Virus record (IMG/VR): IMGVR_UViG_3300046170_000494
Location: 1 to 64,000 of that record
From: a virus
Reading direction: 5' to 3' (one strand)
DNA length: 64,000 nt
A model generated the notes under the pieces. The model saw nothing but the letters and a program-made list of their open reading frames with translations, was not told the DNA's origin and did no database searches. Numbering within the stretch: the stretch's first letter is position 1; every line of letters starts with the position of its first letter. The translations under genes and the position numbers were made by a program. Shown here piece by piece: positions 1 through 64,000 of this stretch.

Positions 1-332
1 ATTATTTTTTTGCTATACTATTCATATGGAAATAATAATAGCATCACTTATTAGTTGTTTTTTAAATAAAACAGTAATTTACTTTAAACCCATTCAACCC
101 GCAGATGAAATAGTTGAAGTTCAAATAGTAAATTCAGAAACAAACTAAAGTAATAAATAACAACGCGAAATCTACGACAATATCTCTCTCTAAAAAAAAC
201 AAAAATAAAGAAATTATTATATATAGACTTTTTTCAAGCTCGGCATCCATTATTCGCTAGGATAAAATATAACAAACATAGCAGAAATAAAAGAAAACCA
301 AAGCAAAATCTGCCAAGCCTCCATTATAAAGT

Positions 333-566
333 TCATTTATTTAATTTTTCGAAAATTTTTATAATATCAGATCTTCTATCCTCAAGAAGCTTTGAAGACT
401 GATTCCAACGCTCAGAATCCCGTGCTTCATTTTTAGCGAGAGATATTTCTAGATTTCTAACTTTTTCCGATAATTTTTCGACTCGTGCATTTTCTTTTTT
501 TAGAAAAAAGGCTACAACAGATACCATTGTGCCTAAAGCAATCAATATTATTTTTTCAACTTCCAT
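333..566 (-). CDS. small membrane-anchored coiled-coil protein (holin/XhlA-like architecture)
   Basis: N-terminal hydrophobic helix IILIALGTMVSVVAFFL followed by a charged coiled coil. Start set at ATG 566 because a GTGTA motif lies 9 nt upstream. Confidence 0.6.
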   Translation of the reverse strand: MEVEKIILIALGTMVSVVAFFLKKENARVEKLSEKVRNLEISLAKNEARDSERWNQSSKLLEDRRSDIIKIFEKLNK

Positions 567-575
567 ATTTATATA

Positions 576-580
576 TACAC
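576..580 (-). promoter_or_regulatory. putative phage late promoter GTGTA-N9-ATG
   Basis: GTGTA is exactly 9 nt before ATG 566. Confidence 0.55.
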
Positions 581-591
581 CCAAAAACACC

Positions 592-620
592 TTGACATTC
601 AGTGCCTAAACTGATATACT
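592..620 (+). promoter_or_regulatory. sigma70-type promoter
   Basis: TTGACA-17-TATACT with extended TG; ATG 628 follows 7 nt later. Confidence 0.8.
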
Positions 621-627
621 ATTCAAT

Positions 628-1677
628 ATGACAACGATACTAGGACTTACTTGTATAAGCGAAGAGCTAAAAGATAAAGACAAAAAGAAATATTCATTTC
701 GCACAATGACCCGCAAGCGTTTCAATGATTTGTGTACCTCAGAAGGTAGAGATGAAGCTATTTTTCAATTATCTGAGAGAATTTTGCACAATGTTAGTGT
801 TACTCAATATATTGTCAATCATTGTCATACCTCAAATATTAGGCATTATCGTCTTAGCAGTAATTTATGTCCCTTGGTTACTGATGAAACATTGGAAATT
901 GATTTCGAAACGCTTCCCGACATCAAAGCAATCAAGCAAGAATTTCGACATATAGGTATTCTCGCAAAAACATTGGGTATCAGCATGGGTTCGCACCCCG
1001 ATCAATTTTGCGTATTAGCTTCACTCAATCAAGATGCAGTTCGCAGAACAATAATCGAACTAAATTTTCAAGCGAAAATCTTTGACATGATTGGATTACC
1101 GCGAGATCATACTGCTCCCATGAATATTCATGTGAATGCAAGCCCAACACCTATTGTAGGAGTTGAGATGATGATCGCATCCGAGCAGATACATAAACTT
1201 AAAATCAAACAGCTCGCAGAACGCTTCTACGAGAATTTGCAAAAATGCGATGAAGGGGTACGAAATCGTCTTACTATCGAGAACGAGGACAAAGGATTTT
1301 TTAATGTAGATACTTGTTTGCAGTTCAGCGAATATTTACTTGAGAAATATCAATACAATTTGCCTGTAGTTCACGACAATCTTCACGATAATTGCAATCC
1401 GTCAGAGGAGAAAAATATTACCAGAAATGCGGAGCGATGTGCTTACACATGGGTAAACCAAGGAGAAGGAGATAACAATTTTATTTCACCTGTATTTCAT
1501 TGGTCTTTCGGTAAACCCGAAAAACCAAGGGCTCATGCAGATTATGCACCGCCACATAATTCTTATCCGCCTGTAGTAGCTATCGATCCAAACTATCCCG
1601 CAAAGTTTGAAATCGAGCTAAAATTGAAAGATAAAGCAATTCGTTTGCTTAAACAACAAGTCGAAGTATCTATTTAA
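628..1677 (+). CDS. uvsE: UV DNA damage endonuclease (UvsE/UVDE family)
   Basis: Family motifs LGLTCIS, YRLSSNL, SHPDQFCVLAS, MNIHV, RLTIENED, HDNLH, HWS, RAHADY, EIELKLKDKAI. Confidence 0.92.
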   Translation: MTTILGLTCISEELKDKDKKKYSFRTMTRKRFNDLCTSEGRDEAIFQLSERILHNVSVTQYIVNHCHTSNIRHYRLSSNLCPLVTDETLEIDFETLPDIKAIKQEFRHIGILAKTLGISMGSHPDQFCVLASLNQDAVRRTIIELNFQAKIFDMIGLPRDHTAPMNIHVNASPTPIVGVEMMIASEQIHKLKIKQLAERFYENLQKCDEGVRNRLTIENEDKGFFNVDTCLQFSEYLLEKYQYNLPVVHDNLHDNCNPSEEKNITRNAERCAYTWVNQGEGDNNFISPVFHWSFGKPEKPRAHADYAPPHNSYPPVVAIDPNYPAKFEIELKLKDKAIRLLKQQVEVSI

Positions 1678-2275
1678 TTTTATTGCTTTTCAACAAGTTT
1701 TCCTTTGCCCAGAGAGGCTGCAAATTTGTGTAGTGATTGGCTTGCCAAGGATCGTCAGAATTATTAATATACCAATCAAGAGGCGTGATGTGATCGATAT
1801 GCCATCCATCAAAACCATGATTATCCCAAGTCATACCTTCTTGCCATTGCGATTCTATATGTTCTTTAAATTGCTCAAGAGAGCAACCAAGGAAATCTAA
1901 TGATTTGATATTTTTTTCTTGCTTCGTTGCGTCAGCCACTCTTAAGGTATATCTTCTAATGATGCATTTTAATTTATACAAATGATTATTTTTATAATTT
2001 TGCTTATGCCAAGAATTTACTCTTTTAATTATCTTATCTTTATTTTTTAAATAATGCCTTTTTTTGTTTTCTTGTAATGCTTGCTGATTTTTCTTAGCGT
2101 ATTCTTTTTGATATTCAGCAATTTTAACTTTATTTTTTTGTGCGTATCGTTTTTGTTGCTTGCCAGTGCAAGATTTGCAAATAGGTCTTAATCTATCTTT
2201 TTTTGTTCGATCTTTATTGAAATCGATCAAAGATTTTTCTTCTTGACATTTCGTGCATTTTTTGATATTATCCAC
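1670..2275 (-). CDS. HNH homing endonuclease with N-terminal Zn finger
   Basis: CTKC...CKSC at the N-terminus; WHIDHITPL...NHYTNLQPLWAKENLLKSN nuclease motif. Confidence 0.88.
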   Translation of the reverse strand: MDNIKKCTKCQEEKSLIDFNKDRTKKDRLRPICKSCTGKQQKRYAQKNKVKIAEYQKEYAKKNQQALQENKKRHYLKNKDKIIKRVNSWHKQNYKNNHLYKLKCIIRRYTLRVADATKQEKNIKSLDFLGCSLEQFKEHIESQWQEGMTWDNHGFDGWHIDHITPLDWYINNSDDPWQANHYTNLQPLWAKENLLKSNKIK

Positions 2276-2295
2276 TGTAATATATTACACTTTTT

Positions 2296-2907
2296 ATGGC
2301 TATTTGTTATTTAATTAAGCAACTTAATTCAAGAAAAAAAACTTATTATAAAATAGGAGTATCGAGCAGTAAAAATCAAACAGAAAGATTGAGGCATTTA
2401 CAAACAGGAAATCCGCATAAATTAGTTATAATTAAGACCCACAAATTACAAACCAAACATCTTGCGGAAAAACTAGAGCAATATATTTTGAGAGGATTGG
2501 ACTCCTCAAATATAAAACGCTGTCAAGGAGAATGGGTTTTTGGGGATTCAAAAAAAATAGAATTAACTTTTAATAATTGTTTTAAAAAATTCTCCCTCTT
2601 AAAAGAAGAAGATATTAAAAACACGAAAAGATGGAGTTTTGGAAGGGGAGGATTAAACCCCTCTATTGCTGCACAAAAATCCATAAAAGTAAGACAAAGC
2701 AAGGCAAAATCTTGGCGAAAAGATATTAACCTTATGGAGAATATCAAAATAGCCATACAACAACTGAAAAAACCTACGCTCCGAAAAATTGCTGAAATTT
2801 TAAATAATAAAGGTCTTGTGACGATCCGAGGCAAGCAATGGAACAAAGCTCAACTTTCAGTTCAATTGAAAGTAATGGGATTTCAGAAGTGGCAAGATTT
2901 AGTCTAA
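2296..2907 (+). CDS. GIY-YIG (T5orf172-like) nuclease fused to a recombinase-type DNA-binding domain
   Basis: CYLI...YKIGVS...RLRHLQTGNP...GEW at the N-terminus; TLRKIAEILNNKGLVTIRGKQW at the C-terminus. Confidence 0.75.
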   Translation: MAICYLIKQLNSRKKTYYKIGVSSSKNQTERLRHLQTGNPHKLVIIKTHKLQTKHLAEKLEQYILRGLDSSNIKRCQGEWVFGDSKKIELTFNNCFKKFSLLKEEDIKNTKRWSFGRGGLNPSIAAQKSIKVRQSKAKSWRKDINLMENIKIAIQQLKKPTLRKIAEILNNKGLVTIRGKQWNKAQLSVQLKVMGFQKWQDLV

Positions 2908-3734
2908 CTCAAATCATGCAATGCAATATCAAAATCAGCATTAACTGCACCATTGTTTCCGTCTGAATCTACAATATTAAATATTATATCTGTTTTTGGT
3001 TGTAGCTTAGTTGGAAAGTCAAGGCTTCTTTGCGTATCGTGATCTGTTCCAAAAGATACAATTTCGCGTACTCGAAACACTTTACCAAATTCGCGTGTCC
3101 TTATTTGAGCAGTAAAATTTATACTACTTGAACTTGGTTTTTGAGCGGATAAACTATATTTGGTTAAATAACCAATTTTATCAGCAGGAATTGTATATAC
3201 GCACATGAGCGTTTGATTATTGCCATCAAGAATTTTAACATAATCAATTGAACCCCCAACTTCATTGATTGTTATGTTTCCCGCGAAATCGACATTTCCA
3301 TCGTTATACGCTCGAAATATGCGTGTCCAAGTCCCTATATTAACAGGAGTTGAACCTGTGAGTGTGCTCGTCCAAGTTTTTTCCAAGAAATTTTCATCTA
3401 AACCTTGAATAACCACATCTTGAGTATCTGACCCATTGGATGACACAATTTCCATAATCTCTCCACTATCACTTGGAAAAATATATTCATTTGATCCATC
3501 CCAAATTGTTTCGGGGCTACTGACTGATAACCCACTATTTTTGATACTTGGATTGCTACCAAATTTATGAACAAAATCGCTTGCTTGAGCAGTTATTCCT
3601 CCTGCATAGGAACCGCCACTTGTCATTGGAACCCATCTTGATATAGTTTGATCCCAAACATAATTAAATGGTATAGTAAAATTCCTGTGAGGGACTACAT
3701 CCCCTAAGTCATCAAATTTTGGTTGGTCTACCAT
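2904..3734 (-). CDS. conserved phage protein, probably virion-associated
   Basis: VHKFGSNP...ETIWDG...YIFP...DVVIQGLDENF...RIFRAYN pattern typical of aquatic phage structural proteins. A GTGTA motif lies 9 nt upstream of ATG 3734; the ORF track starts at 3740. Confidence 0.55.
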   Translation of the reverse strand: MVDQPKFDDLGDVVPHRNFTIPFNYVWDQTISRWVPMTSGGSYAGGITAQASDFVHKFGSNPSIKNSGLSVSSPETIWDGSNEYIFPSDSGEIMEIVSSNGSDTQDVVIQGLDENFLEKTWTSTLTGSTPVNIGTWTRIFRAYNDGNVDFAGNITINEVGGSIDYVKILDGNNQTLMCVYTIPADKIGYLTKYSLSAQKPSSSSINFTAQIRTREFGKVFRVREIVSFGTDHDTQRSLDFPTKLQPKTDIIFNIVDSDGNNGAVNADFDIALHDLS

Positions 3735-3743
3735 AAACATATT

Positions 3744-3748
3744 TACAC
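3744..3748 (-). promoter_or_regulatory. putative phage late promoter GTGTA-N9-ATG
   Basis: GTGTAAATA is 9 nt before ATG 3734. Confidence 0.55.
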
Positions 3749-3864
3749 TTAATTATTGACAGAGCTATTTTTATTTGCTATACTATGTCAATGATTAATT
3801 ATATAATAAATTTTTTAATAATATTAGCTATTGTAGCATTTACTTGTTTATTAATGATAGAATT

Positions 3865-4440
3865 ATGATTGCAGAAGAAGAATTAATTGAATTAGTCAAC
3901 AAAGGCTATACTCAAAGAAAAATTGGAGAAATTCTATCTTGCTCCCAAACTAACATTAGACATTGGCTTAAAAAATATAACTTAACAACATTTCAAAAAC
4001 AAAACAATCTTGAAGAAAAAGGCTTGAAATATTGTCCTTGTTGCGGAGAAATAAAAGCATTAACAGAATTCAATAAAAGGACTCGCAATGGAGTTACCAA
4101 AGAGCATGGAGCAGTTTATTGCAAAGACTGCTCTAGTGCAGAAGCTTCTATGAGAAAATATAATTTTACGCAAAAATGCGTTGATTATAAAGGAAGGGCT
4201 TGCGAAATATGCGGTTACAATAAATCTATTGGAGCCTTAGAGTTTCACCATGTAGATCGAACAACCAAGGAATTTGAGATCGGTAAATTGACTTCGAAAA
4301 CTTTTTCAGATAAAGTTAAAAAAGAGCTTGATAAATGCATGCTTTTGTGTAAAAATTGCCACGGGGAGATTCACCATAATGAATATGACAGATTAATTTT
4401 TTCTCAAGGCGTATGGAAAATTAAAAATGACAAAAGGTAA
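3865..4440 (+). CDS. HNH homing endonuclease with N-terminal HTH
   Basis: HTH YTQRKIGEILSCSQTNIRHWL; CPCC...CKDC; YKGRACEICGY...LEFHH...ELDKCMLLCKNCHGEIH. Confidence 0.88.
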   Translation: MIAEEELIELVNKGYTQRKIGEILSCSQTNIRHWLKKYNLTTFQKQNNLEEKGLKYCPCCGEIKALTEFNKRTRNGVTKEHGAVYCKDCSSAEASMRKYNFTQKCVDYKGRACEICGYNKSIGALEFHHVDRTTKEFEIGKLTSKTFSDKVKKELDKCMLLCKNCHGEIHHNEYDRLIFSQGVWKIKNDKR

Positions 4441-4558
4441 CAATTCAAATAATCAAAACGGCAAAGGAGATTCGCCGCGAAACAATACCACACGAAAATT
4501 TCGAGACAATTACAACAAAATAAATTGGAAAAAAAAGATTGACAAATCAAAGAAATAA
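4427..4558 (+). CDS. small basic conserved phage protein (43 aa)
   Basis: Hand-translated: MTKGNNSNNQNGKGDSPRNNTTRKFRDNYNKINW...; below the ORF track cutoff. Confidence 0.6.
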   Translation: MTKGNNSNNQNGKGDSPRNNTTRKFRDNYNKINWKKKIDKSKK

Positions 4559-4567
4559 TGGTAAAAT
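4539..4567 (+). promoter_or_regulatory. sigma70-type promoter
   Basis: TTGACA-17-TAAAAT with extended TG. Confidence 0.75.
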
Positions 4568-4573
4568 GTTTAC

Positions 4574-4759
4574 ATGAAATATGTAGGTTCACCTCTTAAT
4601 GTTTGGACACGAAAGCAAGTTCGTGAGGGCTTGAATTCCGCCCGATCCTTGTCGAAACAACTTCAACTACCTTGTCTGATCAACCAAAAAAGACTAGAAA
4701 GTAGTTCGACTACTGCTATATCGGAGTTAGTCATGGATACTCTCCATGCAAATATTTAA
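4574..4759 (+). other. uncertain: 61-aa ORF or structured ncRNA
   Basis: GC-richer segment right after a strong promoter, containing several hairpins; the ORF has no recognisable motif. Confidence 0.3.
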
Positions 4760-4767
4760 AATAAACT

Positions 4768-5028
4768 ATGAAAATAAAATTAGGATTACGAGGAAGTTCA
4801 GATGCAGTAAATCATATTTTAATTAAATTAGATGACCTCACTTTAATGACCACTGAAAACTTATTTCTTGCAGGAGAAGAAAGCAGAAATAAAACAGGAA
4901 AAAATATTGTACAATTATTAGATTGCTTGTCCAAAGACCACGAAATATCAATCAAAGAAAACATAGCAAATGAAGCCGAGCGAGAGCTAGGGTTAAAAAA
5001 CGGAGAATTTCAAAAATGGGCGAAATAA
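4768..5028 (+). CDS. hypothetical protein
   Basis: Open frame with operon-like spacing. Confidence 0.6.
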   Translation: MKIKLGLRGSSDAVNHILIKLDDLTLMTTENLFLAGEESRNKTGKNIVQLLDCLSKDHEISIKENIANEAERELGLKNGEFQKWAK

Positions 5029-5035
5029 AAGAATT

Positions 5036-5398
5036 ATGGAAATATTAAAAATACTGCAACTTTTAATTGGCGTGTCTATCTTATATGTTTGGTTAATCAG
5101 ATCCCATCGACCTTCTAAATTTAGAGTTGGCAATGCTCTGAACTTAAGAGAAGAGGTTGCCGAAGCTGGCTTGCCGAACTACATTTATGATTTTTCGAGA
5201 ATTGTAAAGCCTATTTTTGCTTTTTTCTTAATTTTGGGTATACTATGGAATCCAATTACATTGCCCTGCATGGCATTTACTACTATATTTATGATCGGGG
5301 CAGTATTTATGCACTTTCAAGCAAAAGATAGTTTATTTAAAATGATTCCTGCCTTGACATTGTTATGTTTTTGCTCTATAATTCTTTTTAATAGTTAA
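5036..5398 (+). CDS. DoxX-like membrane protein
   Basis: Four hydrophobic segments; VWLIR...LREEVAEAGLP...MIGAVFMHFQAKD...IPAL pattern. Confidence 0.75.
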   Translation: MEILKILQLLIGVSILYVWLIRSHRPSKFRVGNALNLREEVAEAGLPNYIYDFSRIVKPIFAFFLILGILWNPITLPCMAFTTIFMIGAVFMHFQAKDSLFKMIPALTLLCFCSIILFNS

Positions 5399-5516
5399 AC
5401 AATATGGATCAAATAACAGAACTATGGAACTTGCCTTGGGGCGATGGTTTATTATTAACTTTTATGTTAATGGCACTTTACACTTACAAGGTTTGGATAG
5501 ACAACAAATTTAAAAA

Positions 5517-5834
5517 ATGAAAAAGATTAGCTTATTACTGATTTTAGTATTGACAGGATGCAATCATTCTGCTATACTCAAACCTGAAGATACAAAAGTA
5601 TCTCGCTCCGCAGATATGCAAGAAGAAATAGATTATATTCTTGCGTTAGACGAAGCATACAAAACAGAAGAAAAAATGTATTTAGAAGAAATAAGAAAAG
5701 CTCAAATAAATGACGATGAAATTGCATTTCAGTTTTTTATTAGAGAATATGCTAAAGTAAAAAGATTAGATCTACCTGATTGGATAAAGAAAGAACCTAA
5801 TTATGTACAAGGGGGAGTAAATATAAAATATTAA
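5517..5834 (+). CDS. putative lipoprotein
   Basis: Signal peptide with lipobox LTGC. Confidence 0.65.
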   Translation: MKKISLLLILVLTGCNHSAILKPEDTKVSRSADMQEEIDYILALDEAYKTEEKMYLEEIRKAQINDDEIAFQFFIREYAKVKRLDLPDWIKKEPNYVQGGVNIKY

Positions 5835-6008
5835 AATGATCGAAGATAATACAAAAATAAATAATTATATATTAATAAACACAGAGCTAAAACCTTCTTA
5901 TGCTAGAATTGGTTCTGCAAAACTTTCTGAATATGAAGTCAGCGTAAAAAACAGAGCATTTAGAATGAATCAAGTGAACAAAAAATATATTTTAGAAAAG
6001 GATTGGAA

Positions 6009-6543
6009 GTGAAAATATCAATCACAACAGACAATAAAGTATTTAGCGTTGAAGATGAATATGGATTCGACTGCTCAACGATTCATGATGCGATAGAAAT
6101 GTTCAAAGGTTTGCTTGTGTGTGCAGGATTTCATCCTACTAATGTAGACGATGCGTTCAATACAGAATATACATGGTTTACCGAAGATGAAAGAAACGAT
6201 AATATGCAAGGTCATTTAAATGGTTCAAATAAATTAGTAAACGATTGGTATAAAGAATGCGAAGAAGAAACTGATGAACTTATTAAGCAAAGAGTAGAGA
6301 AATTTCAAGATGATTTATACAAGCAATCACTAAAAGATTAATATGATTCAAATAGAAGATGCAAATAACGAAAGTTACCACATTAACCCAAAAAATGTGG
6401 TTTATGTCAAAGAAAGAGTTGATCCTATGAAAAAAGAAAAATGGTGGAAGATTACATTTGTAAATGGCGAGCAATTACATACTCGAAATGAAGCAGGAGT
6501 TTCATCAATTATTAATTCAATCAAAGTTAAAGTAAGAGCATGA
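6009..6543 (+). CDS. two hypothetical proteins (6009-6341, 6343-6543)
   Basis: Tightly packed ORFs on the coding strand. Confidence 0.55.
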
Positions 6544-6824
6544 TAGAAATAGAACTAAAAGAAACAGATAATGGAGAATTATTTTTTCGCATACCCGAAG
6601 AAACCTTAAATAGGCTAGGGTGGAAAGAAGGAGATGATTTAAAATTCGAAGAGAGAAAAGGTGCAGTTTTAATTCGCAAAGTAAAATATGAAAGCGTTGA
6701 GCTAGAGTTTGATGATGAAGAACTTTTAAAATATATGAAATTCGCACACGAATCAGGAATTACATTCAATCAACTCTGCGAAGACGCAATCAAAGCAAAA
6801 TTAGATGAAATTGATTCTGAGTAA
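6540..6824 (+). CDS. AbrB/MazE-type DNA-binding protein with C-terminal RHH-like segment
   Basis: GELFFRIPEETLNRLGWKEGDDLKFE is the swapped-hairpin signature. Confidence 0.7.
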   Translation: MIEIELKETDNGELFFRIPEETLNRLGWKEGDDLKFEERKGAVLIRKVKYESVELEFDDEELLKYMKFAHESGITFNQLCEDAIKAKLDEIDSE

Positions 6825-6976
6825 AATATTATTTTATATTGGAGATTTAGTTAGTAGGTTTTTGTATTTTGATTGTTTCGCTTTTCTATACCCCCTATAT
6901 AGCAAAATAATGATTTTAAGTTCAGACCTTGATAAAGAAGGAAAAATATGGAAGGTAGTTAGTAAAAGAAAATTAC

Positions 6977-7333
6977 ATGAATAAATTTGTAGAAAAAAGA
7001 TGGGGTCACGAAAGATGGTTCGCAAATAATAAAGAAGAAAATTATTGCGGAAAAGAATTATTAATTAATGAAGGTTGCCACACTTCCATGCACTTTCATT
7101 TAAATAAACATGAAGTATTTTACATTCTTGAAGGCACTTTGAGATTAGATTTAATTGATACTAAACTTGGTGAAGTAAACACTATCTTTTTAAATAAAGA
7201 AGAAAATTATGAAGTTAAGCAAGGTCAGCCACATCAGCTTATAGCACATCAGGGCTTAGTTAAAATAATTGAAGCTAGTACATTCCACGAAGACTCTGAT
7301 TCATACAGAATACATGATTGTTTAGATGAGTAG
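6977..7333 (+). CDS. cupin (mannose-6-phosphate isomerase/D-lyxose isomerase-like)
   Basis: VEKRWGHERW...YCGK...SMHFH..KHEVFYILEG...PHQL. Confidence 0.82.
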   Translation: MNKFVEKRWGHERWFANNKEENYCGKELLINEGCHTSMHFHLNKHEVFYILEGTLRLDLIDTKLGEVNTIFLNKEENYEVKQGQPHQLIAHQGLVKIIEASTFHEDSDSYRIHDCLDE

Positions 7334-8084
7334 TTATTTTCCTCAAGACAAAGAGCCTGAAATTCCCCCTGATACTTGTCCGTATATTAATTTCATACAA
7401 GATGTTTTAGATCAAATAAAAGACAAGCATAAAACAAAAATAATAGAACAACAAATACAACTAATAAATGACACACTTGAATACATTAGAGACTCAAATC
7501 TATCTTTAAGAGAGTGCGGAAGATATTGGAAAAAACAATTTCAAAATAAAGGAAAGCGAAATAAATGAGAGGCAAATGGAATCATTCAACAAAGCCATCA
7601 CAATATGAAGTTTATGATGAAAAAAATAAATTAATATTTAGTGGAACTTTCAATGAAGCTATGAATTATATGGAGATAGAAAATGAAGTTATAGATCAAG
7701 CATCCTACGACAAGGGTTACGATAAAGGCTTTCAAGAAGGAGCGAATCAAAAAAACAATAAACCCTGCGTTTGTGGATTTTGGAATAAAAAATAAAATGA
7801 AACCATTACATAATACTAAAAATTGCAATTACAGAAGGTTCTTGCACAAAAAATTAAAACACGGCAAAATAAGCGGTAAGTTTTATAAGTTTCTTTATAG
7901 AAATTATCCTTATCGTTTGACTGCTAGAAATGTAGAATTTATTGTCAGAGAAGTTCTTGATGGCAAAGTTGCAGAAGATAAAGCGATTGCTTGGTTGCAA
8001 AAAGATGACAATGAAATTAGAAGACAAAGAGAAATGGCAAAATCAAATTGGGAGTGCAGAAAGAAAACTCAATTTAATTCTTGA
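7326..8084 (+). CDS. three hypothetical proteins (7326-7568, 7565-7795, 7797-8084)
   Basis: Overlapping stop/start junctions. Confidence 0.55.
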
Positions 8085-8115
8085 CATACAACAGTTAATA
8101 TGCTATCATTGATCT

Positions 8116-8388
8116 ATGCCTTATATAGCAAAATCAGAAAAAGATAAAATAGACAAAGGTTTATTAGCCGTACATCTATCAGAACTTACCAACGCAGGAG
8201 CATTAAATTATGCTATCCACCAAGTAGTTGCACAATATATTTTGCAAAATAAAGAAAGCTACCAAACATACAATGATATTGTAGGAGTTTTAGATTGTGC
8301 AAAAATGGAATTGTATCGAAGATTGATTTCAGACTACGAAGACAAAAAAATAGCCCAAAATAAAGATGTATCGCCATACGATAAATGA
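8116..8388 (+). CDS. conserved phage protein (DUF6899-like)
   Basis: MPYI...GALNYAI...YNDIVGVLDCAKMELYRR...YEDKKI...DV; own promoter TTGACA(8081)-17-TATCAT. Confidence 0.7.
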   Translation: MPYIAKSEKDKIDKGLLAVHLSELTNAGALNYAIHQVVAQYILQNKESYQTYNDIVGVLDCAKMELYRRLISDYEDKKIAQNKDVSPYDK

Positions 8389-8963
8389 TAAGTCATAAAT
8401 ATAAATACATTTTTATTCATATCCCCAAAACTGCAGGCACAAGCATTAAAAAACATCTTAATTCATTAAGATCAAAAACAGACTATAAATCCCCCGAAGA
8501 TCCTCTAGAAAATTTTGGTCACCATAAACTATCTTACTATGAATCTAAATATAAAAACACAGAAGACTTTTATAAATTTTGTTTCATAAGAAACCCTTAT
8601 GACAGAATAGTGTCTCTGTATAAATATGCAAAGAAATGGATTCAATTTGATTATAGTTTTTTAGATTTTTGTAATTTTGTAAACCAAGGGCAAATATTTA
8701 CCAATAATATCTTATGGGAAGAACATTATGAAGCTCAATCTAATTATATTTCCGATCAAATGAATTTTATTGGAAGAATTGAAAACTTCAATCACGATTT
8801 TGCAAAAATCTGTAACGATCTTTCTATACCTTACAAACAACCAACCCAAATGAATAAATCAAATAATGACATTACATTGATATGTAATGATTCCGCTAAA
8901 ATAATTGAAGAAATATATAACAATGATTTTCATTTTTATGAAACAAAAATTAAATACAATTAA
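8385..8963 (+). CDS. sulfotransferase family 2 protein
   Basis: PAPS-binding motifs FIHIPKTAGTSI and FIRNPYDRIVS; FIGRIENF. Confidence 0.88.
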   Translation: MISHKYKYIFIHIPKTAGTSIKKHLNSLRSKTDYKSPEDPLENFGHHKLSYYESKYKNTEDFYKFCFIRNPYDRIVSLYKYAKKWIQFDYSFLDFCNFVNQGQIFTNNILWEEHYEAQSNYISDQMNFIGRIENFNHDFAKICNDLSIPYKQPTQMNKSNNDITLICNDSAKIIEEIYNNDFHFYETKIKYN

Positions 8964-9057
8964 AGAGTTATTAGGTTTCATCGGAGTATGTTGTCTCTTG
9001 ACAATCTTCCAAATATGGTATATAATTACAGGCAGAGAATAAATTTAAATACAAAAA

Positions 9058-12000
9058 ATGAATAATTACTTATACAATATGTTAAAAAGTTCCGCTGAAG
9101 CGGATGTGGCAAAAGCAAAGTTGAGCCTCGACCTACTTGGAAATCATGCAGTAGGAATTGGAGATCACTCTACAGAAGATTACTATAAAAACGCAGAAGA
9201 AGCTCTTTCGCTTCTAGCTGATGCACAAGATAGATTAGATAATCTCACAAAATTTTATGGCGAGTTAGATGATTAGCCCTTTATCTATGCAAGAAGGAGT
9301 GACTTTTGGCGGTCTTAAGGATTTTGACTTGACAAATATCGCAAAACTGCTATTATGGAAGTCTAACGCAAAAGAGTTTACTCTAAAAGTTACCAAGGAT
9401 ATTGATGACTATCACATAAACATTGAAATAAAAGAAATAAAGCATGAATAAATTAGAAGAAGCAATGGGTAGAATGAATCATATCGAGCAAGATATAGAA
9501 GCAATGATATATACAATCGGAGATTCTGCTCGCAAATATACAGAAGATGAGTTATTAAATATGCTCATTGGCATGAATCAGTTACATAAAGCTCGCTATG
9601 AAATGATGTGGCAAGAATATGAAGTTAATAAAAAGAAATACGACTCGCAATACGAAGAAGCAATAGCACAATCTATATAATATGAATTTGCAAATAGACA
9701 AAGAAGTTGAATTACTTATTGTTGATAAAGCCTTATCGCACATAAAAAAAGTTGAGGTTAATCCTGATTTTAAAACTGATGGAGATAATTTTGACTATTG
9801 GAATAGCGTTCCGTTAAATAATGGAAGGTTTATTGACTATAATATTCACGAAGCAAACTTTGGAGAAGATTCTGATGATTATGAGTGGTTCTGTTCTGCA
9901 TACGATGTTGACGAACCAAATGAAGAAAACGAATATCATCAAATAAATACCGATGTAACAAAACTTTTACTCAAATACAAAGACGGAGAAATAAAATATT
10001 ATGATTGATTTTATTACATTATTAGTTATGATTATGTTTTTAATTTTTGCAGTAGATATTCTTACTAGCAGAAGATGAAAAAAGTAAGATTTAATTTATT
10101 AGAGATAAAAGACTTTTTTACAAATAAAGGTATTGAATTACGACATACTAAAAAACAAATAAGGAAAAGAGTATCTTATAAATTTTGGCGACCAATTGTT
10201 CAGCAAGTGAGTTCAAATATAAATACATCCGAGCGAAATAATGTCGTACAAAAAATATGGAGAGAAATGGATGATAGGCATTGTTTTCATACTATGACTC
10301 AATCTATTTATGATTTAGAATCTCTTGCTTTATGCATAGAAGATTATGACAATGGATATTGGAGAGAGGAGTAGAAGATATGTATCATTTCATATGTTTG
10401 AAACATTTAAACCTAATTTTCAAAATAATATAATGGTTCAAGGTCTTTGGCATGAAGTTGCAGGTCAAATAAGATATGAAGCACTTATGGCAGAAGAAGA
10501 CGATGGAACTCAATTAAGTTATCTTTTTCCTGAATTTGATCCTGAATCTGATGAATTTGACGATTATCCTATTGACAAATAAATAAATACATGATATACT
10601 AAATACTATGAACGAAATAATCATGCAAACTTTAGAGTCTTTTCAAGACTCTCAGATTAATTTACAAAGCGAATCTGCTCGCAAAATATTAGCAAATAAG
10701 TTAGAAGAAAATTTATTTAAACATATAAATGAACTTGTTGAAGAAGCGGTAAGCGTTATAACTAATTTAGATTAATGAATAAATATAATGTCAATGATAA
10801 AATCAGCGTGACGATGCAAGCAATTAATTTAATTTACTCTCAAATAGAAAAATTAAACCCTTCCATCGAACAATTAGACGAAATAAATAAACGACATGAA
10901 TTATTAATTGACCAAGAATTATTTTGGAGCAAACAAGATAATCCGAAAAGATTTTTATATGACTTACAAGAATTCGGTCATTGGTTATATGAATATTTAG
11001 ACCTTAAAAAATACGAAAACTTAGATATAGATTTATGAATATGAAAGATACAAATAATTGGCAAATAGTTTCTGCAAGTGAAGTAGAAGAATTTTTTTAT
11101 CAAGATACAGACGAAGTAGTAAATGAAGGAGATGCCGTTGGAATCGAAATAGACAACGGAGATTCAGTAGATTTAGTTTTATTTGGTAATCTTTATTGGA
11201 GCGATCAGAATTTATACTAATTATGTGTAAATATTTATATGGTTATACCTACATTCAGAGATTTATTAAAAGGAAAATCATATAAAACTATCTTTAATCA
11301 GATATATAAAACTTATCTTAAAAAAGAAAAAGATCACAAGGTAATAGAACTTTCCCTTGATATACATAATTTAATAAAAAAAATAAGACAATCTCAAGAA
11401 AAAAACAATATAGCTAAATCATTCATTCTTATTGAATTAGAAGATGGCGGATATGATGCAAATTTTATTGAAGAAGAAAGCGATGAGATATTGTCATTAG
11501 AAAATCTAAAAGTGGAAGATATAATAAATTTAGAAGTATTAGCTCCACCAAAGTTAAATGAAATAGAAATACTAGGACATATTATTTGGCATTATTATGG
11601 CAGAACAAAAGGAAAGATTATATGAGTTTCGCATAGAGTATATTAGCGGAAATTCAGTAGGACACAATTACCATTATTATATGGCTCATAATGCAGAAGA
11701 AGCATTAGAATATCAACACGAAATGATGGATGCCAAACATTGGAATATTAAATTAGTAAAACTAGAAAGAAAATGTCCATTCTCAAATAAATGGATTGAC
11801 GAAAGTGATATACTAAATAATGAACATGGATGAATCAATAGTTGAACACATTTATTATGAGCGAGGAAAAAACGACTCAAAAGATAATTCTACGAAAAAA
11901 AATTTACAGCTATGGCAAGATGGGTATGACAAAGGATTTGCTGATGCTCAAGAAAAATTAGCTAAGTTATTCGACAAAAAACTTTCGGAAGTTCTTAAAG

Positions 12001-12283
12001 AAAAAGACTTTACATAAAAAGCTTGACAAGGAGTTTCGATTCTGCCATACTTAATAGCATGACAGATTTTATTGCAGACATGAACGCTTCTATTGCGAAG
12101 CACGAAAAAGAGTTAGCATCACAACCTCGCAAGGGTATGATGGTCTATTTAGATAAAAGCACTCCAATTTTAGTTCAATACGCTAGTGCGGAGAGTTTCA
12201 ACCAAGCAAAGTCAATGACTTCAAGGAAGGGTCAATCTAGTTGCTTGCGTAATGTTTTAGATGGCAACGGAAGATTGCAGTAA
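9058..12283 (+). CDS. cluster of about 13 small hypothetical genes
   Basis: ORFs 9058-9276 (conserved VGIGDHS motif), 9269-9451, 9444-9680, 9682-10008, 10075-10374, 10346-10582, from 10608, 10775-11038, 11035-11220, 11239-11625, 11597-11833, 11820-12017, 12059-12283. Confidence 0.6.
11225..11229 (+). promoter_or_regulatory. putative phage late promoter GTGTA-N9-ATG
   Basis: GTGTAAATA is 9 nt before ATG 11239. Confidence 0.55.
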
Positions 12284-12353
12284 CTTTTTTCTTGACAACC
12301 TTTTTAACCTATATTATAATAGAGTCTTGTTTAACAGAAAACCTAATTGAAAA

Positions 12354-14636
12354 ATGATAATTGAAAAAACACAAAAAACTATTGTTCAGTCGCATGATTT
12401 TGATTCTGTAAATTGTACGATTGATGCAGAAGATATGCGTTATGTTGCCTCGCTCTTGCGAAACAACTACTCTAACACTCGCCTTGCGGTTATTCGTGAG
12501 ATTAGTGCTAACGCACTAGATGCGAATACAGAAGCAAATTCTAAGCGTAAGATTGAAATTGTATTGCCAAGCAACATGAATCCAACTTTTTCGGTTCGTG
12601 ATTTTGGCGGTGGATTAAGTCAAGAAGATGTTTTTGGTTTGTATTCTAAGTATGGTAAATCAACCAAAAGAGAATCGAACAATTATATTGGTGCATTTGG
12701 TATCGGTAAATTTGCTCCTCTTTCTTATGGAGATAATTTCACTTGCGTATCCTATCATGGTGGAAAGAAAACATCATACAATATTTTTGTAGATGAACAT
12801 GATGATACCAAGATTGTAAAATTGCATGAAGAAAAATCTTCTGAACCAACAGGACTATCTATTGAAGTTGCAGTCGCAGAGTCAGATATTTCTGCTTTTA
12901 GAGAAGATACTGCAAAGTTTTTCAGATTCTTCTCGGATGAAGAGATGCCGAAGTTTCTTGGTGTTGAAGATAATTTTATCGAGAAGAAAGAATTCGCATT
13001 GTCGAGCAAAAACAATGAATGGTTTTTTCTTCAAGACGACTCTTATCATTATGGTTATGGTTCTTCTCATATCATAATGGGTAGAGTTGCGTATCCTCTT
13101 GATCCACAATCTATTCTAGTTGAGAATTTCATCAAAGACGATTCAAGAAAACTAGAAATCATTCGCAACTTACTTAAACAAAGTAATTTTTATCTGCGAT
13201 TACCTTTAGGTGCAGTAAAATTGCATCATAGTCGTGAAGCATTAGAATACAATAAGTCAACGCAAAAAACTCTTGTGGAAGCATTAGTTAAAACTTGCGA
13301 AGAAGTACAAGCAATCGCAAAAGAAAAATTAGCTAATTCCGAAGACTTATGGGAAGCAATGAGAAACTATGCTAGAATTGTAAATTCAATGCCTCATCAA
13401 ATGCGTTCTATTTTCGAGAATTCTTTCACATGGAATGGGTTGCAAATTAATTCATCTTCTTTTTACAGAGGTCATCAAGACCATGAGGATTGCATTATTA
13501 CGCAAACAGATCGAGAATCAGACAAAGATGCGAGAGATGGATTTAGGGTTCGTTCGCAGAAAACAAGTCGTGTTCATTGTCAAGATAATTCTTTATTTCT
13601 CATTCAAGATATTGAGTCTTCTCATGGCAACAACTTGAGAGCAAGAACTCTATTCGCAGAAGATTCTGAACTCGAAACCATATTCTTTATCTATCCAAAA
13701 ACCAATGCAATTAAACAAAGAATTTTGTATGATGATTGGTGTTTTGACATGATAGACGAAAAGCATATTAGATATACTTCTCAAGTAGAAAAGCAAAAGC
13801 CATTGCGTAGTGGAGTACGCAAAAGTAATGGTAGTCGTGCAGACATTCAGCTATTTGAAATGAGAGATAAGGATTACATATATCGTAATGCAGACTATTG
13901 GAAAAGTGTTGATGAAGATATTTCTAAACTGCAAGGCAAGAAAAAATCCGATGGATTAGTTGATGGAAAATTTATTTATGTTCCTATCAAAAATTACAAG
14001 ATTGACATTGAAGGAGATGCTATTGATCTTGATATAATGCAGAAAAGAATGTTGTTCATTAGACAACACGCAGAAGAGAATTCGCAAGAAAAATCTTTTC
14101 GATTATTCGGTGTTCGTAGCGGAGATGTATCTAAATTAGATTCTGATTCTTGGGTTAGCATCACAGATTTTTTTGTGCAATTCGCAAAGAATTACCTCAA
14201 GCAGAATCTCAATCAAGCGAAGAAAGCGTACAAAGTAAGACTTGTGAATGACGATGGAAAGAAACATGAGATAATGAATCTTCAATATGATATTGGCAAG
14301 ATTTTTAATAGTGCGTCTCTTCGCTTAACAGAGCATTTTGACAATAACCATATACTATGTCATGTACATGATGATATAAAGTCAATCGTGCATAATAACG
14401 CTAGTAGCGTGTGCGTGAAGTTGGTTAATTATCTATCAAGCAATCACAAAGATTGGCTACAATTCAATCTTGATAGTGGCTTTACTGCAAAGCAATTCTA
14501 TAAAGATATTAATTCAATTAAAACAAAATACCCAATGTTAAAGTATGCTTGCAAAAGTGTAAATACCTATGGATCAAACGACAAGGAGACAAATGAAGAT
14601 ATTATCAACTATATTAAAGATTGTGACAGAATTTAA
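12354..14636 (+). CDS. rIIA: rIIA-like protein (GHKL/Hsp90-like ATPase N-terminus)
   Basis: YSN..LAVIREISANALDA, VRDFGGGLS, YGKSTKRESNNYIGAFGIG; directly followed by rIIB. Confidence 0.88.
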   Translation: MIIEKTQKTIVQSHDFDSVNCTIDAEDMRYVASLLRNNYSNTRLAVIREISANALDANTEANSKRKIEIVLPSNMNPTFSVRDFGGGLSQEDVFGLYSKYGKSTKRESNNYIGAFGIGKFAPLSYGDNFTCVSYHGGKKTSYNIFVDEHDDTKIVKLHEEKSSEPTGLSIEVAVAESDISAFREDTAKFFRFFSDEEMPKFLGVEDNFIEKKEFALSSKNNEWFFLQDDSYHYGYGSSHIIMGRVAYPLDPQSILVENFIKDDSRKLEIIRNLLKQSNFYLRLPLGAVKLHHSREALEYNKSTQKTLVEALVKTCEEVQAIAKEKLANSEDLWEAMRNYARIVNSMPHQMRSIFENSFTWNGLQINSSSFYRGHQDHEDCIITQTDRESDKDARDGFRVRSQKTSRVHCQDNSLFLIQDIESSHGNNLRARTLFAEDSELETIFFIYPKTNAIKQRILYDDWCFDMIDEKHIRYTSQVEKQKPLRSGVRKSNGSRADIQLFEMRDKDYIYRNADYWKSVDEDISKLQGKKKSDGLVDGKFIYVPIKNYKIDIEGDAIDLDIMQKRMLFIRQHAEENSQEKSFRLFGVRSGDVSKLDSDSWVSITDFFVQFAKNYLKQNLNQAKKAYKVRLVNDDGKKHEIMNLQYDIGKIFNSASLRLTEHFDNNHILCHVHDDIKSIVHNNASSVCVKLVNYLSSNHKDWLQFNLDSGFTAKQFYKDINSIKTKYPMLKYACKSVNTYGSNDKETNEDIINYIKDCDRI

Positions 14637-14674
14637 CTTGACAACTATTCAATTATAAACTATAATTATTTACT

Positions 14675-15760
14675 ATGAAGAAAGTACCATATACATTAAG
14701 CGAAAATTCACTAACGATCTTTTGGGATGGCAAGCCATATACGCTTCGCAAAGATCATCCTAATTTCACTCTTGCTCGTAAAGCAATTTATGATGCTAGA
14801 TACGAAGACCTTGGAGATTTAATTGACATTAAGAAGTCGGTAGAGAATTTTGTCGAAGGAGACATTGAAGTGCGTGACGAAGTAGTTTACTACAAAGGTC
14901 ATAGACTACATGGTGTTGTTGTCGATAAACTTATCGAAATGCTTCGTAACGGCATGAAGGATTCTGCTCCGCTTGTAAATTTCATTAAGCGATTGCAAGC
15001 TAATCCAAGTGCTAATTCTGTTAATGAACTCTATACATTCTTGAGCTACAAATCATTGCCAAGTGATGAAGATGGTATGGTTTTAGGTTACAAGGGTGTT
15101 CAAGGTGACTATTGGTCACAAACAGGTAATGCGGATACTCTTGTATTACAAGGCAAGACTAATGGTAATCATCAAATCTTCAACGGAGTCGGAGAGACTA
15201 TCGAAGTCGCTCGTAGATGTGTTGACGATAACAAGGACAATCATTGTTCTTTTGGTCTTCATGTTGGTTCATACGATTATGCTAATAATTGGGCAGGGCA
15301 AGATGGTAAATTACTTGTCGTTAAATTTGATCCATGTGATGCGGTATCAGTTCCAACTGATTGTGACTTTCAGAAGTTGCGTGTTTCAAAGTACGAGGTA
15401 GTGGCAGACATTACCGATACTAGAGTAGAGCTAAATAGACCTGTCTACGAGGCTAATAAGCCTATCTATGGAAGCGTAGAAGATTCTGATTCAGATGAAG
15501 ATGAGGGTTGTAGTGGAGATTGTGGTAGTTGCGATTGTTATGATGAAGATGAAATGTCTTCAGATGCTTTAGCTATAAGAAATTATATAGAGAATAAACA
15601 TGAGGATGGTGATTACCCAAGTCTAAAACAGATTCAAAGCAGAATGAAAGGTTCTGAATTAACTTGCGGGGAAATACTTGACATTGTTACTGATCTAGGT
15701 TACTATGTTTGTGAAGAATTTGGTAGACCAAGATCAATGTGGAGAGTAGAACCAATTTAA
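14675..15760 (+). CDS. rIIB: rIIB-like protein
   Basis: VNELYTFL...GMVLGYKGV...CSFGLHVGSYDYA...LLVVKFDPCDAVSVPTDCDFQKLRVSKYEVV; own promoter TTGACA(14638)-17-TATAAT. Confidence 0.88.
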   Translation: MKKVPYTLSENSLTIFWDGKPYTLRKDHPNFTLARKAIYDARYEDLGDLIDIKKSVENFVEGDIEVRDEVVYYKGHRLHGVVVDKLIEMLRNGMKDSAPLVNFIKRLQANPSANSVNELYTFLSYKSLPSDEDGMVLGYKGVQGDYWSQTGNADTLVLQGKTNGNHQIFNGVGETIEVARRCVDDNKDNHCSFGLHVGSYDYANNWAGQDGKLLVVKFDPCDAVSVPTDCDFQKLRVSKYEVVADITDTRVELNRPVYEANKPIYGSVEDSDSDEDEGCSGDCGSCDCYDEDEMSSDALAIRNYIENKHEDGDYPSLKQIQSRMKGSELTCGEILDIVTDLGYYVCEEFGRPRSMWRVEPI

Positions 15761-15777
15761 TTAAAAGAAAAATTATT

Positions 15778-16029
15778 ATGAATAACACTACAACAAATAC
15801 AAAGTTGCTTGATGTAATATCTCAAGCGAATGAAGCTCAAGTCGATTCAGTATGGGCAATCTTGAAATACAAAGAGATTGGTATTTACCGCAAGATTGCT
15901 TGTATGTGCGAAGTTCTCGGACTTGATCTTCAAGAAATTCTGAATGATTTACCACAAGATGAAGAAGGCAGAATCTTGGATTATAAGACTCGTCACATGA
16001 TCCATGATACTCTTATTGGAGTCTCGTAA
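15778..16029 (+). CDS. hypothetical protein
   Basis: ORF whose stop overlaps the next start. Confidence 0.55.
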   Translation: MNNTTTNTKLLDVISQANEAQVDSVWAILKYKEIGIYRKIACMCEVLGLDLQEILNDLPQDEEGRILDYKTRHMIHDTLIGVS

Positions 16030-16436
16030 TGAGGTTCACCAAGGCAAAGGCATTAAGCCTTTACTTGGGACTTAATAGAAATACTGAAGAATTCAGAAAG
16101 CAAATAATCGTTCAAGGGTTCAACGAGATAGATCAAGGTAGTTATAAGTCAATTTACTCAAAAAATAAGTTGGGTTATGTTATCAAGATCGCTCGTTCCC
16201 TTAACGATGAATTTGCAAAGTTGCCAAGTAAACTAAAAAATTTTTACATTAAACCATATTATATTGACGAAAGAATTGTGATACAACAAAGAGCAGATAC
16301 AGAAAATTCAGAAGAAGCAAGAAACGATATAGCTGACTTAATTGGACAAGATTCTTGTTGCGATTACGATATTTGGGAAGGAAATTGTGGGCATCTAAAT
16401 GGAGAACCTGTTATTTTCGATTTTGCCGAGATATAA
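16029..16436 (+). CDS. minimal protein-kinase-like protein
   Basis: Gly loop IDQGSYKSIY, VIKIA lysine, catalytic loop DIWEGN, IFDF. Confidence 0.55.
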   Translation: MRFTKAKALSLYLGLNRNTEEFRKQIIVQGFNEIDQGSYKSIYSKNKLGYVIKIARSLNDEFAKLPSKLKNFYIKPYYIDERIVIQQRADTENSEEARNDIADLIGQDSCCDYDIWEGNCGHLNGEPVIFDFAEI

Positions 16437-16512
16437 AACATTGATAAACAAAGACTTAAATTAAAAGAAAAAAACTCTTGACATTCCTTGCGAATCTGTC
16501 ATACTTATAATC

Positions 16513-17274
16513 ATGAATATTGCACAAGATACATTGAAAGACAAAGCTCTCGATTTAGTCGAGTCTATCACTCCTATTAAAAACCTTCTCGAAACCGCTA
16601 AAGCAGAACGAGAAGAGAATCCCTACAAAGATGTAGATCAATTCTTCGCTAATCTTAGATTTGGTTCAGTCAAAAGTGAGACTGATTATTGGACTAACCT
16701 TATTCCTCAAGACGATTCAGAAATGTTTGCTCGTTGGGTATTTGCAATTATGAGCGTTCATACTACTTGGGAGAGCAATGTGCGAGGTTACGAAGTTGCT
16801 ATGAGTGATCTTTCTTGGACTATATCCAAAGACAAGCTCAAGCAAATGATTGTTAAAGCTAAAGTAGGCTTGTATGAGCGTAGGGAGCGTGGATTATGGG
16901 AGTTAGCAACCAAGTTTCGTGAAGACCCAAACCAATTCAAGAAACAAGACGATGAGACTTGGCAAGAATGTCGCAATCGTTTAATCGGAAAAATTTATGG
17001 GTTAGGTAACGCAAAGACAACTTATGCTCTTGCACTTAGCTACCCAACTGAATCACAACTTTGTTGCTTAGATGTTCATTTGTTGCGTTTCATGGGGCAT
17101 GATCTATCTAATGGTCATGCAAGTAGCCTCAAGGTCTACGAGAAGATGGAGAACGAGTGGCTTGCTCGTTGCAACAAGTATGGCATTTCACCTAATGTCG
17201 CAAGAGAGATGTATTGGAACAAGGTTCAAGGAAGAAGAAATTCTCGCTATTGGAGTTACTGCTTAGAAAGATAA
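16513..17274 (+). CDS. HhH-GPD superfamily DNA glycosylase-like protein
   Basis: HhH LIGKIYGLGNAKT followed by CCLDVHLLRF; own promoter TTGACA(16478)-16-CATACT. Confidence 0.72.
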   Translation: MNIAQDTLKDKALDLVESITPIKNLLETAKAEREENPYKDVDQFFANLRFGSVKSETDYWTNLIPQDDSEMFARWVFAIMSVHTTWESNVRGYEVAMSDLSWTISKDKLKQMIVKAKVGLYERRERGLWELATKFREDPNQFKKQDDETWQECRNRLIGKIYGLGNAKTTYALALSYPTESQLCCLDVHLLRFMGHDLSNGHASSLKVYEKMENEWLARCNKYGISPNVAREMYWNKVQGRRNSRYWSYCLER

Positions 17275-17277
17275 TTT

Positions 17278-20200
17278 ATGAAAGTTACAAAGTACGAAGT
17301 AAACGCATTACAAAAAGTTTTAGATTGTATGCACCACTATATGCTTATTGGTCACATAGAAGATGAACATTCAAAAGCGGAATGGAATTCAATTAGGCGA
17401 GCGGTTCGCAGAATGGAAGTTTTACATGAAAAAATGAAGGATAGTTTTTTAAATGAATAAGTCATACGAAATCGAAATAGGATTAACATCCGAAGATATT
17501 GAAAACATTTTAAACGATGAAATGTCAACGCTACATTTTTTACCAACTGAAGAAACTGAATACGATGAAAGAATTAGTGTTCATATCAAGAAAGTCGATG
17601 ATGACGCAACATTATCAGAGTGCATGAATTTGGTTGTTGACAAGCTCAAACAAGTTTAGTAAGATATTAGAATGACAAAAGAATTGACAGAACAAGATTA
17701 TTTTTTAGATCAAGTCGCAGAACTTAATGAAGATGCGATTGTGTTAGAACCTCAATCGACTTTCAATCGGGCAATCATTGGGTTTGATACAAACGGAGTG
17801 CTTATTTATTCGGCAAACAAGATCATTGATGCTCTTAGCAAAGTCGATGGAATGACTACTGAAGAAGCAATAGAGTTTTTCGAGTATAACACACTTGGAA
17901 CATTTAGTGGAATGGATAACCCAAACAAACCTATATTCGCATACGATGAGTTTATTTTCTAAAATTTTTAATATTTTTAAACCAAAGCCAAAGTTGAGCA
18001 AAACTCAATTAAACAAAATTATTCATCAATCTATTTCAAAAAACGAAAGGTTCTTTGAAAATCTTGGAGATGATATGGATTACGATGGTATGGGTAACTA
18101 TGGTAGATTTCCACCAATACAAAGTGACGATCACCCAACATACGAAGAGGTCATAAAAGAATATGAATCACAAAATTCTAAGTAAAGTGCAAGAAGAAAA
18201 AGATAAAATTAAAGACTTGAAGAAACAGATTAGAGACTTAGAAATGGAATTGGAATTTCTTTATGTGAGAGAGCCAAATGAGGTAAGATATATTTCTGAT
18301 CTTGAAAAGAAAGTAGATCAATTATACGAACAATTAGATGCAATTATAGATAATGAGTAAAGAAGAGATAGATGTAGATGATATGCGGTATGAACTTGCA
18401 GAACAAGAAGCAATGAATATGAATGTTGCTGATATAGTTAATTTACTTATCGAAGGATACGAAGGATTAGACAACATAGCAGATATAGACATAATCGAAG
18501 AATATAATAAAGTATTTAAAGATAAGTCTTGACAAGATAATCAATCTAGTTCATGCTTAATTTATGGAAAAAACATACAGAAAGATGCTATACGAAGAGT
18601 TGCAAGAATTAGTATACAACGAAAATTTTAAACTAGATTATGCAAATGATATTCTTATATTGTTTGATGATGAAATCGAAGATGGTGATAGCGAAGCAAC
18701 TGCATACAACAAAGCAATGCAAGATATAGACAATATAAAAAACGGATGTTGGAATTTATGAAAATTACGAATAAATGGGAAGAAACTTTTGAAGTAAATG
18801 TTGGTGATTGGGTAGGATTCAAATGCGACATTGAACAATGCGGAAAAGTAAAAGAGATTCAAAGAAGAGGAGCGTTGATAGTTGAAAACAAAAATGGATT
18901 CGATGGAGATTATATCGGTGGAGATACCGAAGCATTAGTTGGATTCGATGAAGTGTGGAAAGAAAATTATTAAACAAAATTAATTATGAAGTTAACAAAA
19001 TATCAAAAAGCTAGAATGTTGGAATATGGTTGGGATGTTGTCGAAAATGAAGTCGATGGAGAGATTCAGAATTGTTCTTGGATTAGTATTGATGCCGAAG
19101 ATGGAATCATCTATAATGATGCGATCAAACTTTTTGGCTTGACAGGAGACAAAGAAGAGATTAAGCTATTGGTTGTAGGCACAATAGAAGAATGAACTTA
19201 GAAGACAACATAGATATTATTTTTAACGAAGCAGAAAGTAATGCGTTAGGAGAAAACAATTACGATTTGCTTGAACTTATTGAATCAACAAAAGTAGAAC
19301 TACTAAACTTAATTGCACAAAAAAATGAATTATTTTAATCACAAAAGAGTAAATTGGAATACATGGAGTCCACAAGATATTGTATTTAAAAGCAATCAAC
19401 TAATGAAAAAAGTTGCACCAAGCGAAAATGTTTTATCTTGGAGTAGTAAATCAGATCGTGACAGAAAGATGTGCGAGAGAACTAAAGGTAAGTTAATTAC
19501 ATCAAAAAATTGGCAAGGTCAAAGTATAACTTATCATGGTGGAGAGAACTACAAAGGTGTTATGGTTCAAATGAAAGACGCTAAGAGTGATTTTCCATCA
19601 TTCAATATTGACTTTATTGACCAAACAGAAAGATTAGATAGTGTAGGTAATCGCAAAAGTGGACTTGATGTTCATGTTTACCTTAATTCATTTCATAACC
19701 CTTGGCAATGGGATAAATGTCCTACAACAGGTAATTGGGTCAAAACAAACACAGGTCATACCTCTCCATTACGAGAGGGTTATCGTATGTGCTATGGTGG
19801 ACAAGGAGACGCAAATGCTATGGACTTTGATGAATTTCACGAAATGATTTGTATCACAGAAGCATTACGAGATTTCCTTGTTGAAGTTGTAATTCCAACC
19901 AAAAACGGAGAAGTGTTAGACTTAGTTGCATGAGAATTTTCGTTAGTTCAACTATTCTTGTTGCATCAAGTAGTCAAACAGATATTGAATTTGCGAAACG
20001 CAATAAGTTAAAAGAAGTAAAAAAATGATAGAATTACCTGATATATTTTATGCAATCAATATATTCACAGGGTGCATTTTAGTCTTGCTATTTCTTTTGA
20101 TTATGACTAACATAGACTAATGAGTTATTCAATTATAGAAGGTTGCGTAAGGCAAAGTTTAGATTTACCAATAGAAGAAGACATGAGAGACGAGATTTTA

Positions 20201-20789
20201 GTTGAAGAAAAAATTTTAAAGAACAGAAAGAACCCATTGTTTGTAGTAACATCTATTCATGCGGAAGCAATCAATAACATGACTCGCAAGAAGAGTCTTG
20301 ACGAAGTTGATCTTCAATGCCTTAAAGACTTAGGTTTTGCGGTTGCTTATAATAAGCTTGACGAGAATGGAGATAAATGCTATATTAAACATAACGCAAG
20401 AACATTTAAAGAATACATGGATCGAAAGAAAAATTGAACTTTAAGTATAACATAACACATACAATACAAGACAAAGAAGAAATCATAGGATTCCATTCAA
20501 AGAAGAACATGATAACATACTTAAATAAAAACAAAAATTATTTAAATACATTAAATCATGTTTATTTGAATTTTAAAACTATCAAACTACCATTAACACA
20601 ATCAAGTTGGAGAATATCAAAATGCAAGAAATAATAAAAAAAATCTACGAGCGTATGGAATTTTGTGCAAACGCACACACAAATTGCCAAGCTACTGAAC
20701 ATCAATACATATTAGAAATTAGTTTATTGAATGAAGTTTTAGATCAAATTGAAACTTATGATTGGGATTATTACAATAAAGAATGTTAA
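17278..20789 (+). CDS. cluster of about 14 small hypothetical genes
   Basis: ORFs include 17278-17460, 17453-17659, 17672-17962, 18163-18360, 18564-18761, 18746-18973, 18986-19195, 19326-19933, 20120-20437, 20434-20634, 20607-20789; many are acidic. Confidence 0.55.
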
Positions 20790-21232
20790 GAGTAACAGAA
20801 AGACGAGACTTGGAGCAACTATACAATGATGTTCTATGGAATTTTTATCAAGTAATGCCCTACAACAAACTAAGCAAAGAAAAAGCGACAAATTATTGGG
20901 TAAATCAATGGCATAATTTAATATTAATGGGAAGCGGAGCAATTTTTGCATTTAAAAAAGAGCAGGAATTCACAGGTACGATAGGATTATTATTTCACCC
21001 TTCTCTTGAGGATGGGGTACTAATGTGTACCGAAACTTTTTGGTATGTTAATGAAGATCAAAGAGGTCAAGGTCTAAAACTTTTATTTAAAGCTGAAAAG
21101 TTTGCAAAAGAAATGGGGGCAAAAAGATTTATCATGGGATACTTACATAATTCTATGCCTCAAAAAGTAAAAAATCTATATGAGAGATTAAATTATAATA
21201 ATCTTCAAACTGCATACATGAAAGAACTTTAA
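20783..21232 (+). CDS. GNAT family acetyltransferase
   Basis: ETFWYVNEDQRGQGLKLL (acetyl-CoA-binding motif A) and NLYERLNY. Confidence 0.8.
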   Translation: MLRVTERRDLEQLYNDVLWNFYQVMPYNKLSKEKATNYWVNQWHNLILMGSGAIFAFKKEQEFTGTIGLLFHPSLEDGVLMCTETFWYVNEDQRGQGLKLLFKAEKFAKEMGAKRFIMGYLHNSMPQKVKNLYERLNYNNLQTAYMKEL

Positions 21233-21502
21233 ACAAAAACAATATCGCCAATCATATAAATGAGTAAAGGAAAAGAATATAATTACAATAATTTATTTTT
21301 ACATTTAACAGAGCGTTGGCAAGATGGTCAATACGCTCAAGTTGCAGACTATATTAAACATCATCATCATTTTTCAAATCGAGCCAATTTAATAGATTTT
21401 TGTGTATATTTATCTAATTATCTCGGCATGAAAGAATTGCGAGTATTACAAAAACTCATTTAAATGCTTGACAAGCAAAGCGAAATTTCGTAAGATATTA
21501 GC

Positions 21503-22693
21503 ATGACAAAGAAATTGCAGACACTATACAAAATCGACACTAAAGGTAAATTGCGTGAATGGACTATGCACATTGATGGTGCATCATTCTATGCAGTCAA
21601 AGGTCTTGTAGACGGCAAGAAGACAACTGATAAGCCAACAACTACAATTGCCAAGAATGTAGGACGAGCAAACGCAACTACTCCACAAGAGCAAGCATTA
21701 TTGGAAGCCAAAGCCAAATTTCAAAAGAAATTAGATAGTGGATACGCACTTAATGAGATAGACGCACAGAAAAAAAAGTTCTATGAGCCTATGCTCGCAC
21801 ACAATTACAAAGATCGCAAAGATGAATTAGTGGGCAAGTATCCTGTTTTCTCGCAACCAAAACTCGATGGTATTCGTTGCATTGTACGCAAAGAGGATGG
21901 AGAACTCGTAGGACGCACTCGCAATGGCAAAGAGATAGAATGTATCCCTCATATCCTAAAAAGCTTAAATGGGTTCTTTCTCGCCTATCCAAACGCTATT
22001 CTCGATGGAGAACTATACAACCATGATCTGCGAGACAACTTTAACAAGATTACATCACTTGTTCGCAAGCAAAAACCAATCAAGTCAGATAAGATGACTG
22101 ATAAAGCATTTGATAAGAAAGTCGCAGAATACAAAGAAAGACTATCTGAAGCAGAAGATACAATACAATATCATGTATATGATGCACCAAGAATAAATGA
22201 TACAATAAATGAATCACAATCATTTGATTTTAGAACAGATGAATTAAAAGCACATCTAACACAAAACAAACATATTGTATTAGTTGAAACACTAGAAGTT
22301 TATTCAAAAGGAAATTTAGATGATTTATATGGTCAGTATCTTGAGCAAGGATACGAAGGTCAGATGGTTCGCAAATCATTATCTGCATACGAAAACAAGC
22401 GTAGCACATCTTTATTGAAAAGAAAAGAATTTGTAGATGCCGAATATAAAGTTATTGATATTGAAATCGGTAATGGTAATCGTAGTGGAACTGCAAAGCA
22501 TCTCGTATGTTATTGCGATAAGACCAAGCGTACATTTAATAGTAACATCAAAGGTTCATTTGATTACCTCAAGGAAATCTATGATAATCGTAAAGAATAT
22601 ATTGGTCAGTTAGCAACCATTAAATACTTTCAGCTTACTCCTGATGGAATTCCTCGTTTTCCTTATGCAATCGCTTTTCGTAACTACGAATAA
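21503..22693 (+). CDS. lig: ATP-dependent DNA ligase
   Basis: SQPKLDGIRC (motif I), LDGELY, YHVYD, GYEGQMVR, LLKRKEF, TPDGIPRFP; promoter TTGACA(21468)-17-TAAGAT. Confidence 0.93.
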   Translation: MTKKLQTLYKIDTKGKLREWTMHIDGASFYAVKGLVDGKKTTDKPTTTIAKNVGRANATTPQEQALLEAKAKFQKKLDSGYALNEIDAQKKKFYEPMLAHNYKDRKDELVGKYPVFSQPKLDGIRCIVRKEDGELVGRTRNGKEIECIPHILKSLNGFFLAYPNAILDGELYNHDLRDNFNKITSLVRKQKPIKSDKMTDKAFDKKVAEYKERLSEAEDTIQYHVYDAPRINDTINESQSFDFRTDELKAHLTQNKHIVLVETLEVYSKGNLDDLYGQYLEQGYEGQMVRKSLSAYENKRSTSLLKRKEFVDAEYKVIDIEIGNGNRSGTAKHLVCYCDKTKRTFNSNIKGSFDYLKEIYDNRKEYIGQLATIKYFQLTPDGIPRFPYAIAFRNYE

Positions 22694-22894
22694 TTTTATA
22701 TGAAATTTTTTATAATAACTTCATTAGTTGTAATGTTACAAGGTTGCAGTAAGAGGAGCGAGATACTTCACGGCAAGATTTGTCCATTCTGTTTTGCGGA
22801 TAATCCTTCATGGAGAAGAGACTTTTGCGGAACTTGCCTTACTTGGGATAGAGATATACTAATAGATAATAATACATTAGCACAACATTAAAAC

Positions 22895-23220
22895 ATAATG
22901 CAATCAATATACTCTATTACATATACAATATACATATAAACATATATAGATAAACATATATTACATATTATACTATATATCATATCAATAAATAAATTAA
23001 ATTTAAAATAATATTAAAAAATATTGAATTATATAAGGGAATGATGGTGGAGAGAAGTGGGTCAAAATGGGTCATTAGGGAGTACGCGACTTAAATATAT
23101 AATTTTATTTGTATAATTAATTCTTGTAAACAAAAAGAAAAAGCCTAAACCAAAAAGAAAAAACACTTAATAATATAATATAATTTGTATAGTAAAAGTA
23201 AAAACAATAAAAATAAAATA
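22895..23220. other. AT-rich non-coding gap with ACATAT repeats and a G-tract island (origin-like)
   Basis: Five ACATAT copies in 22919-22968; near-pure A/T flanks; four GGG tracts in 23037-23080. Confidence 0.4.
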
Positions 23221-23656
23221 ATGAAAATTTTAATTCAAATAATATTAAATACAAGGCGACAATTACAAAAAATATTTTATCAAATAAAACGCATATTAAG
23301 GTTAATTATACAAAATAAATCATCAAATAAAGCCGAGTTAGAAAAAGTCGGTCGAAATTCTCACGGATTTCCAACTATTTTGAAATAATTCTAATCTAAG
23401 TCATTTATTTACAATAATTTACAATATAATTATATTTATTCTTGACAATTCTCAACCCTTGTATTATAGTATGTAGCATATTATGAATGAAAACGAATCA
23501 AAACCTAAGTACGATATACCTGCTCCACCGCCTTTAACGGACGAGATGAAGATAGATGTGTTTAAAAGCATTATAGCTAATCCACCGAATGAAGAAATAA
23601 AGAAAGTAGCAGAGAAAGAACTCGCTAATTTAACAAAAAATAATAAATAATTAAAT

Positions 23657-25004
23657 ATGGAAGATCAATTGCAAAAGATAAGTGGCGAAATATGTAGTAT
23701 ATTTAATAATAAGATAGAATCACTAACAGAAAAACAAGCAGAGCATTTAAATTTATGCAATAATAGTATGAATTTTTATATACAATTATATGATCATGAT
23801 AAAGCATTATGGAATGCCCGCGAAACACTTAAATATTTAAAACAAATAACACAAAATGGATGATTTAGACCCACAAGCAATAAGAATGTTAGAGTTGAGC
23901 GAGTTAATTGTAAATAAAATTTCATTAAATATAAGTAATTTTGATAATGAACAAATAAGTAAGTTAGAAACAATGCAAGAGACATTAGATTTTCATCTTG
24001 AGCAAGACAATATAGATAATGCAGTTAATGAAGCAGAACATTTAAACACTTACCTTGAAGAAATATGCACATCAGAAGAGAAATAGATAATTTGCTCGAT
24101 GAAATGAGCGAAATAATAGTAAAAAATAAAAAATCAAATAAAGATAAAAGTCAATTACAAGAAATAAAAGATAAAATAAGCCGCAAAACAAACAACGGCA
24201 AATATGCGAAGGGTATGTGGACTGACTCACCTGAATTTAATTATATAAAAATATGAAGCAAATAAACTATCGAAAGCACGGCATCGGCAAGAAAAAGTTA
24301 GGCAAAGGTCTCCGAGGATATAAGGGTGGAACAGGTATTCCAACAGGGGCATTTGGAGGAAAATCAAAATTTCTCAAAAAAAAGCTTGACTCTGAGTCGT
24401 AGTATGTCATAATAGAGTACATCAACCATTAATTGCGAAAGGAAAAAACTATGAGTATTGCAAAAAACGCTAGAGCATCACAAGTCATGAGTGACATTAA
24501 GAACGGCAAACACACACCTGTTAATCAACAAGGGAAGTTTGCGAATTACGGATCAGTTGCCGAAGATAGTATCTATTATTCTACTATGTTGGCACAAAAA
24601 GCAGACGCTGAACGCTTGGCGAGAATCGAGCGTAGTAAAGCAAGACTAGGCAGAAGATCATTTTTTGCATGATAAAAGATGCAATAATAAATAATACTAT
24701 ACTTAATACAATAAATTATTAAATACAATAGTAATTTGCATGATAAAACAAGCTAAATAATATGATTGAATCACTATCTCCTAATGTATCAATGTTTGCG
24801 ACAGAGCAAGAGCTTCGTAATGAGTTAACTACAAAAGAATATGTTTATGTTAAACTCGCGAAGTTAGATGAGCATATTACTGATCTTCTTCACATGACCG
24901 AAAAAACTAATGGAGAACTTAGTATGACTGCATCAAGCAAATACAATTACATCAAATCAATACAAGAAGACTTATTAAGAGTAAACAGAAATAATTGCAC
25001 ATGA
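23657..25004 (+). CDS. cluster of small hypothetical genes
   Basis: 23657-23863 and 23856-24086 look like tandem paralogues; also 24065-24256, 24253-24402 (Gly/Lys-rich), 24451-24672, 24762-25004. Confidence 0.55.
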
Positions 25005-25169
25005 AAATTAATATTTTTCAACAACCGCACGAATGGACTAACGAAGAGATCGAACACCTCTACGATACAAATTGGAACATCACATTAGAACAATTATCTC
25101 TACTAACAAACAAAACAATAGAAGAATTAAAAAATTTATTATTACCTGATTAAAAAAATAAAAAAACTC

Positions 25170-25198
25170 TTGACAAATAATCAAATATAGAGTATAAT
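25170..25198 (+). promoter_or_regulatory. consensus sigma70 promoter
   Basis: Perfect TTGACA-17-TATAAT with no ORF downstream before the terminator. Confidence 0.85.
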
Positions 25199-25204
25199 AA
25201 GGGC

Positions 25205-25604
25205 ATAACAAATTGAGAAACAAACTCAAATAAATCAAATAATCGATCTTTTACATTTTAAAAACAAGTTGGAGTTCACAATCTCATTCTGTTAAGTCAG
25301 AGTTCACTCGATCATTTCAATTTGTTTTGACTTTGGATGTTCTCGACGGAGACATCCTGTGGGTGACTGAATAAGCTCGTCGTGAGCGAGCTAAGGTACG
25401 CGATTCTCTGTGGTAGAGTGCTGATGGGCAAATGTCTGAGGCAGGACAATCACCAATGTCTAATCGTTGTAGGAAGTAGGTAAACACGAAACTGATGTTC
25501 ACGCCGAAAACTTGAGGGTATACAGGAATCCCTCCCCACTTCAATTTCTTAATCATATCCCTCCAACCCTATCCAAGTAACCCTACTTGGGTAGGGTTTT
25601 TTTT
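25205..25604 (+). ncRNA. structured ncRNA, resembling the manA RNA motif
   Basis: Own promoter and terminator, GC-rich, no + strand ORF. Hairpins GGATGT/ACATCC, AGCTCG/CGAGCT, GAGGG/CCCTC. Segments GACTGAATAA, TAAGGT and GGTATACAGGAATCC match my recollection of manA RNAs (not verified). Confidence 0.6.
25565..25604 (+). terminator. intrinsic terminator
   Basis: 15-bp stem AACCCTATCCAAGTA/TACTTGGGTAGGGTT followed by a T run. Confidence 0.9.
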
Positions 25605-25643
25605 GGGGTTGACAAAGCGATCGATATCATTCATACTAGTATC

Positions 25644-25898
25644 ATGAAGACAATTAAAGACATACTTGCTAACTACGGGTACATTAACCAGGCTCAACTC
25701 GCAGAGATTAACGAGCACTTTCCTCACATGAGGGTAGTAATTAAATGGGGCGGATTGCCTCGCGATCGGGTACCTGCTCATCAAGCGGTGAAACTCATTA
25801 ACCATATTGAATCAAAAAACATCGACTACTGCAGAGAAGTATTTCTTTGTGGTAAAGATTGCGACAATCTTCGCAAAGCATTTCACATTGCACAATAA
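25644..25898 (+). CDS. hypothetical protein
   Basis: ATG 6 nt after CATACT of the promoter starting TTGACA at 25609. Confidence 0.6.
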   Translation: MKTIKDILANYGYINQAQLAEINEHFPHMRVVIKWGGLPRDRVPAHQAVKLINHIESKNIDYCREVFLCGKDCDNLRKAFHIAQ

Positions 25899-25916
25899 CC
25901 ATAAACAAAAATTATT

Positions 25917-26495
25917 ATGATTAATCCAGCAGAAGTAACAAACTACAATAGAACACAATACGAATTAGAAGAATTTATTTTATTTTGTATTAATGTCGCA
26001 GGTAAAAAATCTGCAATAGAAGCTCCTAAATTAGAAGTATTCATAGAGAGAGCAAAAAACATTACAGAAGAAAGTACTCCATTTAATTGTATTAAAAAAT
26101 TAATTAAGTTGGGTAGATTGAATGAGATTATGCATTGGGCCAAGCTTAGTCCTTACGCCCAGAGATACAACTCCTATGTCGCTGTAGCTAAGATCAAAGG
26201 CCTTCAGACCGTGACGCTTAATCGTTTACTTCAGATTCCGGGTATTGGTCTTAAAACCGCAAGGTTTTTCTTGTCGCATTCCAGAGAAGATTTCGACGAA
26301 CCTATGCTGGACACACATATTCTACGGTTCCTTCGCGACCAAGGATACAGTGACGCCCCGAAAAGCACGCCAACTAATGAGAACACTTACTATTATTTCG
26401 CGAACATCTTTAAAAACATTGCCCGACAGTTAGGGAAATCAGTTACTGATCTTGATCTTGAAATCTGGAAACAGTATTCTGGCACAGCTGCGTAA
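25917..26495 (+). CDS. 8-oxoguanine DNA glycosylase-like (Ogg, HhH-GPD)
   Basis: LLQIPGIGLKTARFFL (HhH with catalytic Lys), LDTHILRFL, DLDLEIW. Confidence 0.78.
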   Translation: MINPAEVTNYNRTQYELEEFILFCINVAGKKSAIEAPKLEVFIERAKNITEESTPFNCIKKLIKLGRLNEIMHWAKLSPYAQRYNSYVAVAKIKGLQTVTLNRLLQIPGIGLKTARFFLSHSREDFDEPMLDTHILRFLRDQGYSDAPKSTPTNENTYYYFANIFKNIARQLGKSVTDLDLEIWKQYSGTAA

Positions 26496-26572
26496 TGGAG
26501 TTAACAATACTACTAACCATTTCGTTTGTAATAGGCATGTTCAGAGGATATTTCGATGGGCGCGATGATTGA
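26495..26572 (+). CDS. 25-aa transmembrane micropeptide
   Basis: MELTILLTISFVIGMFRGYFDGRDD; paralogue at 33140-33214. Confidence 0.55.
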   Translation: MELTILLTISFVIGMFRGYFDGRDD

Positions 26573-26710
26573 TCCAAATATGAAAGACAAATACCCAAAT
26601 ACTAAATAATGAAAATTGCAATAGTAAATAATACAAATAATAAACTAAATAATAAAAAATTTGTGAAATTAGAATAAAAAGAATAAGTAATTAAAAAAAT
26701 TATTTTGTGC

Positions 26711-26767
26711 AGTCAGCCCCCCCCTGAGAGGATAAGTCACAAACTTAGTTGAATATTAGCCTTGACT
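26711..26767 (+). repeat. GC-box promoter module A
   Basis: C8 run, GATAAGTCA, TAGTTGAA, then TTGACT-16-CATACT. Confidence 0.7.
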
Positions 26768-26795
26768 TTGTGTAAAAAAATGTCATACTAAAGCT

Positions 26796-28429
26796 ATGAT
26801 TAAGACAAAGCCTCACGACAAAAAGTATGAGATTAATTTTAATCAACCTGTCTACGCTTACAAAAACCTACACAAAGATTGTTGGAGTATTCGTCAAGAT
26901 GGATTGGTTAAAGCTCACACCAAAGAACTTTCCATGCATAGTTGCGTGTTTAAAGTCAGTAAGCATGGAAGAGCAAGAGTGTTAAAAGAAAAACGCAAAA
27001 ATGTTCATGCAGGTATTGAAGGTTACATTGAACCTTGGTTTGTTGGTAAATGGATTGACTCGCATCCAACAGCAAGACCCGTTACTTACAATCCATACAA
27101 GTATGAGAATTTTGTTGACAAAGACACCGAGCAAATGGTAGACTATGCTATTGCCGTAAGATTAGAACCCAAACAAGTATTAGCAGTATTATGACGCAAG
27201 CAAAAATTAGAGAAGAAATTCTAAGCATAGTTCGAGGAGAACTTGCATGGGCAGATCCAATGTCTAAAGTATGCTTAGATCAGCATGAATTGCATCCAAA
27301 AAAGTTTCCGATTGGCTCAACTTTTCAATCAGCCGAAGAAGTCTTAGACGACATAATTCATGGCTTGACATCTTTACGAGATGAGATTAGAATAGAATCT
27401 TCATTTCAATCCGCACAACTCTAACAAAAGGAAAATCATGGGATTAGACCAAGAAGCATACTCACGAGGCAAAGAAGATCAAAGTTCTTTCTCTCATTAT
27501 TGGCGAAAGCATAATCGTCTCCAAGGATGGATGGAAAACCTTTGGGAAGAAAAAGGTAGACCAAATTCTCGCACAGAAAATGATCCAATGGGAGACTTTA
27601 ATTGTGTTGAGCTAGAATTAACAAGAGAAGACATTGATTTGCTAGAGGAAGCAGTAAATGATTTTGCATTACCTGAAACACAAGGATTTTTCTTTGGAGA
27701 TGATTCTTACTTCTACAAAGATGACAATGGAGAATCTCTTCCTGAGAACGATTACTACCACAAAGAGCAAGATTTGCAATTCATCGAAGATGCAAAAAAA
27801 GCTCTTGACAAAGGTGAGAAAGTTTACTATTCTAGTTGGTATTGATTATGGAAGAACTACAAAACACAATTAACGATCTGCAAGCTAGACTAGCAATAGT
27901 TGGCGGAGGCAGGATCATTATTACTAGCGACCATGTTTCGATTCGTCTCGGAAGAGAACATGAATACTTTGAGGTTCAAGAACAAAGTTCTTTTGACTCG
28001 CCAAACGAAGTCGATGTGGAAATGCACAAACAAATGTACAATTACTAAAATGGAAAACGAAAATTACATTAATGCGGTTTGCGAAGGCGAGCCATTAGAA
28101 ACGCCATCCTACAATCAGGATTCAGAAACTTGGAGTTTATGGTTTGAGGAATCAGAAACCCCTTACCATCCATATTTTCAAAAGGATTTAATCGAGGTTC
28201 ATTTTGAATCTCAAGCGGAAGCAGAGAGTGCTTACAACCATTATTCACAAATTAACCAAGGTTAATCATGTCGAATTCAGCTCAATCATTGCAGAAGAAA
28301 GTTCGTGAAATAGGTTTTAATTTAGCTATGATCGAAAAGCGTGGGCTTCGGGGCAAGGATCATCTTGCTCGCAGGCTTGCACACAATCTCTTGCTTAATC
28401 AGCTTTACGAGTTAGAGAAAAAGGTTTAG
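26796..28429 (+). CDS. cassette A: six small genes
   Basis: 26796-27194 (conserved YKNLHK..WS..RKNVHA family), 27191-27424, 27438-27845 (conserved MGLDQ..YWRKHN..FFFG..YYSSW family), 27836-28048, 28050-28265, 28268-28429. Confidence 0.65.
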
Positions 28430-28436
28430 TAGGTTT

Positions 28437-28465
28437 GGGTTCGGTGGGTTAATCCTGCCGAACCC
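28437..28465 (+). terminator. hairpin, probable terminator
   Basis: 12-bp stem GGGTTCGGTGGG/CCTGCCGAACCC followed by TTCTACTTT. Confidence 0.65.
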
Positions 28466-28490
28466 TTCTACTTTATTGCACAATTTTACT

Positions 28491-28556
28491 CAGGCCCCCC
28501 CGCAAAAGAATAAGTCAATTATTTAGTAGAATGTTTTTTGCATTTGGGGGTTGACA
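28491..28556 (+). repeat. GC-box promoter module B
   Basis: GGC7, GAATAAGTCA, TAGTAGAA, then TTGACA-16-CATACT. Confidence 0.7.
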
Positions 28557-28721
28557 ATACCGGATTTTCTGTCATACTAGTAAACATAAAGGCGATAATC
28601 ACAAACAAAAAAAATTAGTCGAAACAAAAAAAACTTAATTGAAGAAAAAAAAGCTTGACAGATTAGACCAAATTTAGTACAATTAACTCATCAAAGACAA
28701 TAACTCACAAAGCTAAAAATT

Positions 28722-29474
28722 ATGACAAATCGAATTAACCTCAAAGTATGTGCAACCAAAGAATCCTCTTTCAAAGATGTTCAGGCAGTTCAAACTCCTG
28801 AAGCAACTGATTCATGGAGACCAATTAGCCACTCATTCTTAGTTGACCGAGTGCAAAACCAAATGGAACAAAATGGTTGGGAAATCGTTGACACTTACCA
28901 TTCTCTTCATCGTTTCGGTCAACGCTACTTCGGACTTTTTCATGTTAAGAATACAGGAGTTGACAACGATGAGCGTGGCACAATCGTTGGGCTTCGCAAC
29001 TCTCACGACAAATGCTTTCCCGCAGGACTTTGCATGGGTAACGCTCCATTTGTTTGTTCAAACTTGATTTTTACCAATGAAGTTGTTCTTGCTCGTAGGC
29101 ATACTAAGAACATCTTGAACGATCTTTCACAAGTAATCGCTCGCACTCTTGGCAAGATGACTGAGACATGGGCAAGTGATGAGCAACGCATTCAAGCTTA
29201 CAAGGAGCATGAACTTGGCAACGAGCAAGCACATGATCTTGTCATCCGTGCATACCAAAACGGAGCAATTCCAAAAGCAAAGATTGCTGATGTTGTTGAG
29301 CAATGGCACAAGCCTGAACATGATGACTTTTCACCTCGCACCATGCACTCATTGTACAATGGATTCACTCACATTCTAAAGGGTGGAATTACCGCCTTGC
29401 CAAATCGTTCACTTGCATTGCATGGTGTTCTTGACTCGGAAGTCGGTTTGACTTCTCAAGTTGCAGTTTCTTAA
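28722..29474 (+). CDS. DUF932 family protein
   Basis: WRPISH...VGLRNSHDK...FVCSNLIF...RRHTKN pattern. Confidence 0.78.
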   Translation: MTNRINLKVCATKESSFKDVQAVQTPEATDSWRPISHSFLVDRVQNQMEQNGWEIVDTYHSLHRFGQRYFGLFHVKNTGVDNDERGTIVGLRNSHDKCFPAGLCMGNAPFVCSNLIFTNEVVLARRHTKNILNDLSQVIARTLGKMTETWASDEQRIQAYKEHELGNEQAHDLVIRAYQNGAIPKAKIADVVEQWHKPEHDDFSPRTMHSLYNGFTHILKGGITALPNRSLALHGVLDSEVGLTSQVAVS

Positions 29475-29518
29475 TCATAACCTAACCTAATCTAAAAATC
29501 ATTAAAACTAATAATACT

Positions 29519-29749
29519 ATGAAAAAACAGCCAAAACTACAAAATGTCGTTGATTCTCTCAAAGGTCGTTTCACTTCTCTTCTTGTCAAGAGAGGCGAGC
29601 AAAGAAGGGTGTATTCCGCCAAAATCACAGGAGTGACTTCTCGTCATGTGATGTTCAAGGATACCAACGGAGGCAATCGTCGAGTCAATCGTCGTCATGT
29701 GCTTCGAGCCACTTGTGCTGACAAAACTTTTAAGAGGTCGGTGAGTTAG
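29519..29749 (+). CDS. small basic protein (SH3/WYL-like)
   Basis: GRFTSLLVKRGEQRRVYSAK; fold assignment is tentative. Confidence 0.5.
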   Translation: MKKQPKLQNVVDSLKGRFTSLLVKRGEQRRVYSAKITGVTSRHVMFKDTNGGNRRVNRRHVLRATCADKTFKRSVS

Positions 29750-29775
29750 TGATTCGCTCGTAAAGAGCAAAGATT

Positions 29776-29800
29776 AAGCCTCCCGAAAGGGAGGCTTTTT
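29776..29800 (+). terminator. intrinsic terminator
   Basis: AAGCCTCCC-GAAA-GGGAGGCTT followed by a T run. Confidence 0.92.
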
Positions 29801-29807
29801 CTTTTAT

Positions 29808-29881
29808 AAAGTTAACCTATTCAATCCGGGCCCCCCGGCAGTAGAATCGTGCAAAAACTTAGTTGAATTTTGGACTTGACT
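29808..29881 (+). repeat. GC-box promoter module C
   Basis: AAAGTTAACC..CCGGGCCCCCC..GAATCGTGCAA..TAGTTGAA..TTGACT. Confidence 0.85.
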
Positions 29882-29909
29882 TTAGGCAAGAATTTGTCAT
29901 AATGAAACC

Positions 29910-30650
29910 ATGATTAAGACAACAATTCTCACTCAAGGAAATGCAAAGATAGTCAAAGGCGAGGAGCTTGGCTATGTTACTAAAGGCATCCATTTTGCTC
30001 CTGCTAGTCTCTCAGGTAATGAGGTTTGCCAATGGCGAAGCAAAGGTTGCACTGCTTCTTGTCTCAACACTGCTGGTCGTGGGCAAATGAACTCAATTCA
30101 GGCATCAAGAGTAGCAAAGACAAAACTATTTTTTGACAAGAAAAAAGAATTCATGTACAAGTTGTGCAAAGAAATTGCTTCTTCAATCAAGACTTCAACC
30201 AAGAAAGGAATGAAATCAGTTTTCCGTCTCAATCTAACTAGCGACATTGCTTGGGAGGATGTTTACATGAAAGACCCAGATTACAACATCTTTGAATACT
30301 TCTGTGGAGAACAATTCTACGATTACACAAAGTCATTCAAGAGAATGTGTGCTTTTCTTGGTAAACCTTTTACTAAAGATGAACAAAAATTTCCATCTAA
30401 TTACCATCTAACTTTTTCTCGCTCAGAAAACAATGACAAGAAGTGTGAAATGGTTCTTGCTATGGGTGGTAATGTTGCCGTTGTGTTTCGCAACCAACTT
30501 CCACAAACTTGGAAAGGTTACGAAGTTGTCAATGGTGACGAAAACGATTTGCGTTTTCTCGACAAGCAAGGTGTTGTTGTTGGCTTAATCGAGAAAGGTT
30601 TGGCAAAGAAAGATGAAACAGGATTCGTGCAAGAAGGAGTAAACTCATAA
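29910..30650 (+). CDS. Gp88-like protein
   Basis: CQWRSKGCTASCL, FRLNLTSDI, QFYDYTK, YHLTFSRSE, GDENDLRFLD. Confidence 0.82.
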   Translation: MIKTTILTQGNAKIVKGEELGYVTKGIHFAPASLSGNEVCQWRSKGCTASCLNTAGRGQMNSIQASRVAKTKLFFDKKKEFMYKLCKEIASSIKTSTKKGMKSVFRLNLTSDIAWEDVYMKDPDYNIFEYFCGEQFYDYTKSFKRMCAFLGKPFTKDEQKFPSNYHLTFSRSENNDKKCEMVLAMGGNVAVVFRNQLPQTWKGYEVVNGDENDLRFLDKQGVVVGLIEKGLAKKDETGFVQEGVNS

Positions 30651-30841
30651 TGAAACCAAAAACTTATTCAGTTAGACAACATCATTTACGAAAAAACAAA
30701 ACTTTTTTCATTATTGATTATCGAGTTAATGAAAGAGTAGAAAAGCAAATTCAATTCACTTATCTTGAGCATTACTTACAATTCACTGATTTATTAAAGC
30801 AATTAGACTACAAAGAAGTATTGACAAAACAACTCAACTAA
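30650..30841 (+). CDS. hypothetical protein
   Basis: Start coupled to the Gp88 stop. Confidence 0.5.
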   Translation: MKPKTYSVRQHHLRKNKTFFIIDYRVNERVEKQIQFTYLEHYLQFTDLLKQLDYKEVLTKQLN

Positions 30842-31021
30842 ACTATTATTGTAACATGAATGATACTTATTACGACTCAGCCGAAGAAATTAAACTCTCA
30901 CAAAGTGAAGCCTTTAATGTGCTTGCTCAACATGGTTGCCAAGAGCTTGATGAATTTTTTCAAGACATGGGCGACAAAGAAGAGTATGATGCACAAAAAG
31001 TATTGGAATGGTTAGGCTACT

Positions 31022-31097
31022 AAAAAGTTAACCGATCCTGCCACGGGGGCCCCGCGATAGAATCGTGCAAAAACTTAGTAGAATATTAGTCTTGACT
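31022..31097 (+). repeat. GC-box promoter module D
   Basis: AAAAAGTTAACCGATCC..GGGGGCCCC..GAATCGTGCAA..TAGTAGAA..TTGACT. Confidence 0.85.
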
Positions 31098-31126
31098 TCG
31101 CTAGAGGTTCTGTCATAATGATACTT

Positions 31127-31227
31127 ACCGACACGATTTAACCAAGCTGCAAATTGGTGGTAATGAAGAGAAGCATGATTGCAGTCACCGCTCCACTCTT
31201 GAGGGTTCAATTCCCTCCGTGTTCGGT
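31127..31227 (+). ncRNA. tRNA-like RNA (T arm plus acceptor-like stem, non-canonical body)
   Basis: GAGGG-TTCAATT-CCCTC T arm; 5' ACCGACACG pairs with 3' CGTGTTCGGT; starts at the TSS of the module D promoter. Confidence 0.55.
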
Positions 31228-31272
31228 ATGATTTTTTCTTGACTTTCACCATTAATCTGTCACAATTAAACT

Positions 31273-31386
31273 ATGATTAAGATTAGAAAAACCATTCTCT
31301 TCACCAAGTCTAGACCTCACAAGCTTAAGACTAAAGTGATTCATCGTAAACTCAAACACAAGGAGATTTTAAAAAATGTTCATTAA
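31273..31386 (+). CDS. 37-aa basic peptide, ArfA-like pattern
   Basis: MIKIRKTILFTKSRPHKLKTKVIHRKLKHKEILKNVH; own promoter TTGACT(31239)-16-CACAAT. Confidence 0.5.
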   Translation: MIKIRKTILFTKSRPHKLKTKVIHRKLKHKEILKNVH

Positions 31387-32345
31387 AGAAAATTCTGAAG
31401 AAATTCCTAACTCAAAAGAGGCTATGAGTCTTTGCATGGCATACCTCTGGGAAAATGTCATTGAACCAAGTAGCAAGGAAGGCGTCATTAGTCTAAAAAA
31501 TTATGACATGATTAAAGAGATTGGTCATGCTTTAACCATCATTGGAGAAAAAGCTCACGCCTACGAGAAAATGATTGACAACAACGAGCAATTTCCCTTA
31601 CAATCCTAATTAATGAAACACTTGCTAACTAAATCAAATGACGGATGCTTCATTATTGTAAGCTCAGAAGAAAAGACAGACAAGAATGATCTGTTCATCT
31701 CTGAAGACACATTCAAAAAGAACATTAACACTAAAACATTCGTAAAACACTCAACGCTAACCCATAATTCACAACCAATCTACATTTACCATGAAGACCT
31801 TTGATGACTTAAAATTCGCACCTCACCCTCACGCAAAAGATTTGGGAGTGACGGCAAGTTTAACCCTTGACAATGGCTATGCTTTCAGCGTTGTTGCTAA
31901 TACTGATGGTGGCGATCTGTTTTACGGCAATCACCCAAACACTTTTGAGGTTGCAGTCTTCAATCAACGAGGTGACTTTGTTCCACTCTCTGTTTCGGAC
32001 GATGTGCTTGGTTGGCAAGCTCCACACCAAGTGACTTCGCTGATGCATCAATTTGAGATTGACGGAATCAAGCACGAAAAATTACTTCACGATCTTCGGA
32101 ATGACTTCAACGAAAAAGTAGTAAAAAAACACAAAGAAAGAGGCAGGATTATGAATAGTTACCAAATACTAAAGAACGGCGAGCCAATGGGCATTCAAGG
32201 AACTTTTGACTACATTGTCAACGCAATACGAAACCTTGAATCAAATCTTGATCGAGCAACTGAACATTCACCTTTTACTGTTGCACTCGTAAATACTCAA
32301 GCTAAAATAACAAAAAATTTAGTGGAAACAACAAATACTAAATAA
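31376..32345 (+). CDS. three hypothetical genes (31376-31609, 31613-31804, 31791-32345)
   Basis: The last begins with the conserved phage pattern MKTFDDL.F..H...NGYAFSVV...FEVAV...DDVLGW. Confidence 0.6.
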
Positions 32346-32414
32346 TAAATAACAAATACTAAATAAAAGAATAGGTCAATCAAGATATAAAAATTATATT
32401 ATAAAAGTATTTAA

Positions 32415-32455
32415 TTAACCGATTCTATCAGGGCCCCCCTGCAGTGGGATAAGAT
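32415..32455 (+). repeat. truncated GC-box module E at the convergence point
   Basis: TTAACCGATTC..CAGGGCCCCCCTGC..GATAAG with no promoter following. Confidence 0.7.
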
Positions 32456-32469
32456 AACTTTTTAAGAGG

Positions 32470-32923
32470 TTACTCCCATTGGGAGTGAAATCCCCAATCA
32501 ATGTCGGGCTGGTCTTCAAATTGTATGAGTGAGATCTGGTCTTCCAGCTCGCCAATTTCATTGCGTATTGCAATTCTTTGAGAGTCGGTCAAGATGCACT
32601 CTTTAAGAACTTTGTGAAGTTCGAGGATTTCTTTTTGCATTTCGTTTTTGGTCATAAAAGTAATTTAGCAAAGTAAAAAAGTAATTGCAAGCTTTTTATT
32701 CATCCATTAACCACTCGTCAAGTGCGTAAATGTCAAGCTCTTCATCTTTAAAGCTCGCTCCGTCAGGAGTAGCAAACATTCCTGCATTTTCAAGGCAACT
32801 TGCAAGATCCTTAAAGCTCACAAATCTACGAGAGAGCTTGTAAAGGAATTCGTCATTATCTAACCAAAGAGCGACATTCCAAGTTGCCCAATTTTTCCAT
32901 CCGTTGTATGTTGTATCTGTCAT
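32470..32923 (-). CDS. two small genes (32470-32655, 32696-32923)
   Basis: The second has the conserved TYNGW.NWATWNVALWLDNDE.LY motif; start 32923 is 6 nt after TACATT. Confidence 0.65.
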
Positions 32924-32949
32924 GATAGTAATGTAGTCAAATTTTTCAC

Positions 32950-33028
32950 AAAAGTCAAGAAAAACTTTCAACTATTTTATTGCACAATTCGCTCGCAGGG
33001 GGGCCCGGGTTGGATCGGGCAACTTTTT
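32950..33028 (-). repeat. GC-box promoter module F
   Basis: 47 bp identical to module H, then GGGGGGCCCGGGTTGGATCGGGCAACTTTTT (+ strand reading). Confidence 0.9.
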
Positions 33029-33036
33029 AACGCTAA

Positions 33037-33068
33037 AGGTCAGGTCACTAAAAGTGACCTATTGACCT
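33037..33068. terminator. inverted repeat hairpin
   Basis: AGGTC-AGGTCAC-TAAAA-GTGACCT-AT-TGACCT. Confidence 0.5.
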
Positions 33069-33214
33069 AAAGCATGAACCAAAGAAAGAATAATGGAGAG
33101 AGGATTATGCAACCTAGCTCTAGTAAAAGTAATTCCATTTTAGAAAACTGAATCGGTTATTCCACGAAAAATGCCAATGACGAACGCTATTGAGAGAAGT
33201 AGTGCTAATTCCAT
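33067..33214 (-). CDS. two tandem transmembrane micropeptides (33140-33214, 24 aa; 33067-33138, 23 aa)
   Basis: MELALLLSIAFVIGIFRGITDSVF and MELLLLELGCIILSPLFFLWFML; promoter TTGACT-17-TACAAT with ATG 6 nt downstream. Confidence 0.55.
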
Positions 33215-33251
33215 AATCTAATTGTAGCAAAAAAAGGCTTGTTAGTCAAGC

Positions 33252-33992
33252 CTATTCTCCGAAGATTTCACGCATTGACGGACTCACGGATTTCATGTCG
33301 TGAAGATTTTCGTCATTGTCAAAGTCATCATCTTCTTCGGCTTTGTCATCAAAAGAAGCAAGCTCTTGAACTTCATCTTGAACATCTTCTTTTTTTGCGT
33401 TAAGTAAGCCATATTCGAGAACGAGATCTTCAGCAAGCTTTTCGACCTTTAATTCTTCAATGAAGTTTTGAAGTACAGGACTTACTTCGGCATTATTATT
33501 TTCCGCAATTCTACGGATGTTTTCTAGTCTTTGTGATTCTGTCATAGTAATTAGATTAAACGAATTTTTCAGGTTTTGCAAGCAAAAACTTCATGAAAGT
33601 TTTTTGTGCTTTTTGATTGTCTTGAATCTCGTCAAGCTCAATTTGGGCATTGATGACCATTTGCATGGATTCAATGTTGCCAAGATCGGCAAGAGGTGTT
33701 TGGATTCGAATGATTTCTTTGAGTTCTTTTATTTTGTCCATGGTAGTAATCTAGTTGATTTTTTAATTTATTGCAAGCTAAAAACGATTTATTTTTGAAT
33801 TTCTTTAAACATTTTTTGAAGAGCTTCAACCTTTTCAATGAGTCCTTGCGTTGTCATTTCTTCAGTCAAAGTCCTTGCGGATTCTTTTTTTTCTGTGTTC
33901 ATGTAATGCAAAAACTCAATAGACCCTTTGATTTGAGCGAGCTTAATTCCGAAGTCGAGTTCTTGGAGGAGTGTTTCTTTTGTCTTAATCAT
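33252..33992 (-). CDS. three small genes (33252-33545 highly acidic, 33556-33741, 33789-33992)
   Basis: Each is preceded by a TTG-type promoter on the minus strand. Confidence 0.6.
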
Positions 33993-34021
33993 AAGTAAAA
34001 ACTACCACAGAAACCGGCAAA

Positions 34022-34097
34022 ACACAAGCCTAAAATTCAACTATTTTATTGCACAATCCGCTCGCGGGGGGGCCCGAGTTGGATCGGGCAACTTTTT
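34022..34097 (-). repeat. GC-box promoter module G
   Basis: One mismatch to module H across the ~60-bp core. Confidence 0.9.
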
Positions 34098-34713
34098 AGA
34101 CGATTTGGGTTAGTCTATTTATTTTTGCTGTGAGAGTGATTTGCCTTGCCTCATTCTGCCATTTTTGTGAACTATTGCTGAACCTTTTATTTCTAGATAG
34201 ATTCATCACAGAAAAAGCTCCTTCGTGCAGTCTATTCACTACCTTGCACAATTCTCTTGTTTCTTTGATTGGATTTGATTTGTCTTTGACAAAGTCAGAG
34301 GTTTGAAGCCAAACATTTTTCATTTTCAAGATTTCAACATTTGTTCTAATTCTGTAAAATTTTACATCAACTAAATTCTCAGGCGTTCCATCCCAAAAGC
34401 CGACAACCAAAACCAAACCTTTTTTAATTGTTTTTAATTTTCTTGCAATGTCTCCGAGTTGAATTTCTTTGCTTTTTATATTGTAGTATTTTACTTCCCA
34501 ATCTCCGATCAATTTTTTAGGAACTCCGCCTTGGCGAACAATTTCTTCAGGAAAGTCAACTTCTGCGTTGTGCTGTTCATGAGTAGGAAAGCCAAAGTAA
34601 TCAGAGATGAAGCGTTCAAACGCTTTGCCGTGCTTTCCTCTTTGTTTGTTGTGTACGCTGATATTACGAACATATTGTTTGATTTTTGGGAATGATTTTT
34701 GTGCAAGTTTCAT
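34096..34713 (-). CDS. PD-(D/E)XK restriction-endonuclease-like protein
   Basis: HGKAFERFI...VD...WEVK...IQLGDIAR pattern. Confidence 0.55.
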   Translation of the reverse strand: MKLAQKSFPKIKQYVRNISVHNKQRGKHGKAFERFISDYFGFPTHEQHNAEVDFPEEIVRQGGVPKKLIGDWEVKYYNIKSKEIQLGDIARKLKTIKKGLVLVVGFWDGTPENLVDVKFYRIRTNVEILKMKNVWLQTSDFVKDKSNPIKETRELCKVVNRLHEGAFSVMNLSRNKRFSNSSQKWQNEARQITLTAKINRLTQIV

Positions 34714-34765
34714 AATTTTATTTTTTAAGCAATTAGATTTGAGTTTATATAAATTTTTTTTTCTG

Positions 34766-34966
34766 TCAAGCATTTCTTTCTACTGACTTCCAACCATAAG
34801 CTAAAACTTTGTCATTATAGCGAGCTTGTGAAAGCATAGCCTTAAGGTCAGAAATTTTTGCATTGATCCAATCAATTTCGCTTTGATCCATTTTACCTTG
34901 CCACATTGCAAGTTGGTTTTTTTCTATTGCGATTTCGTTTTTTATTTGTTCTGTTGTCTTAATCAT
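34766..34966 (-). CDS. hypothetical protein
   Basis: Starts ATGATTAAGACA; own promoter. Confidence 0.6.
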   Translation of the reverse strand: MIKTTEQIKNEIAIEKNQLAMWQGKMDQSEIDWINAKISDLKAMLSQARYNDKVLAYGWKSVERNA

Positions 34967-35119
34967 ATTTACAATCTATTATATATTTTAGCAAAAGTCA
35001 AACTTTATTTTACTTTTTTTTGAGTTTTTTTAAGTTTGAAGGCGAGGAGAATTTTTTCTCTTTCTGTGAGTGGTTGTCTATCTTTTTGATTCATACCTAA
35101 ACATCGCACAGAAACCCCG

Positions 35120-35198
35120 AAAAGTCAAGAAAAACTTTCAACTATTTTATTGCACAATTCGCTCGCGGGGGGGCCCGAGTTGGATCGGGCAACTTTTT
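35120..35198 (-). repeat. GC-box promoter module H
   Basis: + strand reading AAAAGTCAAG..TTTTATTGCACAATTCGCTCGC-G7-CCCGAGTTGGATCGGGCAACTTTTT. Confidence 0.9.
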
Positions 35199-35204
35199 AG
35201 TTGG

Positions 35205-35963
35205 TTAAAACACAAGAAGATCTGGCTCAGCAGTATTAGAAGCGAACCAGTCGGATGGGTTAATTTCTTGACCATTTAGTACAGGCTCGAATTTGTACTG
35301 ATAGACGCCCGCGTTAGCTATGCCGTTGACGCGTTCGCGTGTGGTGGGTGTATTCCATCCCGCAAGCGACCATCTGACAAGCCCGTCAGGATCGCGTTTG
35401 ACAATTGCGTTACCATGCAGCCAAACGGTTTTGCCGTCTGTCTCGGTGTTGCCGACTTTTAAAGATGTGCCTTGCTCGAAGGCTGCTTTGATTTGTGCTG
35501 TTACTTTTCGCATAATTATTTTGTTTCGTTTTTTCTTTGTTTGTGAAGGATTGCTTGCAATTGTTTTCTTGCTTCCTGTATTGCATGCAACGCATCCAAC
35601 ACAGCTTCGCCTTGTGTGAATGTTTTCATTTCTGCATTAGCAAGGAAGTTCAGATTTCCTTCGGCTTTCGAAAGAGCGAGTCCGAGTTCTAGTTCGATGA
35701 ATCTTTTTTGTTCTGTCATAGTATTACTTTAAGAAATTTTTTGTGCAATTGCAAGCTAAAAGTGAATTATTTTAAGCTATCCATTCGACAAGTTCAAACT
35801 TTCTAGGCAGTCCAAACTTGGCAAGATCTTTGTTCAAGTCTTCAATCGTTGCGTGATGTTCGCATTTCATCATTACATTTGAGCTGATCAGCTCGCCTGT
35901 CTTGCGGTCAATTATATTTACTTTGGCAATGAAGCCGTTTACTTTATTATTTGTCTTAATCAT
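35205..35963 (-). CDS. three small genes (35205-35513, 35516-35719, 35772-35963)
   Basis: The first has the conserved MRK...NT...VWLHGNAI...GWNTPTTRERVN phage pattern. Confidence 0.65.
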
Positions 35964-35994
35964 ATACCTACAAGGTAGCACATCAGGTCAGAAA

Positions 35995-36080
35995 TTGCAA
36001 GCAAAAAGTGAAAAAAGATTCTCTTATTTTATTGCACAATTCAACCGCCGGGGGGCCCGAGTTGGATCGGGCAACTTTTT
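35995..36080 (-). repeat. GC-box promoter module I
   Basis: TTTTATTGCACAATTC..G6-CCCGAGTTGGATCGGGCAACTTTTT. Confidence 0.88.
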
Positions 36081-36878
36081 AGTCAGTTAGTAGATCGCTA
36101 AACATAAAGTAGAATACGAGAGACATATTGGCGAAAAAGATAATTTCTAAGATCATAATTTTTTAGTTGTTTAGGTTACTTATTACTTGAGAGAATAGGT
36201 GAGCGAGTGCGTTGGCTTAATTCTTGAGCTATTTCTAAAGCCTTCGCATAGCTTTTCGCGTTGTCAACGAGCTTGCCGTTGTAAAAAACATTGAACCAAT
36301 TTTGGAAGTTTGGGTTTCTGAATACATTAATCATAATTATTTATTCTAAAGGTTTACTAGCAAAGGTCAAGCTTTATTGCCAAATTGTTTCCACATCGTC
36401 GTGGATTTGAGAGAAAGAAATGTCTTGCTCTTCCGCAAGTATTCTGTCAAGGTATGGAGCTCGACCTGTTTTGCGGTCGATGTTCGCGGAACGAACTCGT
36501 GGATATTCTTGGGATGGGTTATCCCAAACTTTAACGCTGTAGTGGGTTGACCACTTTTTAATTCTTATTTTCTTAATCATATGTAATTACTTTAATCTTT
36601 TTTTTTAAAAATTGCAAGTAAAAAGCAAATTATTTTACGAGTTCAAGTATTTCTTCGCAAGCTTCGACGCATCCCGATTCCCAAAACAACTCAGGATCTC
36701 GTATCTCGGAAACAACTTTTTCGGATGACAACTCAGAAGGAACTGAAACAACTTCACCAAGTCCAAGCTTGCCACCAAAGGCTTCTGCTAAGTTGTCGCA
36801 AGCACGATCGTTGCAACCTTCGTCAGCGTCGGCAAGTATTGAAAAGAGAGCTTGTATTTTTTCTTGTGATAATTTCAT
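36079..36878 (-). CDS. four small genes (36079-36156 TM micropeptide, 36176-36334, 36374-36580, 36630-36878)
   Basis: Hand-checked starts lie just downstream of minus-strand promoters. Confidence 0.55.
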
Positions 36879-36938
36879 AATTTTTTTTCTTATATTGTTT
36901 AACTTACTATATATACAATCTAACAAACTGAGCCGGAA

Positions 36939-36998
36939 TTGCAAGAAAAAAGCGAAAAAAGATTCAACTATTTTATTGCACTATACCCCCACCCCCGG
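36939..36998 (-). repeat. divergent GC-box module J
   Basis: TTCAACTATTTTATTGCAC is shared with F-H, followed by CCCCCACCCCCGG instead of the G run. Confidence 0.6.
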
Positions 36999-37223
36999 TA
37001 TGACCCTACCCATTAAATGAATTCATTTCCTGTATTAGTTTTGTGAGAAGTGCGGGGGGTGCCTTTTTTCAATATGAAATTCATCTTATAAATTACAATA
37101 TATATGTTCAACTAAAAAAAATACGGGGCCTATATAAAAATAATCAATTTATATATAAAACAATAAGGCTTGCCTCATAAAAAAATAAAAAACGTGTACT
37201 ATTATGTTAGTATAATATATAAA

Positions 37224-37958
37224 ATGCCTCGACGCAAGAAAAAACCGGAAATCGTGAATGAGGATGATATCGAAAGAATTCGTACCTCATTAACCAAAAC
37301 AAATATAAAACTTAAACAAATAAGTTTAACGGACAAACAAAAACAATTATTAAAAATAATCTTTGACAAAGATAGTAAAATAATATTTATTAGTGGTCCC
37401 GCTGGAACAAGTAAAACATATGTTGCAATATATGGAGCCTTGCAATTATACAACATGAATAATGAGCGCGGAATTACTTATGTTCGAACAATTGCAGAGA
37501 GTGGTGAAAAAAGTCTTGGAGCGTTGCCTGGCGAAATGGCGGAAAAAATCAATCCATACATGATGCCAATGAATGAAAAACTAGATGAATTATTAATTCC
37601 TGGTCAAGCAAGTATAGTAAAAGACAAAGAAATAGTTAAAGGTATGCCTATCAACTACTTACGCGGAGCAAGTTGGCGCGACGAGATTGTAATCGCGGAT
37701 GAATCTCAAAATTTCACATTTAAAGAATTAACAACATTAATGACACGTCTTGGTCGCGGCAGTAAATTAATTATTTGCGGTGACCCTATGCAAAGTGATA
37801 TTAATGGGAAAAGTGGATTTGCAGATATGTACTCTGTGTTTAATGATGAAGATAGTCGCGAGAAAGGAATACATACTTTTCATTTCGGAGCAGAAGATAT
37901 TCAAAGAAGTGAAATACTTAAGTATGTAATAACTAAAATTCAAAATCATAAAAAATAG
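37224..37958 (+). CDS. phoH: PhoH family ATPase
   Basis: GPAGTSKT Walker A, LGALPG, YLRGASW, IADESQN, LMTRLG, GDPMQSD. Confidence 0.92.
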   Translation: MPRRKKKPEIVNEDDIERIRTSLTKTNIKLKQISLTDKQKQLLKIIFDKDSKIIFISGPAGTSKTYVAIYGALQLYNMNNERGITYVRTIAESGEKSLGALPGEMAEKINPYMMPMNEKLDELLIPGQASIVKDKEIVKGMPINYLRGASWRDEIVIADESQNFTFKELTTLMTRLGRGSKLIICGDPMQSDINGKSGFADMYSVFNDEDSREKGIHTFHFGAEDIQRSEILKYVITKIQNHKK

Positions 37959-37962
37959 TGTA
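37958..37962 (+). promoter_or_regulatory. putative phage late promoter GTGTA-N9-ATG
   Basis: 9 nt before ATG 37972. Confidence 0.55.
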
Positions 37963-37971
37963 TGAAGTACT

Positions 37972-38502
37972 ATGTCTATTCAGTTATTAGCATCTTCTCC
38001 AGGCCAAGTAGGAGTTGATAGTATTCGCACTGCAGTTAATACTGTATTAACTACAATCGGCGCAAGCACTACTCCATTAACAGCTAGCCCTGGTCAAACT
38101 TCAGTTGACACAATTAGAACAAAGGTTAATCAATTATTGCAAGATGCAGGTTCAACTATTACTTTATTATCTGTAAGCCCGAATCAAATTACAGTTGATC
38201 AATTAAGAACTAAAGTTAACGAAATCATTCAAGCCGCAAATGATGGAACGATAGGTGGAAGATTCAACTTTGCTCTACTTGAAAATAGCGACAAGATATT
38301 GATTGAGGTCGGCGGAGGACTACTTCTTGAGGGTGGTCAAAGTCTTGACAGATTAACCTCAGAATCTGAAGTTGACATTATCACAGAAGGAACTGAAGAT
38401 TTTATTGTTGTCGAAGGAGACGCTAGCCTTAATGCACTTTCTCTTGAGAATGGAGATGAATTATTGCTTGAAGATTTAGTTACTACATTAGATTTAGAAT
38501 AA
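37972..38502 (+). CDS. repeat-rich virion protein candidate
   Basis: Three (L)LxxSPxQxxVDxxRTxVN repeats followed by several acidic LLLE/LxxE repeats. Confidence 0.55.
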   Translation: MSIQLLASSPGQVGVDSIRTAVNTVLTTIGASTTPLTASPGQTSVDTIRTKVNQLLQDAGSTITLLSVSPNQITVDQLRTKVNEIIQAANDGTIGGRFNFALLENSDKILIEVGGGLLLEGGQSLDRLTSESEVDIITEGTEDFIVVEGDASLNALSLENGDELLLEDLVTTLDLE

Positions 38503-38514
38503 TATAAAAAATTA

Positions 38515-38519
38515 GTGTA
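38515..38519 (+). promoter_or_regulatory. putative phage late promoter GTGTA-N9-ATG
   Basis: 9 nt before ATG 38529. Confidence 0.55.
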
Positions 38520-38528
38520 TAATAAATT

Positions 38529-39809
38529 ATGGCCGATTCAAAGATATCAGATTTACCAGAAAGCTCAAATCCAAATCCATTATCAAAAGTAATTACTGCT
38601 TATAATGGACAAAATTATCAAGTGCCTTTAACATCTCTTGTTTCTAGTGCTAGTGCTCCTAAATTTGTGTTTTATTTAAATTCTTCGGGGACCGCAAACA
38701 ATAATAGTTCTTTTGAAGATTTGAATCTTCAGCCGGGCCAAAATGATTTTCAAATAGCGTCTACTCGATTTAATTCTTTTAAATTGTGTATGATATGGAT
38801 TCGGAATAATTTAGGTGCGGGCGGAGGACTTGTTCATATAATATTCGAAACAAATATCTCAGATACTCGGGGTTCTCAACCGATGTTTTCAGATGCAAAA
38901 ACAGATATCTATGTTTTTGGAAATAAAGTAGTGGGGGAATATTTCTCTCAAGGTGTTAATGGCTCTATACCATCTTCATCGAATAACCCTGGACCAAGGT
39001 TAACTTATACTCTTGACGGCACAGCGCATCAAAATACCCCTAACTTTATAGACTTTTGGTTCAATGGCAGAATAACTTTCTACGGTTTAAAATTTGATAT
39101 TAAAAATTTTAATAATCAAGGGCAATCCTTTGGTCTTTTCAGATTTTCTTATAGGAATGCATATAGTTTTTTTAATGGGGTTACGGTTAAAGTCGCAACG
39201 GGAAATAATAATACGAGCGTTCCGAGGGTTATTGAGGCAGATGGAGGAGCAATATTTTGCAGTTCAATCATAATAGGGTCGGGCTCAATCGATATTTTAG
39301 ACTCATTTTTTTCGGGTAATTCTAGATTAGCAGCTTTTGAATTTGAACTTGCTCAAGGAAGTGGCGTTGGCGATTTTTTCTCTGTAAATACAGGAGCGCT
39401 TGCGGGAGTAACTGAGTTTGGTTATATGCATTTTGGCGTTTCAAGTTATACAGCTAATGCTAGAATACATTTTATAAACAGTTGTACTATGTCGAACTTT
39501 GTTGCCATACAATCTGGATCTGAATTTTCAACAAATGGAATGTGTGTATCTAAAGCAAGTGGAGTGACTGTCAGTTCGGGTGATGCGATAGAGGCTAATG
39601 CATTTAACACTTTATTAATATCAAATTTTGCTGGATCACTTACAAGTACATCTACAACTACTAATAGTGGAGTGCAAAGACTGCCAGGAACAAGAAAATT
39701 TGGAAGTGGTAATACAGCGGGTCAAGACTATATTATATTCCCAGACGATTTTACTAATGTATCAAGCGGAAGTATTGTAACCGCTCCCCATGCACGTTAT
39801 ACCAGATAA
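38529..39809 (+). CDS. fibre/spike-like protein
   Basis: KISDLP N-terminus; Gly/Ser/Asn/Phe-rich beta-type body. Confidence 0.6.
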   Translation: MADSKISDLPESSNPNPLSKVITAYNGQNYQVPLTSLVSSASAPKFVFYLNSSGTANNNSSFEDLNLQPGQNDFQIASTRFNSFKLCMIWIRNNLGAGGGLVHIIFETNISDTRGSQPMFSDAKTDIYVFGNKVVGEYFSQGVNGSIPSSSNNPGPRLTYTLDGTAHQNTPNFIDFWFNGRITFYGLKFDIKNFNNQGQSFGLFRFSYRNAYSFFNGVTVKVATGNNNTSVPRVIEADGGAIFCSSIIIGSGSIDILDSFFSGNSRLAAFEFELAQGSGVGDFFSVNTGALAGVTEFGYMHFGVSSYTANARIHFINSCTMSNFVAIQSGSEFSTNGMCVSKASGVTVSSGDAIEANAFNTLLISNFAGSLTSTSTTTNSGVQRLPGTRKFGSGNTAGQDYIIFPDDFTNVSSGSIVTAPHARYTR

Positions 39810-40018
39810 TGAATGAATTAAATATATATCACACATCATTCCTTCCTTCTAGGGAGGATACATATAAAAACCCAGTATATGACAAAAGCGGGAATCTCAT
39901 AAAAGCCACTAAATGCTGCACAAAAGAAGATATTACTCCAGGCCATAAAGATTGGGACAGCGCTGTAGAATTTATTAAAATTGGCTACCCCAAAGATATT
40001 TCCGAAAAAACAGAATAA
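39809..40018 (+). CDS. hypothetical protein (possible fibre assembly helper)
   Basis: Coupled to the fibre gene. Confidence 0.45.
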   Translation: MNELNIYHTSFLPSREDTYKNPVYDKSGNLIKATKCCTKEDITPGHKDWDSAVEFIKIGYPKDISEKTE

Positions 40019-40027
40019 TTTAATATC

Positions 40028-41407
40028 ATGGCTATTAAAATATCAGAATTAACCTCGCAAGCAAGACCTAATGCAAGTTCGGAAATTGCTATTGCATTTG
40101 GAGGATCAAGTTACAAAGTAAAAATTTCAGATTTACTAAACACAACTTCTGCAATATATACTTCAACAGTAGGATTTATTGGAGATTCTGGGAGTGGAGC
40201 TGTTGAAGGAGGTCAAATATATTTTGGTTTACCTGGTATTAGCCAAAGTGAGTTATCTTCAAATCCAGAAGGTAACGGTTGGAATATCGATTGTTTTAGA
40301 GATATAGATGGTGGATATGGATTTGGTGCTGGCGATAATACTTATTTGCGATTTTTCTCGCCTATGCAAAGATGGACTTCCACGGCAAGCGGACTCTTAG
40401 ACCCTATACTAATGACTCCAAGAGGAGGTCTATATGCCAATGGTTTTGTTAATCGAATGTATCATGATATAACTTATTCAAGGCGTAGCGTGATAGGTGG
40501 AGGTTCTGGCGCATCAAAGGGAGATGTTATCATGCAAGCAAATTTAGGACTCACTAATCTTAGTGAAGGCAATGCGATTAATGTAGTTTACGGCACAGGA
40601 AATCCTACATTTATATCGTACACCGGAGGAGCATCTGCGGGCATGCGTCTGTCAACGGTGTATAAACCTGACGGTTCCGAGACTAGCACCGCTATAAGAA
40701 ACACAGATATATTTAATGAAGGAAATTATGGAACTCTTCAAATTACAAAACCAGGAAAAACTTCAAATTCAACAATTCTTACTCTCACTCTAGATGGAAC
40801 ATTAAGCACTATTGGCGGAGGAACTTCTGACGAAAGAGTCAAAAAAGACATAGAATCTTTAAGTCAAGCTGAAAAAAATGTAGCTTTAAAAATAAAAGCT
40901 AATATGAAAAAATTCAGAAGAACTGATCAAATAGAAGAAGGCAAAAAACTTAAGATTGGTGCTATCGCACAAGAAGTTGAGCAATTTTTTAACGAAGAGG
41001 GTCTAGACTATAAAGATTATTCAATTATTCACACGGAAAAAAGGTATGCTTTATTTGAAGGAGACAAAATAATCAAACACGAGTTACCTTCCGACATTGA
41101 AAATACAGAAGTCGAAGAACAAAAATCTAAAACTAAAGTCATATTAAAAGATGGCACTGAATACATCGGCGATGTCACTTCCTGGTTCTCGGAGGAAGAA
41201 TGTGCAGAGTGCGTGAGCCGTGGTATGACAAGAGATGAGTATCTCAATACTAAGATTTGCATACATATTGATGAGGATAAATATGAAGTTATTGCGCGAG
41301 AAGATATCGCTTCACAAAAAATTCTTCCACCAAAAGGTTGGGTTGAAGTAGACTTTTTTAGAATAGATTACGATCAACTTTTGGCATTTATAATTTCAGC
41401 TTTATAA
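40028..41407 (+). CDS. fibre protein with C-terminal intramolecular chaperone (peptidase S74)
   Basis: TSDERVKKDI...IGAIAQEVE...IDYDQLLAFII. Confidence 0.8.
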   Translation: MAIKISELTSQARPNASSEIAIAFGGSSYKVKISDLLNTTSAIYTSTVGFIGDSGSGAVEGGQIYFGLPGISQSELSSNPEGNGWNIDCFRDIDGGYGFGAGDNTYLRFFSPMQRWTSTASGLLDPILMTPRGGLYANGFVNRMYHDITYSRRSVIGGGSGASKGDVIMQANLGLTNLSEGNAINVVYGTGNPTFISYTGGASAGMRLSTVYKPDGSETSTAIRNTDIFNEGNYGTLQITKPGKTSNSTILTLTLDGTLSTIGGGTSDERVKKDIESLSQAEKNVALKIKANMKKFRRTDQIEEGKKLKIGAIAQEVEQFFNEEGLDYKDYSIIHTEKRYALFEGDKIIKHELPSDIENTEVEEQKSKTKVILKDGTEYIGDVTSWFSEEECAECVSRGMTRDEYLNTKICIHIDEDKYEVIAREDIASQKILPPKGWVEVDFFRIDYDQLLAFIISAL

Positions 41408-41411
41408 TATT

Positions 41412-42293
41412 ATGGGAACACCAATATCACAATTAACAAACGATGCAAGCCCTAATGTGAGTTCAGAAATTGCTATTGCATTTGGAGGATCAAATTACAA
41501 AGTAAAAATACAAGATCTATTTAAGGAGGCTGGAATATCAGTTTACCACCCTTTACCTGCCAATGGCATTATTTTCGACGTATCCGGCGGGACAGCTAAC
41601 TTTGCAGATTCTGCTCCTGGAGCTTCACACGCTATATATATTAGAAATACTAGCACAACAGGTCATTCTGCTATTCTTCAACTGATTGCACGCTCAGGGG
41701 GATCAGGGTACACCAAAAGCATGAATCTGGATCTATCTGCTGCACTAAATGTCTATCAGATGGTTTTTTGGGAAGGAGATCAGATTGGCGTAAGGTTACA
41801 AAATTCCACTGGTGGTGGTGGCGGTTCTTTTCATCCAGTAAAAGATAATAAAACAACTTTGGGCCTTTCAGGCGCAAGATGGTCTGTAGTGTATGCTGGA
41901 ACAGGGTCGATTAACACTTCTGACAAAAATTTAAAACAAGACATATCTTCCTTGGAGGACGCAGAAAAAAAGGTCGCATTTAAGCTAAAAGATATGGTTA
42001 AAAAATTCCGCTGGATTGAATCTGTAGAGAAAAAAGGAGAAAATGCTAGAATACATGTAGGCGTAATTGCTCAAGAAGTGCAAAAAGTTTTTGAGGATGA
42101 GGGTTTAGATGCTCATCGATATGCAATATTCTGTGAAGATACTTTTTGGGAAGGCGAAGAAGAGATGGGCGCAAAAGGACAAACACAAATGATGCCAGTT
42201 ACATCTGAAACGGAAAAAGAGGGTTACGAAAAAGTTACTAGATTAGGAATAAGGTACGATCAACTTTTGGCATTTATAATTTCAGCTTTGTAA
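41412..42293 (+). CDS. fibre protein with C-terminal intramolecular chaperone (peptidase S74)
   Basis: TSDKNLKQDI...HVGVIAQEVQ...GIRYDQLLAFII. Confidence 0.82.
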   Translation: MGTPISQLTNDASPNVSSEIAIAFGGSNYKVKIQDLFKEAGISVYHPLPANGIIFDVSGGTANFADSAPGASHAIYIRNTSTTGHSAILQLIARSGGSGYTKSMNLDLSAALNVYQMVFWEGDQIGVRLQNSTGGGGGSFHPVKDNKTTLGLSGARWSVVYAGTGSINTSDKNLKQDISSLEDAEKKVAFKLKDMVKKFRWIESVEKKGENARIHVGVIAQEVQKVFEDEGLDAHRYAIFCEDTFWEGEEEMGAKGQTQMMPVTSETEKEGYEKVTRLGIRYDQLLAFIISAL

Positions 42294-42304
42294 GTTTTAT
42301 TTTC

Positions 42305-42309
42305 GTGTA
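42305..42309 (+). promoter_or_regulatory. putative phage late promoter GTGTA-N9-ATG
   Basis: 9 nt before ATG 42319. Confidence 0.55.
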
Positions 42310-42318
42310 TTTTAATAC

Positions 42319-42630
42319 ATGAATTTAATTATAGAATCTTGCTTATCAGAACCTCCTAGTGAAATTTATTGTTTTCGCGATATTACATTGTATGCTCGCA
42401 CATATATTTTTGATGATATTTTATTAGAATGTCCACCAGGAACGCGCACTGCTTATTGGAATTGGTTGAAGCATTATGGCGCGCATGACTTTATATCTTA
42501 TCTTGTTCGAAATACTGAAAATGAAACTGGGTATACAATAAAAACGGCCAACGATGCTAATATCACCGTTGACCGTATTGACGTCAGAAATTTAAACGAT
42601 ATTATCCTTCGCCTGCAGGCTCTTCGCTAG
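42319..42630 (+). CDS. hypothetical protein
   Basis: ORF preceded by a GTGTA promoter motif. Confidence 0.6.
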   Translation: MNLIIESCLSEPPSEIYCFRDITLYARTYIFDDILLECPPGTRTAYWNWLKHYGAHDFISYLVRNTENETGYTIKTANDANITVDRIDVRNLNDIILRLQALR

Positions 42631-43114
42631 GCTCTGGAGGAGGTTTATTAGCCTCTTCAAGGGCTGACTTAAACTGTTCCTCAGAGAAACCTTCAACTGT
42701 ATTTTTAGAGCGGTTAATGGCTTGCGTTTGAAGAAGCTGAATTAACGTATTGACTGGAACGCCAGATAGTAAGTCTACCATGGTAGCGTTTTTTAAGTAA
42801 TCATTAGCAATGAATGTTACCACTTTTTCCATATCTTCATCAGAAGGAATATGCGCGTTATCATTTTTTGTTTCAGTTTGTTCTGCTGTTGCTGTTGTCA
42901 TAATATATTATTGTTGATTAAATTGATTATTATATAATTGTTGATTGTTATTTCTATAAATTTGTTTAGTAAATAAATTATGAAATATTACTTGTTGTTG
43001 TAGTGTTCTTATTTCTTTATTTTGCTGATTCACCAATTCATTCTGATCCCATGCAAACCACATCATAAAAAATAAAGCCAATAGTAAACTCACGATAGTT
43101 AAATGATCATTCAT
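42602..43114 (-). CDS. two minus-strand genes (42602-42901; 42908-43114 with N-terminal TM helix)
   Basis: Small opposite-strand unit within the fibre cluster. Confidence 0.55.
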
Positions 43115-43255
43115 TAGTATATAGTAATATAATATATTTAAAAGTAAAGTGTTTTTTAATTTAAAATTGTTTATTATAAATTATAATGAATATTATGGAA
43201 TGCAGAGAGGTTCTGCAGGAATCTATATAGAAACTTTTAGTGTAAATATATTTTA

Positions 43256-44782
43256 ATGTCTAATAAAAAAATAAGTGAAATTCCAGAAATTACAAATAGC
43301 GCTTTTTCTGCGTTCGGTCATCAGTATTATGTGATGGTTGAGAAAGCTGATGGAACGCTTTATAAAATGCTAGCAAATGAGGCTTTGAAACCTGCAGAAA
43401 GTTTAAGTAGTTTTGTATTTTTAGATGGACATAAAAAAATTCATACTTTTGGAAGCGATATTTCAACTGGTGGAGTCATCACTAATACAGTAAATTTATC
43501 TCAACATGGAGTACCTCAAGGTGCAACTACCGCAATTATTTCTGTAAAAATAACTGGAGGTAATTACCCCTCTTACAGCCTTAACTTTAATGGAGTAGAT
43601 GTAATAAGGTGGCATGGGGTAGGTCACCATTGGACTCAGCAATACACCGTTCCAATCAGCAACTCAAAGCTTGAAATAAAACTTTTGGCGAAAAATGTGA
43701 AAAACACTATAGAAATTTTTCTTAACGGATATGGCTAATAAAAAAATATCTGATTTACCTCAAATCTCTTCAAATTCTTTTGATGCAGATGAAGATTATC
43801 TACTTGTGCAGAGAAATTTATCGAACGCTCCTACGTTTAGGGCTAATGTTTCTTATGCAACTGCAAGCGCTCAATCTTCTAAAAAAATAACACTATTTGA
43901 CGGGAAGAAAAGCATTTTCGACATGCCAAATATTGGCCACGCTTCAAATTCATATAACCCCCCGGCGGAAAATAGGCAAAGAGATGTTTATGATTTAAGT
44001 CTATTGGGAGTCCCAAAAACAGCTTCTGCGGCTTATGTTAGTTTTGATCATCACGGCAGTGGTTGGCCTGCTTTAGTTTTTAACTATTACAATAATGCAA
44101 CCACTTCTCAATCTCATAGATTTGAATATTGGTATAAGAGGGGTATAATGAGCAATCATACCTTGTGGATGCCTTTAGACAACGCCAAGCTTCATATTCA
44201 ATGGGTATGGGTTTATTTTTATACTGCTTCGTGTAGTTTTTATCTTCACGGTTACGTGTAATGAGTAAAAAAATAGAAGAATTACCTACCTTAGATCCCG
44301 CCGATTATAATCCGGAGGAGGATTTAATCTTAATAGAAAAAAGTTCAGGAGGCACTTTCTGTACTACAAGTCAAGCAATTTTTAAATCACAACGCTCTGA
44401 ACAATCAAGTTTTATAAATTTTTTCAAAAATCCAAAAACTTTAGCTACAATTGCTGCAGAAGATGTATCTAATCAATCAAAACAATATAATGTCCAAAGC
44501 TCTGGAGTTCCGTCTACGGCGAAATATGTATTAATTCATTTTGTTGAAACCTCAATTAATCGAGATTCAAGCCCAAAATACCTTGTATTCAGCGCTGACG
44601 CAATAAGTGATAACTTCTATTACAGAAGAACTTATCACCCAAACCCTAGTAAATCTAACAACTCTCCTCATAGGTGGACAGATACTCACTGGTTTCATAT
44701 ACAATCAGATGGAACAATTAAAATTAGCTATCACGACTGTAGGCATTTTACAATTGACATTGAATTAATTGCTTACTCATAA
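43256..44782 (+). CDS. three tandem paralogous small fibre-tip-like proteins (43256-43738, 43731-44261, 44261-44782)
   Basis: Shared KKI(S/E)(E/D)(L/I)P start, internal GVP.(G/T)A motif and terminal hydrophobic-GY/AY. Confidence 0.65.
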
Positions 44783-44934
44783 TGCCTTTACCAAAAAAAA
44801 ATTCCAAAGAAAAAAATAGCGATTTTATGAATCGTTGCATGAGTGACCCGTCCATCAAAAAAGAATTTAAGGAAATAAAACAAAGAGCCGCAGTTTGCTA
44901 TAGCAAAATAACTCGAAAGAGTAAAAAGTCTTGA
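44782..44934 (+). CDS. 50-aa conserved phage domain protein
   Basis: MPLPKKNSKEKNSDFMNRCMSD...KQRAAVCY; a related domain occurs in 58760-59275. Confidence 0.6.
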   Translation: MPLPKKNSKEKNSDFMNRCMSDPSIKKEFKEIKQRAAVCYSKITRKSKKS

Positions 44935-44965
44935 CTTTATAAATAAAATCTGAGATAATTCCAGT

Positions 44966-46543
44966 ATGAAATATTGGATATTATTTTTATTAGTTTTAGT
45001 TAACGTTTATTCTATTGAATTTGAAGTAATTCAAGAAACAGGTGATTCTAGAAATAGATACGACTTAGTTTTTATTGGAGATAGATATTTTGAGGGTGAA
45101 ATGCAAGAATATGCAGAAGATGTTAATGATATTTGGTTTGGTTTAATTAAAGACTACGCATTCTGGAATAGGTATAAAAACTTTTTTAATGTATATAGGT
45201 TGGATGCTATAAGTGTCGAAAATAACCCTGAAGAAATAAGAGACCCGGTCAATTCCTATTTAGGGCTAGACTTTATTAAAGGGGTTAGACCTGGGTGGTC
45301 GCAAATGTGGAATAGAAATTTAGAGTTATTTAAAAAATTAGGGGTGGGTCATGATTCAACGATTGTATTGACTAACAGATGGTATAATCTGGGGACAGCT
45401 TTGATGCACCCCGGGCAAGATCATATTGGCATAGGAATTTCAGTTTCTTCTGCAAAATTATCTATTGTTAATCATGAAATGGGGCATATATTGTCACTTG
45501 CTGCAGACGAATATCTTAACCAAGCAAACTTTTTAACCCTGAGGGCTCCTAACTTTGCTAAAACAGCGGAGATAGGTTATGAAAAATGGGGTCATTGGAT
45601 TGGTTATACTGATCCTTATACTAAGTTCGAAATAAAAGAACCTTTTAAGCGAAAAGGTACTAACTATTTTGTGCCAACAGAATCAAACGGTATAATGCAT
45701 CATGATAATACTGGAGATTTTCATGCAGTTAATAGAGAAAAAATGATATTAGCAATGTACAATTGGTTAAATCCAATTGATAGTTTTACAGAAAATAATA
45801 CAACAATTACAAGTGATAAGATTTTAGAAATAAATGTTATTGATCCAGAAGTGATTTCGGTTGCTTGGATTTTAGATGATCAAATTATTTCTAGATCAAA
45901 TACTCTAGAATTAGATGTATTTAATATTAAAGAGGGTTCAATAATTTACGGCTGCGCTTGGGATACGGCTCTCAACTCTGATTACAAAACAAATGATCGC
46001 GGAGGTTGGGTAAGAAAGGATGATGACAATTTAACTTACCAAATTATTTCTTGGGAAATATCTGGTCAAAAAAAGCAATATTCGGGAAGCGAAAATCCTA
46101 ACATATTAAAAATATTATTAGACAATACTCTTAAAACAGAATTTAAAAAAGCTGACATCCCCAATAATGAAGTTTCAAACAATAACAACATCGAGCAAGT
46201 TCAAACAGAAGAATCAAAAGTTTTAATTCAAAGTGAAATAGAAGAATTAAAAGTTCAAATCGAAAGTGAAAATGAAAAGTTTATTAGTTCTAGATTTCAC
46301 AATGACCTAATCAAGATTAATGAAAATAACTGGGTAGACGCAGGTTTTTTTGGGATTTTGCGTGTTTTTGATAACGGCTGGGGTTACCATGTCAATCACG
46401 GCTGGATATATATCGCAGAAGATACCGAAGATTTTTCTTTATGGTTCTGGAGTGAATCTATGAAAGACTGGATGTGGACAACTGAAGAATTTCCTTCTTA
46501 TTTTTATTCCAACAATCTAGGGGATTGGATTTATATTAATTAG
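44966..46543 (+). CDS. secreted M64-family (IgA peptidase-like) zinc metallopeptidase with Trp-rich C-terminal domain
   Basis: Signal peptide; YDLVFIGDRY...FNVY...HEMGH...ADEY; C-terminal GWGYHVNHGWIY...WFWS...WMWT...YFYS...WIYI. Confidence 0.8.
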   Translation: MKYWILFLLVLVNVYSIEFEVIQETGDSRNRYDLVFIGDRYFEGEMQEYAEDVNDIWFGLIKDYAFWNRYKNFFNVYRLDAISVENNPEEIRDPVNSYLGLDFIKGVRPGWSQMWNRNLELFKKLGVGHDSTIVLTNRWYNLGTALMHPGQDHIGIGISVSSAKLSIVNHEMGHILSLAADEYLNQANFLTLRAPNFAKTAEIGYEKWGHWIGYTDPYTKFEIKEPFKRKGTNYFVPTESNGIMHHDNTGDFHAVNREKMILAMYNWLNPIDSFTENNTTITSDKILEINVIDPEVISVAWILDDQIISRSNTLELDVFNIKEGSIIYGCAWDTALNSDYKTNDRGGWVRKDDDNLTYQIISWEISGQKKQYSGSENPNILKILLDNTLKTEFKKADIPNNEVSNNNNIEQVQTEESKVLIQSEIEELKVQIESENEKFISSRFHNDLIKINENNWVDAGFFGILRVFDNGWGYHVNHGWIYIAEDTEDFSLWFWSESMKDWMWTTEEFPSYFYSNNLGDWIYIN

Positions 46544-46733
46544 TATTTTTTTTAGATTTAATTCTTTTAATTTCTTCTGGCAAAATTTTAATCACTTTTT
46601 CAGGCTGATTACCCATCATTAATTCTGCGGGAGTAGAGCCATTTAGTCTATCATTCTCTGTTTTTAACCACCTAGTAGATTGATAAGAATTTAAATTTTT
46701 GCTTAATATTTCGAGTATAGACTTTTGAGACAT
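46536..46733 (-). CDS. antitoxin Xre/MbcA/ParS C-terminal-domain protein
   Basis: RWLKTENDRLNGSTPAELM...V..IL signature; GTGTA at 46743-46747, 9 nt upstream. Confidence 0.68.
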   Translation of the reverse strand: MSQKSILEILSKNLNSYQSTRWLKTENDRLNGSTPAELMMGNQPEKVIKILPEEIKRIKSKKNTN

Positions 46734-46761
46734 ATAACATATTACACTTTTTTTTATTAAA

Positions 46762-47370
46762 TTAAATTACAATGTATTTTATATGTTCTTGATTTGGATA
46801 TTGTTCCAGTAAAACATGCTTACCTGTTTGAGGTTCGAATATATACCATCCTTGTGTTGTGAAGACAATATTTAATGCATGTAAACCTCCCGCGGGTATT
46901 CCGCCGAATTCTTTTACTTGATTTACGATCACTAAACCCACCGCAGGCTCTACTTTATCGTTGCTTTTGTAGCTTGATATAGAAAATAATGATTTATATA
47001 ACATCGCAAAATTATCACAATCATTGCTTTCTCCTTGATCAATCGGTAATATTCCGTTTTCAAATTTCAACTTTTGAAACCAATTATTAAACTTTTTATA
47101 CAAAAAGAAATCGACATATCTATATTTTGAGTCCAATCTTAAAAACTGTAAATTTTTTGGGGTATATATTTTTACATTATTAAATCCTCTTCCGTATGCA
47201 AAATGATATGCAAAGTCTCTGTTATCTAGGAAAGAATCTCTTTTTTCTTCTGTGGTTGGAATTGATTTAATTTCCTTTAAATCTGTTTCGATGCAAGAAC
47301 TTAATAGCCAAGTAGATAATACAACGCCAGAAAATACCGCAAGGCACGATACGCAAAATTTATTTTTCAT
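46762..47370 (-). CDS. lipoprotein with papain/transglutaminase-like Cys-His domain
   Basis: Lipobox LSSC; NDCDNFA...HALNI...IFEPQ. Confidence 0.65.
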   Translation of the reverse strand: MKNKFCVSCLAVFSGVVLSTWLLSSCIETDLKEIKSIPTTEEKRDSFLDNRDFAYHFAYGRGFNNVKIYTPKNLQFLRLDSKYRYVDFFLYKKFNNWFQKLKFENGILPIDQGESNDCDNFAMLYKSLFSISSYKSNDKVEPAVGLVIVNQVKEFGGIPAGGLHALNIVFTTQGWYIFEPQTGKHVLLEQYPNQEHIKYIVI

Positions 47371-47397
47371 TGTAGTATAATATACACTGAAATACTG

Positions 47398-47402
47398 GTG
47401 TA
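47398..47402 (+). promoter_or_regulatory. putative phage late promoter GTGTA-N9-ATG
   Basis: 9 nt before ATG 47412. Confidence 0.55.
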
Positions 47403-47411
47403 TATAAATAT

Positions 47412-47846
47412 ATGGGTCCTATATTGAATACTATAATTGGAGCAGGAATTAAACTAGCATGTAATTTAATCAATGCGTGGCTCGACCAAAAAAGGCAGGA
47501 TCAATTAGCTTTAGCTTCAAGAGATGAAAAAATGATGCAAGCTTTAATAGATAGCCAAAATGAAAATTCTAAAGATCCTTTTGTCAAAGTTACAAGAAGA
47601 ATACTATTTATGAGTATTACATTTACTATGTGTTTTTTAATGATTTATTATGCAATGAATCCTCATATATCATACGATCTAATCGTACCTAAGGGAGATG
47701 GATCAAGGTTCGGTTTTTTTGGTTGGATTTTTGGAGCTAAGGATTGGGAGCTAGTAAAAATGACTGGAGGTCTAATGCTAGCATCGTTTATGGATTTATG
47801 TTTTATGGTGGTGGGATTTTATGCAATACCGAGTAAAAGAAGATGA
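47412..47846 (+). CDS. holin-like membrane protein
   Basis: Amphipathic N-terminus, V..TRRIL and two to three TM segments (3TM holin-like). Confidence 0.5.
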   Translation: MGPILNTIIGAGIKLACNLINAWLDQKRQDQLALASRDEKMMQALIDSQNENSKDPFVKVTRRILFMSITFTMCFLMIYYAMNPHISYDLIVPKGDGSRFGFFGWIFGAKDWELVKMTGGLMLASFMDLCFMVVGFYAIPSKRR

Positions 47847-48091
47847 ATAATTTTATTCTACCTATTTTACTTTTTTTATCTGGTTGTGCATCAAAAAACA
47901 ATCAAAATAAAAAACCTACAGAAAGTTTTGATAAGTTAGATCAAAATAGAGATGAAATAATAACTATCGACGAATATAGTAGAGCCATAATAGATAATTA
48001 CGATTATACTGGCCCTTTATTTTGGTTGGGGGTAATTCTTGGTGTAGTATTTTTTATAAATTTAGTTGTATCATATATTTCAAGAAAATGA
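47843..48091 (+). CDS. lipoprotein with EF-hand loop and C-terminal TM helix
   Basis: Lipobox LSGC; DQNRDEIITIDE 12-residue EF loop; hydrophobic C-terminus. Confidence 0.55.
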   Translation: MNNFILPILLFLSGCASKNNQNKKPTESFDKLDQNRDEIITIDEYSRAIIDNYDYTGPLFWLGVILGVVFFINLVVSYISRK

Positions 48092-48678
48092 ATTCAGGTT
48101 TAGATATTATAAGCGTGCTGACAGGATTGGTTTCTGCCGCGACTGCAGTTTTAGGTGTCTGGTTAAAGATTAAATATGACGAAAATAAAAACAAGCAATT
48201 AAATTATGATCCGCAATTACATGGAAATGTAGTAACTGCTTTAGAGTTTATATTGCAAGAAACTGAAGCTGATAGATCTTACGTTTTAGAATTTCACAAC
48301 GGAGAACATTATTTTTCGGGCAGAAGTCAGCAAAAATTAAGTTGTACATACGAGATAGTGAGCGAAGGTATTTCAGTTGAGTCTCAAAATATTCAAAATA
48401 TAAGAGTTTCTAATTTTCACGGGCTAGTTAAATCAATATCACAAGATCAAACTTTTGCTTGCAGAAATGTTGACCGATATGATGACGATATGTCTTTTAG
48501 GGCTTTTATGCAAAGCAAAGGGGTTAAAAGTATGTTTGCTCGACCAATAAAAACCTTAAATGGAAAAATTATAGGAATTATAATTCTCGAATATGTGAAA
48601 GAACCTAGGCGATGGAGTGATGATGCAGAAGAGTTTTTAAAGAAACAGTCTCGAATAATAAGTGGTTATTTGATATAA
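48088..48678 (+). CDS. TM plus GAF-domain protein (T4 holin T-like architecture)
   Basis: N-terminal TM helix; ADRSYVLEFHNG...LSCTYE...PIKTLNGKIIGII. Confidence 0.6.
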   Translation: MNSGLDIISVLTGLVSAATAVLGVWLKIKYDENKNKQLNYDPQLHGNVVTALEFILQETEADRSYVLEFHNGEHYFSGRSQQKLSCTYEIVSEGISVESQNIQNIRVSNFHGLVKSISQDQTFACRNVDRYDDDMSFRAFMQSKGVKSMFARPIKTLNGKIIGIIILEYVKEPRRWSDDAEEFLKKQSRIISGYLI

Positions 48679-48705
48679 TTATTTTTTTTATTATAATAAA
48701 TTAAT

Positions 48706-49071
48706 ATGGCTTTTTCTTACTGTCCTCATTGTGGGTTTAAAAATATGTATTCTATGCAAGCGCCAAAATTTTGTGGTGGTTGTGGAGAAAGTTTGAGTAT
48801 ATTGTCTGCTGCAAAAACTCAAAAATCTATTTCACGCAAACAGGTTTCTCCCCAAAGAAATCAAGTGGTTGATGATCCTGACGGAGTTGACATTTACGAA
48901 GTGCCTCACATTTCAAAATTGTCGTATAGTATAGAAACAGATAAAAACAAATTCGATTTAAAAGATTTAGTTCCATTGGAAGCTCTTGAGGAATTTAATG
49001 AAGATGAGGGAAAGTCAACTGTAAAAAAACAAGCAACAAAAAAGAAGCGTGGAAGACCAGCAAAGCGATAG
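48706..49071 (+). CDS. zinc-ribbon protein
   Basis: CPHCG...KFCGGCG. Confidence 0.7.
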   Translation: MAFSYCPHCGFKNMYSMQAPKFCGGCGESLSILSAAKTQKSISRKQVSPQRNQVVDDPDGVDIYEVPHISKLSYSIETDKNKFDLKDLVPLEALEEFNEDEGKSTVKKQATKKKRGRPAKR

Positions 49072-49792
49072 TTTTTCATACGAGGACAAAGCTGAAGAGA
49101 TTGACATAGAGATTAAAAAAAGAAGAGGCAAGTGGTTTTTAGATTCTCTTGCTTGGTTCGACTTTGAAGATGTAGAGCAAATTATAAAAGCTCATATTTA
49201 TAAAAAATGGCACCAATGGGATCAACGAAGGTCTTTGAAGCCGTGGGTTAACAAAATTATAACTAATCAAATGAAAAACATCTTGCGCAATAACTATAGT
49301 AACTTCGTTAGACCTTGTTTGAATTGCCCATTTAACCAATCAGGTCCCGCTCAAGATGGTTGTAGTCATTCTCTATGCGGTTTCACAAAAAGCGGGCTGC
49401 AAGACTCGACTTGTCCATTGTACGCAAAATGGGAACGAACAAAAAAATCTGCTTATGGAATTAAAATGGCTTTAGCTTTAGAAAACCATAGCCACGAAGT
49501 TGGGCAAATGCAAGACGGAAGCTTTGATATACAACAGTGTCAGGATAAATTAAATGAGTATATGAAAAAAGATTTATCCGAAAAACAGTTTACCGTATAT
49601 AAATTACTTTTCATTGATCATAAAAGTGAAGAAGAGGTTGCTAAAAAAATGGGTTATAAGACTTCCGAAAAAGGGAGAAAAGCGGGATACAAGCAAATTA
49701 AAAATCTTAAAAAAATATTTAAACAAAAAGCGCAAGAAATACTTGAAAAAGAAGATATTATTCCGGTAAAAAGTGTGATGCTATGGAGTTAA
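49049..49792 (+). CDS. phage RNA polymerase sigma factor
   Basis: Region 2-like FEDVEQ...KPWVNKIITNQMKNILR; region 4-like LSEKQFTVYKLLFI..SEEEVAKKMG. Confidence 0.7.
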   Translation: MEDQQSDSFSYEDKAEEIDIEIKKRRGKWFLDSLAWFDFEDVEQIIKAHIYKKWHQWDQRRSLKPWVNKIITNQMKNILRNNYSNFVRPCLNCPFNQSGPAQDGCSHSLCGFTKSGLQDSTCPLYAKWERTKKSAYGIKMALALENHSHEVGQMQDGSFDIQQCQDKLNEYMKKDLSEKQFTVYKLLFIDHKSEEEVAKKMGYKTSEKGRKAGYKQIKNLKKIFKQKAQEILEKEDIIPVKSVMLWS

Positions 49793-50835
49793 CTGATTCT
49801 CAGAAACAATTAATAATAGAAAATTCAAAAAAGATCTCAGATCTTACGGAGCTAACTAGGCTTGCATTCCCTGATTGTGATAAAATTGATGGAAGAAGTA
49901 AGCAGGGAAGAGCTGTGAGGGCTTTCTTAGCTCAACAAGAAATTGAATACGAGACAAGGCATCCTGAGGTCAAGCCCCCTATAGATTTAACCTTAGAGCA
50001 AAAACAATTTATTGATAATTCTATTAACGAAGGAATGACCTGCATGCAGGTCGCTTCAGTTTTGTTTCCTAATATGCGGGTCACTCATACGACAAAAGAA
50101 TATCTGGCAGTATTTGAATATGTCGACGAAAATCAAAATTTAGAAACACCAGCCACAGAGAACGCGATAAATAAAAAATATTCTCCTCCTAAAGCCCCGA
50201 GTAAAATAATTAAAAAAATAAATGATTATTGCCAAAAAGAAATTCAAGAAGATAAACTTAGCGTAACAGAAAAAAAAGGTGTTGAGGCATTGGGGTCTTT
50301 TCTTGGTTCTCCTAGATTTGTTCAGGTTATTAATACGTACGACAGCCAAGCAGATAGAGATCTATTTGAAGCGGAATTTGTTCGCGCAACATGGGATAAG
50401 CCAGATTTAACTAGCGATGAAATTAATTTATATATTAATGTATGTATGGATTATATACATCTCAAAAATATTCAAAGCGCAATTAATAAATTAAACAGAA
50501 TGTTCGATGAGGCGGAAGATCAACAGGATTTAACTGTTAGATTAGCAGAGTTATTGAAAACAAAAAGCGAAGAATATAATCAATGCGAAAAAAGAATGGA
50601 ATCATTGATCCAAAAGCTTCAAGGAGATAGATCAAAAAGAATATCAAGCCATCAAAGGCAGAACGCAAACATTTTAGCTCTTGTTCAATTATTTCAAGAA
50701 GAGGAGGAAAGGAAAGTTATGGTCAAAATTGCACAATTACAGAAGAAGGCAGCAAAAGAAGAGGCTGACAACCTAGAGTCAATGCCTGATTGGAAAGCTA
50801 GAGTGTTAGGAATATCTAAAGAGGATGTAATATGA
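49783..50835 (+). CDS. conserved hypothetical protein (possible small terminase/packaging factor)
   Basis: Helical and coiled-coil rich; function suggested only by position upstream of terL. Confidence 0.45.
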   Translation: MELTDSQKQLIIENSKKISDLTELTRLAFPDCDKIDGRSKQGRAVRAFLAQQEIEYETRHPEVKPPIDLTLEQKQFIDNSINEGMTCMQVASVLFPNMRVTHTTKEYLAVFEYVDENQNLETPATENAINKKYSPPKAPSKIIKKINDYCQKEIQEDKLSVTEKKGVEALGSFLGSPRFVQVINTYDSQADRDLFEAEFVRATWDKPDLTSDEINLYINVCMDYIHLKNIQSAINKLNRMFDEAEDQQDLTVRLAELLKTKSEEYNQCEKRMESLIQKLQGDRSKRISSHQRQNANILALVQLFQEEEERKVMVKIAQLQKKAAKEEADNLESMPDWKARVLGISKEDVI

Positions 50836-51506
50836 ATATAAATTTAGAGGATCAAGTTTTTTCTAGCAATATAGTCGAAAAAAACGAAAGTAAATTTAAC
50901 GGCCTTAACGCTTTAGGTTTTGCTTGGAGGCCTGGTGAAGATCAATTCTCTATAAACATTAAATCTTGTACGATTGACGGAACAGGGGTTGCTGAAGGCT
51001 TAAAATTGTCTTTCTGCAGAAACGTAAAAGTCGTAGACTCTACCATTATTGGCGGATATGAAGATTGTGTCGATATGGTTCGCGGAGAAAATATAACTTT
51101 TGAAAATTGTACTTTTATAGCTAAAAATGGAACCAAGCAACATATAACCTGCAAAGGAGGCGCAAAAAATGTATCATTTAAAGACTGTAAATTCATAGGT
51201 TCTTTTAGGAATTGGTGGGATGGAGCTTGTATAGATTTGGGAAATTGGGGAGACTACGACGATGTAGTTAGACCTAAGGTTAGAAATATATCTATTACTA
51301 ATTGCTCAATGGAAAATGTTTCATTTCCAATTTTATACAGACGTTTATATTCAGAGACTCCAAAAGTCGAATCTTCTTTTGGTTTAGGTTTTCGTGTTCC
51401 AACCTTATTCGTGAAAACATTTTGGTTCCTACAGAGAAAAGAGTTAATTGGTAAACGTAGAAGATTTGCCGATGATCAGTTAAAAGTTTACGATTTTGAA
51501 TTATGA
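50832..51506 (+). CDS. right-handed beta-helix (pectin lyase-like) protein
   Basis: Repeated N(V/I).(F/V)..C.(F/I) strands; EDCVDMVRGENITF. Confidence 0.6.
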   Translation: MNINLEDQVFSSNIVEKNESKFNGLNALGFAWRPGEDQFSINIKSCTIDGTGVAEGLKLSFCRNVKVVDSTIIGGYEDCVDMVRGENITFENCTFIAKNGTKQHITCKGGAKNVSFKDCKFIGSFRNWWDGACIDLGNWGDYDDVVRPKVRNISITNCSMENVSFPILYRRLYSETPKVESSFGLGFRVPTLFVKTFWFLQRKELIGKRRRFADDQLKVYDFEL

Positions 51507-52417
51507 ACATATGTAAAATATGTGGTGCAGAATTTACTTCAGAAAGAAGCCTGCACGCTCATTTGAAAACTCATAAAATTATGCTTGCAGAATATTATAC
51601 CAAGTATTATCCAAGATATAATTTATATAATGGCGATCCTTTACCTTTTAAGAAGAAAGACGAATACTTCTCTAAAGACTTTTCTACTCATAGCCAATTA
51701 TTAAAATGGTGCGCAAGAGAACCAGCCGACATTGTAAAGCCGTATATTCTGGAATTATTAAAAAGAAGGATTGAGCAAAAACAATTAAATTTTGGCCCAT
51801 CATATTTAGAATTGAAATTACATGAATTACCAACTATAGAAATATACAAAAAACATTTTGGGTCGTATACAGCTGCTTGCAAGGAAGCTAATGTTAAGCC
51901 TATGTTTAGCTCTCCTTTACCTAAAGCATGGGAGAACAGAATTGAAGATGTCGAGATATTCATTGACACACGAGAACAGCAACCTCTAGCGTTTCCTAGA
52001 TCCCAGTCCCTGAAATTGGATTTTGGAGATTATGCTGTAGGGCAGGATCACTATGATTATACTTATGTAGATCGCAAAGGAGAGCAAGACTTTAAGTCTA
52101 CATTAAGTAAAAATAATTTAGATAGATTTGAGTATGAATTGCAAAGAACAAAAGAATTTGATAGTTATTTGTTTATTGTTACAGAAAGTCCAATTTGGCA
52201 AATAGAAAAAAATAATAGATGGGGCGCACATAAATCAAATTTAAAATATGTATATCATAACATGAGGGTACTTAATCATAAATTTTCAGGGCATTGCCAA
52301 TTTATATTTACGAAAAATAGAGAGCATAGTCAAAAAATTATTCCTAAGTTATTAGTATTAGGTAGAAAACTTTGGAATGTAGATTTGCAATATTACATAG
52401 ATAAGGATATTGTATAA
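51503..52417 (+). CDS. ERCC4/XPF-like nuclease with N-terminal C2H2 finger
   Basis: CKIC...HLKTH; IDTREQ, GDY, VDRK, RFEYELQR. Confidence 0.78.
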   Translation: MNICKICGAEFTSERSLHAHLKTHKIMLAEYYTKYYPRYNLYNGDPLPFKKKDEYFSKDFSTHSQLLKWCAREPADIVKPYILELLKRRIEQKQLNFGPSYLELKLHELPTIEIYKKHFGSYTAACKEANVKPMFSSPLPKAWENRIEDVEIFIDTREQQPLAFPRSQSLKLDFGDYAVGQDHYDYTYVDRKGEQDFKSTLSKNNLDRFEYELQRTKEFDSYLFIVTESPIWQIEKNNRWGAHKSNLKYVYHNMRVLNHKFSGHCQFIFTKNREHSQKIIPKLLVLGRKLWNVDLQYYIDKDIV

Positions 52418-54288
52418 TGGCTTGGGAAACGGGAAAACAGTTATCTAGAAAAAGCGAAGGGGACTTCAATGAAAAGCTTTTAAAAATTGAAGGTTTTTTA
52501 GAAGAGAAGGAAGCTAAGCTTTTACTTTATCAATTCCTAAGAGAAAACATTACGTTTACTGCAGATTTAGTTAGTGGAGTCAAGTTATTCCCTTTTCAGC
52601 ATATGGCGATCAAGGCTATGTTTGAAACTGATTATTTTATGGGAGTATGGTCTCGGGGAATGAGTAAATCATTTACTACTGCAATATATGCTTATCTCGA
52701 CGCGATATTAAATCAAGGTGTTGAGATTGGTATACTTTCTAAATCTTTTCGCCAAGCGAAAATGATATTTAAGAAAATTGAAGATATTGCATCGAAGCCT
52801 GGCGCTACATATTTGTCTCAATGCATAACCCATAAATCAAAAAGCAATGATGAGTGGTTGCTTGAAATTGGTTCTAGCCGCATAAGAGCTCTGCCGCTTG
52901 GTGATGGTGAAAAACTACGGGGTTTTCGTTTCCATAGAATTATTATCGACGAGTTTGCTCTTATGCCTGAAAGAATTTATAATGAGGTTATTATACCTTT
53001 CCTTAGTGTTGTTGAAAATCCGACGCAAAGAGAAGAGTTGTATAATTTAGAGACAGATTTGATAGATAAGGGAGAGATGACTGAAGATGACAGGCATATC
53101 TGGCCAAATAATAAATTGATCGCATTATCTTCTGCAAGTTATAAGTTTGAATATATGTATAAAGCATACGAACAATTTGAAGAGCTTATTATGAAGGGGG
53201 GAGACAAGCATTCTGATGCGCACAGGATCATTATGCAATTCAGTTACGACTGCGCTCCAAAACAGCTATATGACAAAAATTTGATAGAGCAAGCAAAGTC
53301 TACAATGAGCCAAAGTCAATTCGATAGAGAGTTTGGTTCTATATTTACAGATGACAGTAGCGGATATTTTAAAACTTCTAAAATGGCAGCATGCACTTTG
53401 CAAGATGGAGAGAGGCCTAATGTTGAAGTCTGTGGAGAAGTCGGAGAAAAGTATATACTGGCATTTGATCCGAGTTGGGCAGAGAGTGAGAGTAGTGACG
53501 ACTTTGCAATGATGGTATTAAAATTAAATGACGATAAAAAAATTGGCACTGTAGTTCATAGCTATGCATTATCTGGAACAAATTTAAAACAACATATATT
53601 TTATTTTTATTATTTACTAACTCATTTTAATATTGTATCTATTGTAGGAGATTATAATGGAGGAGTTCAGTTTATAAATGCATGCAATGAAAGTTCATTA
53701 TTTAAAAAGAATAAAATTAACATTGGATGTTTGAATACTAATTTTGATGATCTTGAACATTACCAACAAAAGCTTCTTGAAGGTAAAAGAGAATACAATC
53801 TTGAAACAAGGCATATTTGTTATTTAAGAAAGCCAACAAGCCAGTGGATAAGATTAGCTAATGAATTACTTCAAGCTAATTTTGATCACAGAAGGATATA
53901 TTTTGCATCTCGCGCAATCGACGATTCATATAACGAGCAAAGAAAAAAGAAAATACCAATACAAGATTTAAAATTTTTAAGAACTTCGCAAAGCTTAGAG
54001 AGGCAGACTAACGCTGCGAAGATGATTGATTTCGTAGAACATCAATTTGATATGATTAATTTAATTAAAGCTCAGTGCGCTTTAATTCAGATAACTACTT
54101 CAGCGGGAGGAACCCAAACCTTCGATCTACCTCCGAATTTAAAAAGGCAGACTGGCCCAGAAAAAGCAAGAAAAGATTCATATTCTGCATTAGTCCTTGG
54201 AAATTGGATGATTAAATTATATTATGATATGATGAATGTTCAAGTAAAAAATGTAAATTATACCTTTACTCCCATGTTTATAAACTGA
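52417..54288 (+). CDS. terL: terminase large subunit
   Basis: SRGMSKS Walker A, RGFR..IIIDEF Walker B, ALSSA, LAFDPS and RKDSYSAL nuclease aspartates. Confidence 0.9.
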   Translation: MAWETGKQLSRKSEGDFNEKLLKIEGFLEEKEAKLLLYQFLRENITFTADLVSGVKLFPFQHMAIKAMFETDYFMGVWSRGMSKSFTTAIYAYLDAILNQGVEIGILSKSFRQAKMIFKKIEDIASKPGATYLSQCITHKSKSNDEWLLEIGSSRIRALPLGDGEKLRGFRFHRIIIDEFALMPERIYNEVIIPFLSVVENPTQREELYNLETDLIDKGEMTEDDRHIWPNNKLIALSSASYKFEYMYKAYEQFEELIMKGGDKHSDAHRIIMQFSYDCAPKQLYDKNLIEQAKSTMSQSQFDREFGSIFTDDSSGYFKTSKMAACTLQDGERPNVEVCGEVGEKYILAFDPSWAESESSDDFAMMVLKLNDDKKIGTVVHSYALSGTNLKQHIFYFYYLLTHFNIVSIVGDYNGGVQFINACNESSLFKKNKINIGCLNTNFDDLEHYQQKLLEGKREYNLETRHICYLRKPTSQWIRLANELLQANFDHRRIYFASRAIDDSYNEQRKKKIPIQDLKFLRTSQSLERQTNAAKMIDFVEHQFDMINLIKAQCALIQITTSAGGTQTFDLPPNLKRQTGPEKARKDSYSALVLGNWMIKLYYDMMNVQVKNVNYTFTPMFIN

Positions 54289-54304
54289 GTGTAACACTTT
54301 GCAA

Positions 54305-55915
54305 ATGTCATTACCATATAAATATACAACAACATTCGATAATGTTATTATTGCTTCTAATGAGTTAGAACATTCTAATATTAGTGAGGCATCGCTTGAG
54401 TCATTAAGACCTTTAATTCCAAAAAATATAAATCTTGAAAGAAACATTGATTTATTAGGGGTAGCTTTTAATGCAGCGGTGGTAAATAAATTTAATAAAA
54501 ATGGAGACGGGATAGACAGTGAAACCGCAGTATCGGTTAAAGACTATTTCGTTCATAAACCAACGAACATAGAACACGATAGAGATAAAATCGTAGGACA
54601 TATTGTTTCTGCAGGTTTTTCTAGATATGGAGATTCTTCAGAATTAATGAATGACGATGAAGCTTTAATCGAAGATAAGGCTTATAATATAGCTCTTGCG
54701 GCAGTAGTTTATCGAACAGCCAGTAAAGAATTTGCAGACTTAGTTGAAAATTCTACAGATGAATCTAGCGATTATTTCCAGACTGTTTCTGCTAGCTGGG
54801 AAGTTGGGTTTAATGATTATGTAATATCTGTAGGTGGGGATGATTTATATGAATCTTCTATTATATCTGATCCAGATGAAGTCAAGGCTTACTCTCCATA
54901 TTTAAAATCTTTAGGAGGAAAAGGAATGCTGCAAGATGGCAGAAAGGTAAACCGATTGATTGTGGGAGATATTTATCCGCTAGGAATAGGTTTCACTTCT
55001 AACCCAGCTGCAGACGTAAAAGGTTTAGTTGCTGAAAACCGCAAAACCCAAGAGGAGAAGCCCAATAGAAACGAACCAATTGATAAGATCATTATTAAAA
55101 GCAAAAAAATTTCCCATTCTTCTGAAGAAAATGTACTAAACAAAGAACCCAATAATAATACTATTATGGATAAAGATCAAATAATTAACGAATTCCGAGC
55201 AGCTTTAGATGAAAAGCTTGGCAACCAAGATTTCTCTGAAGAAAGCGTCGCTAGCATTTCCAAAGTGTTTATCGAAGCTATTCGCGAGAAAGGCGAGCAG
55301 TATGTCGCCGATCTTGAAAAAGCTAAAGCTGAAAAAGAAGAGGCTGTTCAGGCTCAAAATTCTCTTCAAGAAAAAATGAATGAAGTAGAGAATCAACTTA
55401 ACGCAACCAAAGAAAAACTTTCCGCTCTTGAAGAAGAAAATTCTGCCAGAGAGGCAGAAGTAAGATTCAATGCAAGAATGGAAGCTCTTAATGAAGTTTA
55501 CGAACTTGACGAAGAGGATTCTAAAATTGTTGCATCTGAGCTTTCGGATCTCGACTCAACAGATGATAGCTTTGCAGCTTATCAAGAAAAATTGGCTAAA
55601 ATTTGGAAGCATAAGAATAAAGAAGTTATCGCTGCCGAACAAAAAGCTTTTGAAGATAAAGTAGCTCAAGAAGTTCAAAAAAGACTTTCTGAAGCTCAAG
55701 CTGATACAGAAGAAACTTCAGAAGAGGTTGTTGAAGTATCTGAGGCGTCAAGCACTGAAGAAACTGACGAAACCGATGAGGTTTCTGAGGCTTTGGAAAA
55801 TCTTGAAGTTGAAGAAGCTGCAGTTATAAACAATAATGAAAGTTCATCCGAAGGCGATTCTCTTAAAGAACGTTTCGCAAAAACTTTTAAACAATCAGTA
55901 AAAATTTCATACTAA
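54305..55915 (+). CDS. prohead protease/scaffold protein
   Basis: NIEH, SASWE, GIGFTSNPAAD protease-like motifs; long acidic coiled-coil C-terminal half; located between terL and capsid genes. Confidence 0.72.
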   Translation: MSLPYKYTTTFDNVIIASNELEHSNISEASLESLRPLIPKNINLERNIDLLGVAFNAAVVNKFNKNGDGIDSETAVSVKDYFVHKPTNIEHDRDKIVGHIVSAGFSRYGDSSELMNDDEALIEDKAYNIALAAVVYRTASKEFADLVENSTDESSDYFQTVSASWEVGFNDYVISVGGDDLYESSIISDPDEVKAYSPYLKSLGGKGMLQDGRKVNRLIVGDIYPLGIGFTSNPAADVKGLVAENRKTQEEKPNRNEPIDKIIIKSKKISHSSEENVLNKEPNNNTIMDKDQIINEFRAALDEKLGNQDFSEESVASISKVFIEAIREKGEQYVADLEKAKAEKEEAVQAQNSLQEKMNEVENQLNATKEKLSALEEENSAREAEVRFNARMEALNEVYELDEEDSKIVASELSDLDSTDDSFAAYQEKLAKIWKHKNKEVIAAEQKAFEDKVAQEVQKRLSEAQADTEETSEEVVEVSEASSTEETDETDEVSEALENLEVEEAAVINNNESSSEGDSLKERFAKTFKQSVKISY

Positions 55916-55933
55916 TACAGAAAGAAAAAAATT

Positions 55934-56557
55934 ATGGCAAAAAGAATACTACCATACCGAGACTACAGTGAACATGACGTTGTCAATTTGTTCGCCCTCA
56001 ATGTTAGCGGCAAAACTCTTTCGAGTTTTGTTTCTGGCGGAACTGGCGACTTTGACTCTGGCGTTGTTGTTTCTGTAAGCGCGGGAGCTCTACCTGGTGA
56101 GGTTTCCGAATTGCGTGCATCAACACCTGATAATCTTCGTGATTATTTAGGCGCTAGTTTTGATGGAGCGCATATTGGATTCAACGGATACCCCGCTAAT
56201 ACAGGTATGACTGTTGCTCCTGCTGCTGCTGGCGGTCGTGGACTTGGAATCACTCTTCGTGAGACCTTGGCTTTCGACGAGAATGGAGAAAAATTACTCT
56301 ATTATAAACAAAAACTTGACGAAGCTCAAGCAGTTCTTCCAGGTCAAACAGTTCCTGTTTTGACTCGAGGACTAGTTCTTCTTGCTGCTAGCGCAATTGA
56401 CGGAACTGCACCATCTGTTGGAGACGATCTTGAGATTAAATCTGGCGGTAAATTAGGAAAACAAAGTTCTGGCACAGTAGTAGGTTCTGTAATCGCTATT
56501 GGCGAAGAAAGCGATGATTCATCTGCAAAGAAATATCTCTGCAAAGTCAGCTTCTAA
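55934..56557 (+). CDS. capsid decoration/cement protein candidate
   Basis: Gly/Ala/Ser-rich; VPVLTRGLV..G.LG..VG.VI pattern; immediately upstream of the MCP. Confidence 0.6.
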   Translation: MAKRILPYRDYSEHDVVNLFALNVSGKTLSSFVSGGTGDFDSGVVVSVSAGALPGEVSELRASTPDNLRDYLGASFDGAHIGFNGYPANTGMTVAPAAAGGRGLGITLRETLAFDENGEKLLYYKQKLDEAQAVLPGQTVPVLTRGLVLLAASAIDGTAPSVGDDLEIKSGGKLGKQSSGTVVGSVIAIGEESDDSSAKKYLCKVSF

Positions 56558-56575
56558 GAAAGGAATTAAAAAATA

Positions 56576-57694
56576 ATGAAAATTACTTTAGAAAGAACAC
56601 CCGAGCAAGTCGAGCTTATCAAAGCTATGGCTTCGAAAAACAGAGACGTTGCTTACGAAGCTCAAACTGCTTTGGCTGAATTTATTGGTCCAGTCTTGGC
56701 AGAAGTTGTTAATGCAGCCCCTACAGTGAGTAATATGTTTACTTCTCTTCAGTTCAATAGTGATGAAAGCCCAAGTATTCCCTTGGATCTCTATCATGAC
56801 ATCACTGATGAAGACTATATTCAAGTTTGGAGTCAATCAGTCGCTGGCGGACTTCCTACTAATCAAGTTGCACCTTCACAAAGCGAGCTTAAGTTCACAA
56901 CTTATACTCTCGATAGTGCGTTGAGCTTCGATAAGCGTTATGCTTCTCGCTCAAGACTTGATGTTGTTAGTAAAACATTTACTCGCATGGCGCAAGAAGT
57001 CCTTCTTAAACAGGAAAAAACTTCTGCAACCATGATAATGACTGCATTAGCAAACGCCGAAACAAACGGAGAGAAACATGTTATCCGTTCTGCTCAAGCA
57101 AACCGTTTCTTGCTTTCAGATCTTAATAAGCTTTTCACAAAAGCGAAAAGAATTAATACTGCATGGACCGGAGGAACTCCTGCTGATCGCCGCGGACGCG
57201 GAATTACAGATCTTCTTGTTTCTCCTGAAATCGTAGAAGAAATTCGTGGCTTAGCTTACAATCCGATCAACACTAAAGGTGAAAACACTGATATTGCTGG
57301 AACAGACAGCATGCGTGATGCCATCTTTAATAGCGCTGGTATTCCTGAATTCTATGGCGTATCTATCCAAGAGTATAATGAAATGGGTGATGGTCAAAAA
57401 TGGAATACTACATTTGACGTTGCTGCAGATGACACTCCTTATGATGACCACTATGCTGTTGCGGCAAGTAAATCAACATTTGATGGTGCTTCTGAGCAAG
57501 TTCTTGTTGGTGTAGACCTTAGTCGTGAATCTATGATTCGTGCAGTCGCTACAGATTCCGAGTCCGGAGACGAGTTTTCTCTCGTAGCCGACGATCAATT
57601 CGTAACTCGTCAGTCTAAGATTGGTTATTATGGTTCTCTTGAAGAAGGCCGTATGATCATCGATGATCGCGTGTTGCTTGGTCTTATCGTTTAA
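56576..57694 (+). CDS. major capsid protein (HK97 fold, by position and size)
   Basis: 372 aa, highly biased codon usage, follows protease/scaffold and decoration genes, ends at a strong terminator. Confidence 0.8.
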   Translation: MKITLERTPEQVELIKAMASKNRDVAYEAQTALAEFIGPVLAEVVNAAPTVSNMFTSLQFNSDESPSIPLDLYHDITDEDYIQVWSQSVAGGLPTNQVAPSQSELKFTTYTLDSALSFDKRYASRSRLDVVSKTFTRMAQEVLLKQEKTSATMIMTALANAETNGEKHVIRSAQANRFLLSDLNKLFTKAKRINTAWTGGTPADRRGRGITDLLVSPEIVEEIRGLAYNPINTKGENTDIAGTDSMRDAIFNSAGIPEFYGVSIQEYNEMGDGQKWNTTFDVAADDTPYDDHYAVAASKSTFDGASEQVLVGVDLSRESMIRAVATDSESGDEFSLVADDQFVTRQSKIGYYGSLEEGRMIIDDRVLLGLIV

Positions 57695-57723
57695 TTTTAA
57701 CTAAAATTAACGTTTTATAAAAG

Positions 57724-57753
57724 TCCACCTCAGGCAACTGGGGTGGATTTTTT
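57724..57753 (+). terminator. intrinsic terminator after the capsid gene
   Basis: TCCACCTCAG-GCAA-CTGGGGTGGA followed by T6. Confidence 0.9.
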
Positions 57754-57808
57754 ATTTAATTTATTTATAATAAATGTGTATTAATACATAAAGGTAAAAG
57801 GTAAAATT

Positions 57809-58739
57809 ATGGCAAATAAAAAAACAACATCGAGCAAGTCTAGCGCTTCTAAAAAAACGAAGGCAAAAAAACTTGAAGATTTACAACAAACTAATGGTAA
57901 AACATATGAAGATCAAGTTTCTAGAGCTAGAGAACTAGAAGAAGTTCTTGGTATTCCTAAAATTAACCCATTCAAAACAAATGATAAAAGAGTATTTGAA
58001 GAAATGCTCAAAGATATGAATTTAACTGACCTTCAAGCTTTTGCGGTTAAAGTTGGAGTTTTTCCTTCGGGAAACAAAACAGTATTAAAGAATAAAATAA
58101 AAAGAGCGTTTGATTCAAGCTTATATGGTAAAGGTAGTGTGCAAATCATGGGAGAGCCTCAAAAATTAGATCCAAAAAATCCTAAGCATAAGTCAGTAAT
58201 TGATTATTTAAATAACTAAAATGGCACACGATTTATTTCCAGATACAAATTTAGGAAAACTTGCGGTAGATATATATGATCAAGAAATTGGTTTTCATGA
58301 ACATGGAGAATCTAGGAATAAAGAAATTGGGTTGATTTCCGGTTGGCTAGAAGGTCATTTGGGAGAACTGAATAATTTAATATTTACTTCTTTTAGTGGT
58401 CAAGATCCTAGCAGTTTTGGTTTAGAGGAACAAGCGATTATCAGGGAAATGTATTTATCTGAATACAACAGAAAAGCTCATAGAAGAGTATTAAGAGGTA
58501 TTGATGGAAGCGATGGAAGCCCTGATTTCAGGATGATCAAAGAAGGAGATTCTGTCATTCAAAGATCAGACAAAAATGCTACAGCCAAAAATTATCACCA
58601 AGCTTACCTTGCTTCCCAAGAAAGAGTCAAAGAGCTTGTGCATGCTTATAATTTATATGGAGCGAAGCCTAATCAAGTTCATGGCAAAGACGCTTCGACA
58701 ACAGGTGTTCATCCAGAAATTGATGGATATTATATGTAG
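57809..58739 (+). CDS. two head-region proteins (57809-58219, 58221-58739; the latter possibly a head-tail connector)
   Basis: Position downstream of the MCP. Confidence 0.5.
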
Positions 58740-58745
58740 TTTTAA

Positions 58746-58750
58746 GTGTA
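58746..58750 (+). promoter_or_regulatory. putative phage late promoter GTGTA-N9-ATG
   Basis: 9 nt before ATG 58760. Confidence 0.55.
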
Positions 58751-58759
58751 ATAAATATT

Positions 58760-59275
58760 ATGAGCGAATCAAACGCAGAAACAAATTATAATAATAAAAT
58801 CATTAAGTCTGAGCTTTATAACCTTTGGAAAAAAGCTCGAATAATGTACGATATGGTAAAAGATGATACTGATTTAGAGGATTGGCAAAAGAAAAATATT
58901 CAAGATGCTCATGATTTACTAAATAAATCATTGATGTATACAGAGTATCATGAAATGTTTCCAAATAAAACAGAAGAGATGGTTGAAAGTGAAAACGATA
59001 AAAATAATTTCCTTTCTAATCAGGATAAAAGATACCCAACTCCAGCAGCGCAAGAAAGCGGAGATCAATTTATTACAAGATGCATTTTAGATGCGAATAT
59101 GAAAAAAAGATACCCTGTTCAAGGAGATAGATTTTCTGCTTGTATGGTTATATTTAACGAAAATAAAAATAAAGTTAGCGAAGATTTGCATAATAATCCC
59201 GGAGAAAAATTTGAAGACCCTATGGAAACAAAAGATCCTGAGATTAAAGATCCTGTTAAGCCCATACTTCCTTAA
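58760..59275 (+). CDS. two-domain hypothetical protein
   Basis: N-terminal K..LY...DDTDLEDWQ..I..A domain; C-terminal PTP...E....FITRC...Y....R...C domain. Confidence 0.6.
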   Translation: MSESNAETNYNNKIIKSELYNLWKKARIMYDMVKDDTDLEDWQKKNIQDAHDLLNKSLMYTEYHEMFPNKTEEMVESENDKNNFLSNQDKRYPTPAAQESGDQFITRCILDANMKKRYPVQGDRFSACMVIFNENKNKVSEDLHNNPGEKFEDPMETKDPEIKDPVKPILP

Positions 59276-61721
59276 TTTTAAAAGAAACTTTATTTTTTAG
59301 ATAAGAGAATTTTATTTCAGAATTATCATCTAATTCTTTAGATAAAAGAAGTTTCGATAGTTCATTTTCAATATTTTTTTGAATTAATCTTTTTACTGGC
59401 CTTGCTCCCATTTTTTCTTTCTTTGCTTCTTCTGCTATATAATTAATTATAGATGCAGTTCCTTTTATAGTTATATTTCTTTCCTTGAGTTTATCTGATA
59501 TTTTTTGCATTTCTAAATTAACTATTTTCTTTAGCTGTGGAATATCAAAATCTTGAAATAAGATTATTTCATTCAACCTATTTAGGAACTCTGGCTTAAA
59601 AAACACCTTGAGCTCGGTCATGAGCTTGTCTTTTAGTTGCGCCGATGATTCTGCTTGACTAAAACCTATTACTGGTTTCGATACTTTTTCGCTGCCTATA
59701 TTTCCAGTGAGTATAATTATACAATTATTAAAGTTAACCTTGCGCCCAGAATTGTCTGTAACAAAACCTTCTTCTAAGATTTGTAATAATATGTTTAGAA
59801 CATCTGGGTGCGCTTTTTCTACTTCATCAAATAATATAACACTGTAGGGATTCCTTCTTACTTTTTCAGTTAATTCTCCACCTTCTTCATAACCTACGTA
59901 ACCAGGAGAAGCCCCTATCAATCTGCTTGCTGATATCTTTTCGGAGAATTCACTCATATCTAATTGTATTAATTTATCTGCGCCTCCATATATGAATTCA
60001 GCGATACATTTTGCTGTATAAGTTTTTCCTGTACCACTTGCACCGATCAACATAAAACTTCCAATCGGTTTTCTTGAATCCTGTAAGCCGGATTTAGATC
60101 TTAATATAGACTCACATATTTCTTCTAGCGCTTCAGATTGACCTATGATTTTGTTTTTTAAAGACTTAAAGAGTCCTAACATTTTCTCTGAATCTTTTTT
60201 AGATATTTCTTTAATCGGTACTCCTGTACGAGAAGATATTACTTCATAAATATCTTTTTCTGAAACAGAAACTCTGGTTTTTATTGTTTTCTTTGCCCAT
60301 TTTTCGATGACTTTATCATATTCTTCGAGAAGATCTAACTGCTTTTCTTGATTTAAGAAATTTTTTGCGTCTAACAGGCTTGCTTGCGATTCATGGATTG
60401 CGATTTCTTCTAATTCTTTTTCTATTTCTTTTGCCCTTTTTGGTCTAGTTATATTTTTTATTTTTACTTTAGATCCAGCTTGATCCATTACGTCTATAGC
60501 TTTATCTGGGAATTGTTTATCAAGCATATATCTTGAAGTTAATTCTACTATTAAATCTAAAACTTCTTCAGAATAACTGATGCTATGAAAGCTTTCATAC
60601 TTATTTTTTATTCCTAAAATTATTTCTCTGGTTTCTTCCTTTGAAGGTTCGATAACTTTAACTGCTTGAAACCTTCTGTCTAGAGCTCCGTCTTTGAGTA
60701 TTGTTTTTTTGTATTCATTTTGAGTAGTCGCTCCGATACATTTGATTTCTCCTCTAGCAAGTAAAGGCTTTAGTAAATTAGCTGCATCCATTCCCCCTTC
60801 TGCGTTTCCGGCTCCAACTAGAGTATGTATTTCATCTATAAATAAAATAACATTTGGATCTTTCTTAGCTTCATCAATTATACCTTTTAACCTCTCTTCA
60901 AATTGACCTCTATATTTTGTGCCAGCTATAAGAGATCCTAGGTCTAAGGAATATATTATTTTGCCCAAAAGAAAATCTGGGGCTTCGCTTTTGACTATTT
61001 TTTGAGATAAACCTTCGACTATAGCGGTTTTCCCTACTCCAGGCTCCCCGAGTAGTACTGGGTTGTTTTTAGTTCTTCTGCACAAAATTTCACAAGCCAT
61101 ATCTATTTCTTGTTGTTTTCCAATAATATTGTCAAATTTACCTTTTAACGCTAATACGTTAAAATTAACTGCATGTTTATCAAGGAAGTTTGAAGTTTCT
61201 TTTGTTTTAGGGGCAGGAGTAGTTTTTGGTTTCGAAGAAGGCTTCGCGTAATTATTAGAATGATCTTTTGAAAGATGTAAATATTCCCTAACTTCCGCAA
61301 TAATATCATCTGCAGAAGCATTAAATAAAGAAAAGTAATAGGGAACTGAAGACTCTTCATACTTTAATAATGCAAGTAACATATGCTCAATTCCTACGTA
61401 TTCATGTTCTAGTTTTTCACTAATAGAAGCTGCGACTTTAAGTATAACGTGAAAATGCTCATCATATACAGGTTCTTCATCGGTTAAGGATTCTGAAGCA
61501 GTTTTTATGAAATCTTCTTCTAGTTGATCTTTTATTAACCCTTGATCTATGTTTAGTAAAAATAATATTTCCGATAAAATTCCAGCATTAAGTTGAATCA
61601 TTCCGTAAAATAAATGATCTAATGTCACAAATTGATGATTATAGTCTGTCGCTGTAGATTTAGCTTTATTAATTGCCTGCTGCGCTCTCGGCGTAAAATT
61701 AGGTCTTGGTGTCATTTTCAT
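59256..61721 (-). CDS. clpC: ClpA/ClpC-type Hsp100 ATPase
   Basis: N-domain FTPRAQ; [49 protein letters not shown] loop, KPEFLNR. Confidence 0.9.
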
Positions 61722-61737
61722 ATTATTACACGTTAAA

Positions 61738-63999
61738 CTATTTAACTTCAGACATTTTCATATATATCTTTTCGTCCATTATAGCTAAAGAATCTAAAAA
61801 AACTATATCTTCTCCTTTTCTTCCATACGCTACTATTATACTCTTTTTTGATGGAGTTTTCTTCTTAGAATCAAAATATCTGTCATAAAAATTACCTCTT
61901 CGAGAATTTAAAAGCATAGCGTCATATTTACCATGTTCGTCTGTAATTGAGAGTTTCATATATTTATTTCCGTTACGAGAAGTTCTTTTGATACAATCTT
62001 CTACAACTCCGATAAATTTACCTTTATCATCTGAATTCATAAGATTTAAATCCCTTGAGTCTTTTAACGCCTCGTAGGAATCCATAAAGCATGATTTTAA
62101 CGAAGAGCTATGACTATATCCAAGTAACTCTGTTTCAAAATACCAGTTAGCAAATCCTTGATACATTTTATTTTTATCATAAATTGTTTTGTATAAATCG
62201 TATTTTTTCTTGAATGTTTTAAATCTAGATTCTTTCATTAATGGTTTCCCATCATCTCCTACTAAATCTCCTTTTTTAGCATCTGCTATACAATTTAAAA
62301 GCTTATATTCATACTTTTCGCCAAGAGCAATAAAATTACGTTTCTCTCTGTCTGTCAATAAGTTAAATGCTTGAGCTTCTAAAACCATTAGAGATCTATT
62401 TTTACCTTTACTCTCTAGCGCTCCCGCTTGAATTAATGCACTAAGAATACCGATATTAAGCCCAGCTTGCTTTGCCGCAAGAAAAATATCATACTTTGTG
62501 GGCGTTTCGCTAGAACGAAAGTCTCTAAGAGATTCTAAGGACTTTTCGCTCACCCCCTTAATGCTATTTAAACCAAATCTTATATCCTTACCTTCAATAG
62601 AAAAATCCATGCCAGACTTAGCTAAATCTGGAGACAATAACTTGATTCCAAAGTTAGATAATTCTTGGCATACTTTAGCTATTTCTTCTTGCGGAGATGG
62701 CTCATATTTAGTCATTTTCAATAAAGATATGAAAAACTGCTGTGGATAATTAAACTTGAGATAAGTGGTCCAAGCAGATAGAGTTGCATATGCAAGAGAG
62801 TGTGATTTATTGAATGAATAATTCGCGCTATCTTCCGCTACGCTCCACAAAATGTGAGATATTTCTCTAGGCAGATCATTTTGCTCAACTTTATCTTCAA
62901 TCTTCTTTTTCCAAGCAGGCATTTGATCAACCTTTTTCTTACCTACAATCCTTCTGAGTTGCTCCGCTTCATCAAGAGTGAATCCAACTTTAACTGCCAT
63001 TTGCATCAATTGCTCTTGGTAAAGAGGGATTCCTCCCGTATAGTCTAAAACATCACTAAAAAATTCATGAATAACCTGAGCTTCCTCTGTTTCAGAATAT
63101 GTAGCATAGTTATCTAAAAATTCCAATGCTCCTGGCCTTCCAATCGCTACAACTGCGCTGAGCTGCTCTAGGTCTTTTGGCTTGATTTTCTTACACACCC
63201 TATAGTTTGTATCAGACTCAAGCTGAAAAAGCCCGTGAGGCGCCTTAAGGCCTTGTAGAGGCTTATATACGTCTGCGTCATTCAAATCCACGGAGGAAAT
63301 ATCTATATCTAGATTCCGGCATACGTCGTAAATCACGCTCAATGTTCTTAGGCCTAAGATATCGAACTTCACCATTAATTCTGCAACCCAATTCATGTCA
63401 TATCCGGTGACTAAAGCCCCATCATTTGATTTTTGAATTGGACAAATATCTGTGATTTTTTGAAAAGAAATTGCAATACCACTAGGATGAACTCCCGTGT
63501 TTTTGTTTAAACCTTCTAATTTAAGAGCAATCTCAAATACTTCTGGATTACTTGCTGCCCAATCTGCGAATTTTTCACTTTCTTCTATTGCAGACGAAAT
63601 TGGCATAACAACTCCGAACTTTTTGGGAATAGTGTCACTAACTTCATTCACCTCTTGCTCGGAAAATTCCCCAACAATTTTTCCACACTCTTTCACGCAA
63701 AGCTTTCCGCTCAAGGTGTTTAGTGTTAATATTTTAGCTGTACGAGCGGGATGTTTTTTTTCGATATATTCTATAACTTCAACCCTTCTTTCGTAGGCTA
63801 TGTCGTTATCTACATCCGCTAAAAGACTTCCATCTAAATAAATTTCTCCATCTTTTTCTATTTTTCTTGCCCTACTCTTTGAAACAAAACGCTCAAAGAA
63901 AAGGCTATATTTCACCGGGTCTACATCTGTGACTCCAATTAGATAAAGAACCAAAGAGCCTGCAGCAGACCCTCTTCCTGGACCTGTAGGTATATCATT
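61738..63999 (-). CDS. dnaE: DNA polymerase III alpha subunit (5'-truncated by window edge)
   Basis: Frame continues to the edge as NDIPTGPGRGSAAGSLVLYL; ADVDND, HPSG, KFDILGL, YQEQLM, YSFNKSH, IRFGLNSIKG. Confidence 0.95.
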   Translation of the reverse strand, partial: NDIPTGPGRGSAAGSLVLYLIGVTDVDPVKYSLFFERFVSKSRARKIEKDGEIYLDGSLLADVDNDIAYERRVEVIEYIEKKHPARTAKILTLNTLSGKLCVKECGKIVGEFSEQEVNEVSDTIPKKFGVVMPISSAIEESEKFADWAASNPEVFEIALKLEGLNKNTGVHPSGIAISFQKITDICPIQKSNDGALVTGYDMNWVAELMVKFDILGLRTLSVIYDVCRNLDIDISSVDLNDADVYKPLQGLKAPHGLFQLESDTNYRVCKKIKPKDLEQLSAVVAIGRPGALEFLDNYATYSETEEAQVIHEFFSDVLDYTGGIPLYQEQLMQMAVKVGFTLDEAEQLRRIVGKKKVDQMPAWKKKIEDKVEQNDLPREISHILWSVAEDSANYSFNKSHSLAYATLSAWTTYLKFNYPQQFFISLLKMTKYEPSPQEEIAKVCQELSNFGIKLLSPDLAKSGMDFSIEGKDIRFGLNSIKGVSEKSLESLRDFRSSETPTKYDIFLAAKQAGLNIGILSALIQAGALESKGKNRSLMVLEAQAFNLLTDREKRNFIALGEKYEYKLLNCIADAKKGDLVGDDGKPLMKESRFKTFKKKYDLYKTIYDKNKMYQGFANWYFETELLGYSHSSSLKSCFMDSYEALKDSRDLNLMNSDDKGKFIGVVEDCIKRTSRNGNKYMKLSITDEHGKYDAMLLNSRRGNFYDRYFDSKKKTPSKKSIIVAYGRKGEDIVFLDSLAIMDEKIYMKMSEVK

Positions 64000-64000
64000 T

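Follow-up and report, generated by a model that had tools for sequence, protein, structure and literature searches.

We suggest, with moderate confidence, that positions 25170–25606 of the window (the whole 64-kb stretch of DNA that was analysed) are an early, self-contained gene whose product, a non-coding RNA of ~400 nt, is built around the canonical manA fold, carries a boxA leader and would act in trans as a self-assembling particle. By its arrangement the unit looks like a stand-alone RNA gene rather than a switch before a protein gene. The RNA family (RF01745) is already known; the informative part is the organisation of the gene. The features of the region are as follows.

25170–25198, + strand: promoter P1 (−35 TTGACA at 25170–25175, 17-nt spacer, −10 TATAAT at 25193–25198; 12/12)
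25213–25229, + strand: leader hairpin H1 (TTGAG, 7-nt loop, CTCAA)
25244–25255, + strand: boxA-like box (window CGATCTTTTACA; lineage consensus TGATCTTTAACA)
25261–25328, + strand: accessory hairpin module (68 nt; a long hairpin in the MFE and centroid folds)
25335–25544, + strand: manA RNA core (full-length match to the RF01745 model)
25335–25357, + strand: manA helix P1, within the core
25359–25363 with 25535–25539, + strand: manA long-range (pseudoknot) helix GUGGG/CCCAC (the pseudoknot helix of Rfam, also given by RNAalifold)
25410–25414 (GUGGU), 25452–25455 (ACCA), 25491–25494 (ACUG) and 25523–25526 (CAGG), + strand: manA loop motifs
25545–25564, + strand: pyrimidine-rich linker (TTTCTTAATCAT conserved at 25545–25556, then a CCCTCC box)
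25565–25606, + strand: intrinsic terminator (15-bp stem at 25565–25598 with a 4-nt loop, U8 at 25599–25606)
25609–25646, + strand: promoter P2 of the next gene (−35 at 25609–25614, −10 at 25632–25637, ATG at 25644; 10/12)
25644–25898, + strand: downstream 84-aa ORF, separate from the RNA gene

The window has ~33% G+C and encodes rIIA, rIIB, DNA ligase, DNA polymerase, the large terminase and numerous small + strand ORFs. No cultured relative of the locus is found by megablast or blastn, and rIIA and the terminase have only 22–28% identity to any cultured phage. With identity of at most 28% no host can be assigned, and the phage is not of the cyanophage T4-like type. On sequence grounds we take the window to represent a large uncultured marine phage without close cultured relative.

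manA core

The Rfam search places RF01745 (manA) at 25335–25544 (+) with 84.3 bits (gathering score 55.2 bits), E 5.2e-20 and model positions 1–192 of 192. The unpaired manA motifs GUGACUGAAUAA, UAAGGU, GUGGU, ACCA, ACUG and GGUAUACAG.AAUCC are all in the window and aligned with the consensus. The manA label given in the preliminary description of this DNA thus holds, and every motif listed there is correct. No family besides manA is found in the 64-kb window, either at the gathering threshold or at E≤1; GOLLD and ROOL, which the same description had proposed to look for with Rfam, have no match even at E≤1.

RNAalifold on 19 relatives, the window and 2 cyanophage manA copies predicts 34 manA pairs, of which 20 carry compensatory (both-side) changes, so the covariation with homologues that had been proposed as a check is present. 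The GTGGG/CCCAC closing stem, noticed earlier as a possible long-range pairing, is among the predicted helices; two of its pairs change on both sides relative to the cyanophage copies, and it is identical with the Rfam pseudoknot helix. The 130 nt between promoter and manA, which the earlier view of a ~400-nt manA-like RNA had not set apart, lie outside the manA fold.

The core has 49% G+C compared with ~33% for the genome. The longest + strand ORF between promoter and terminator is 33 aa (GTG start), and no ORF on either strand, this one included, is kept in 25 related loci, in agreement with the initial impression of a GC-rich stretch without a + strand gene. There is a negligible chance that the region instead encodes a minus-strand small protein, the 79-aa ORF at 25556–25317, which has an SD-like GGAGGG 3 nt before its ATG. 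This ORF is not kept among the relatives: across 25 loci the longest one on the minus strand varies from 27 to 100 aa, with different starts and frames. Substitutions track base-pair covariation and not codon structure, and the ORF runs opposite to all neighbouring genes, without a promoter. Comparison of the loci leaves the protein-coding reading effectively refuted.

Directly 3′ of manA, UUUCUUAA is common to the window lineage (25545–25556) and Prochlorococcus phage P-SSM4 (L036:1677–1690). It lies outside the end of the RF01745 model, hence the Rfam model may be a few nt short.

Promoters, terminator and the next gene

P1 is the sole 12/12 sigma-70 site in 18000–37500. It is preceded by an A-rich tract (25150–25166), and its predicted start is at ~25201–25205. 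The terminator stem has −22 kcal/mol and is the longest stem in 18–37.5 kb. The next gene has P2 as its own promoter (25609–25637, 10/12). These three elements, described before as a TTGACA-17-TATAAT promoter, a 15-bp terminator (stem at 25565–25598, T8) and a separate promoter of the next gene, are all found at their places, and the last is conserved in 25 loci. The −10 of P2 ends 6–7 nt before the ATG, therefore a leaderless mRNA is predicted and the next gene would have no 5′ UTR to regulate. This gene also lacks an SD, and its 84-aa product (25644–25898) has no Pfam or PHROG family match.

Sigma-70-like promoters (≥10/12) that end 6–8 nt before an ATG are numerous in the 64-kb window. Their −35 elements start on the + strand at 592, 4539, 8081, 10572, 12023, 14638, 16478, 17637, 21468, 25609, 29876, 30821, 31575, 44931 and 48670, and on the − strand at 33249 and 36370. 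The genes behind them include rIIB (14675), DNA ligase (21503) and ORFs at 16513, 29910, 44966 and 48706. The phage seems, from these positions, to make leaderless mRNAs on a large scale.

Conservation of the unit in relatives

Relatives were retrieved via the neighbouring 192-aa gene as 30 IMG/VR loci. In 25 of the 30, manA exceeds the gathering score (61–89 bits), at constant position and orientation, and it is single-copy in three relatives that are 79–95% complete. Both manA and the boxA-like leader are missing from the three most distant loci (L026, L028, L030). G001, the record nearest to the window, covers only 31 kb, starts just downstream of manA and has no manA match.

The order promoter, leader, manA, terminator and second promoter is the same in 25/25 loci. 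This arrangement is beyond chance, since it recurs in every one of the 25 related loci that reach far enough upstream. P1 scores 11–12/12 at the same place in all of them, the leader is 60–178 nt long, and the spacing from the P2 −35 to the ATG is 35 nt, except for 36 in L025. The terminators have 15 different stem sequences with −18 to −28 kcal/mol, each followed by U6–8; hence it is the pairing of the hairpin, through compensatory changes, and not its sequence that is kept. The manA unit of L023 is followed by another gene. The stand-alone transcription unit of the preliminary description is thus supported by the conservation of promoter, terminator and P2 in 25 loci, together with the lack of coupling between aptamer and terminator described below.

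Three relatives have an extra conserved module of ~90–100 nt between manA and the terminator (L021:3300–3386, L022:3297–3385, L025:3154–3241). It contains a GCGGAGGUUGUGUGUUGCCUC hairpin, has no Rfam match at the gathering score, and its nucleotides fold separately.

Most relatives (L004–L020, L023, L024, L026, L028, L030) have tRNA genes 2–3 kb up- or downstream of the manA unit or its locus. No tRNA gene is found in the 64-kb window.

Leader of the transcript

The first ~60 nt of the predicted transcript show conservation equal to that of manA itself. H1 is present in 22/22 unique loci, with the compensatory pair TTAAG/CTTAA (G:C to A:U) in L017, L019, L020 and L029. The boxA-like box lies ~15 nt past H1 and is the most conserved block of the leader in the 22 loci; its invariant columns in the lineage alignment are G, A, T, C, T, T, T, A and A (GATCTTT-A-A). 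The E. coli boxA consensus is UGCUCUUUAACA, and the boxA-like consensus of B. subtilis, AUGAUCUUUGAAA, likewise has a small hairpin before it at the start of rrn transcripts (PMC13753749; PMC2724277). The lineage consensus TGATCTTTAACA agrees with the E. coli boxA at 11/12 positions and the window box CGATCTTTTACA at 9/12. TGATCTTTAACA and the B. subtilis consensus have UGAUCUUU in common. The boxA-like 12-mer is not enriched in the 64-kb window, where its count is at chance level, so the support for boxA comes from conservation and position. This chance-level count and the 9/12 agreement of the window box speak against the boxA role.

We suggest that the leader probably loads NusB-S10 and, in the manner of rRNA operons, protects the long untranslated RNA against Rho. 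The antitermination leader of rRNA operons (boxB hairpin, boxA, NusB-S10) likewise has a small hairpin and then boxA near the 5′ end of a long untranslated RNA. The leader described here differs in being phage-borne and upstream of a 210-nt structured RNA instead of rRNA, and the window boxA has only the 9/12 agreement.

The accessory hairpin module is shared by the window and L002, by L006 and L024, and by L007. It is absent from most loci and is replaced by other modules in L029, L021 and L023. The MFE fold also contains 9 bp between the leader (AUUGAGAAA) and the 3′ linker (UUUCUUAAU); this pairing was rejected, because it is lost in L017, L023, L021, L022 and L025 and competes with the covarying H1.

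RNA in marine metatranscriptomes

The stretch 25170–25606 is covered by assembled contigs in several marine metatranscriptomes. Four runs were mapped to 23500–27500; assembled contigs cannot prove transcript ends, strand or level. In two of the four runs (X3 and X4, from two studies) the deepest contigs of this region lie on the manA unit, with depths of 8.9 and 26.7 in X3 compared with ≤4.7 elsewhere, and of 17–26 in X4 compared with ≤3.2 elsewhere, relative gene depths and uncovered parts not being interpretable from contigs. A conserved 36-nt piece reaches a depth of 310 in X4 and probably comes from manA of other phages. One contig aligns from 25204 onwards, 6 nt past the P1 −10, and another, of low depth (25485–25635), crosses the terminator. 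We note that the metatranscriptome support for the manA unit is weak.

The crossing contig bears on a second reading of the leader, in which the unit would chiefly serve for antitermination, as a nut-like entry site. A polymerase made termination-resistant by H1 and boxA at P1 would read through the terminators of the unit and of the downstream cassettes, with manA as a passenger or a 5′ stabilising structure. Such a role would fit the hairpin and boxA-like box at the transcript start, the organisation of the genome in terminator/promoter cassettes and the terminator crossed by one contig. However, boxA complexes of the rrn type act mainly on Rho-dependent terminators (PMC2724277), every downstream gene has its own promoter, and the boxA-like leader occurs in the 64-kb window only with manA. 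The strict conservation and covariation of the 210-nt fold would also be left unexplained, as would the leaderless manA copies of cyanophages. We regard this reading as quite improbable.

manA in cyanophages and other loci

The position of many manA copies in 5′ UTRs led Weinberg et al. (2010, PMC2864571) to propose manA as a riboswitch candidate. In the Prochlorococcus phages P-SSM4 and P-SSM2 a sigma-70 promoter that equals or nearly equals the consensus lies ~7 nt ahead of manA, and there is no leader; the P-SSM2 copy also lacks a terminator, with a start codon 15 nt beyond its 3′ end. A quick search of Syn9, S-PM2 and S-RSM4, with a first-look filter that may miss copies, gives no manA match. 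manA of P-SSM2 and P-SSM4 and that of the window have the same fold, conserved junction and loop nucleotides and long-range helix, and both are phage-borne, marine and behind a near-consensus sigma-70 promoter. They differ at both ends: the cyanophage manA begins at the transcription start, whereas in the window it is preceded by a leader with a hairpin, a boxA-like box and optional modules; and the window manA is followed by a strong terminator and the promoter of the next gene, unlike that of P-SSM2. The P6 and P8 regions of the window manA deviate from the Rfam consensus.

We surveyed 61 further IMG/VR manA loci. The best upstream promoter scores ≥11/12 in 56 of them, compared with 2.6% of control windows, and for all survey promoters of ≥10/12 the end lies between −5 and +20 nt relative to the first position of the manA model. 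A hairpin with a U-tract lies within 35 nt of manA in 19/61 loci. About half (30/61) have, like P-SSM2, an ORF within 45 nt and no terminator; the riboswitch proposal rests on this layout, which speaks against the stand-alone reading. To judge from these sequences, stand-alone manA is a recurrent minority in the family, with the window lineage as its clearest case.

In cyanophage-like contigs (L064, L051, L090, L053, L096, L094, L089, L115, L083, L060) a conserved ~35-nt hairpin ACCUAAGAUGCAACUC...GGGCAGAUGGU, followed by a U-tract, lies 4–13 nt after manA. It is no plain terminator, as its sequence is too conserved and it is too weak (−7 to −9 kcal/mol).

One further copy, L103:6321–6494 (the same sequence in L085), matches the full model with 51.8 bits, just under the cut-off. 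It exactly fills the gap between tRNA-Gly (6238–6311) and tRNA-Pro (6499–6575) in the tRNA array of another phage. Lying between adjacent tRNA genes, manA cannot be a 5′ UTR there, and it would, from its position, be released by tRNA processing. In L117 manA (1452–1629, − strand, 59.5 bits) lies ~1.5 kb from a phage tmRNA gene (3137–3435, − strand), on the same strand.

Kissing loops and proposed self-assembly

According to the cryo-EM preprint of Ren et al. (July 2026), manA RNAs assemble in vitro into decamers, octamers and an icosahedral cage of 60 subunits. These particles are pentamer-based and held by L5–L7′ and L8–L9′ kissing loops; they were obtained with trimmed cores, in vitro, at high RNA and Mg, and the preprint still calls manA putatively cis-regulatory (bioRxiv 10.64898/2026.07.01.735769). 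On the Rfam helices we infer that L5–L7 corresponds to GUGGU/ACCA and L8–L9 to ACUG/CAGU.

The GUGGU/ACCA pair is present in the window. Its U:A is replaced by C:G in L008–L010 and L025 (two groups), with U:G intermediates and with mismatches in four groups. In ACUG/CAGU, G:C changes to A:U in L014 and L011, with six contiguous pairs. For both loop pairs, intra- and intermolecular pairing cannot be separated by sequence. The window pair, ACUG/CAGG, has only 3 Watson-Crick pairs; this and the mismatches of several relatives in GUGGU/ACCA speak against self-assembly. The RNAs studied by cryo-EM and the window RNA belong to the same Rfam family, and the presumed equivalent loop pairs are present and covary in the window lineage. 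However, the former are other variants in the form of trimmed cores, whereas the window transcript is predicted to have a leader, an accessory hairpin and a terminator, and its L8–L9 pairing is the short one. By homology, the window RNA would probably act in trans as a self-assembling particle.

GOLLD and ROOL are free-standing phage non-coding RNA genes with ornate folds, which form RNA-only multimers, often adjoin tRNA genes and have no known function. manA resembles them in these traits, with tRNAs within 2–3 kb of related manA loci and one copy inside a tRNA array. It differs in being much smaller and without sequence or structure homology to them, and the window has no tRNA gene.

Relation between manA and the terminator

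The main alternative to an RNA gene is that manA is a riboswitch aptamer and the 25565–25598 hairpin its expression platform. The ligand would then set the read-through from P1 into the 84-aa gene and beyond, and P2 would give a basal unregulated level. manA is classed as cis-regulatory by Rfam and Weinberg et al. 2010, and besides the copies directly before an ORF and the contig that crosses the terminator, its numerous conserved unpaired nucleotides are typical for ligand pockets. Riboswitches normally have a terminator behind the aptamer, and a coupling test was therefore run. For the same reason the terminator alone is no argument for trans action; the preliminary description had counted it, together with the own promoter of the next gene, towards a trans-acting RNA.

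In a swap test with 15 terminator classes the native combinations are computed to be no stronger than the swapped ones. The best duplexes of manA with the arms of its own terminator have means of −12.5 and −13.0 kcal/mol, compared with −12.9 and −13.4 kcal/mol after swapping, and the pairing sites are scattered. CUUGAGGGU, considered as an antiterminator to the 5′ arm of the terminator, does no better in this test than chance pairing.

Aptamer and terminator arms hence show no co-evolving alternative pairing. The linker between manA and the terminator varies from 12 to >100 nt, the next gene has a conserved promoter of its own and neither 5′ UTR nor SD, and in L023 it is a different gene. Further points against a riboswitch are the homo-oligomers seen by cryo-EM, the manA copy within a tRNA array and the literature since 2010, in which no manA ligand is found. 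The Rfam type 'Cis-reg' denotes an element in the 5′ UTR of a controlled gene without independent termination, and the window locus is not of this kind; nor, according to the computation, does the terminator compete with part of the aptamer, as it would in a transcriptional riboswitch. We therefore consider the riboswitch unlikely. The uncoupled terminator, the variable linker, the absence of 5′ UTR and SD and the different neighbour in L023 speak, as far as sequence can tell, for a terminator that works constitutively and an RNA that stands by itself.

Proposed mechanism

For the autonomous RNA gene we propose the following sequence of events.

Step 1: Early in infection the host RNA polymerase would transcribe the unit at a high level. 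The boxA-like leader may recruit NusB-S10 as in rRNA operons.

Step 2: The untranslated transcript would then escape Rho and fold co-transcriptionally. Transcription would end at the terminator with the release of a discrete RNA.

Step 3: By homology with the manA RNAs seen in cryo-EM, RNA copies may join by the loop-loop contacts GUGGU/ACCA and ACUG/CAGU. The resulting pentamer-based closed particles would act in trans, presumably as a scaffold or decoy for a host or phage component.

Significance for the manA family

manA has been an orphan riboswitch candidate since 2010, and the 2026 preprint describes its particles without biological context. Nature provides a clear test case in the window lineage, where manA is delimited like an independent gene. 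Because its promoter is the strongest of the region, its leader resembles that of rRNA, its terminator is strong and uncoupled and its neighbour has no 5′ UTR, one can test directly here whether manA is a switch or an assembling RNA. Several facts on the family are not stated in the literature searched: manA almost always starts at a near-consensus sigma-70 start site, about one third of its copies are then followed by a hairpin and U-tract, and one copy lies inside a tRNA array.

More tentatively, and with less confidence than for the window unit, we put forward that manA is no riboswitch but a phage 'RNA particle' gene. Its abundant early transcript would use antitermination of the host rRNA type, form decamers or cages in the infected cell and act in trans during the takeover. 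If this is true, the 5′-UTR copies of cyanophages would form the same kind of particle, with the RNA either excised from the mRNA or still attached to it.

Follow-up and report, generated by a model that had tools for sequence, protein, structure and literature searches.

A PeSL-like repeated module with a predicted promoter in a hyperplastic gene array of an uncultured marine phage lineage

What is the role of an intergenic repeat of 80-110 nt that recurs ten times, at a spacing of 0.3-1.8 kb, among the small genes of one region of a phage genome? The repeat is found in a window of 64,000 nt (the whole stretch of DNA analysed; IMG/VR record IMGVR_UViG_3300046170_000494). It is probable that each of the ten copies is a composite regulatory cassette between genes of a hyperplastic early-gene region and functions in the manner of the promoter-early stem-loop (PeSL) elements of the T4-type phages RB49/phi1, T4/PST, and KVP40/nt-1 (Arbiol et al. 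2010, PMC2839356; Comeau et al. 2014, PMC4122927).

The phage has no close cultured relatives by DNA. Its terminase shares 24% identity with the best cultured match, no match is obtained for the capsid protein, and the polymerase is of the DnaE type; terminase and polymerase give only distant protein matches. Judged from these sequences, the host phage of the modules is not T4-like. The lineage is uncultured, marine, and globally distributed (Tara and other ocean metagenomes).

Layout of the array and anatomy of the unit

An nhmmer profile of the copies locates ten modules, A to J, at 26.7-37.0 kb of the window, with E-values from 1e-24 to 3e-5. Matches on the plus strand begin at 26693, 28468, 29804, 31020, and 32409 and those on the minus strand at 33030, 34099, 35200, 36082, and 36992; no copy lies elsewhere in the window and no further match falls below 0.01. 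The preliminary description of this DNA had reported ten copies at these sites and proposed such a scan, which bears it out: in the window as well as in a 184-kb relative rated complete by CheckV, modules are confined to one stretch (in the relative, 10 kb at 103.7-114.0 kb). The consensus had also been read correctly, as had the 47-nt identical run common to F and H and the single base difference between G and H, which holds over the first 63 nt. For GGGCCCCC, 7 occurrences are counted where 0.11 would be expected. The G/C box was said to be extreme for this genome, and indeed eight of the nine G/C runs of at least 9 nt in the 64 kb lie within the array, although module J has no such block. 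The arms are mirrored, with A-D pointing rightward, F-J leftward, and the promoterless copy E where they converge. The flanks, an Ogg-like gene and a PhoH gene, are fixed among the genomes compared.

The unit is larger and more rigid than first described and occupies the entire gap between two genes. Its 5′ end is often the stop codon of the upstream gene, which lies inside the module in D and G. There follow a GnCm block (about −83 to −72), a near-invariant GGATYGTGCAA box (−67 to −57; degenerate in A and B), an AT-rich tract, TTGACT, a 17-nt spacer with TGn, the −10 element, and the ATG. From the G/C block through the ATG, 38 modules of four genomes align without gaps. The GTGCAA box stands 27 nt before the −35 element in 27 of 30 modules, and the −35 element starts 34-35 nt before the ATG in 25 modules. 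No Shine-Dalgarno sequence precedes the module ATG, nor is there space for a leader after the −10 element; since the ATG lies only 5-6 nt downstream of it, the mRNA is predicted to be leaderless. The first three codons are part of the repeat, and the predicted mRNA usually starts ATGATTAAG. At genes internal to the cassettes, AAGGAG-type sites are in use.

The promoter part agrees with the sigma-70 consensus, its geometry is rigid, and an AT-rich tract lies upstream of the −35 element in the 38 modules. The motif upstream of late and structural genes differs from it. Together, the sigma-70 match and this difference fit early transcription by the host polymerase and support the proposal that the repeat is an early promoter; promoter activity and strength, early timing, and leaderless translation are predictions from these features. 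Sigma-like proteins are encoded by the phage. At the nucleotide level the module is conserved above its flanking genes, as shown by module H: its identity to modules of a relative is 88%, whereas the genes of that relative reach 45-80%.

On the plus strand, module A (26693-26798) has a C-run block at 26717-26725, a degenerate box, the −35 element TTGACT at 26762, and an extended −10 element, followed by the leaderless ATG (26796) of a 132-aa L5 gp82-like gene. Module B (28468-28580) has a G/C block at 28493-28503, a degenerate box, a −35 element at 28551, and a −10 element ending at 28578; a canonical terminator lies just upstream (28437-28465) and a second promoter, before a DUF932 gene, at 28655-28683. 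Module C (29804-29912), again with a canonical terminator upstream (29776-29797), carries its G/C block at 29826-29839, the GTGCAA box, a −35 element at 29876, and the leaderless ATG (29910) of a GP88-family gene. In module D (31020-31119), the stop of the upstream gene (31021-31023), the G/C block (31044-31056), and the −35 element (31092) are succeeded by a non-coding tRNA-like stretch in place of an ATG. The earlier expectation of an ATG shortly after the −10 element thus holds for most copies and fails for B and D, where none follows directly.

The stretch behind D is a putative small RNA cassette (31124-31236, plus strand) with a T-arm-like hairpin and a long terminal stem. ARAGORN finds no tRNA in the array; the sole Rfam match at gathering score, a manA RNA, lies outside the array, and the stretch itself yields just a sub-threshold pemK match. 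No copy of it is found in any relative compared. It is followed by a solo promoter copy without G/C block (31238-31275, plus strand; leaderless ATG 31273).

Module E (32408-32464) is matched on both strands, with one G/C block (32431-32439) and a 5′ arm on each strand. The minus-strand copies comprise F (32921-33030; G/C block 32998-33006, −35 element at 32958, leaderless ATG 32923), G (33990-34099; stop of the upstream gene 34096-34098, G/C block 34063-34076, leaderless ATG 33992), H (35092-35200; G/C block 35164-35177, −35 element at 35128, ATG 35094 of a 29-aa ORF), and I (35961-36082; G/C block 36045-36059, TTGCAA at 36000, leaderless ATG 35963), in which the distance from box to −35 element is 10 nt longer. 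Module J (36953-37010), the first promoter of the minus arm, adjoins the divergent PhoH gene; it retains the GTGCAA box and the AT tract, and the G/C block is also absent from its counterparts in three other genomes.

Recombination scars and cargo genes

The preliminary description regarded the repeats as sites at which cassettes are gained, lost, or shuffled, and identical cassettes in relatives without junctions at the repeats would have spoken against this. Such constancy was looked for and not found. In the minus arm, gene order, gene content, duplications, and module number differ among four genomes, and near-identical strains differ by four single-gene indels and one ORF-precise allele swap. 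A one-gene cassette at 36630-36936 (minus strand; 82-aa ORF, ATG 36878) is missing from three relatives, with the junction in a 20-nt direct repeat (copies at 36610-36629 and 36937-36956) that holds the TTGCAA −35 element. Segment 31120-31237, with the small RNA cassette, is missing from one relative (sister strain G002), where the two flanking promoter copies, of which the solo copy is the right repeat, are fused into one. Another strain has an additional 59-aa gene behind a promoter. The junctions fall within promoter repeats or on the border of module G. One indel, at 30649-30854, links two start-codon regions that share only a few homologous bases.

The swapped allele is a 205-aa gene (34096-34712, minus strand). 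It and its counterpart in two sister strains are about 78% identical, in DNA that otherwise is 100% identical between the strains. Divergence extends exactly from start codon to stop codon, the stop being inside module G. Module G forms one boundary of the swap, and the region upstream of the gene itself forms the other. A single-sequence AlphaFold model of this 205/225-aa gene between G and H, with pLDDT 40, is unusable.

Recombination scars at the modules are thus shown by the aligned genomes. Survivorship could explain part of their placement in intergenic repeats, since a phage remains viable only when the break falls between genes. No crossover can be demonstrated inside the G/C block; those observed map to the promoter half of a module or to its edge. 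As a mechanism, host sigma-70 polymerase would start transcription at the module ATG, giving a leaderless mRNA. Because so long a unit recurs every 0.3-1.8 kb, the phage's own homologous recombination could cross over between copies, within one genome and between co-infecting relatives. Single genes would then be deleted, inserted, duplicated, or swapped, each retaining a promoter and a start codon.

The module occurs 221 times in 66 marine loci; 151 of these copies have a leaderless ATG, and 91 of the 151 begin ATGATTAAG. A looser pattern search pulled in unrelated contigs, and the five inspected (L025, L027, L029-L031) proved to be unrelated sequence. The first genes behind the modules of the 66 loci belong to at least 27 unrelated families. 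Most cargo genes are ORFans, and among ten minus-arm genes PHROGs returns one family of unknown function and no other match. The suggestion that the cargo consists of host-takeover and anti-defence genes finds no support. The array is the site of the fast-turning accessory genes of the lineage, and a search for host-takeover and counter-defence functions would naturally begin there.

The G/C block and competing explanations

The least understood part of the unit is the G/C block, in which G and C runs abut with no loop between them. The preliminary description had assigned to it two mutually exclusive hairpins. These are lineage-specific rather than conserved, and in the window both, including GCCCGA/TCGGGC, are confined to F-I. 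Folding energies of six module arms are not better than those of shuffled sequences (z from −1.75 to +0.4). Complementarity of the five bases on either side of the block in 30 distinct modules does not differ significantly from permuted partners (p = 0.17), and a conserved extended palindrome was dropped on this result.

It is rather doubtful that the modules are terminator-promoter pairs only, whose 5′ arm and G/C block end or attenuate transcription, in sense or antisense, and stabilise RNA 3′ ends, with the repeat conserved for insulation of neighbouring cassettes. Copy E does sit exactly where the arms converge, F-I carry a 6-bp G+C stem and then a T-run on the strand antisense to the genes, and in a reporter the RB49 PeSL stem-loop is as effective a terminator as rrnB T1 (PMC2839356). 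Tested as an intrinsic terminator, however, the block fits on that strand of F-I only and does not fit in A-E and J; no T-run follows it on the sense strand. The hairpin is missing from A-E and most modules of relatives, is destroyed at the same locus in a sister strain, and has the unexceptional energy noted above. Moreover, B and C need canonical terminators of their own beside the block, which speaks against an ordinary terminator function of the block. A somewhat better case, still on the unlikely side, can be made for an array of operators, in which the G/C block and the GTGCAA box bind a phage or host protein that switches all promoters together (e.g., early shut-off) and recombination at the repeats is a mere side effect. 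Both elements lie at a fixed distance from the −35 element, upstream of a UP-like tract, where class I activators and upstream repressors bind; hardly any of their positions vary between genomes whose proteins have diverged to 50-80%, and G/C blocks are almost nowhere else in the genome. In addition, the block is retained in the promoterless copy E, and sequence rather than structure is conserved. Conversely, no candidate DNA-binding protein was found, the sliding G/C boundary and the run lengths that vary among modules are odd for a sequence-specific site, and J and its counterparts have a promoter and no block. Operators are in any case compatible with cassettes, and both can hold.

Integron-like site-specific gene capture, or a selfish miniature transposable element spreading by its own enzyme, is highly improbable. 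Short cassettes separated by a partly palindromic repeat and the same module before at least 27 unrelated gene families recall such systems. However, the complete 184-kb relative has no match to the tyrosine integrase PF00589, whereas all controls matched, which disfavours integron-like capture. Modules always run in the direction of the genes, and their limits are stop and start codons; terminal inverted repeats and target duplications are absent from the 38-module alignment, and the module core has no match in cellular genomes. The 20-29 nt shared at junctions are as in homologous exchange. A further idea, to which we give little credence, is that the GnCm block and GTGCAA box are a docking site at which a dedicated protein promotes cassette exchange or gates the whole array; such a protein could be a phage early product or a host factor. 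If this were true, the array would be a recombinase-independent, integron-like gene-capture platform, with promoter and first three codons as a portable unit for leaderless expression of any captured ORF.

The composite regulatory cassette therefore remains the preferred explanation of the repeat. Our best guess for its G/C block, by analogy with the polyG/polyC stem-loop of PeSL, is a transcriptional insulator or attenuator between cassettes, and a protein-binding site is almost as likely. At its fixed upstream position, the block is a clean target for reporter or binding work.

Comparison with known systems

Dense, very small early genes with a strong host-type promoter per group are known from the host-takeover module of Bacillus phage SPO1 and the terminal-repeat early genes of Kayvirus and T5-like phages, and the array resembles them in both traits. 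To our knowledge, those promoters do not lie in a long near-identical repeat with a G/C block, no role as recombination linkers has been described for them, and leaders are present on their mRNAs. The start-associated sequences (SAS/ESAS) and stoperators of mycobacteriophages are likewise short conserved motifs that recur within a single phage genome, at numerous gene starts or between genes. They are 13-17 nt long, genome-wide, and tied to translation starts or repressor binding, whereas the module is about 100 nt long, contains a full predicted promoter, and is restricted to one 10-kb array.

The likeness to PeSL elements, already drawn in the preliminary description, is apt. By their published description, these consist of an upstream stop codon, a polyG/polyC element, an AT-rich tract, a sigma-70 promoter, and a downstream start, and exchange between neighbouring elements yields excised mini-circles (PMC2839356, PMC4122927). 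Both systems have the polyG/polyC element, the AT-rich tract upstream of the −35 element, and a sigma-70 promoter close to consensus. Each forms a cluster within a hyperplastic region of small ORFan genes, and in each the junctions of indels and replacements that distinguish close relatives fall inside the elements. The module, too, often spans from the upstream stop (D, G) to an ATG that in most copies is at a fixed distance. PeSL phages are T4-type, unlike the phage considered here. The loopless G/C runs of the module are fixed upstream of the AT tract, whereas the PeSL stem-loop lies within or next to the −35/−10 elements. The module has an additional invariant GTGCAA box, and its array has two mirrored arms with a promoterless copy at their convergence. 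Furthermore, PeSL elements have a Shine-Dalgarno sequence, which the module lacks, its ATG being at the predicted transcription start and its first three codons within the repeat. The array is thus a PeSL-like system in a non-T4 phage lineage, and the idea of regulatory cassettes doubling as recombination linkers is extended beyond T4-type phages. It also takes a stricter form here: because the predicted transcription start and the first codons are built into the repeat, any ORF placed behind it is predicted to be expressed without a ribosome-binding site.

The module array and its genomic setting

The window is a portion of a large uncultured phage, and no close cultured phage was found for it. 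Its gene content includes rIIA/rIIB-like proteins, an ATP-dependent ligase, PhoH, fibre proteins, a sigma-like protein, a large terminase, a ClpB-like ATPase, and a DnaE-type polymerase. A related IMG/VR record, G004 (184,324 bp, 34% G+C, rated complete by CheckV), is syntenic with the entire window, positions 1-64000 of which correspond to its 83.6-144.5 kb. The G004 counterpart of the window ORF at 49049-49792 (plus strand) matches Sigma70_r2 above the Pfam cut-off, and a second sigma-like ORF is present in G004 at about 4.1 kb.

Repeat families are directly visible in the window by repeat finding. The preliminary description had reported ten copies of one noncoding module, lying at 26.7-37.0 kb; a profile built from these copies matches exactly those ten sites and nothing else in the window. 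Equally sound on re-examination are its identity figures, namely, 47 identical bp shared by modules F and H and a single difference over ~60 bp between G and H. The ten-copy observation is real and highly nonrandom. GGGCCCCC occurs 7 times in the window versus 0.11 expected, and G/C runs of at least 9 nt are nearly restricted to the array (8/9 in the window and 7/11 in G004, where the modules are confined to 103.7-114.0 kb). Modules A-D lie on the plus strand and F-J on the minus strand, each in the same orientation as its genes. Module E, which has no promoter, sits at the convergence of the two arms, and the profile matches both strands there.

Just 5′ of the array, a full-length manA RNA is found at 25335-25544 on the plus strand (Rfam RF01745, 84 bits). 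Four exact copies of the 11-mer CAAATACTAAA are present in the 64 kb, at 26596, 32163, 32332, and 32353 (plus strand), always in AT-rich stretches just upstream of modules A and E, the ends of the plus arm. Relatives carry CAAATA-type iterations beside their E copy, and the 11-mer repeats could be iteron-like.

Module anatomy and predicted leaderless expression

The anatomy of the module was obtained by aligning 38 copies, taken from the window and three relatives (G004 and two more), and measuring the distances between elements; positions are counted from the A of the ATG (+1). Roughly -83 to -72 is occupied by a GnCm block of 1-7 G and 3-8 C, which usually has GC after it. Four variable bases after this region, GGATYGTGCAA occupies -67 to -57, and an AT-rich tract with TAGTTGAA extends to -37. 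TTGACT comes next, then a 17-nt spacer with a TGn end and a -10 of TAnnTT or CATAAT; five or six bases separate the -10 from the ATG in the conserved unit. The GTGCAA box is 27 nt from the -35 in 27 of 30 modules, and in 25 of the modules so measured the -35 lies 34-35 nt from the ATG. With the start codon just 6 nt past the -10, a leader would not fit, and the mRNAs driven by the modules should therefore be leaderless. Most module-fronted genes begin with ATGATTAAG, and AAGGAG-type ribosome sites are used by internal genes of the same cassettes. The stop codon of the upstream gene lies inside the 5′ arm of modules D and G. The sequence of the -35/-10 spacer is also conserved among many copies, a sign that they share a common origin and do not merely reflect selection for promoter function. 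Module H would drive only a 29-aa lysine-rich ORF (35010-35094, minus strand), and the next gene, at 34966, has its own predicted promoter at 35001-34973.

Predicted leaderless promoters of sigma-70 type also occur without the G/C block. They are frequent across 0.6-37 kb and nearly lacking in the structural region. In all, about 23 promoters of sigma-70 type, on both strands of window 600-37300, have the ATG 5-7 nt past the -10, which implies leaderless mRNAs, and only one lies beyond 37 kb. Among the genes that they front are the ligase gene (21503) and ORFs at 628 and 16513. Leaderless expression looks like the rule for the early genes of this phage. Genes of the structural region carry another motif, TAGTGTA, some 12 nt upstream of the start. 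This TAGTGTA(A/T)-like motif, which has no -35, precedes structural and fibre genes at 37950-37971, 38505-38528, 43230-43255, 54280-54298, and 58740-58759 and is probably a late promoter recognised by a phage sigma factor.

Two mutually exclusive hairpins had been proposed for the G/C block, a proposal which does not hold for the module as a whole. The GCCCGA/TCGGGC stem is found in F-I only; neither A-E nor most modules of the relatives have it, and it scores as a terminator on the plus strand only, antisense to the F-I genes. A sister strain, 100% identical elsewhere, has a mutated module arm at the F locus; the stem is thereby lost, with the G/C block retained. The folding energies of six module arms fall inside the shuffle range, and the bases on either side of the G/C block are no more complementary than permuted controls. 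Therefore, the conserved feature is a sequence, with no demonstrable structure. Canonical terminators are present immediately upstream of B and C, separate from the modules.

Plasticity, scars, and distribution

The preliminary description had read the array as a cassette system, and comparison of the gene content between repeats across relatives agrees with this reading, since gene order and content are not identical. The cassette reading thus survives the refuting test proposed along with it. Cassette maps place the fixed flanks of the array at an Ogg-like gene and PhoH. The plus arm is fairly stable; the minus arm varies among four genomes in gene order, content, family duplications, and module number, with adjacent empty modules also seen.

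Near-identical strains show several recombination scars. A one-gene stretch at 36630-36936 is missing in three relatives, the junction falling within a 20-nt direct repeat which holds the TTGCAA -35 of two predicted promoters. Another, at 30649-30854, is missing in the sister strain G002, with the junction at two start-codon regions. An extra 59-aa gene with the ATGATTAAG start is present in strain L002, where it immediately follows the predicted promoter that belongs to the gene at 35719 in the window. In G002, 31120-31237 is missing behind module D, and a single fused promoter copy replaces the pair that flanks it in the window. This stretch holds a noncoding, tRNA-like sequence (31124-31236, plus strand), which module D would drive, with a T-arm-like hairpin, a 10-bp terminal stem, and then a T-run (-33.3 kcal/mol, z -2.6). 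ARAGORN calls no tRNA in it, Rfam gives only a subthreshold pemK match, and it is missing in every other fetched relative as well.

The window is 100% identical to the sister strains G002 and L003 for kilobases on either side of a single gene, 34096-34712, which is about 78% identical to its counterpart there. The divergence runs from exactly the stop codon inside module G to exactly the start codon. This is what would be expected as the trace of exchange with a more distant phage via conserved intergenic sequence.

Outside the array, around 38623-40090, a fibre-region gene (38529-39809) is absent from the relative L001, so that the fibre cluster downstream of PhoH is a second plastic region.

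Between the G/C block and the ATG, module H shares 88% identity with modules from relatives whose genes have 45-80% nucleotide identity to those of the window. The nearest match of a plus-arm module is its positional counterpart in other genomes, and minus-arm modules show strong likeness both inside one genome and across genomes. Exact-pattern scans of IMG/VR and marine metagenomes detected the module in some ten IMG/VR contigs and 58 marine metagenome stretches, Tara Oceans scaffolds among them; no carrier was found among bacterial or archaeal genomes. Each longer contig has 5-10 modules. Over 66 loci, 221 modules were counted, 151 of them with a predicted leaderless ATG (91 of these with the ATGATTAAG start), and the first genes behind them belong to at least 27 unrelated families. 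In contigs L026 (8985-9346) and L045 (6312-6670), two full modules are separated by ~300 nt that hold no ORF of at least 38 aa; these pairs may be empty or micro-cassettes.

Comparison with known systems

G004, the complete relative, has no tyrosine recombinase, which makes an integron-like mechanism unlikely. A transposon-like element is likewise unlikely, as there are no terminal repeats at the modules and their orientation is fixed. The promoter-early stem-loop (PeSL) elements of T4-type phages consist of an upstream stop codon, an AT-rich tract, a sigma-70 promoter, a ribosome site, and a start codon, and their stem-loop is often polyG followed by polyC (PMC2839356, PMC4122927). They are clustered in hyperplastic regions and crossovers map within them; their authors raised the possibility that a recombination protein binds the GGGG...CCCC motif (PMC2839356, PMC4122927). 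The modules share this logic and most of these parts. However, the window phage is not T4-like, the G and C runs of its modules abut at a fixed upstream position, an extra invariant box is present, and the mRNAs are predicted to be leaderless, with the first codons within the repeat. On balance, the modules are best filed as belonging to the PeSL kind rather than to a categorically new system.
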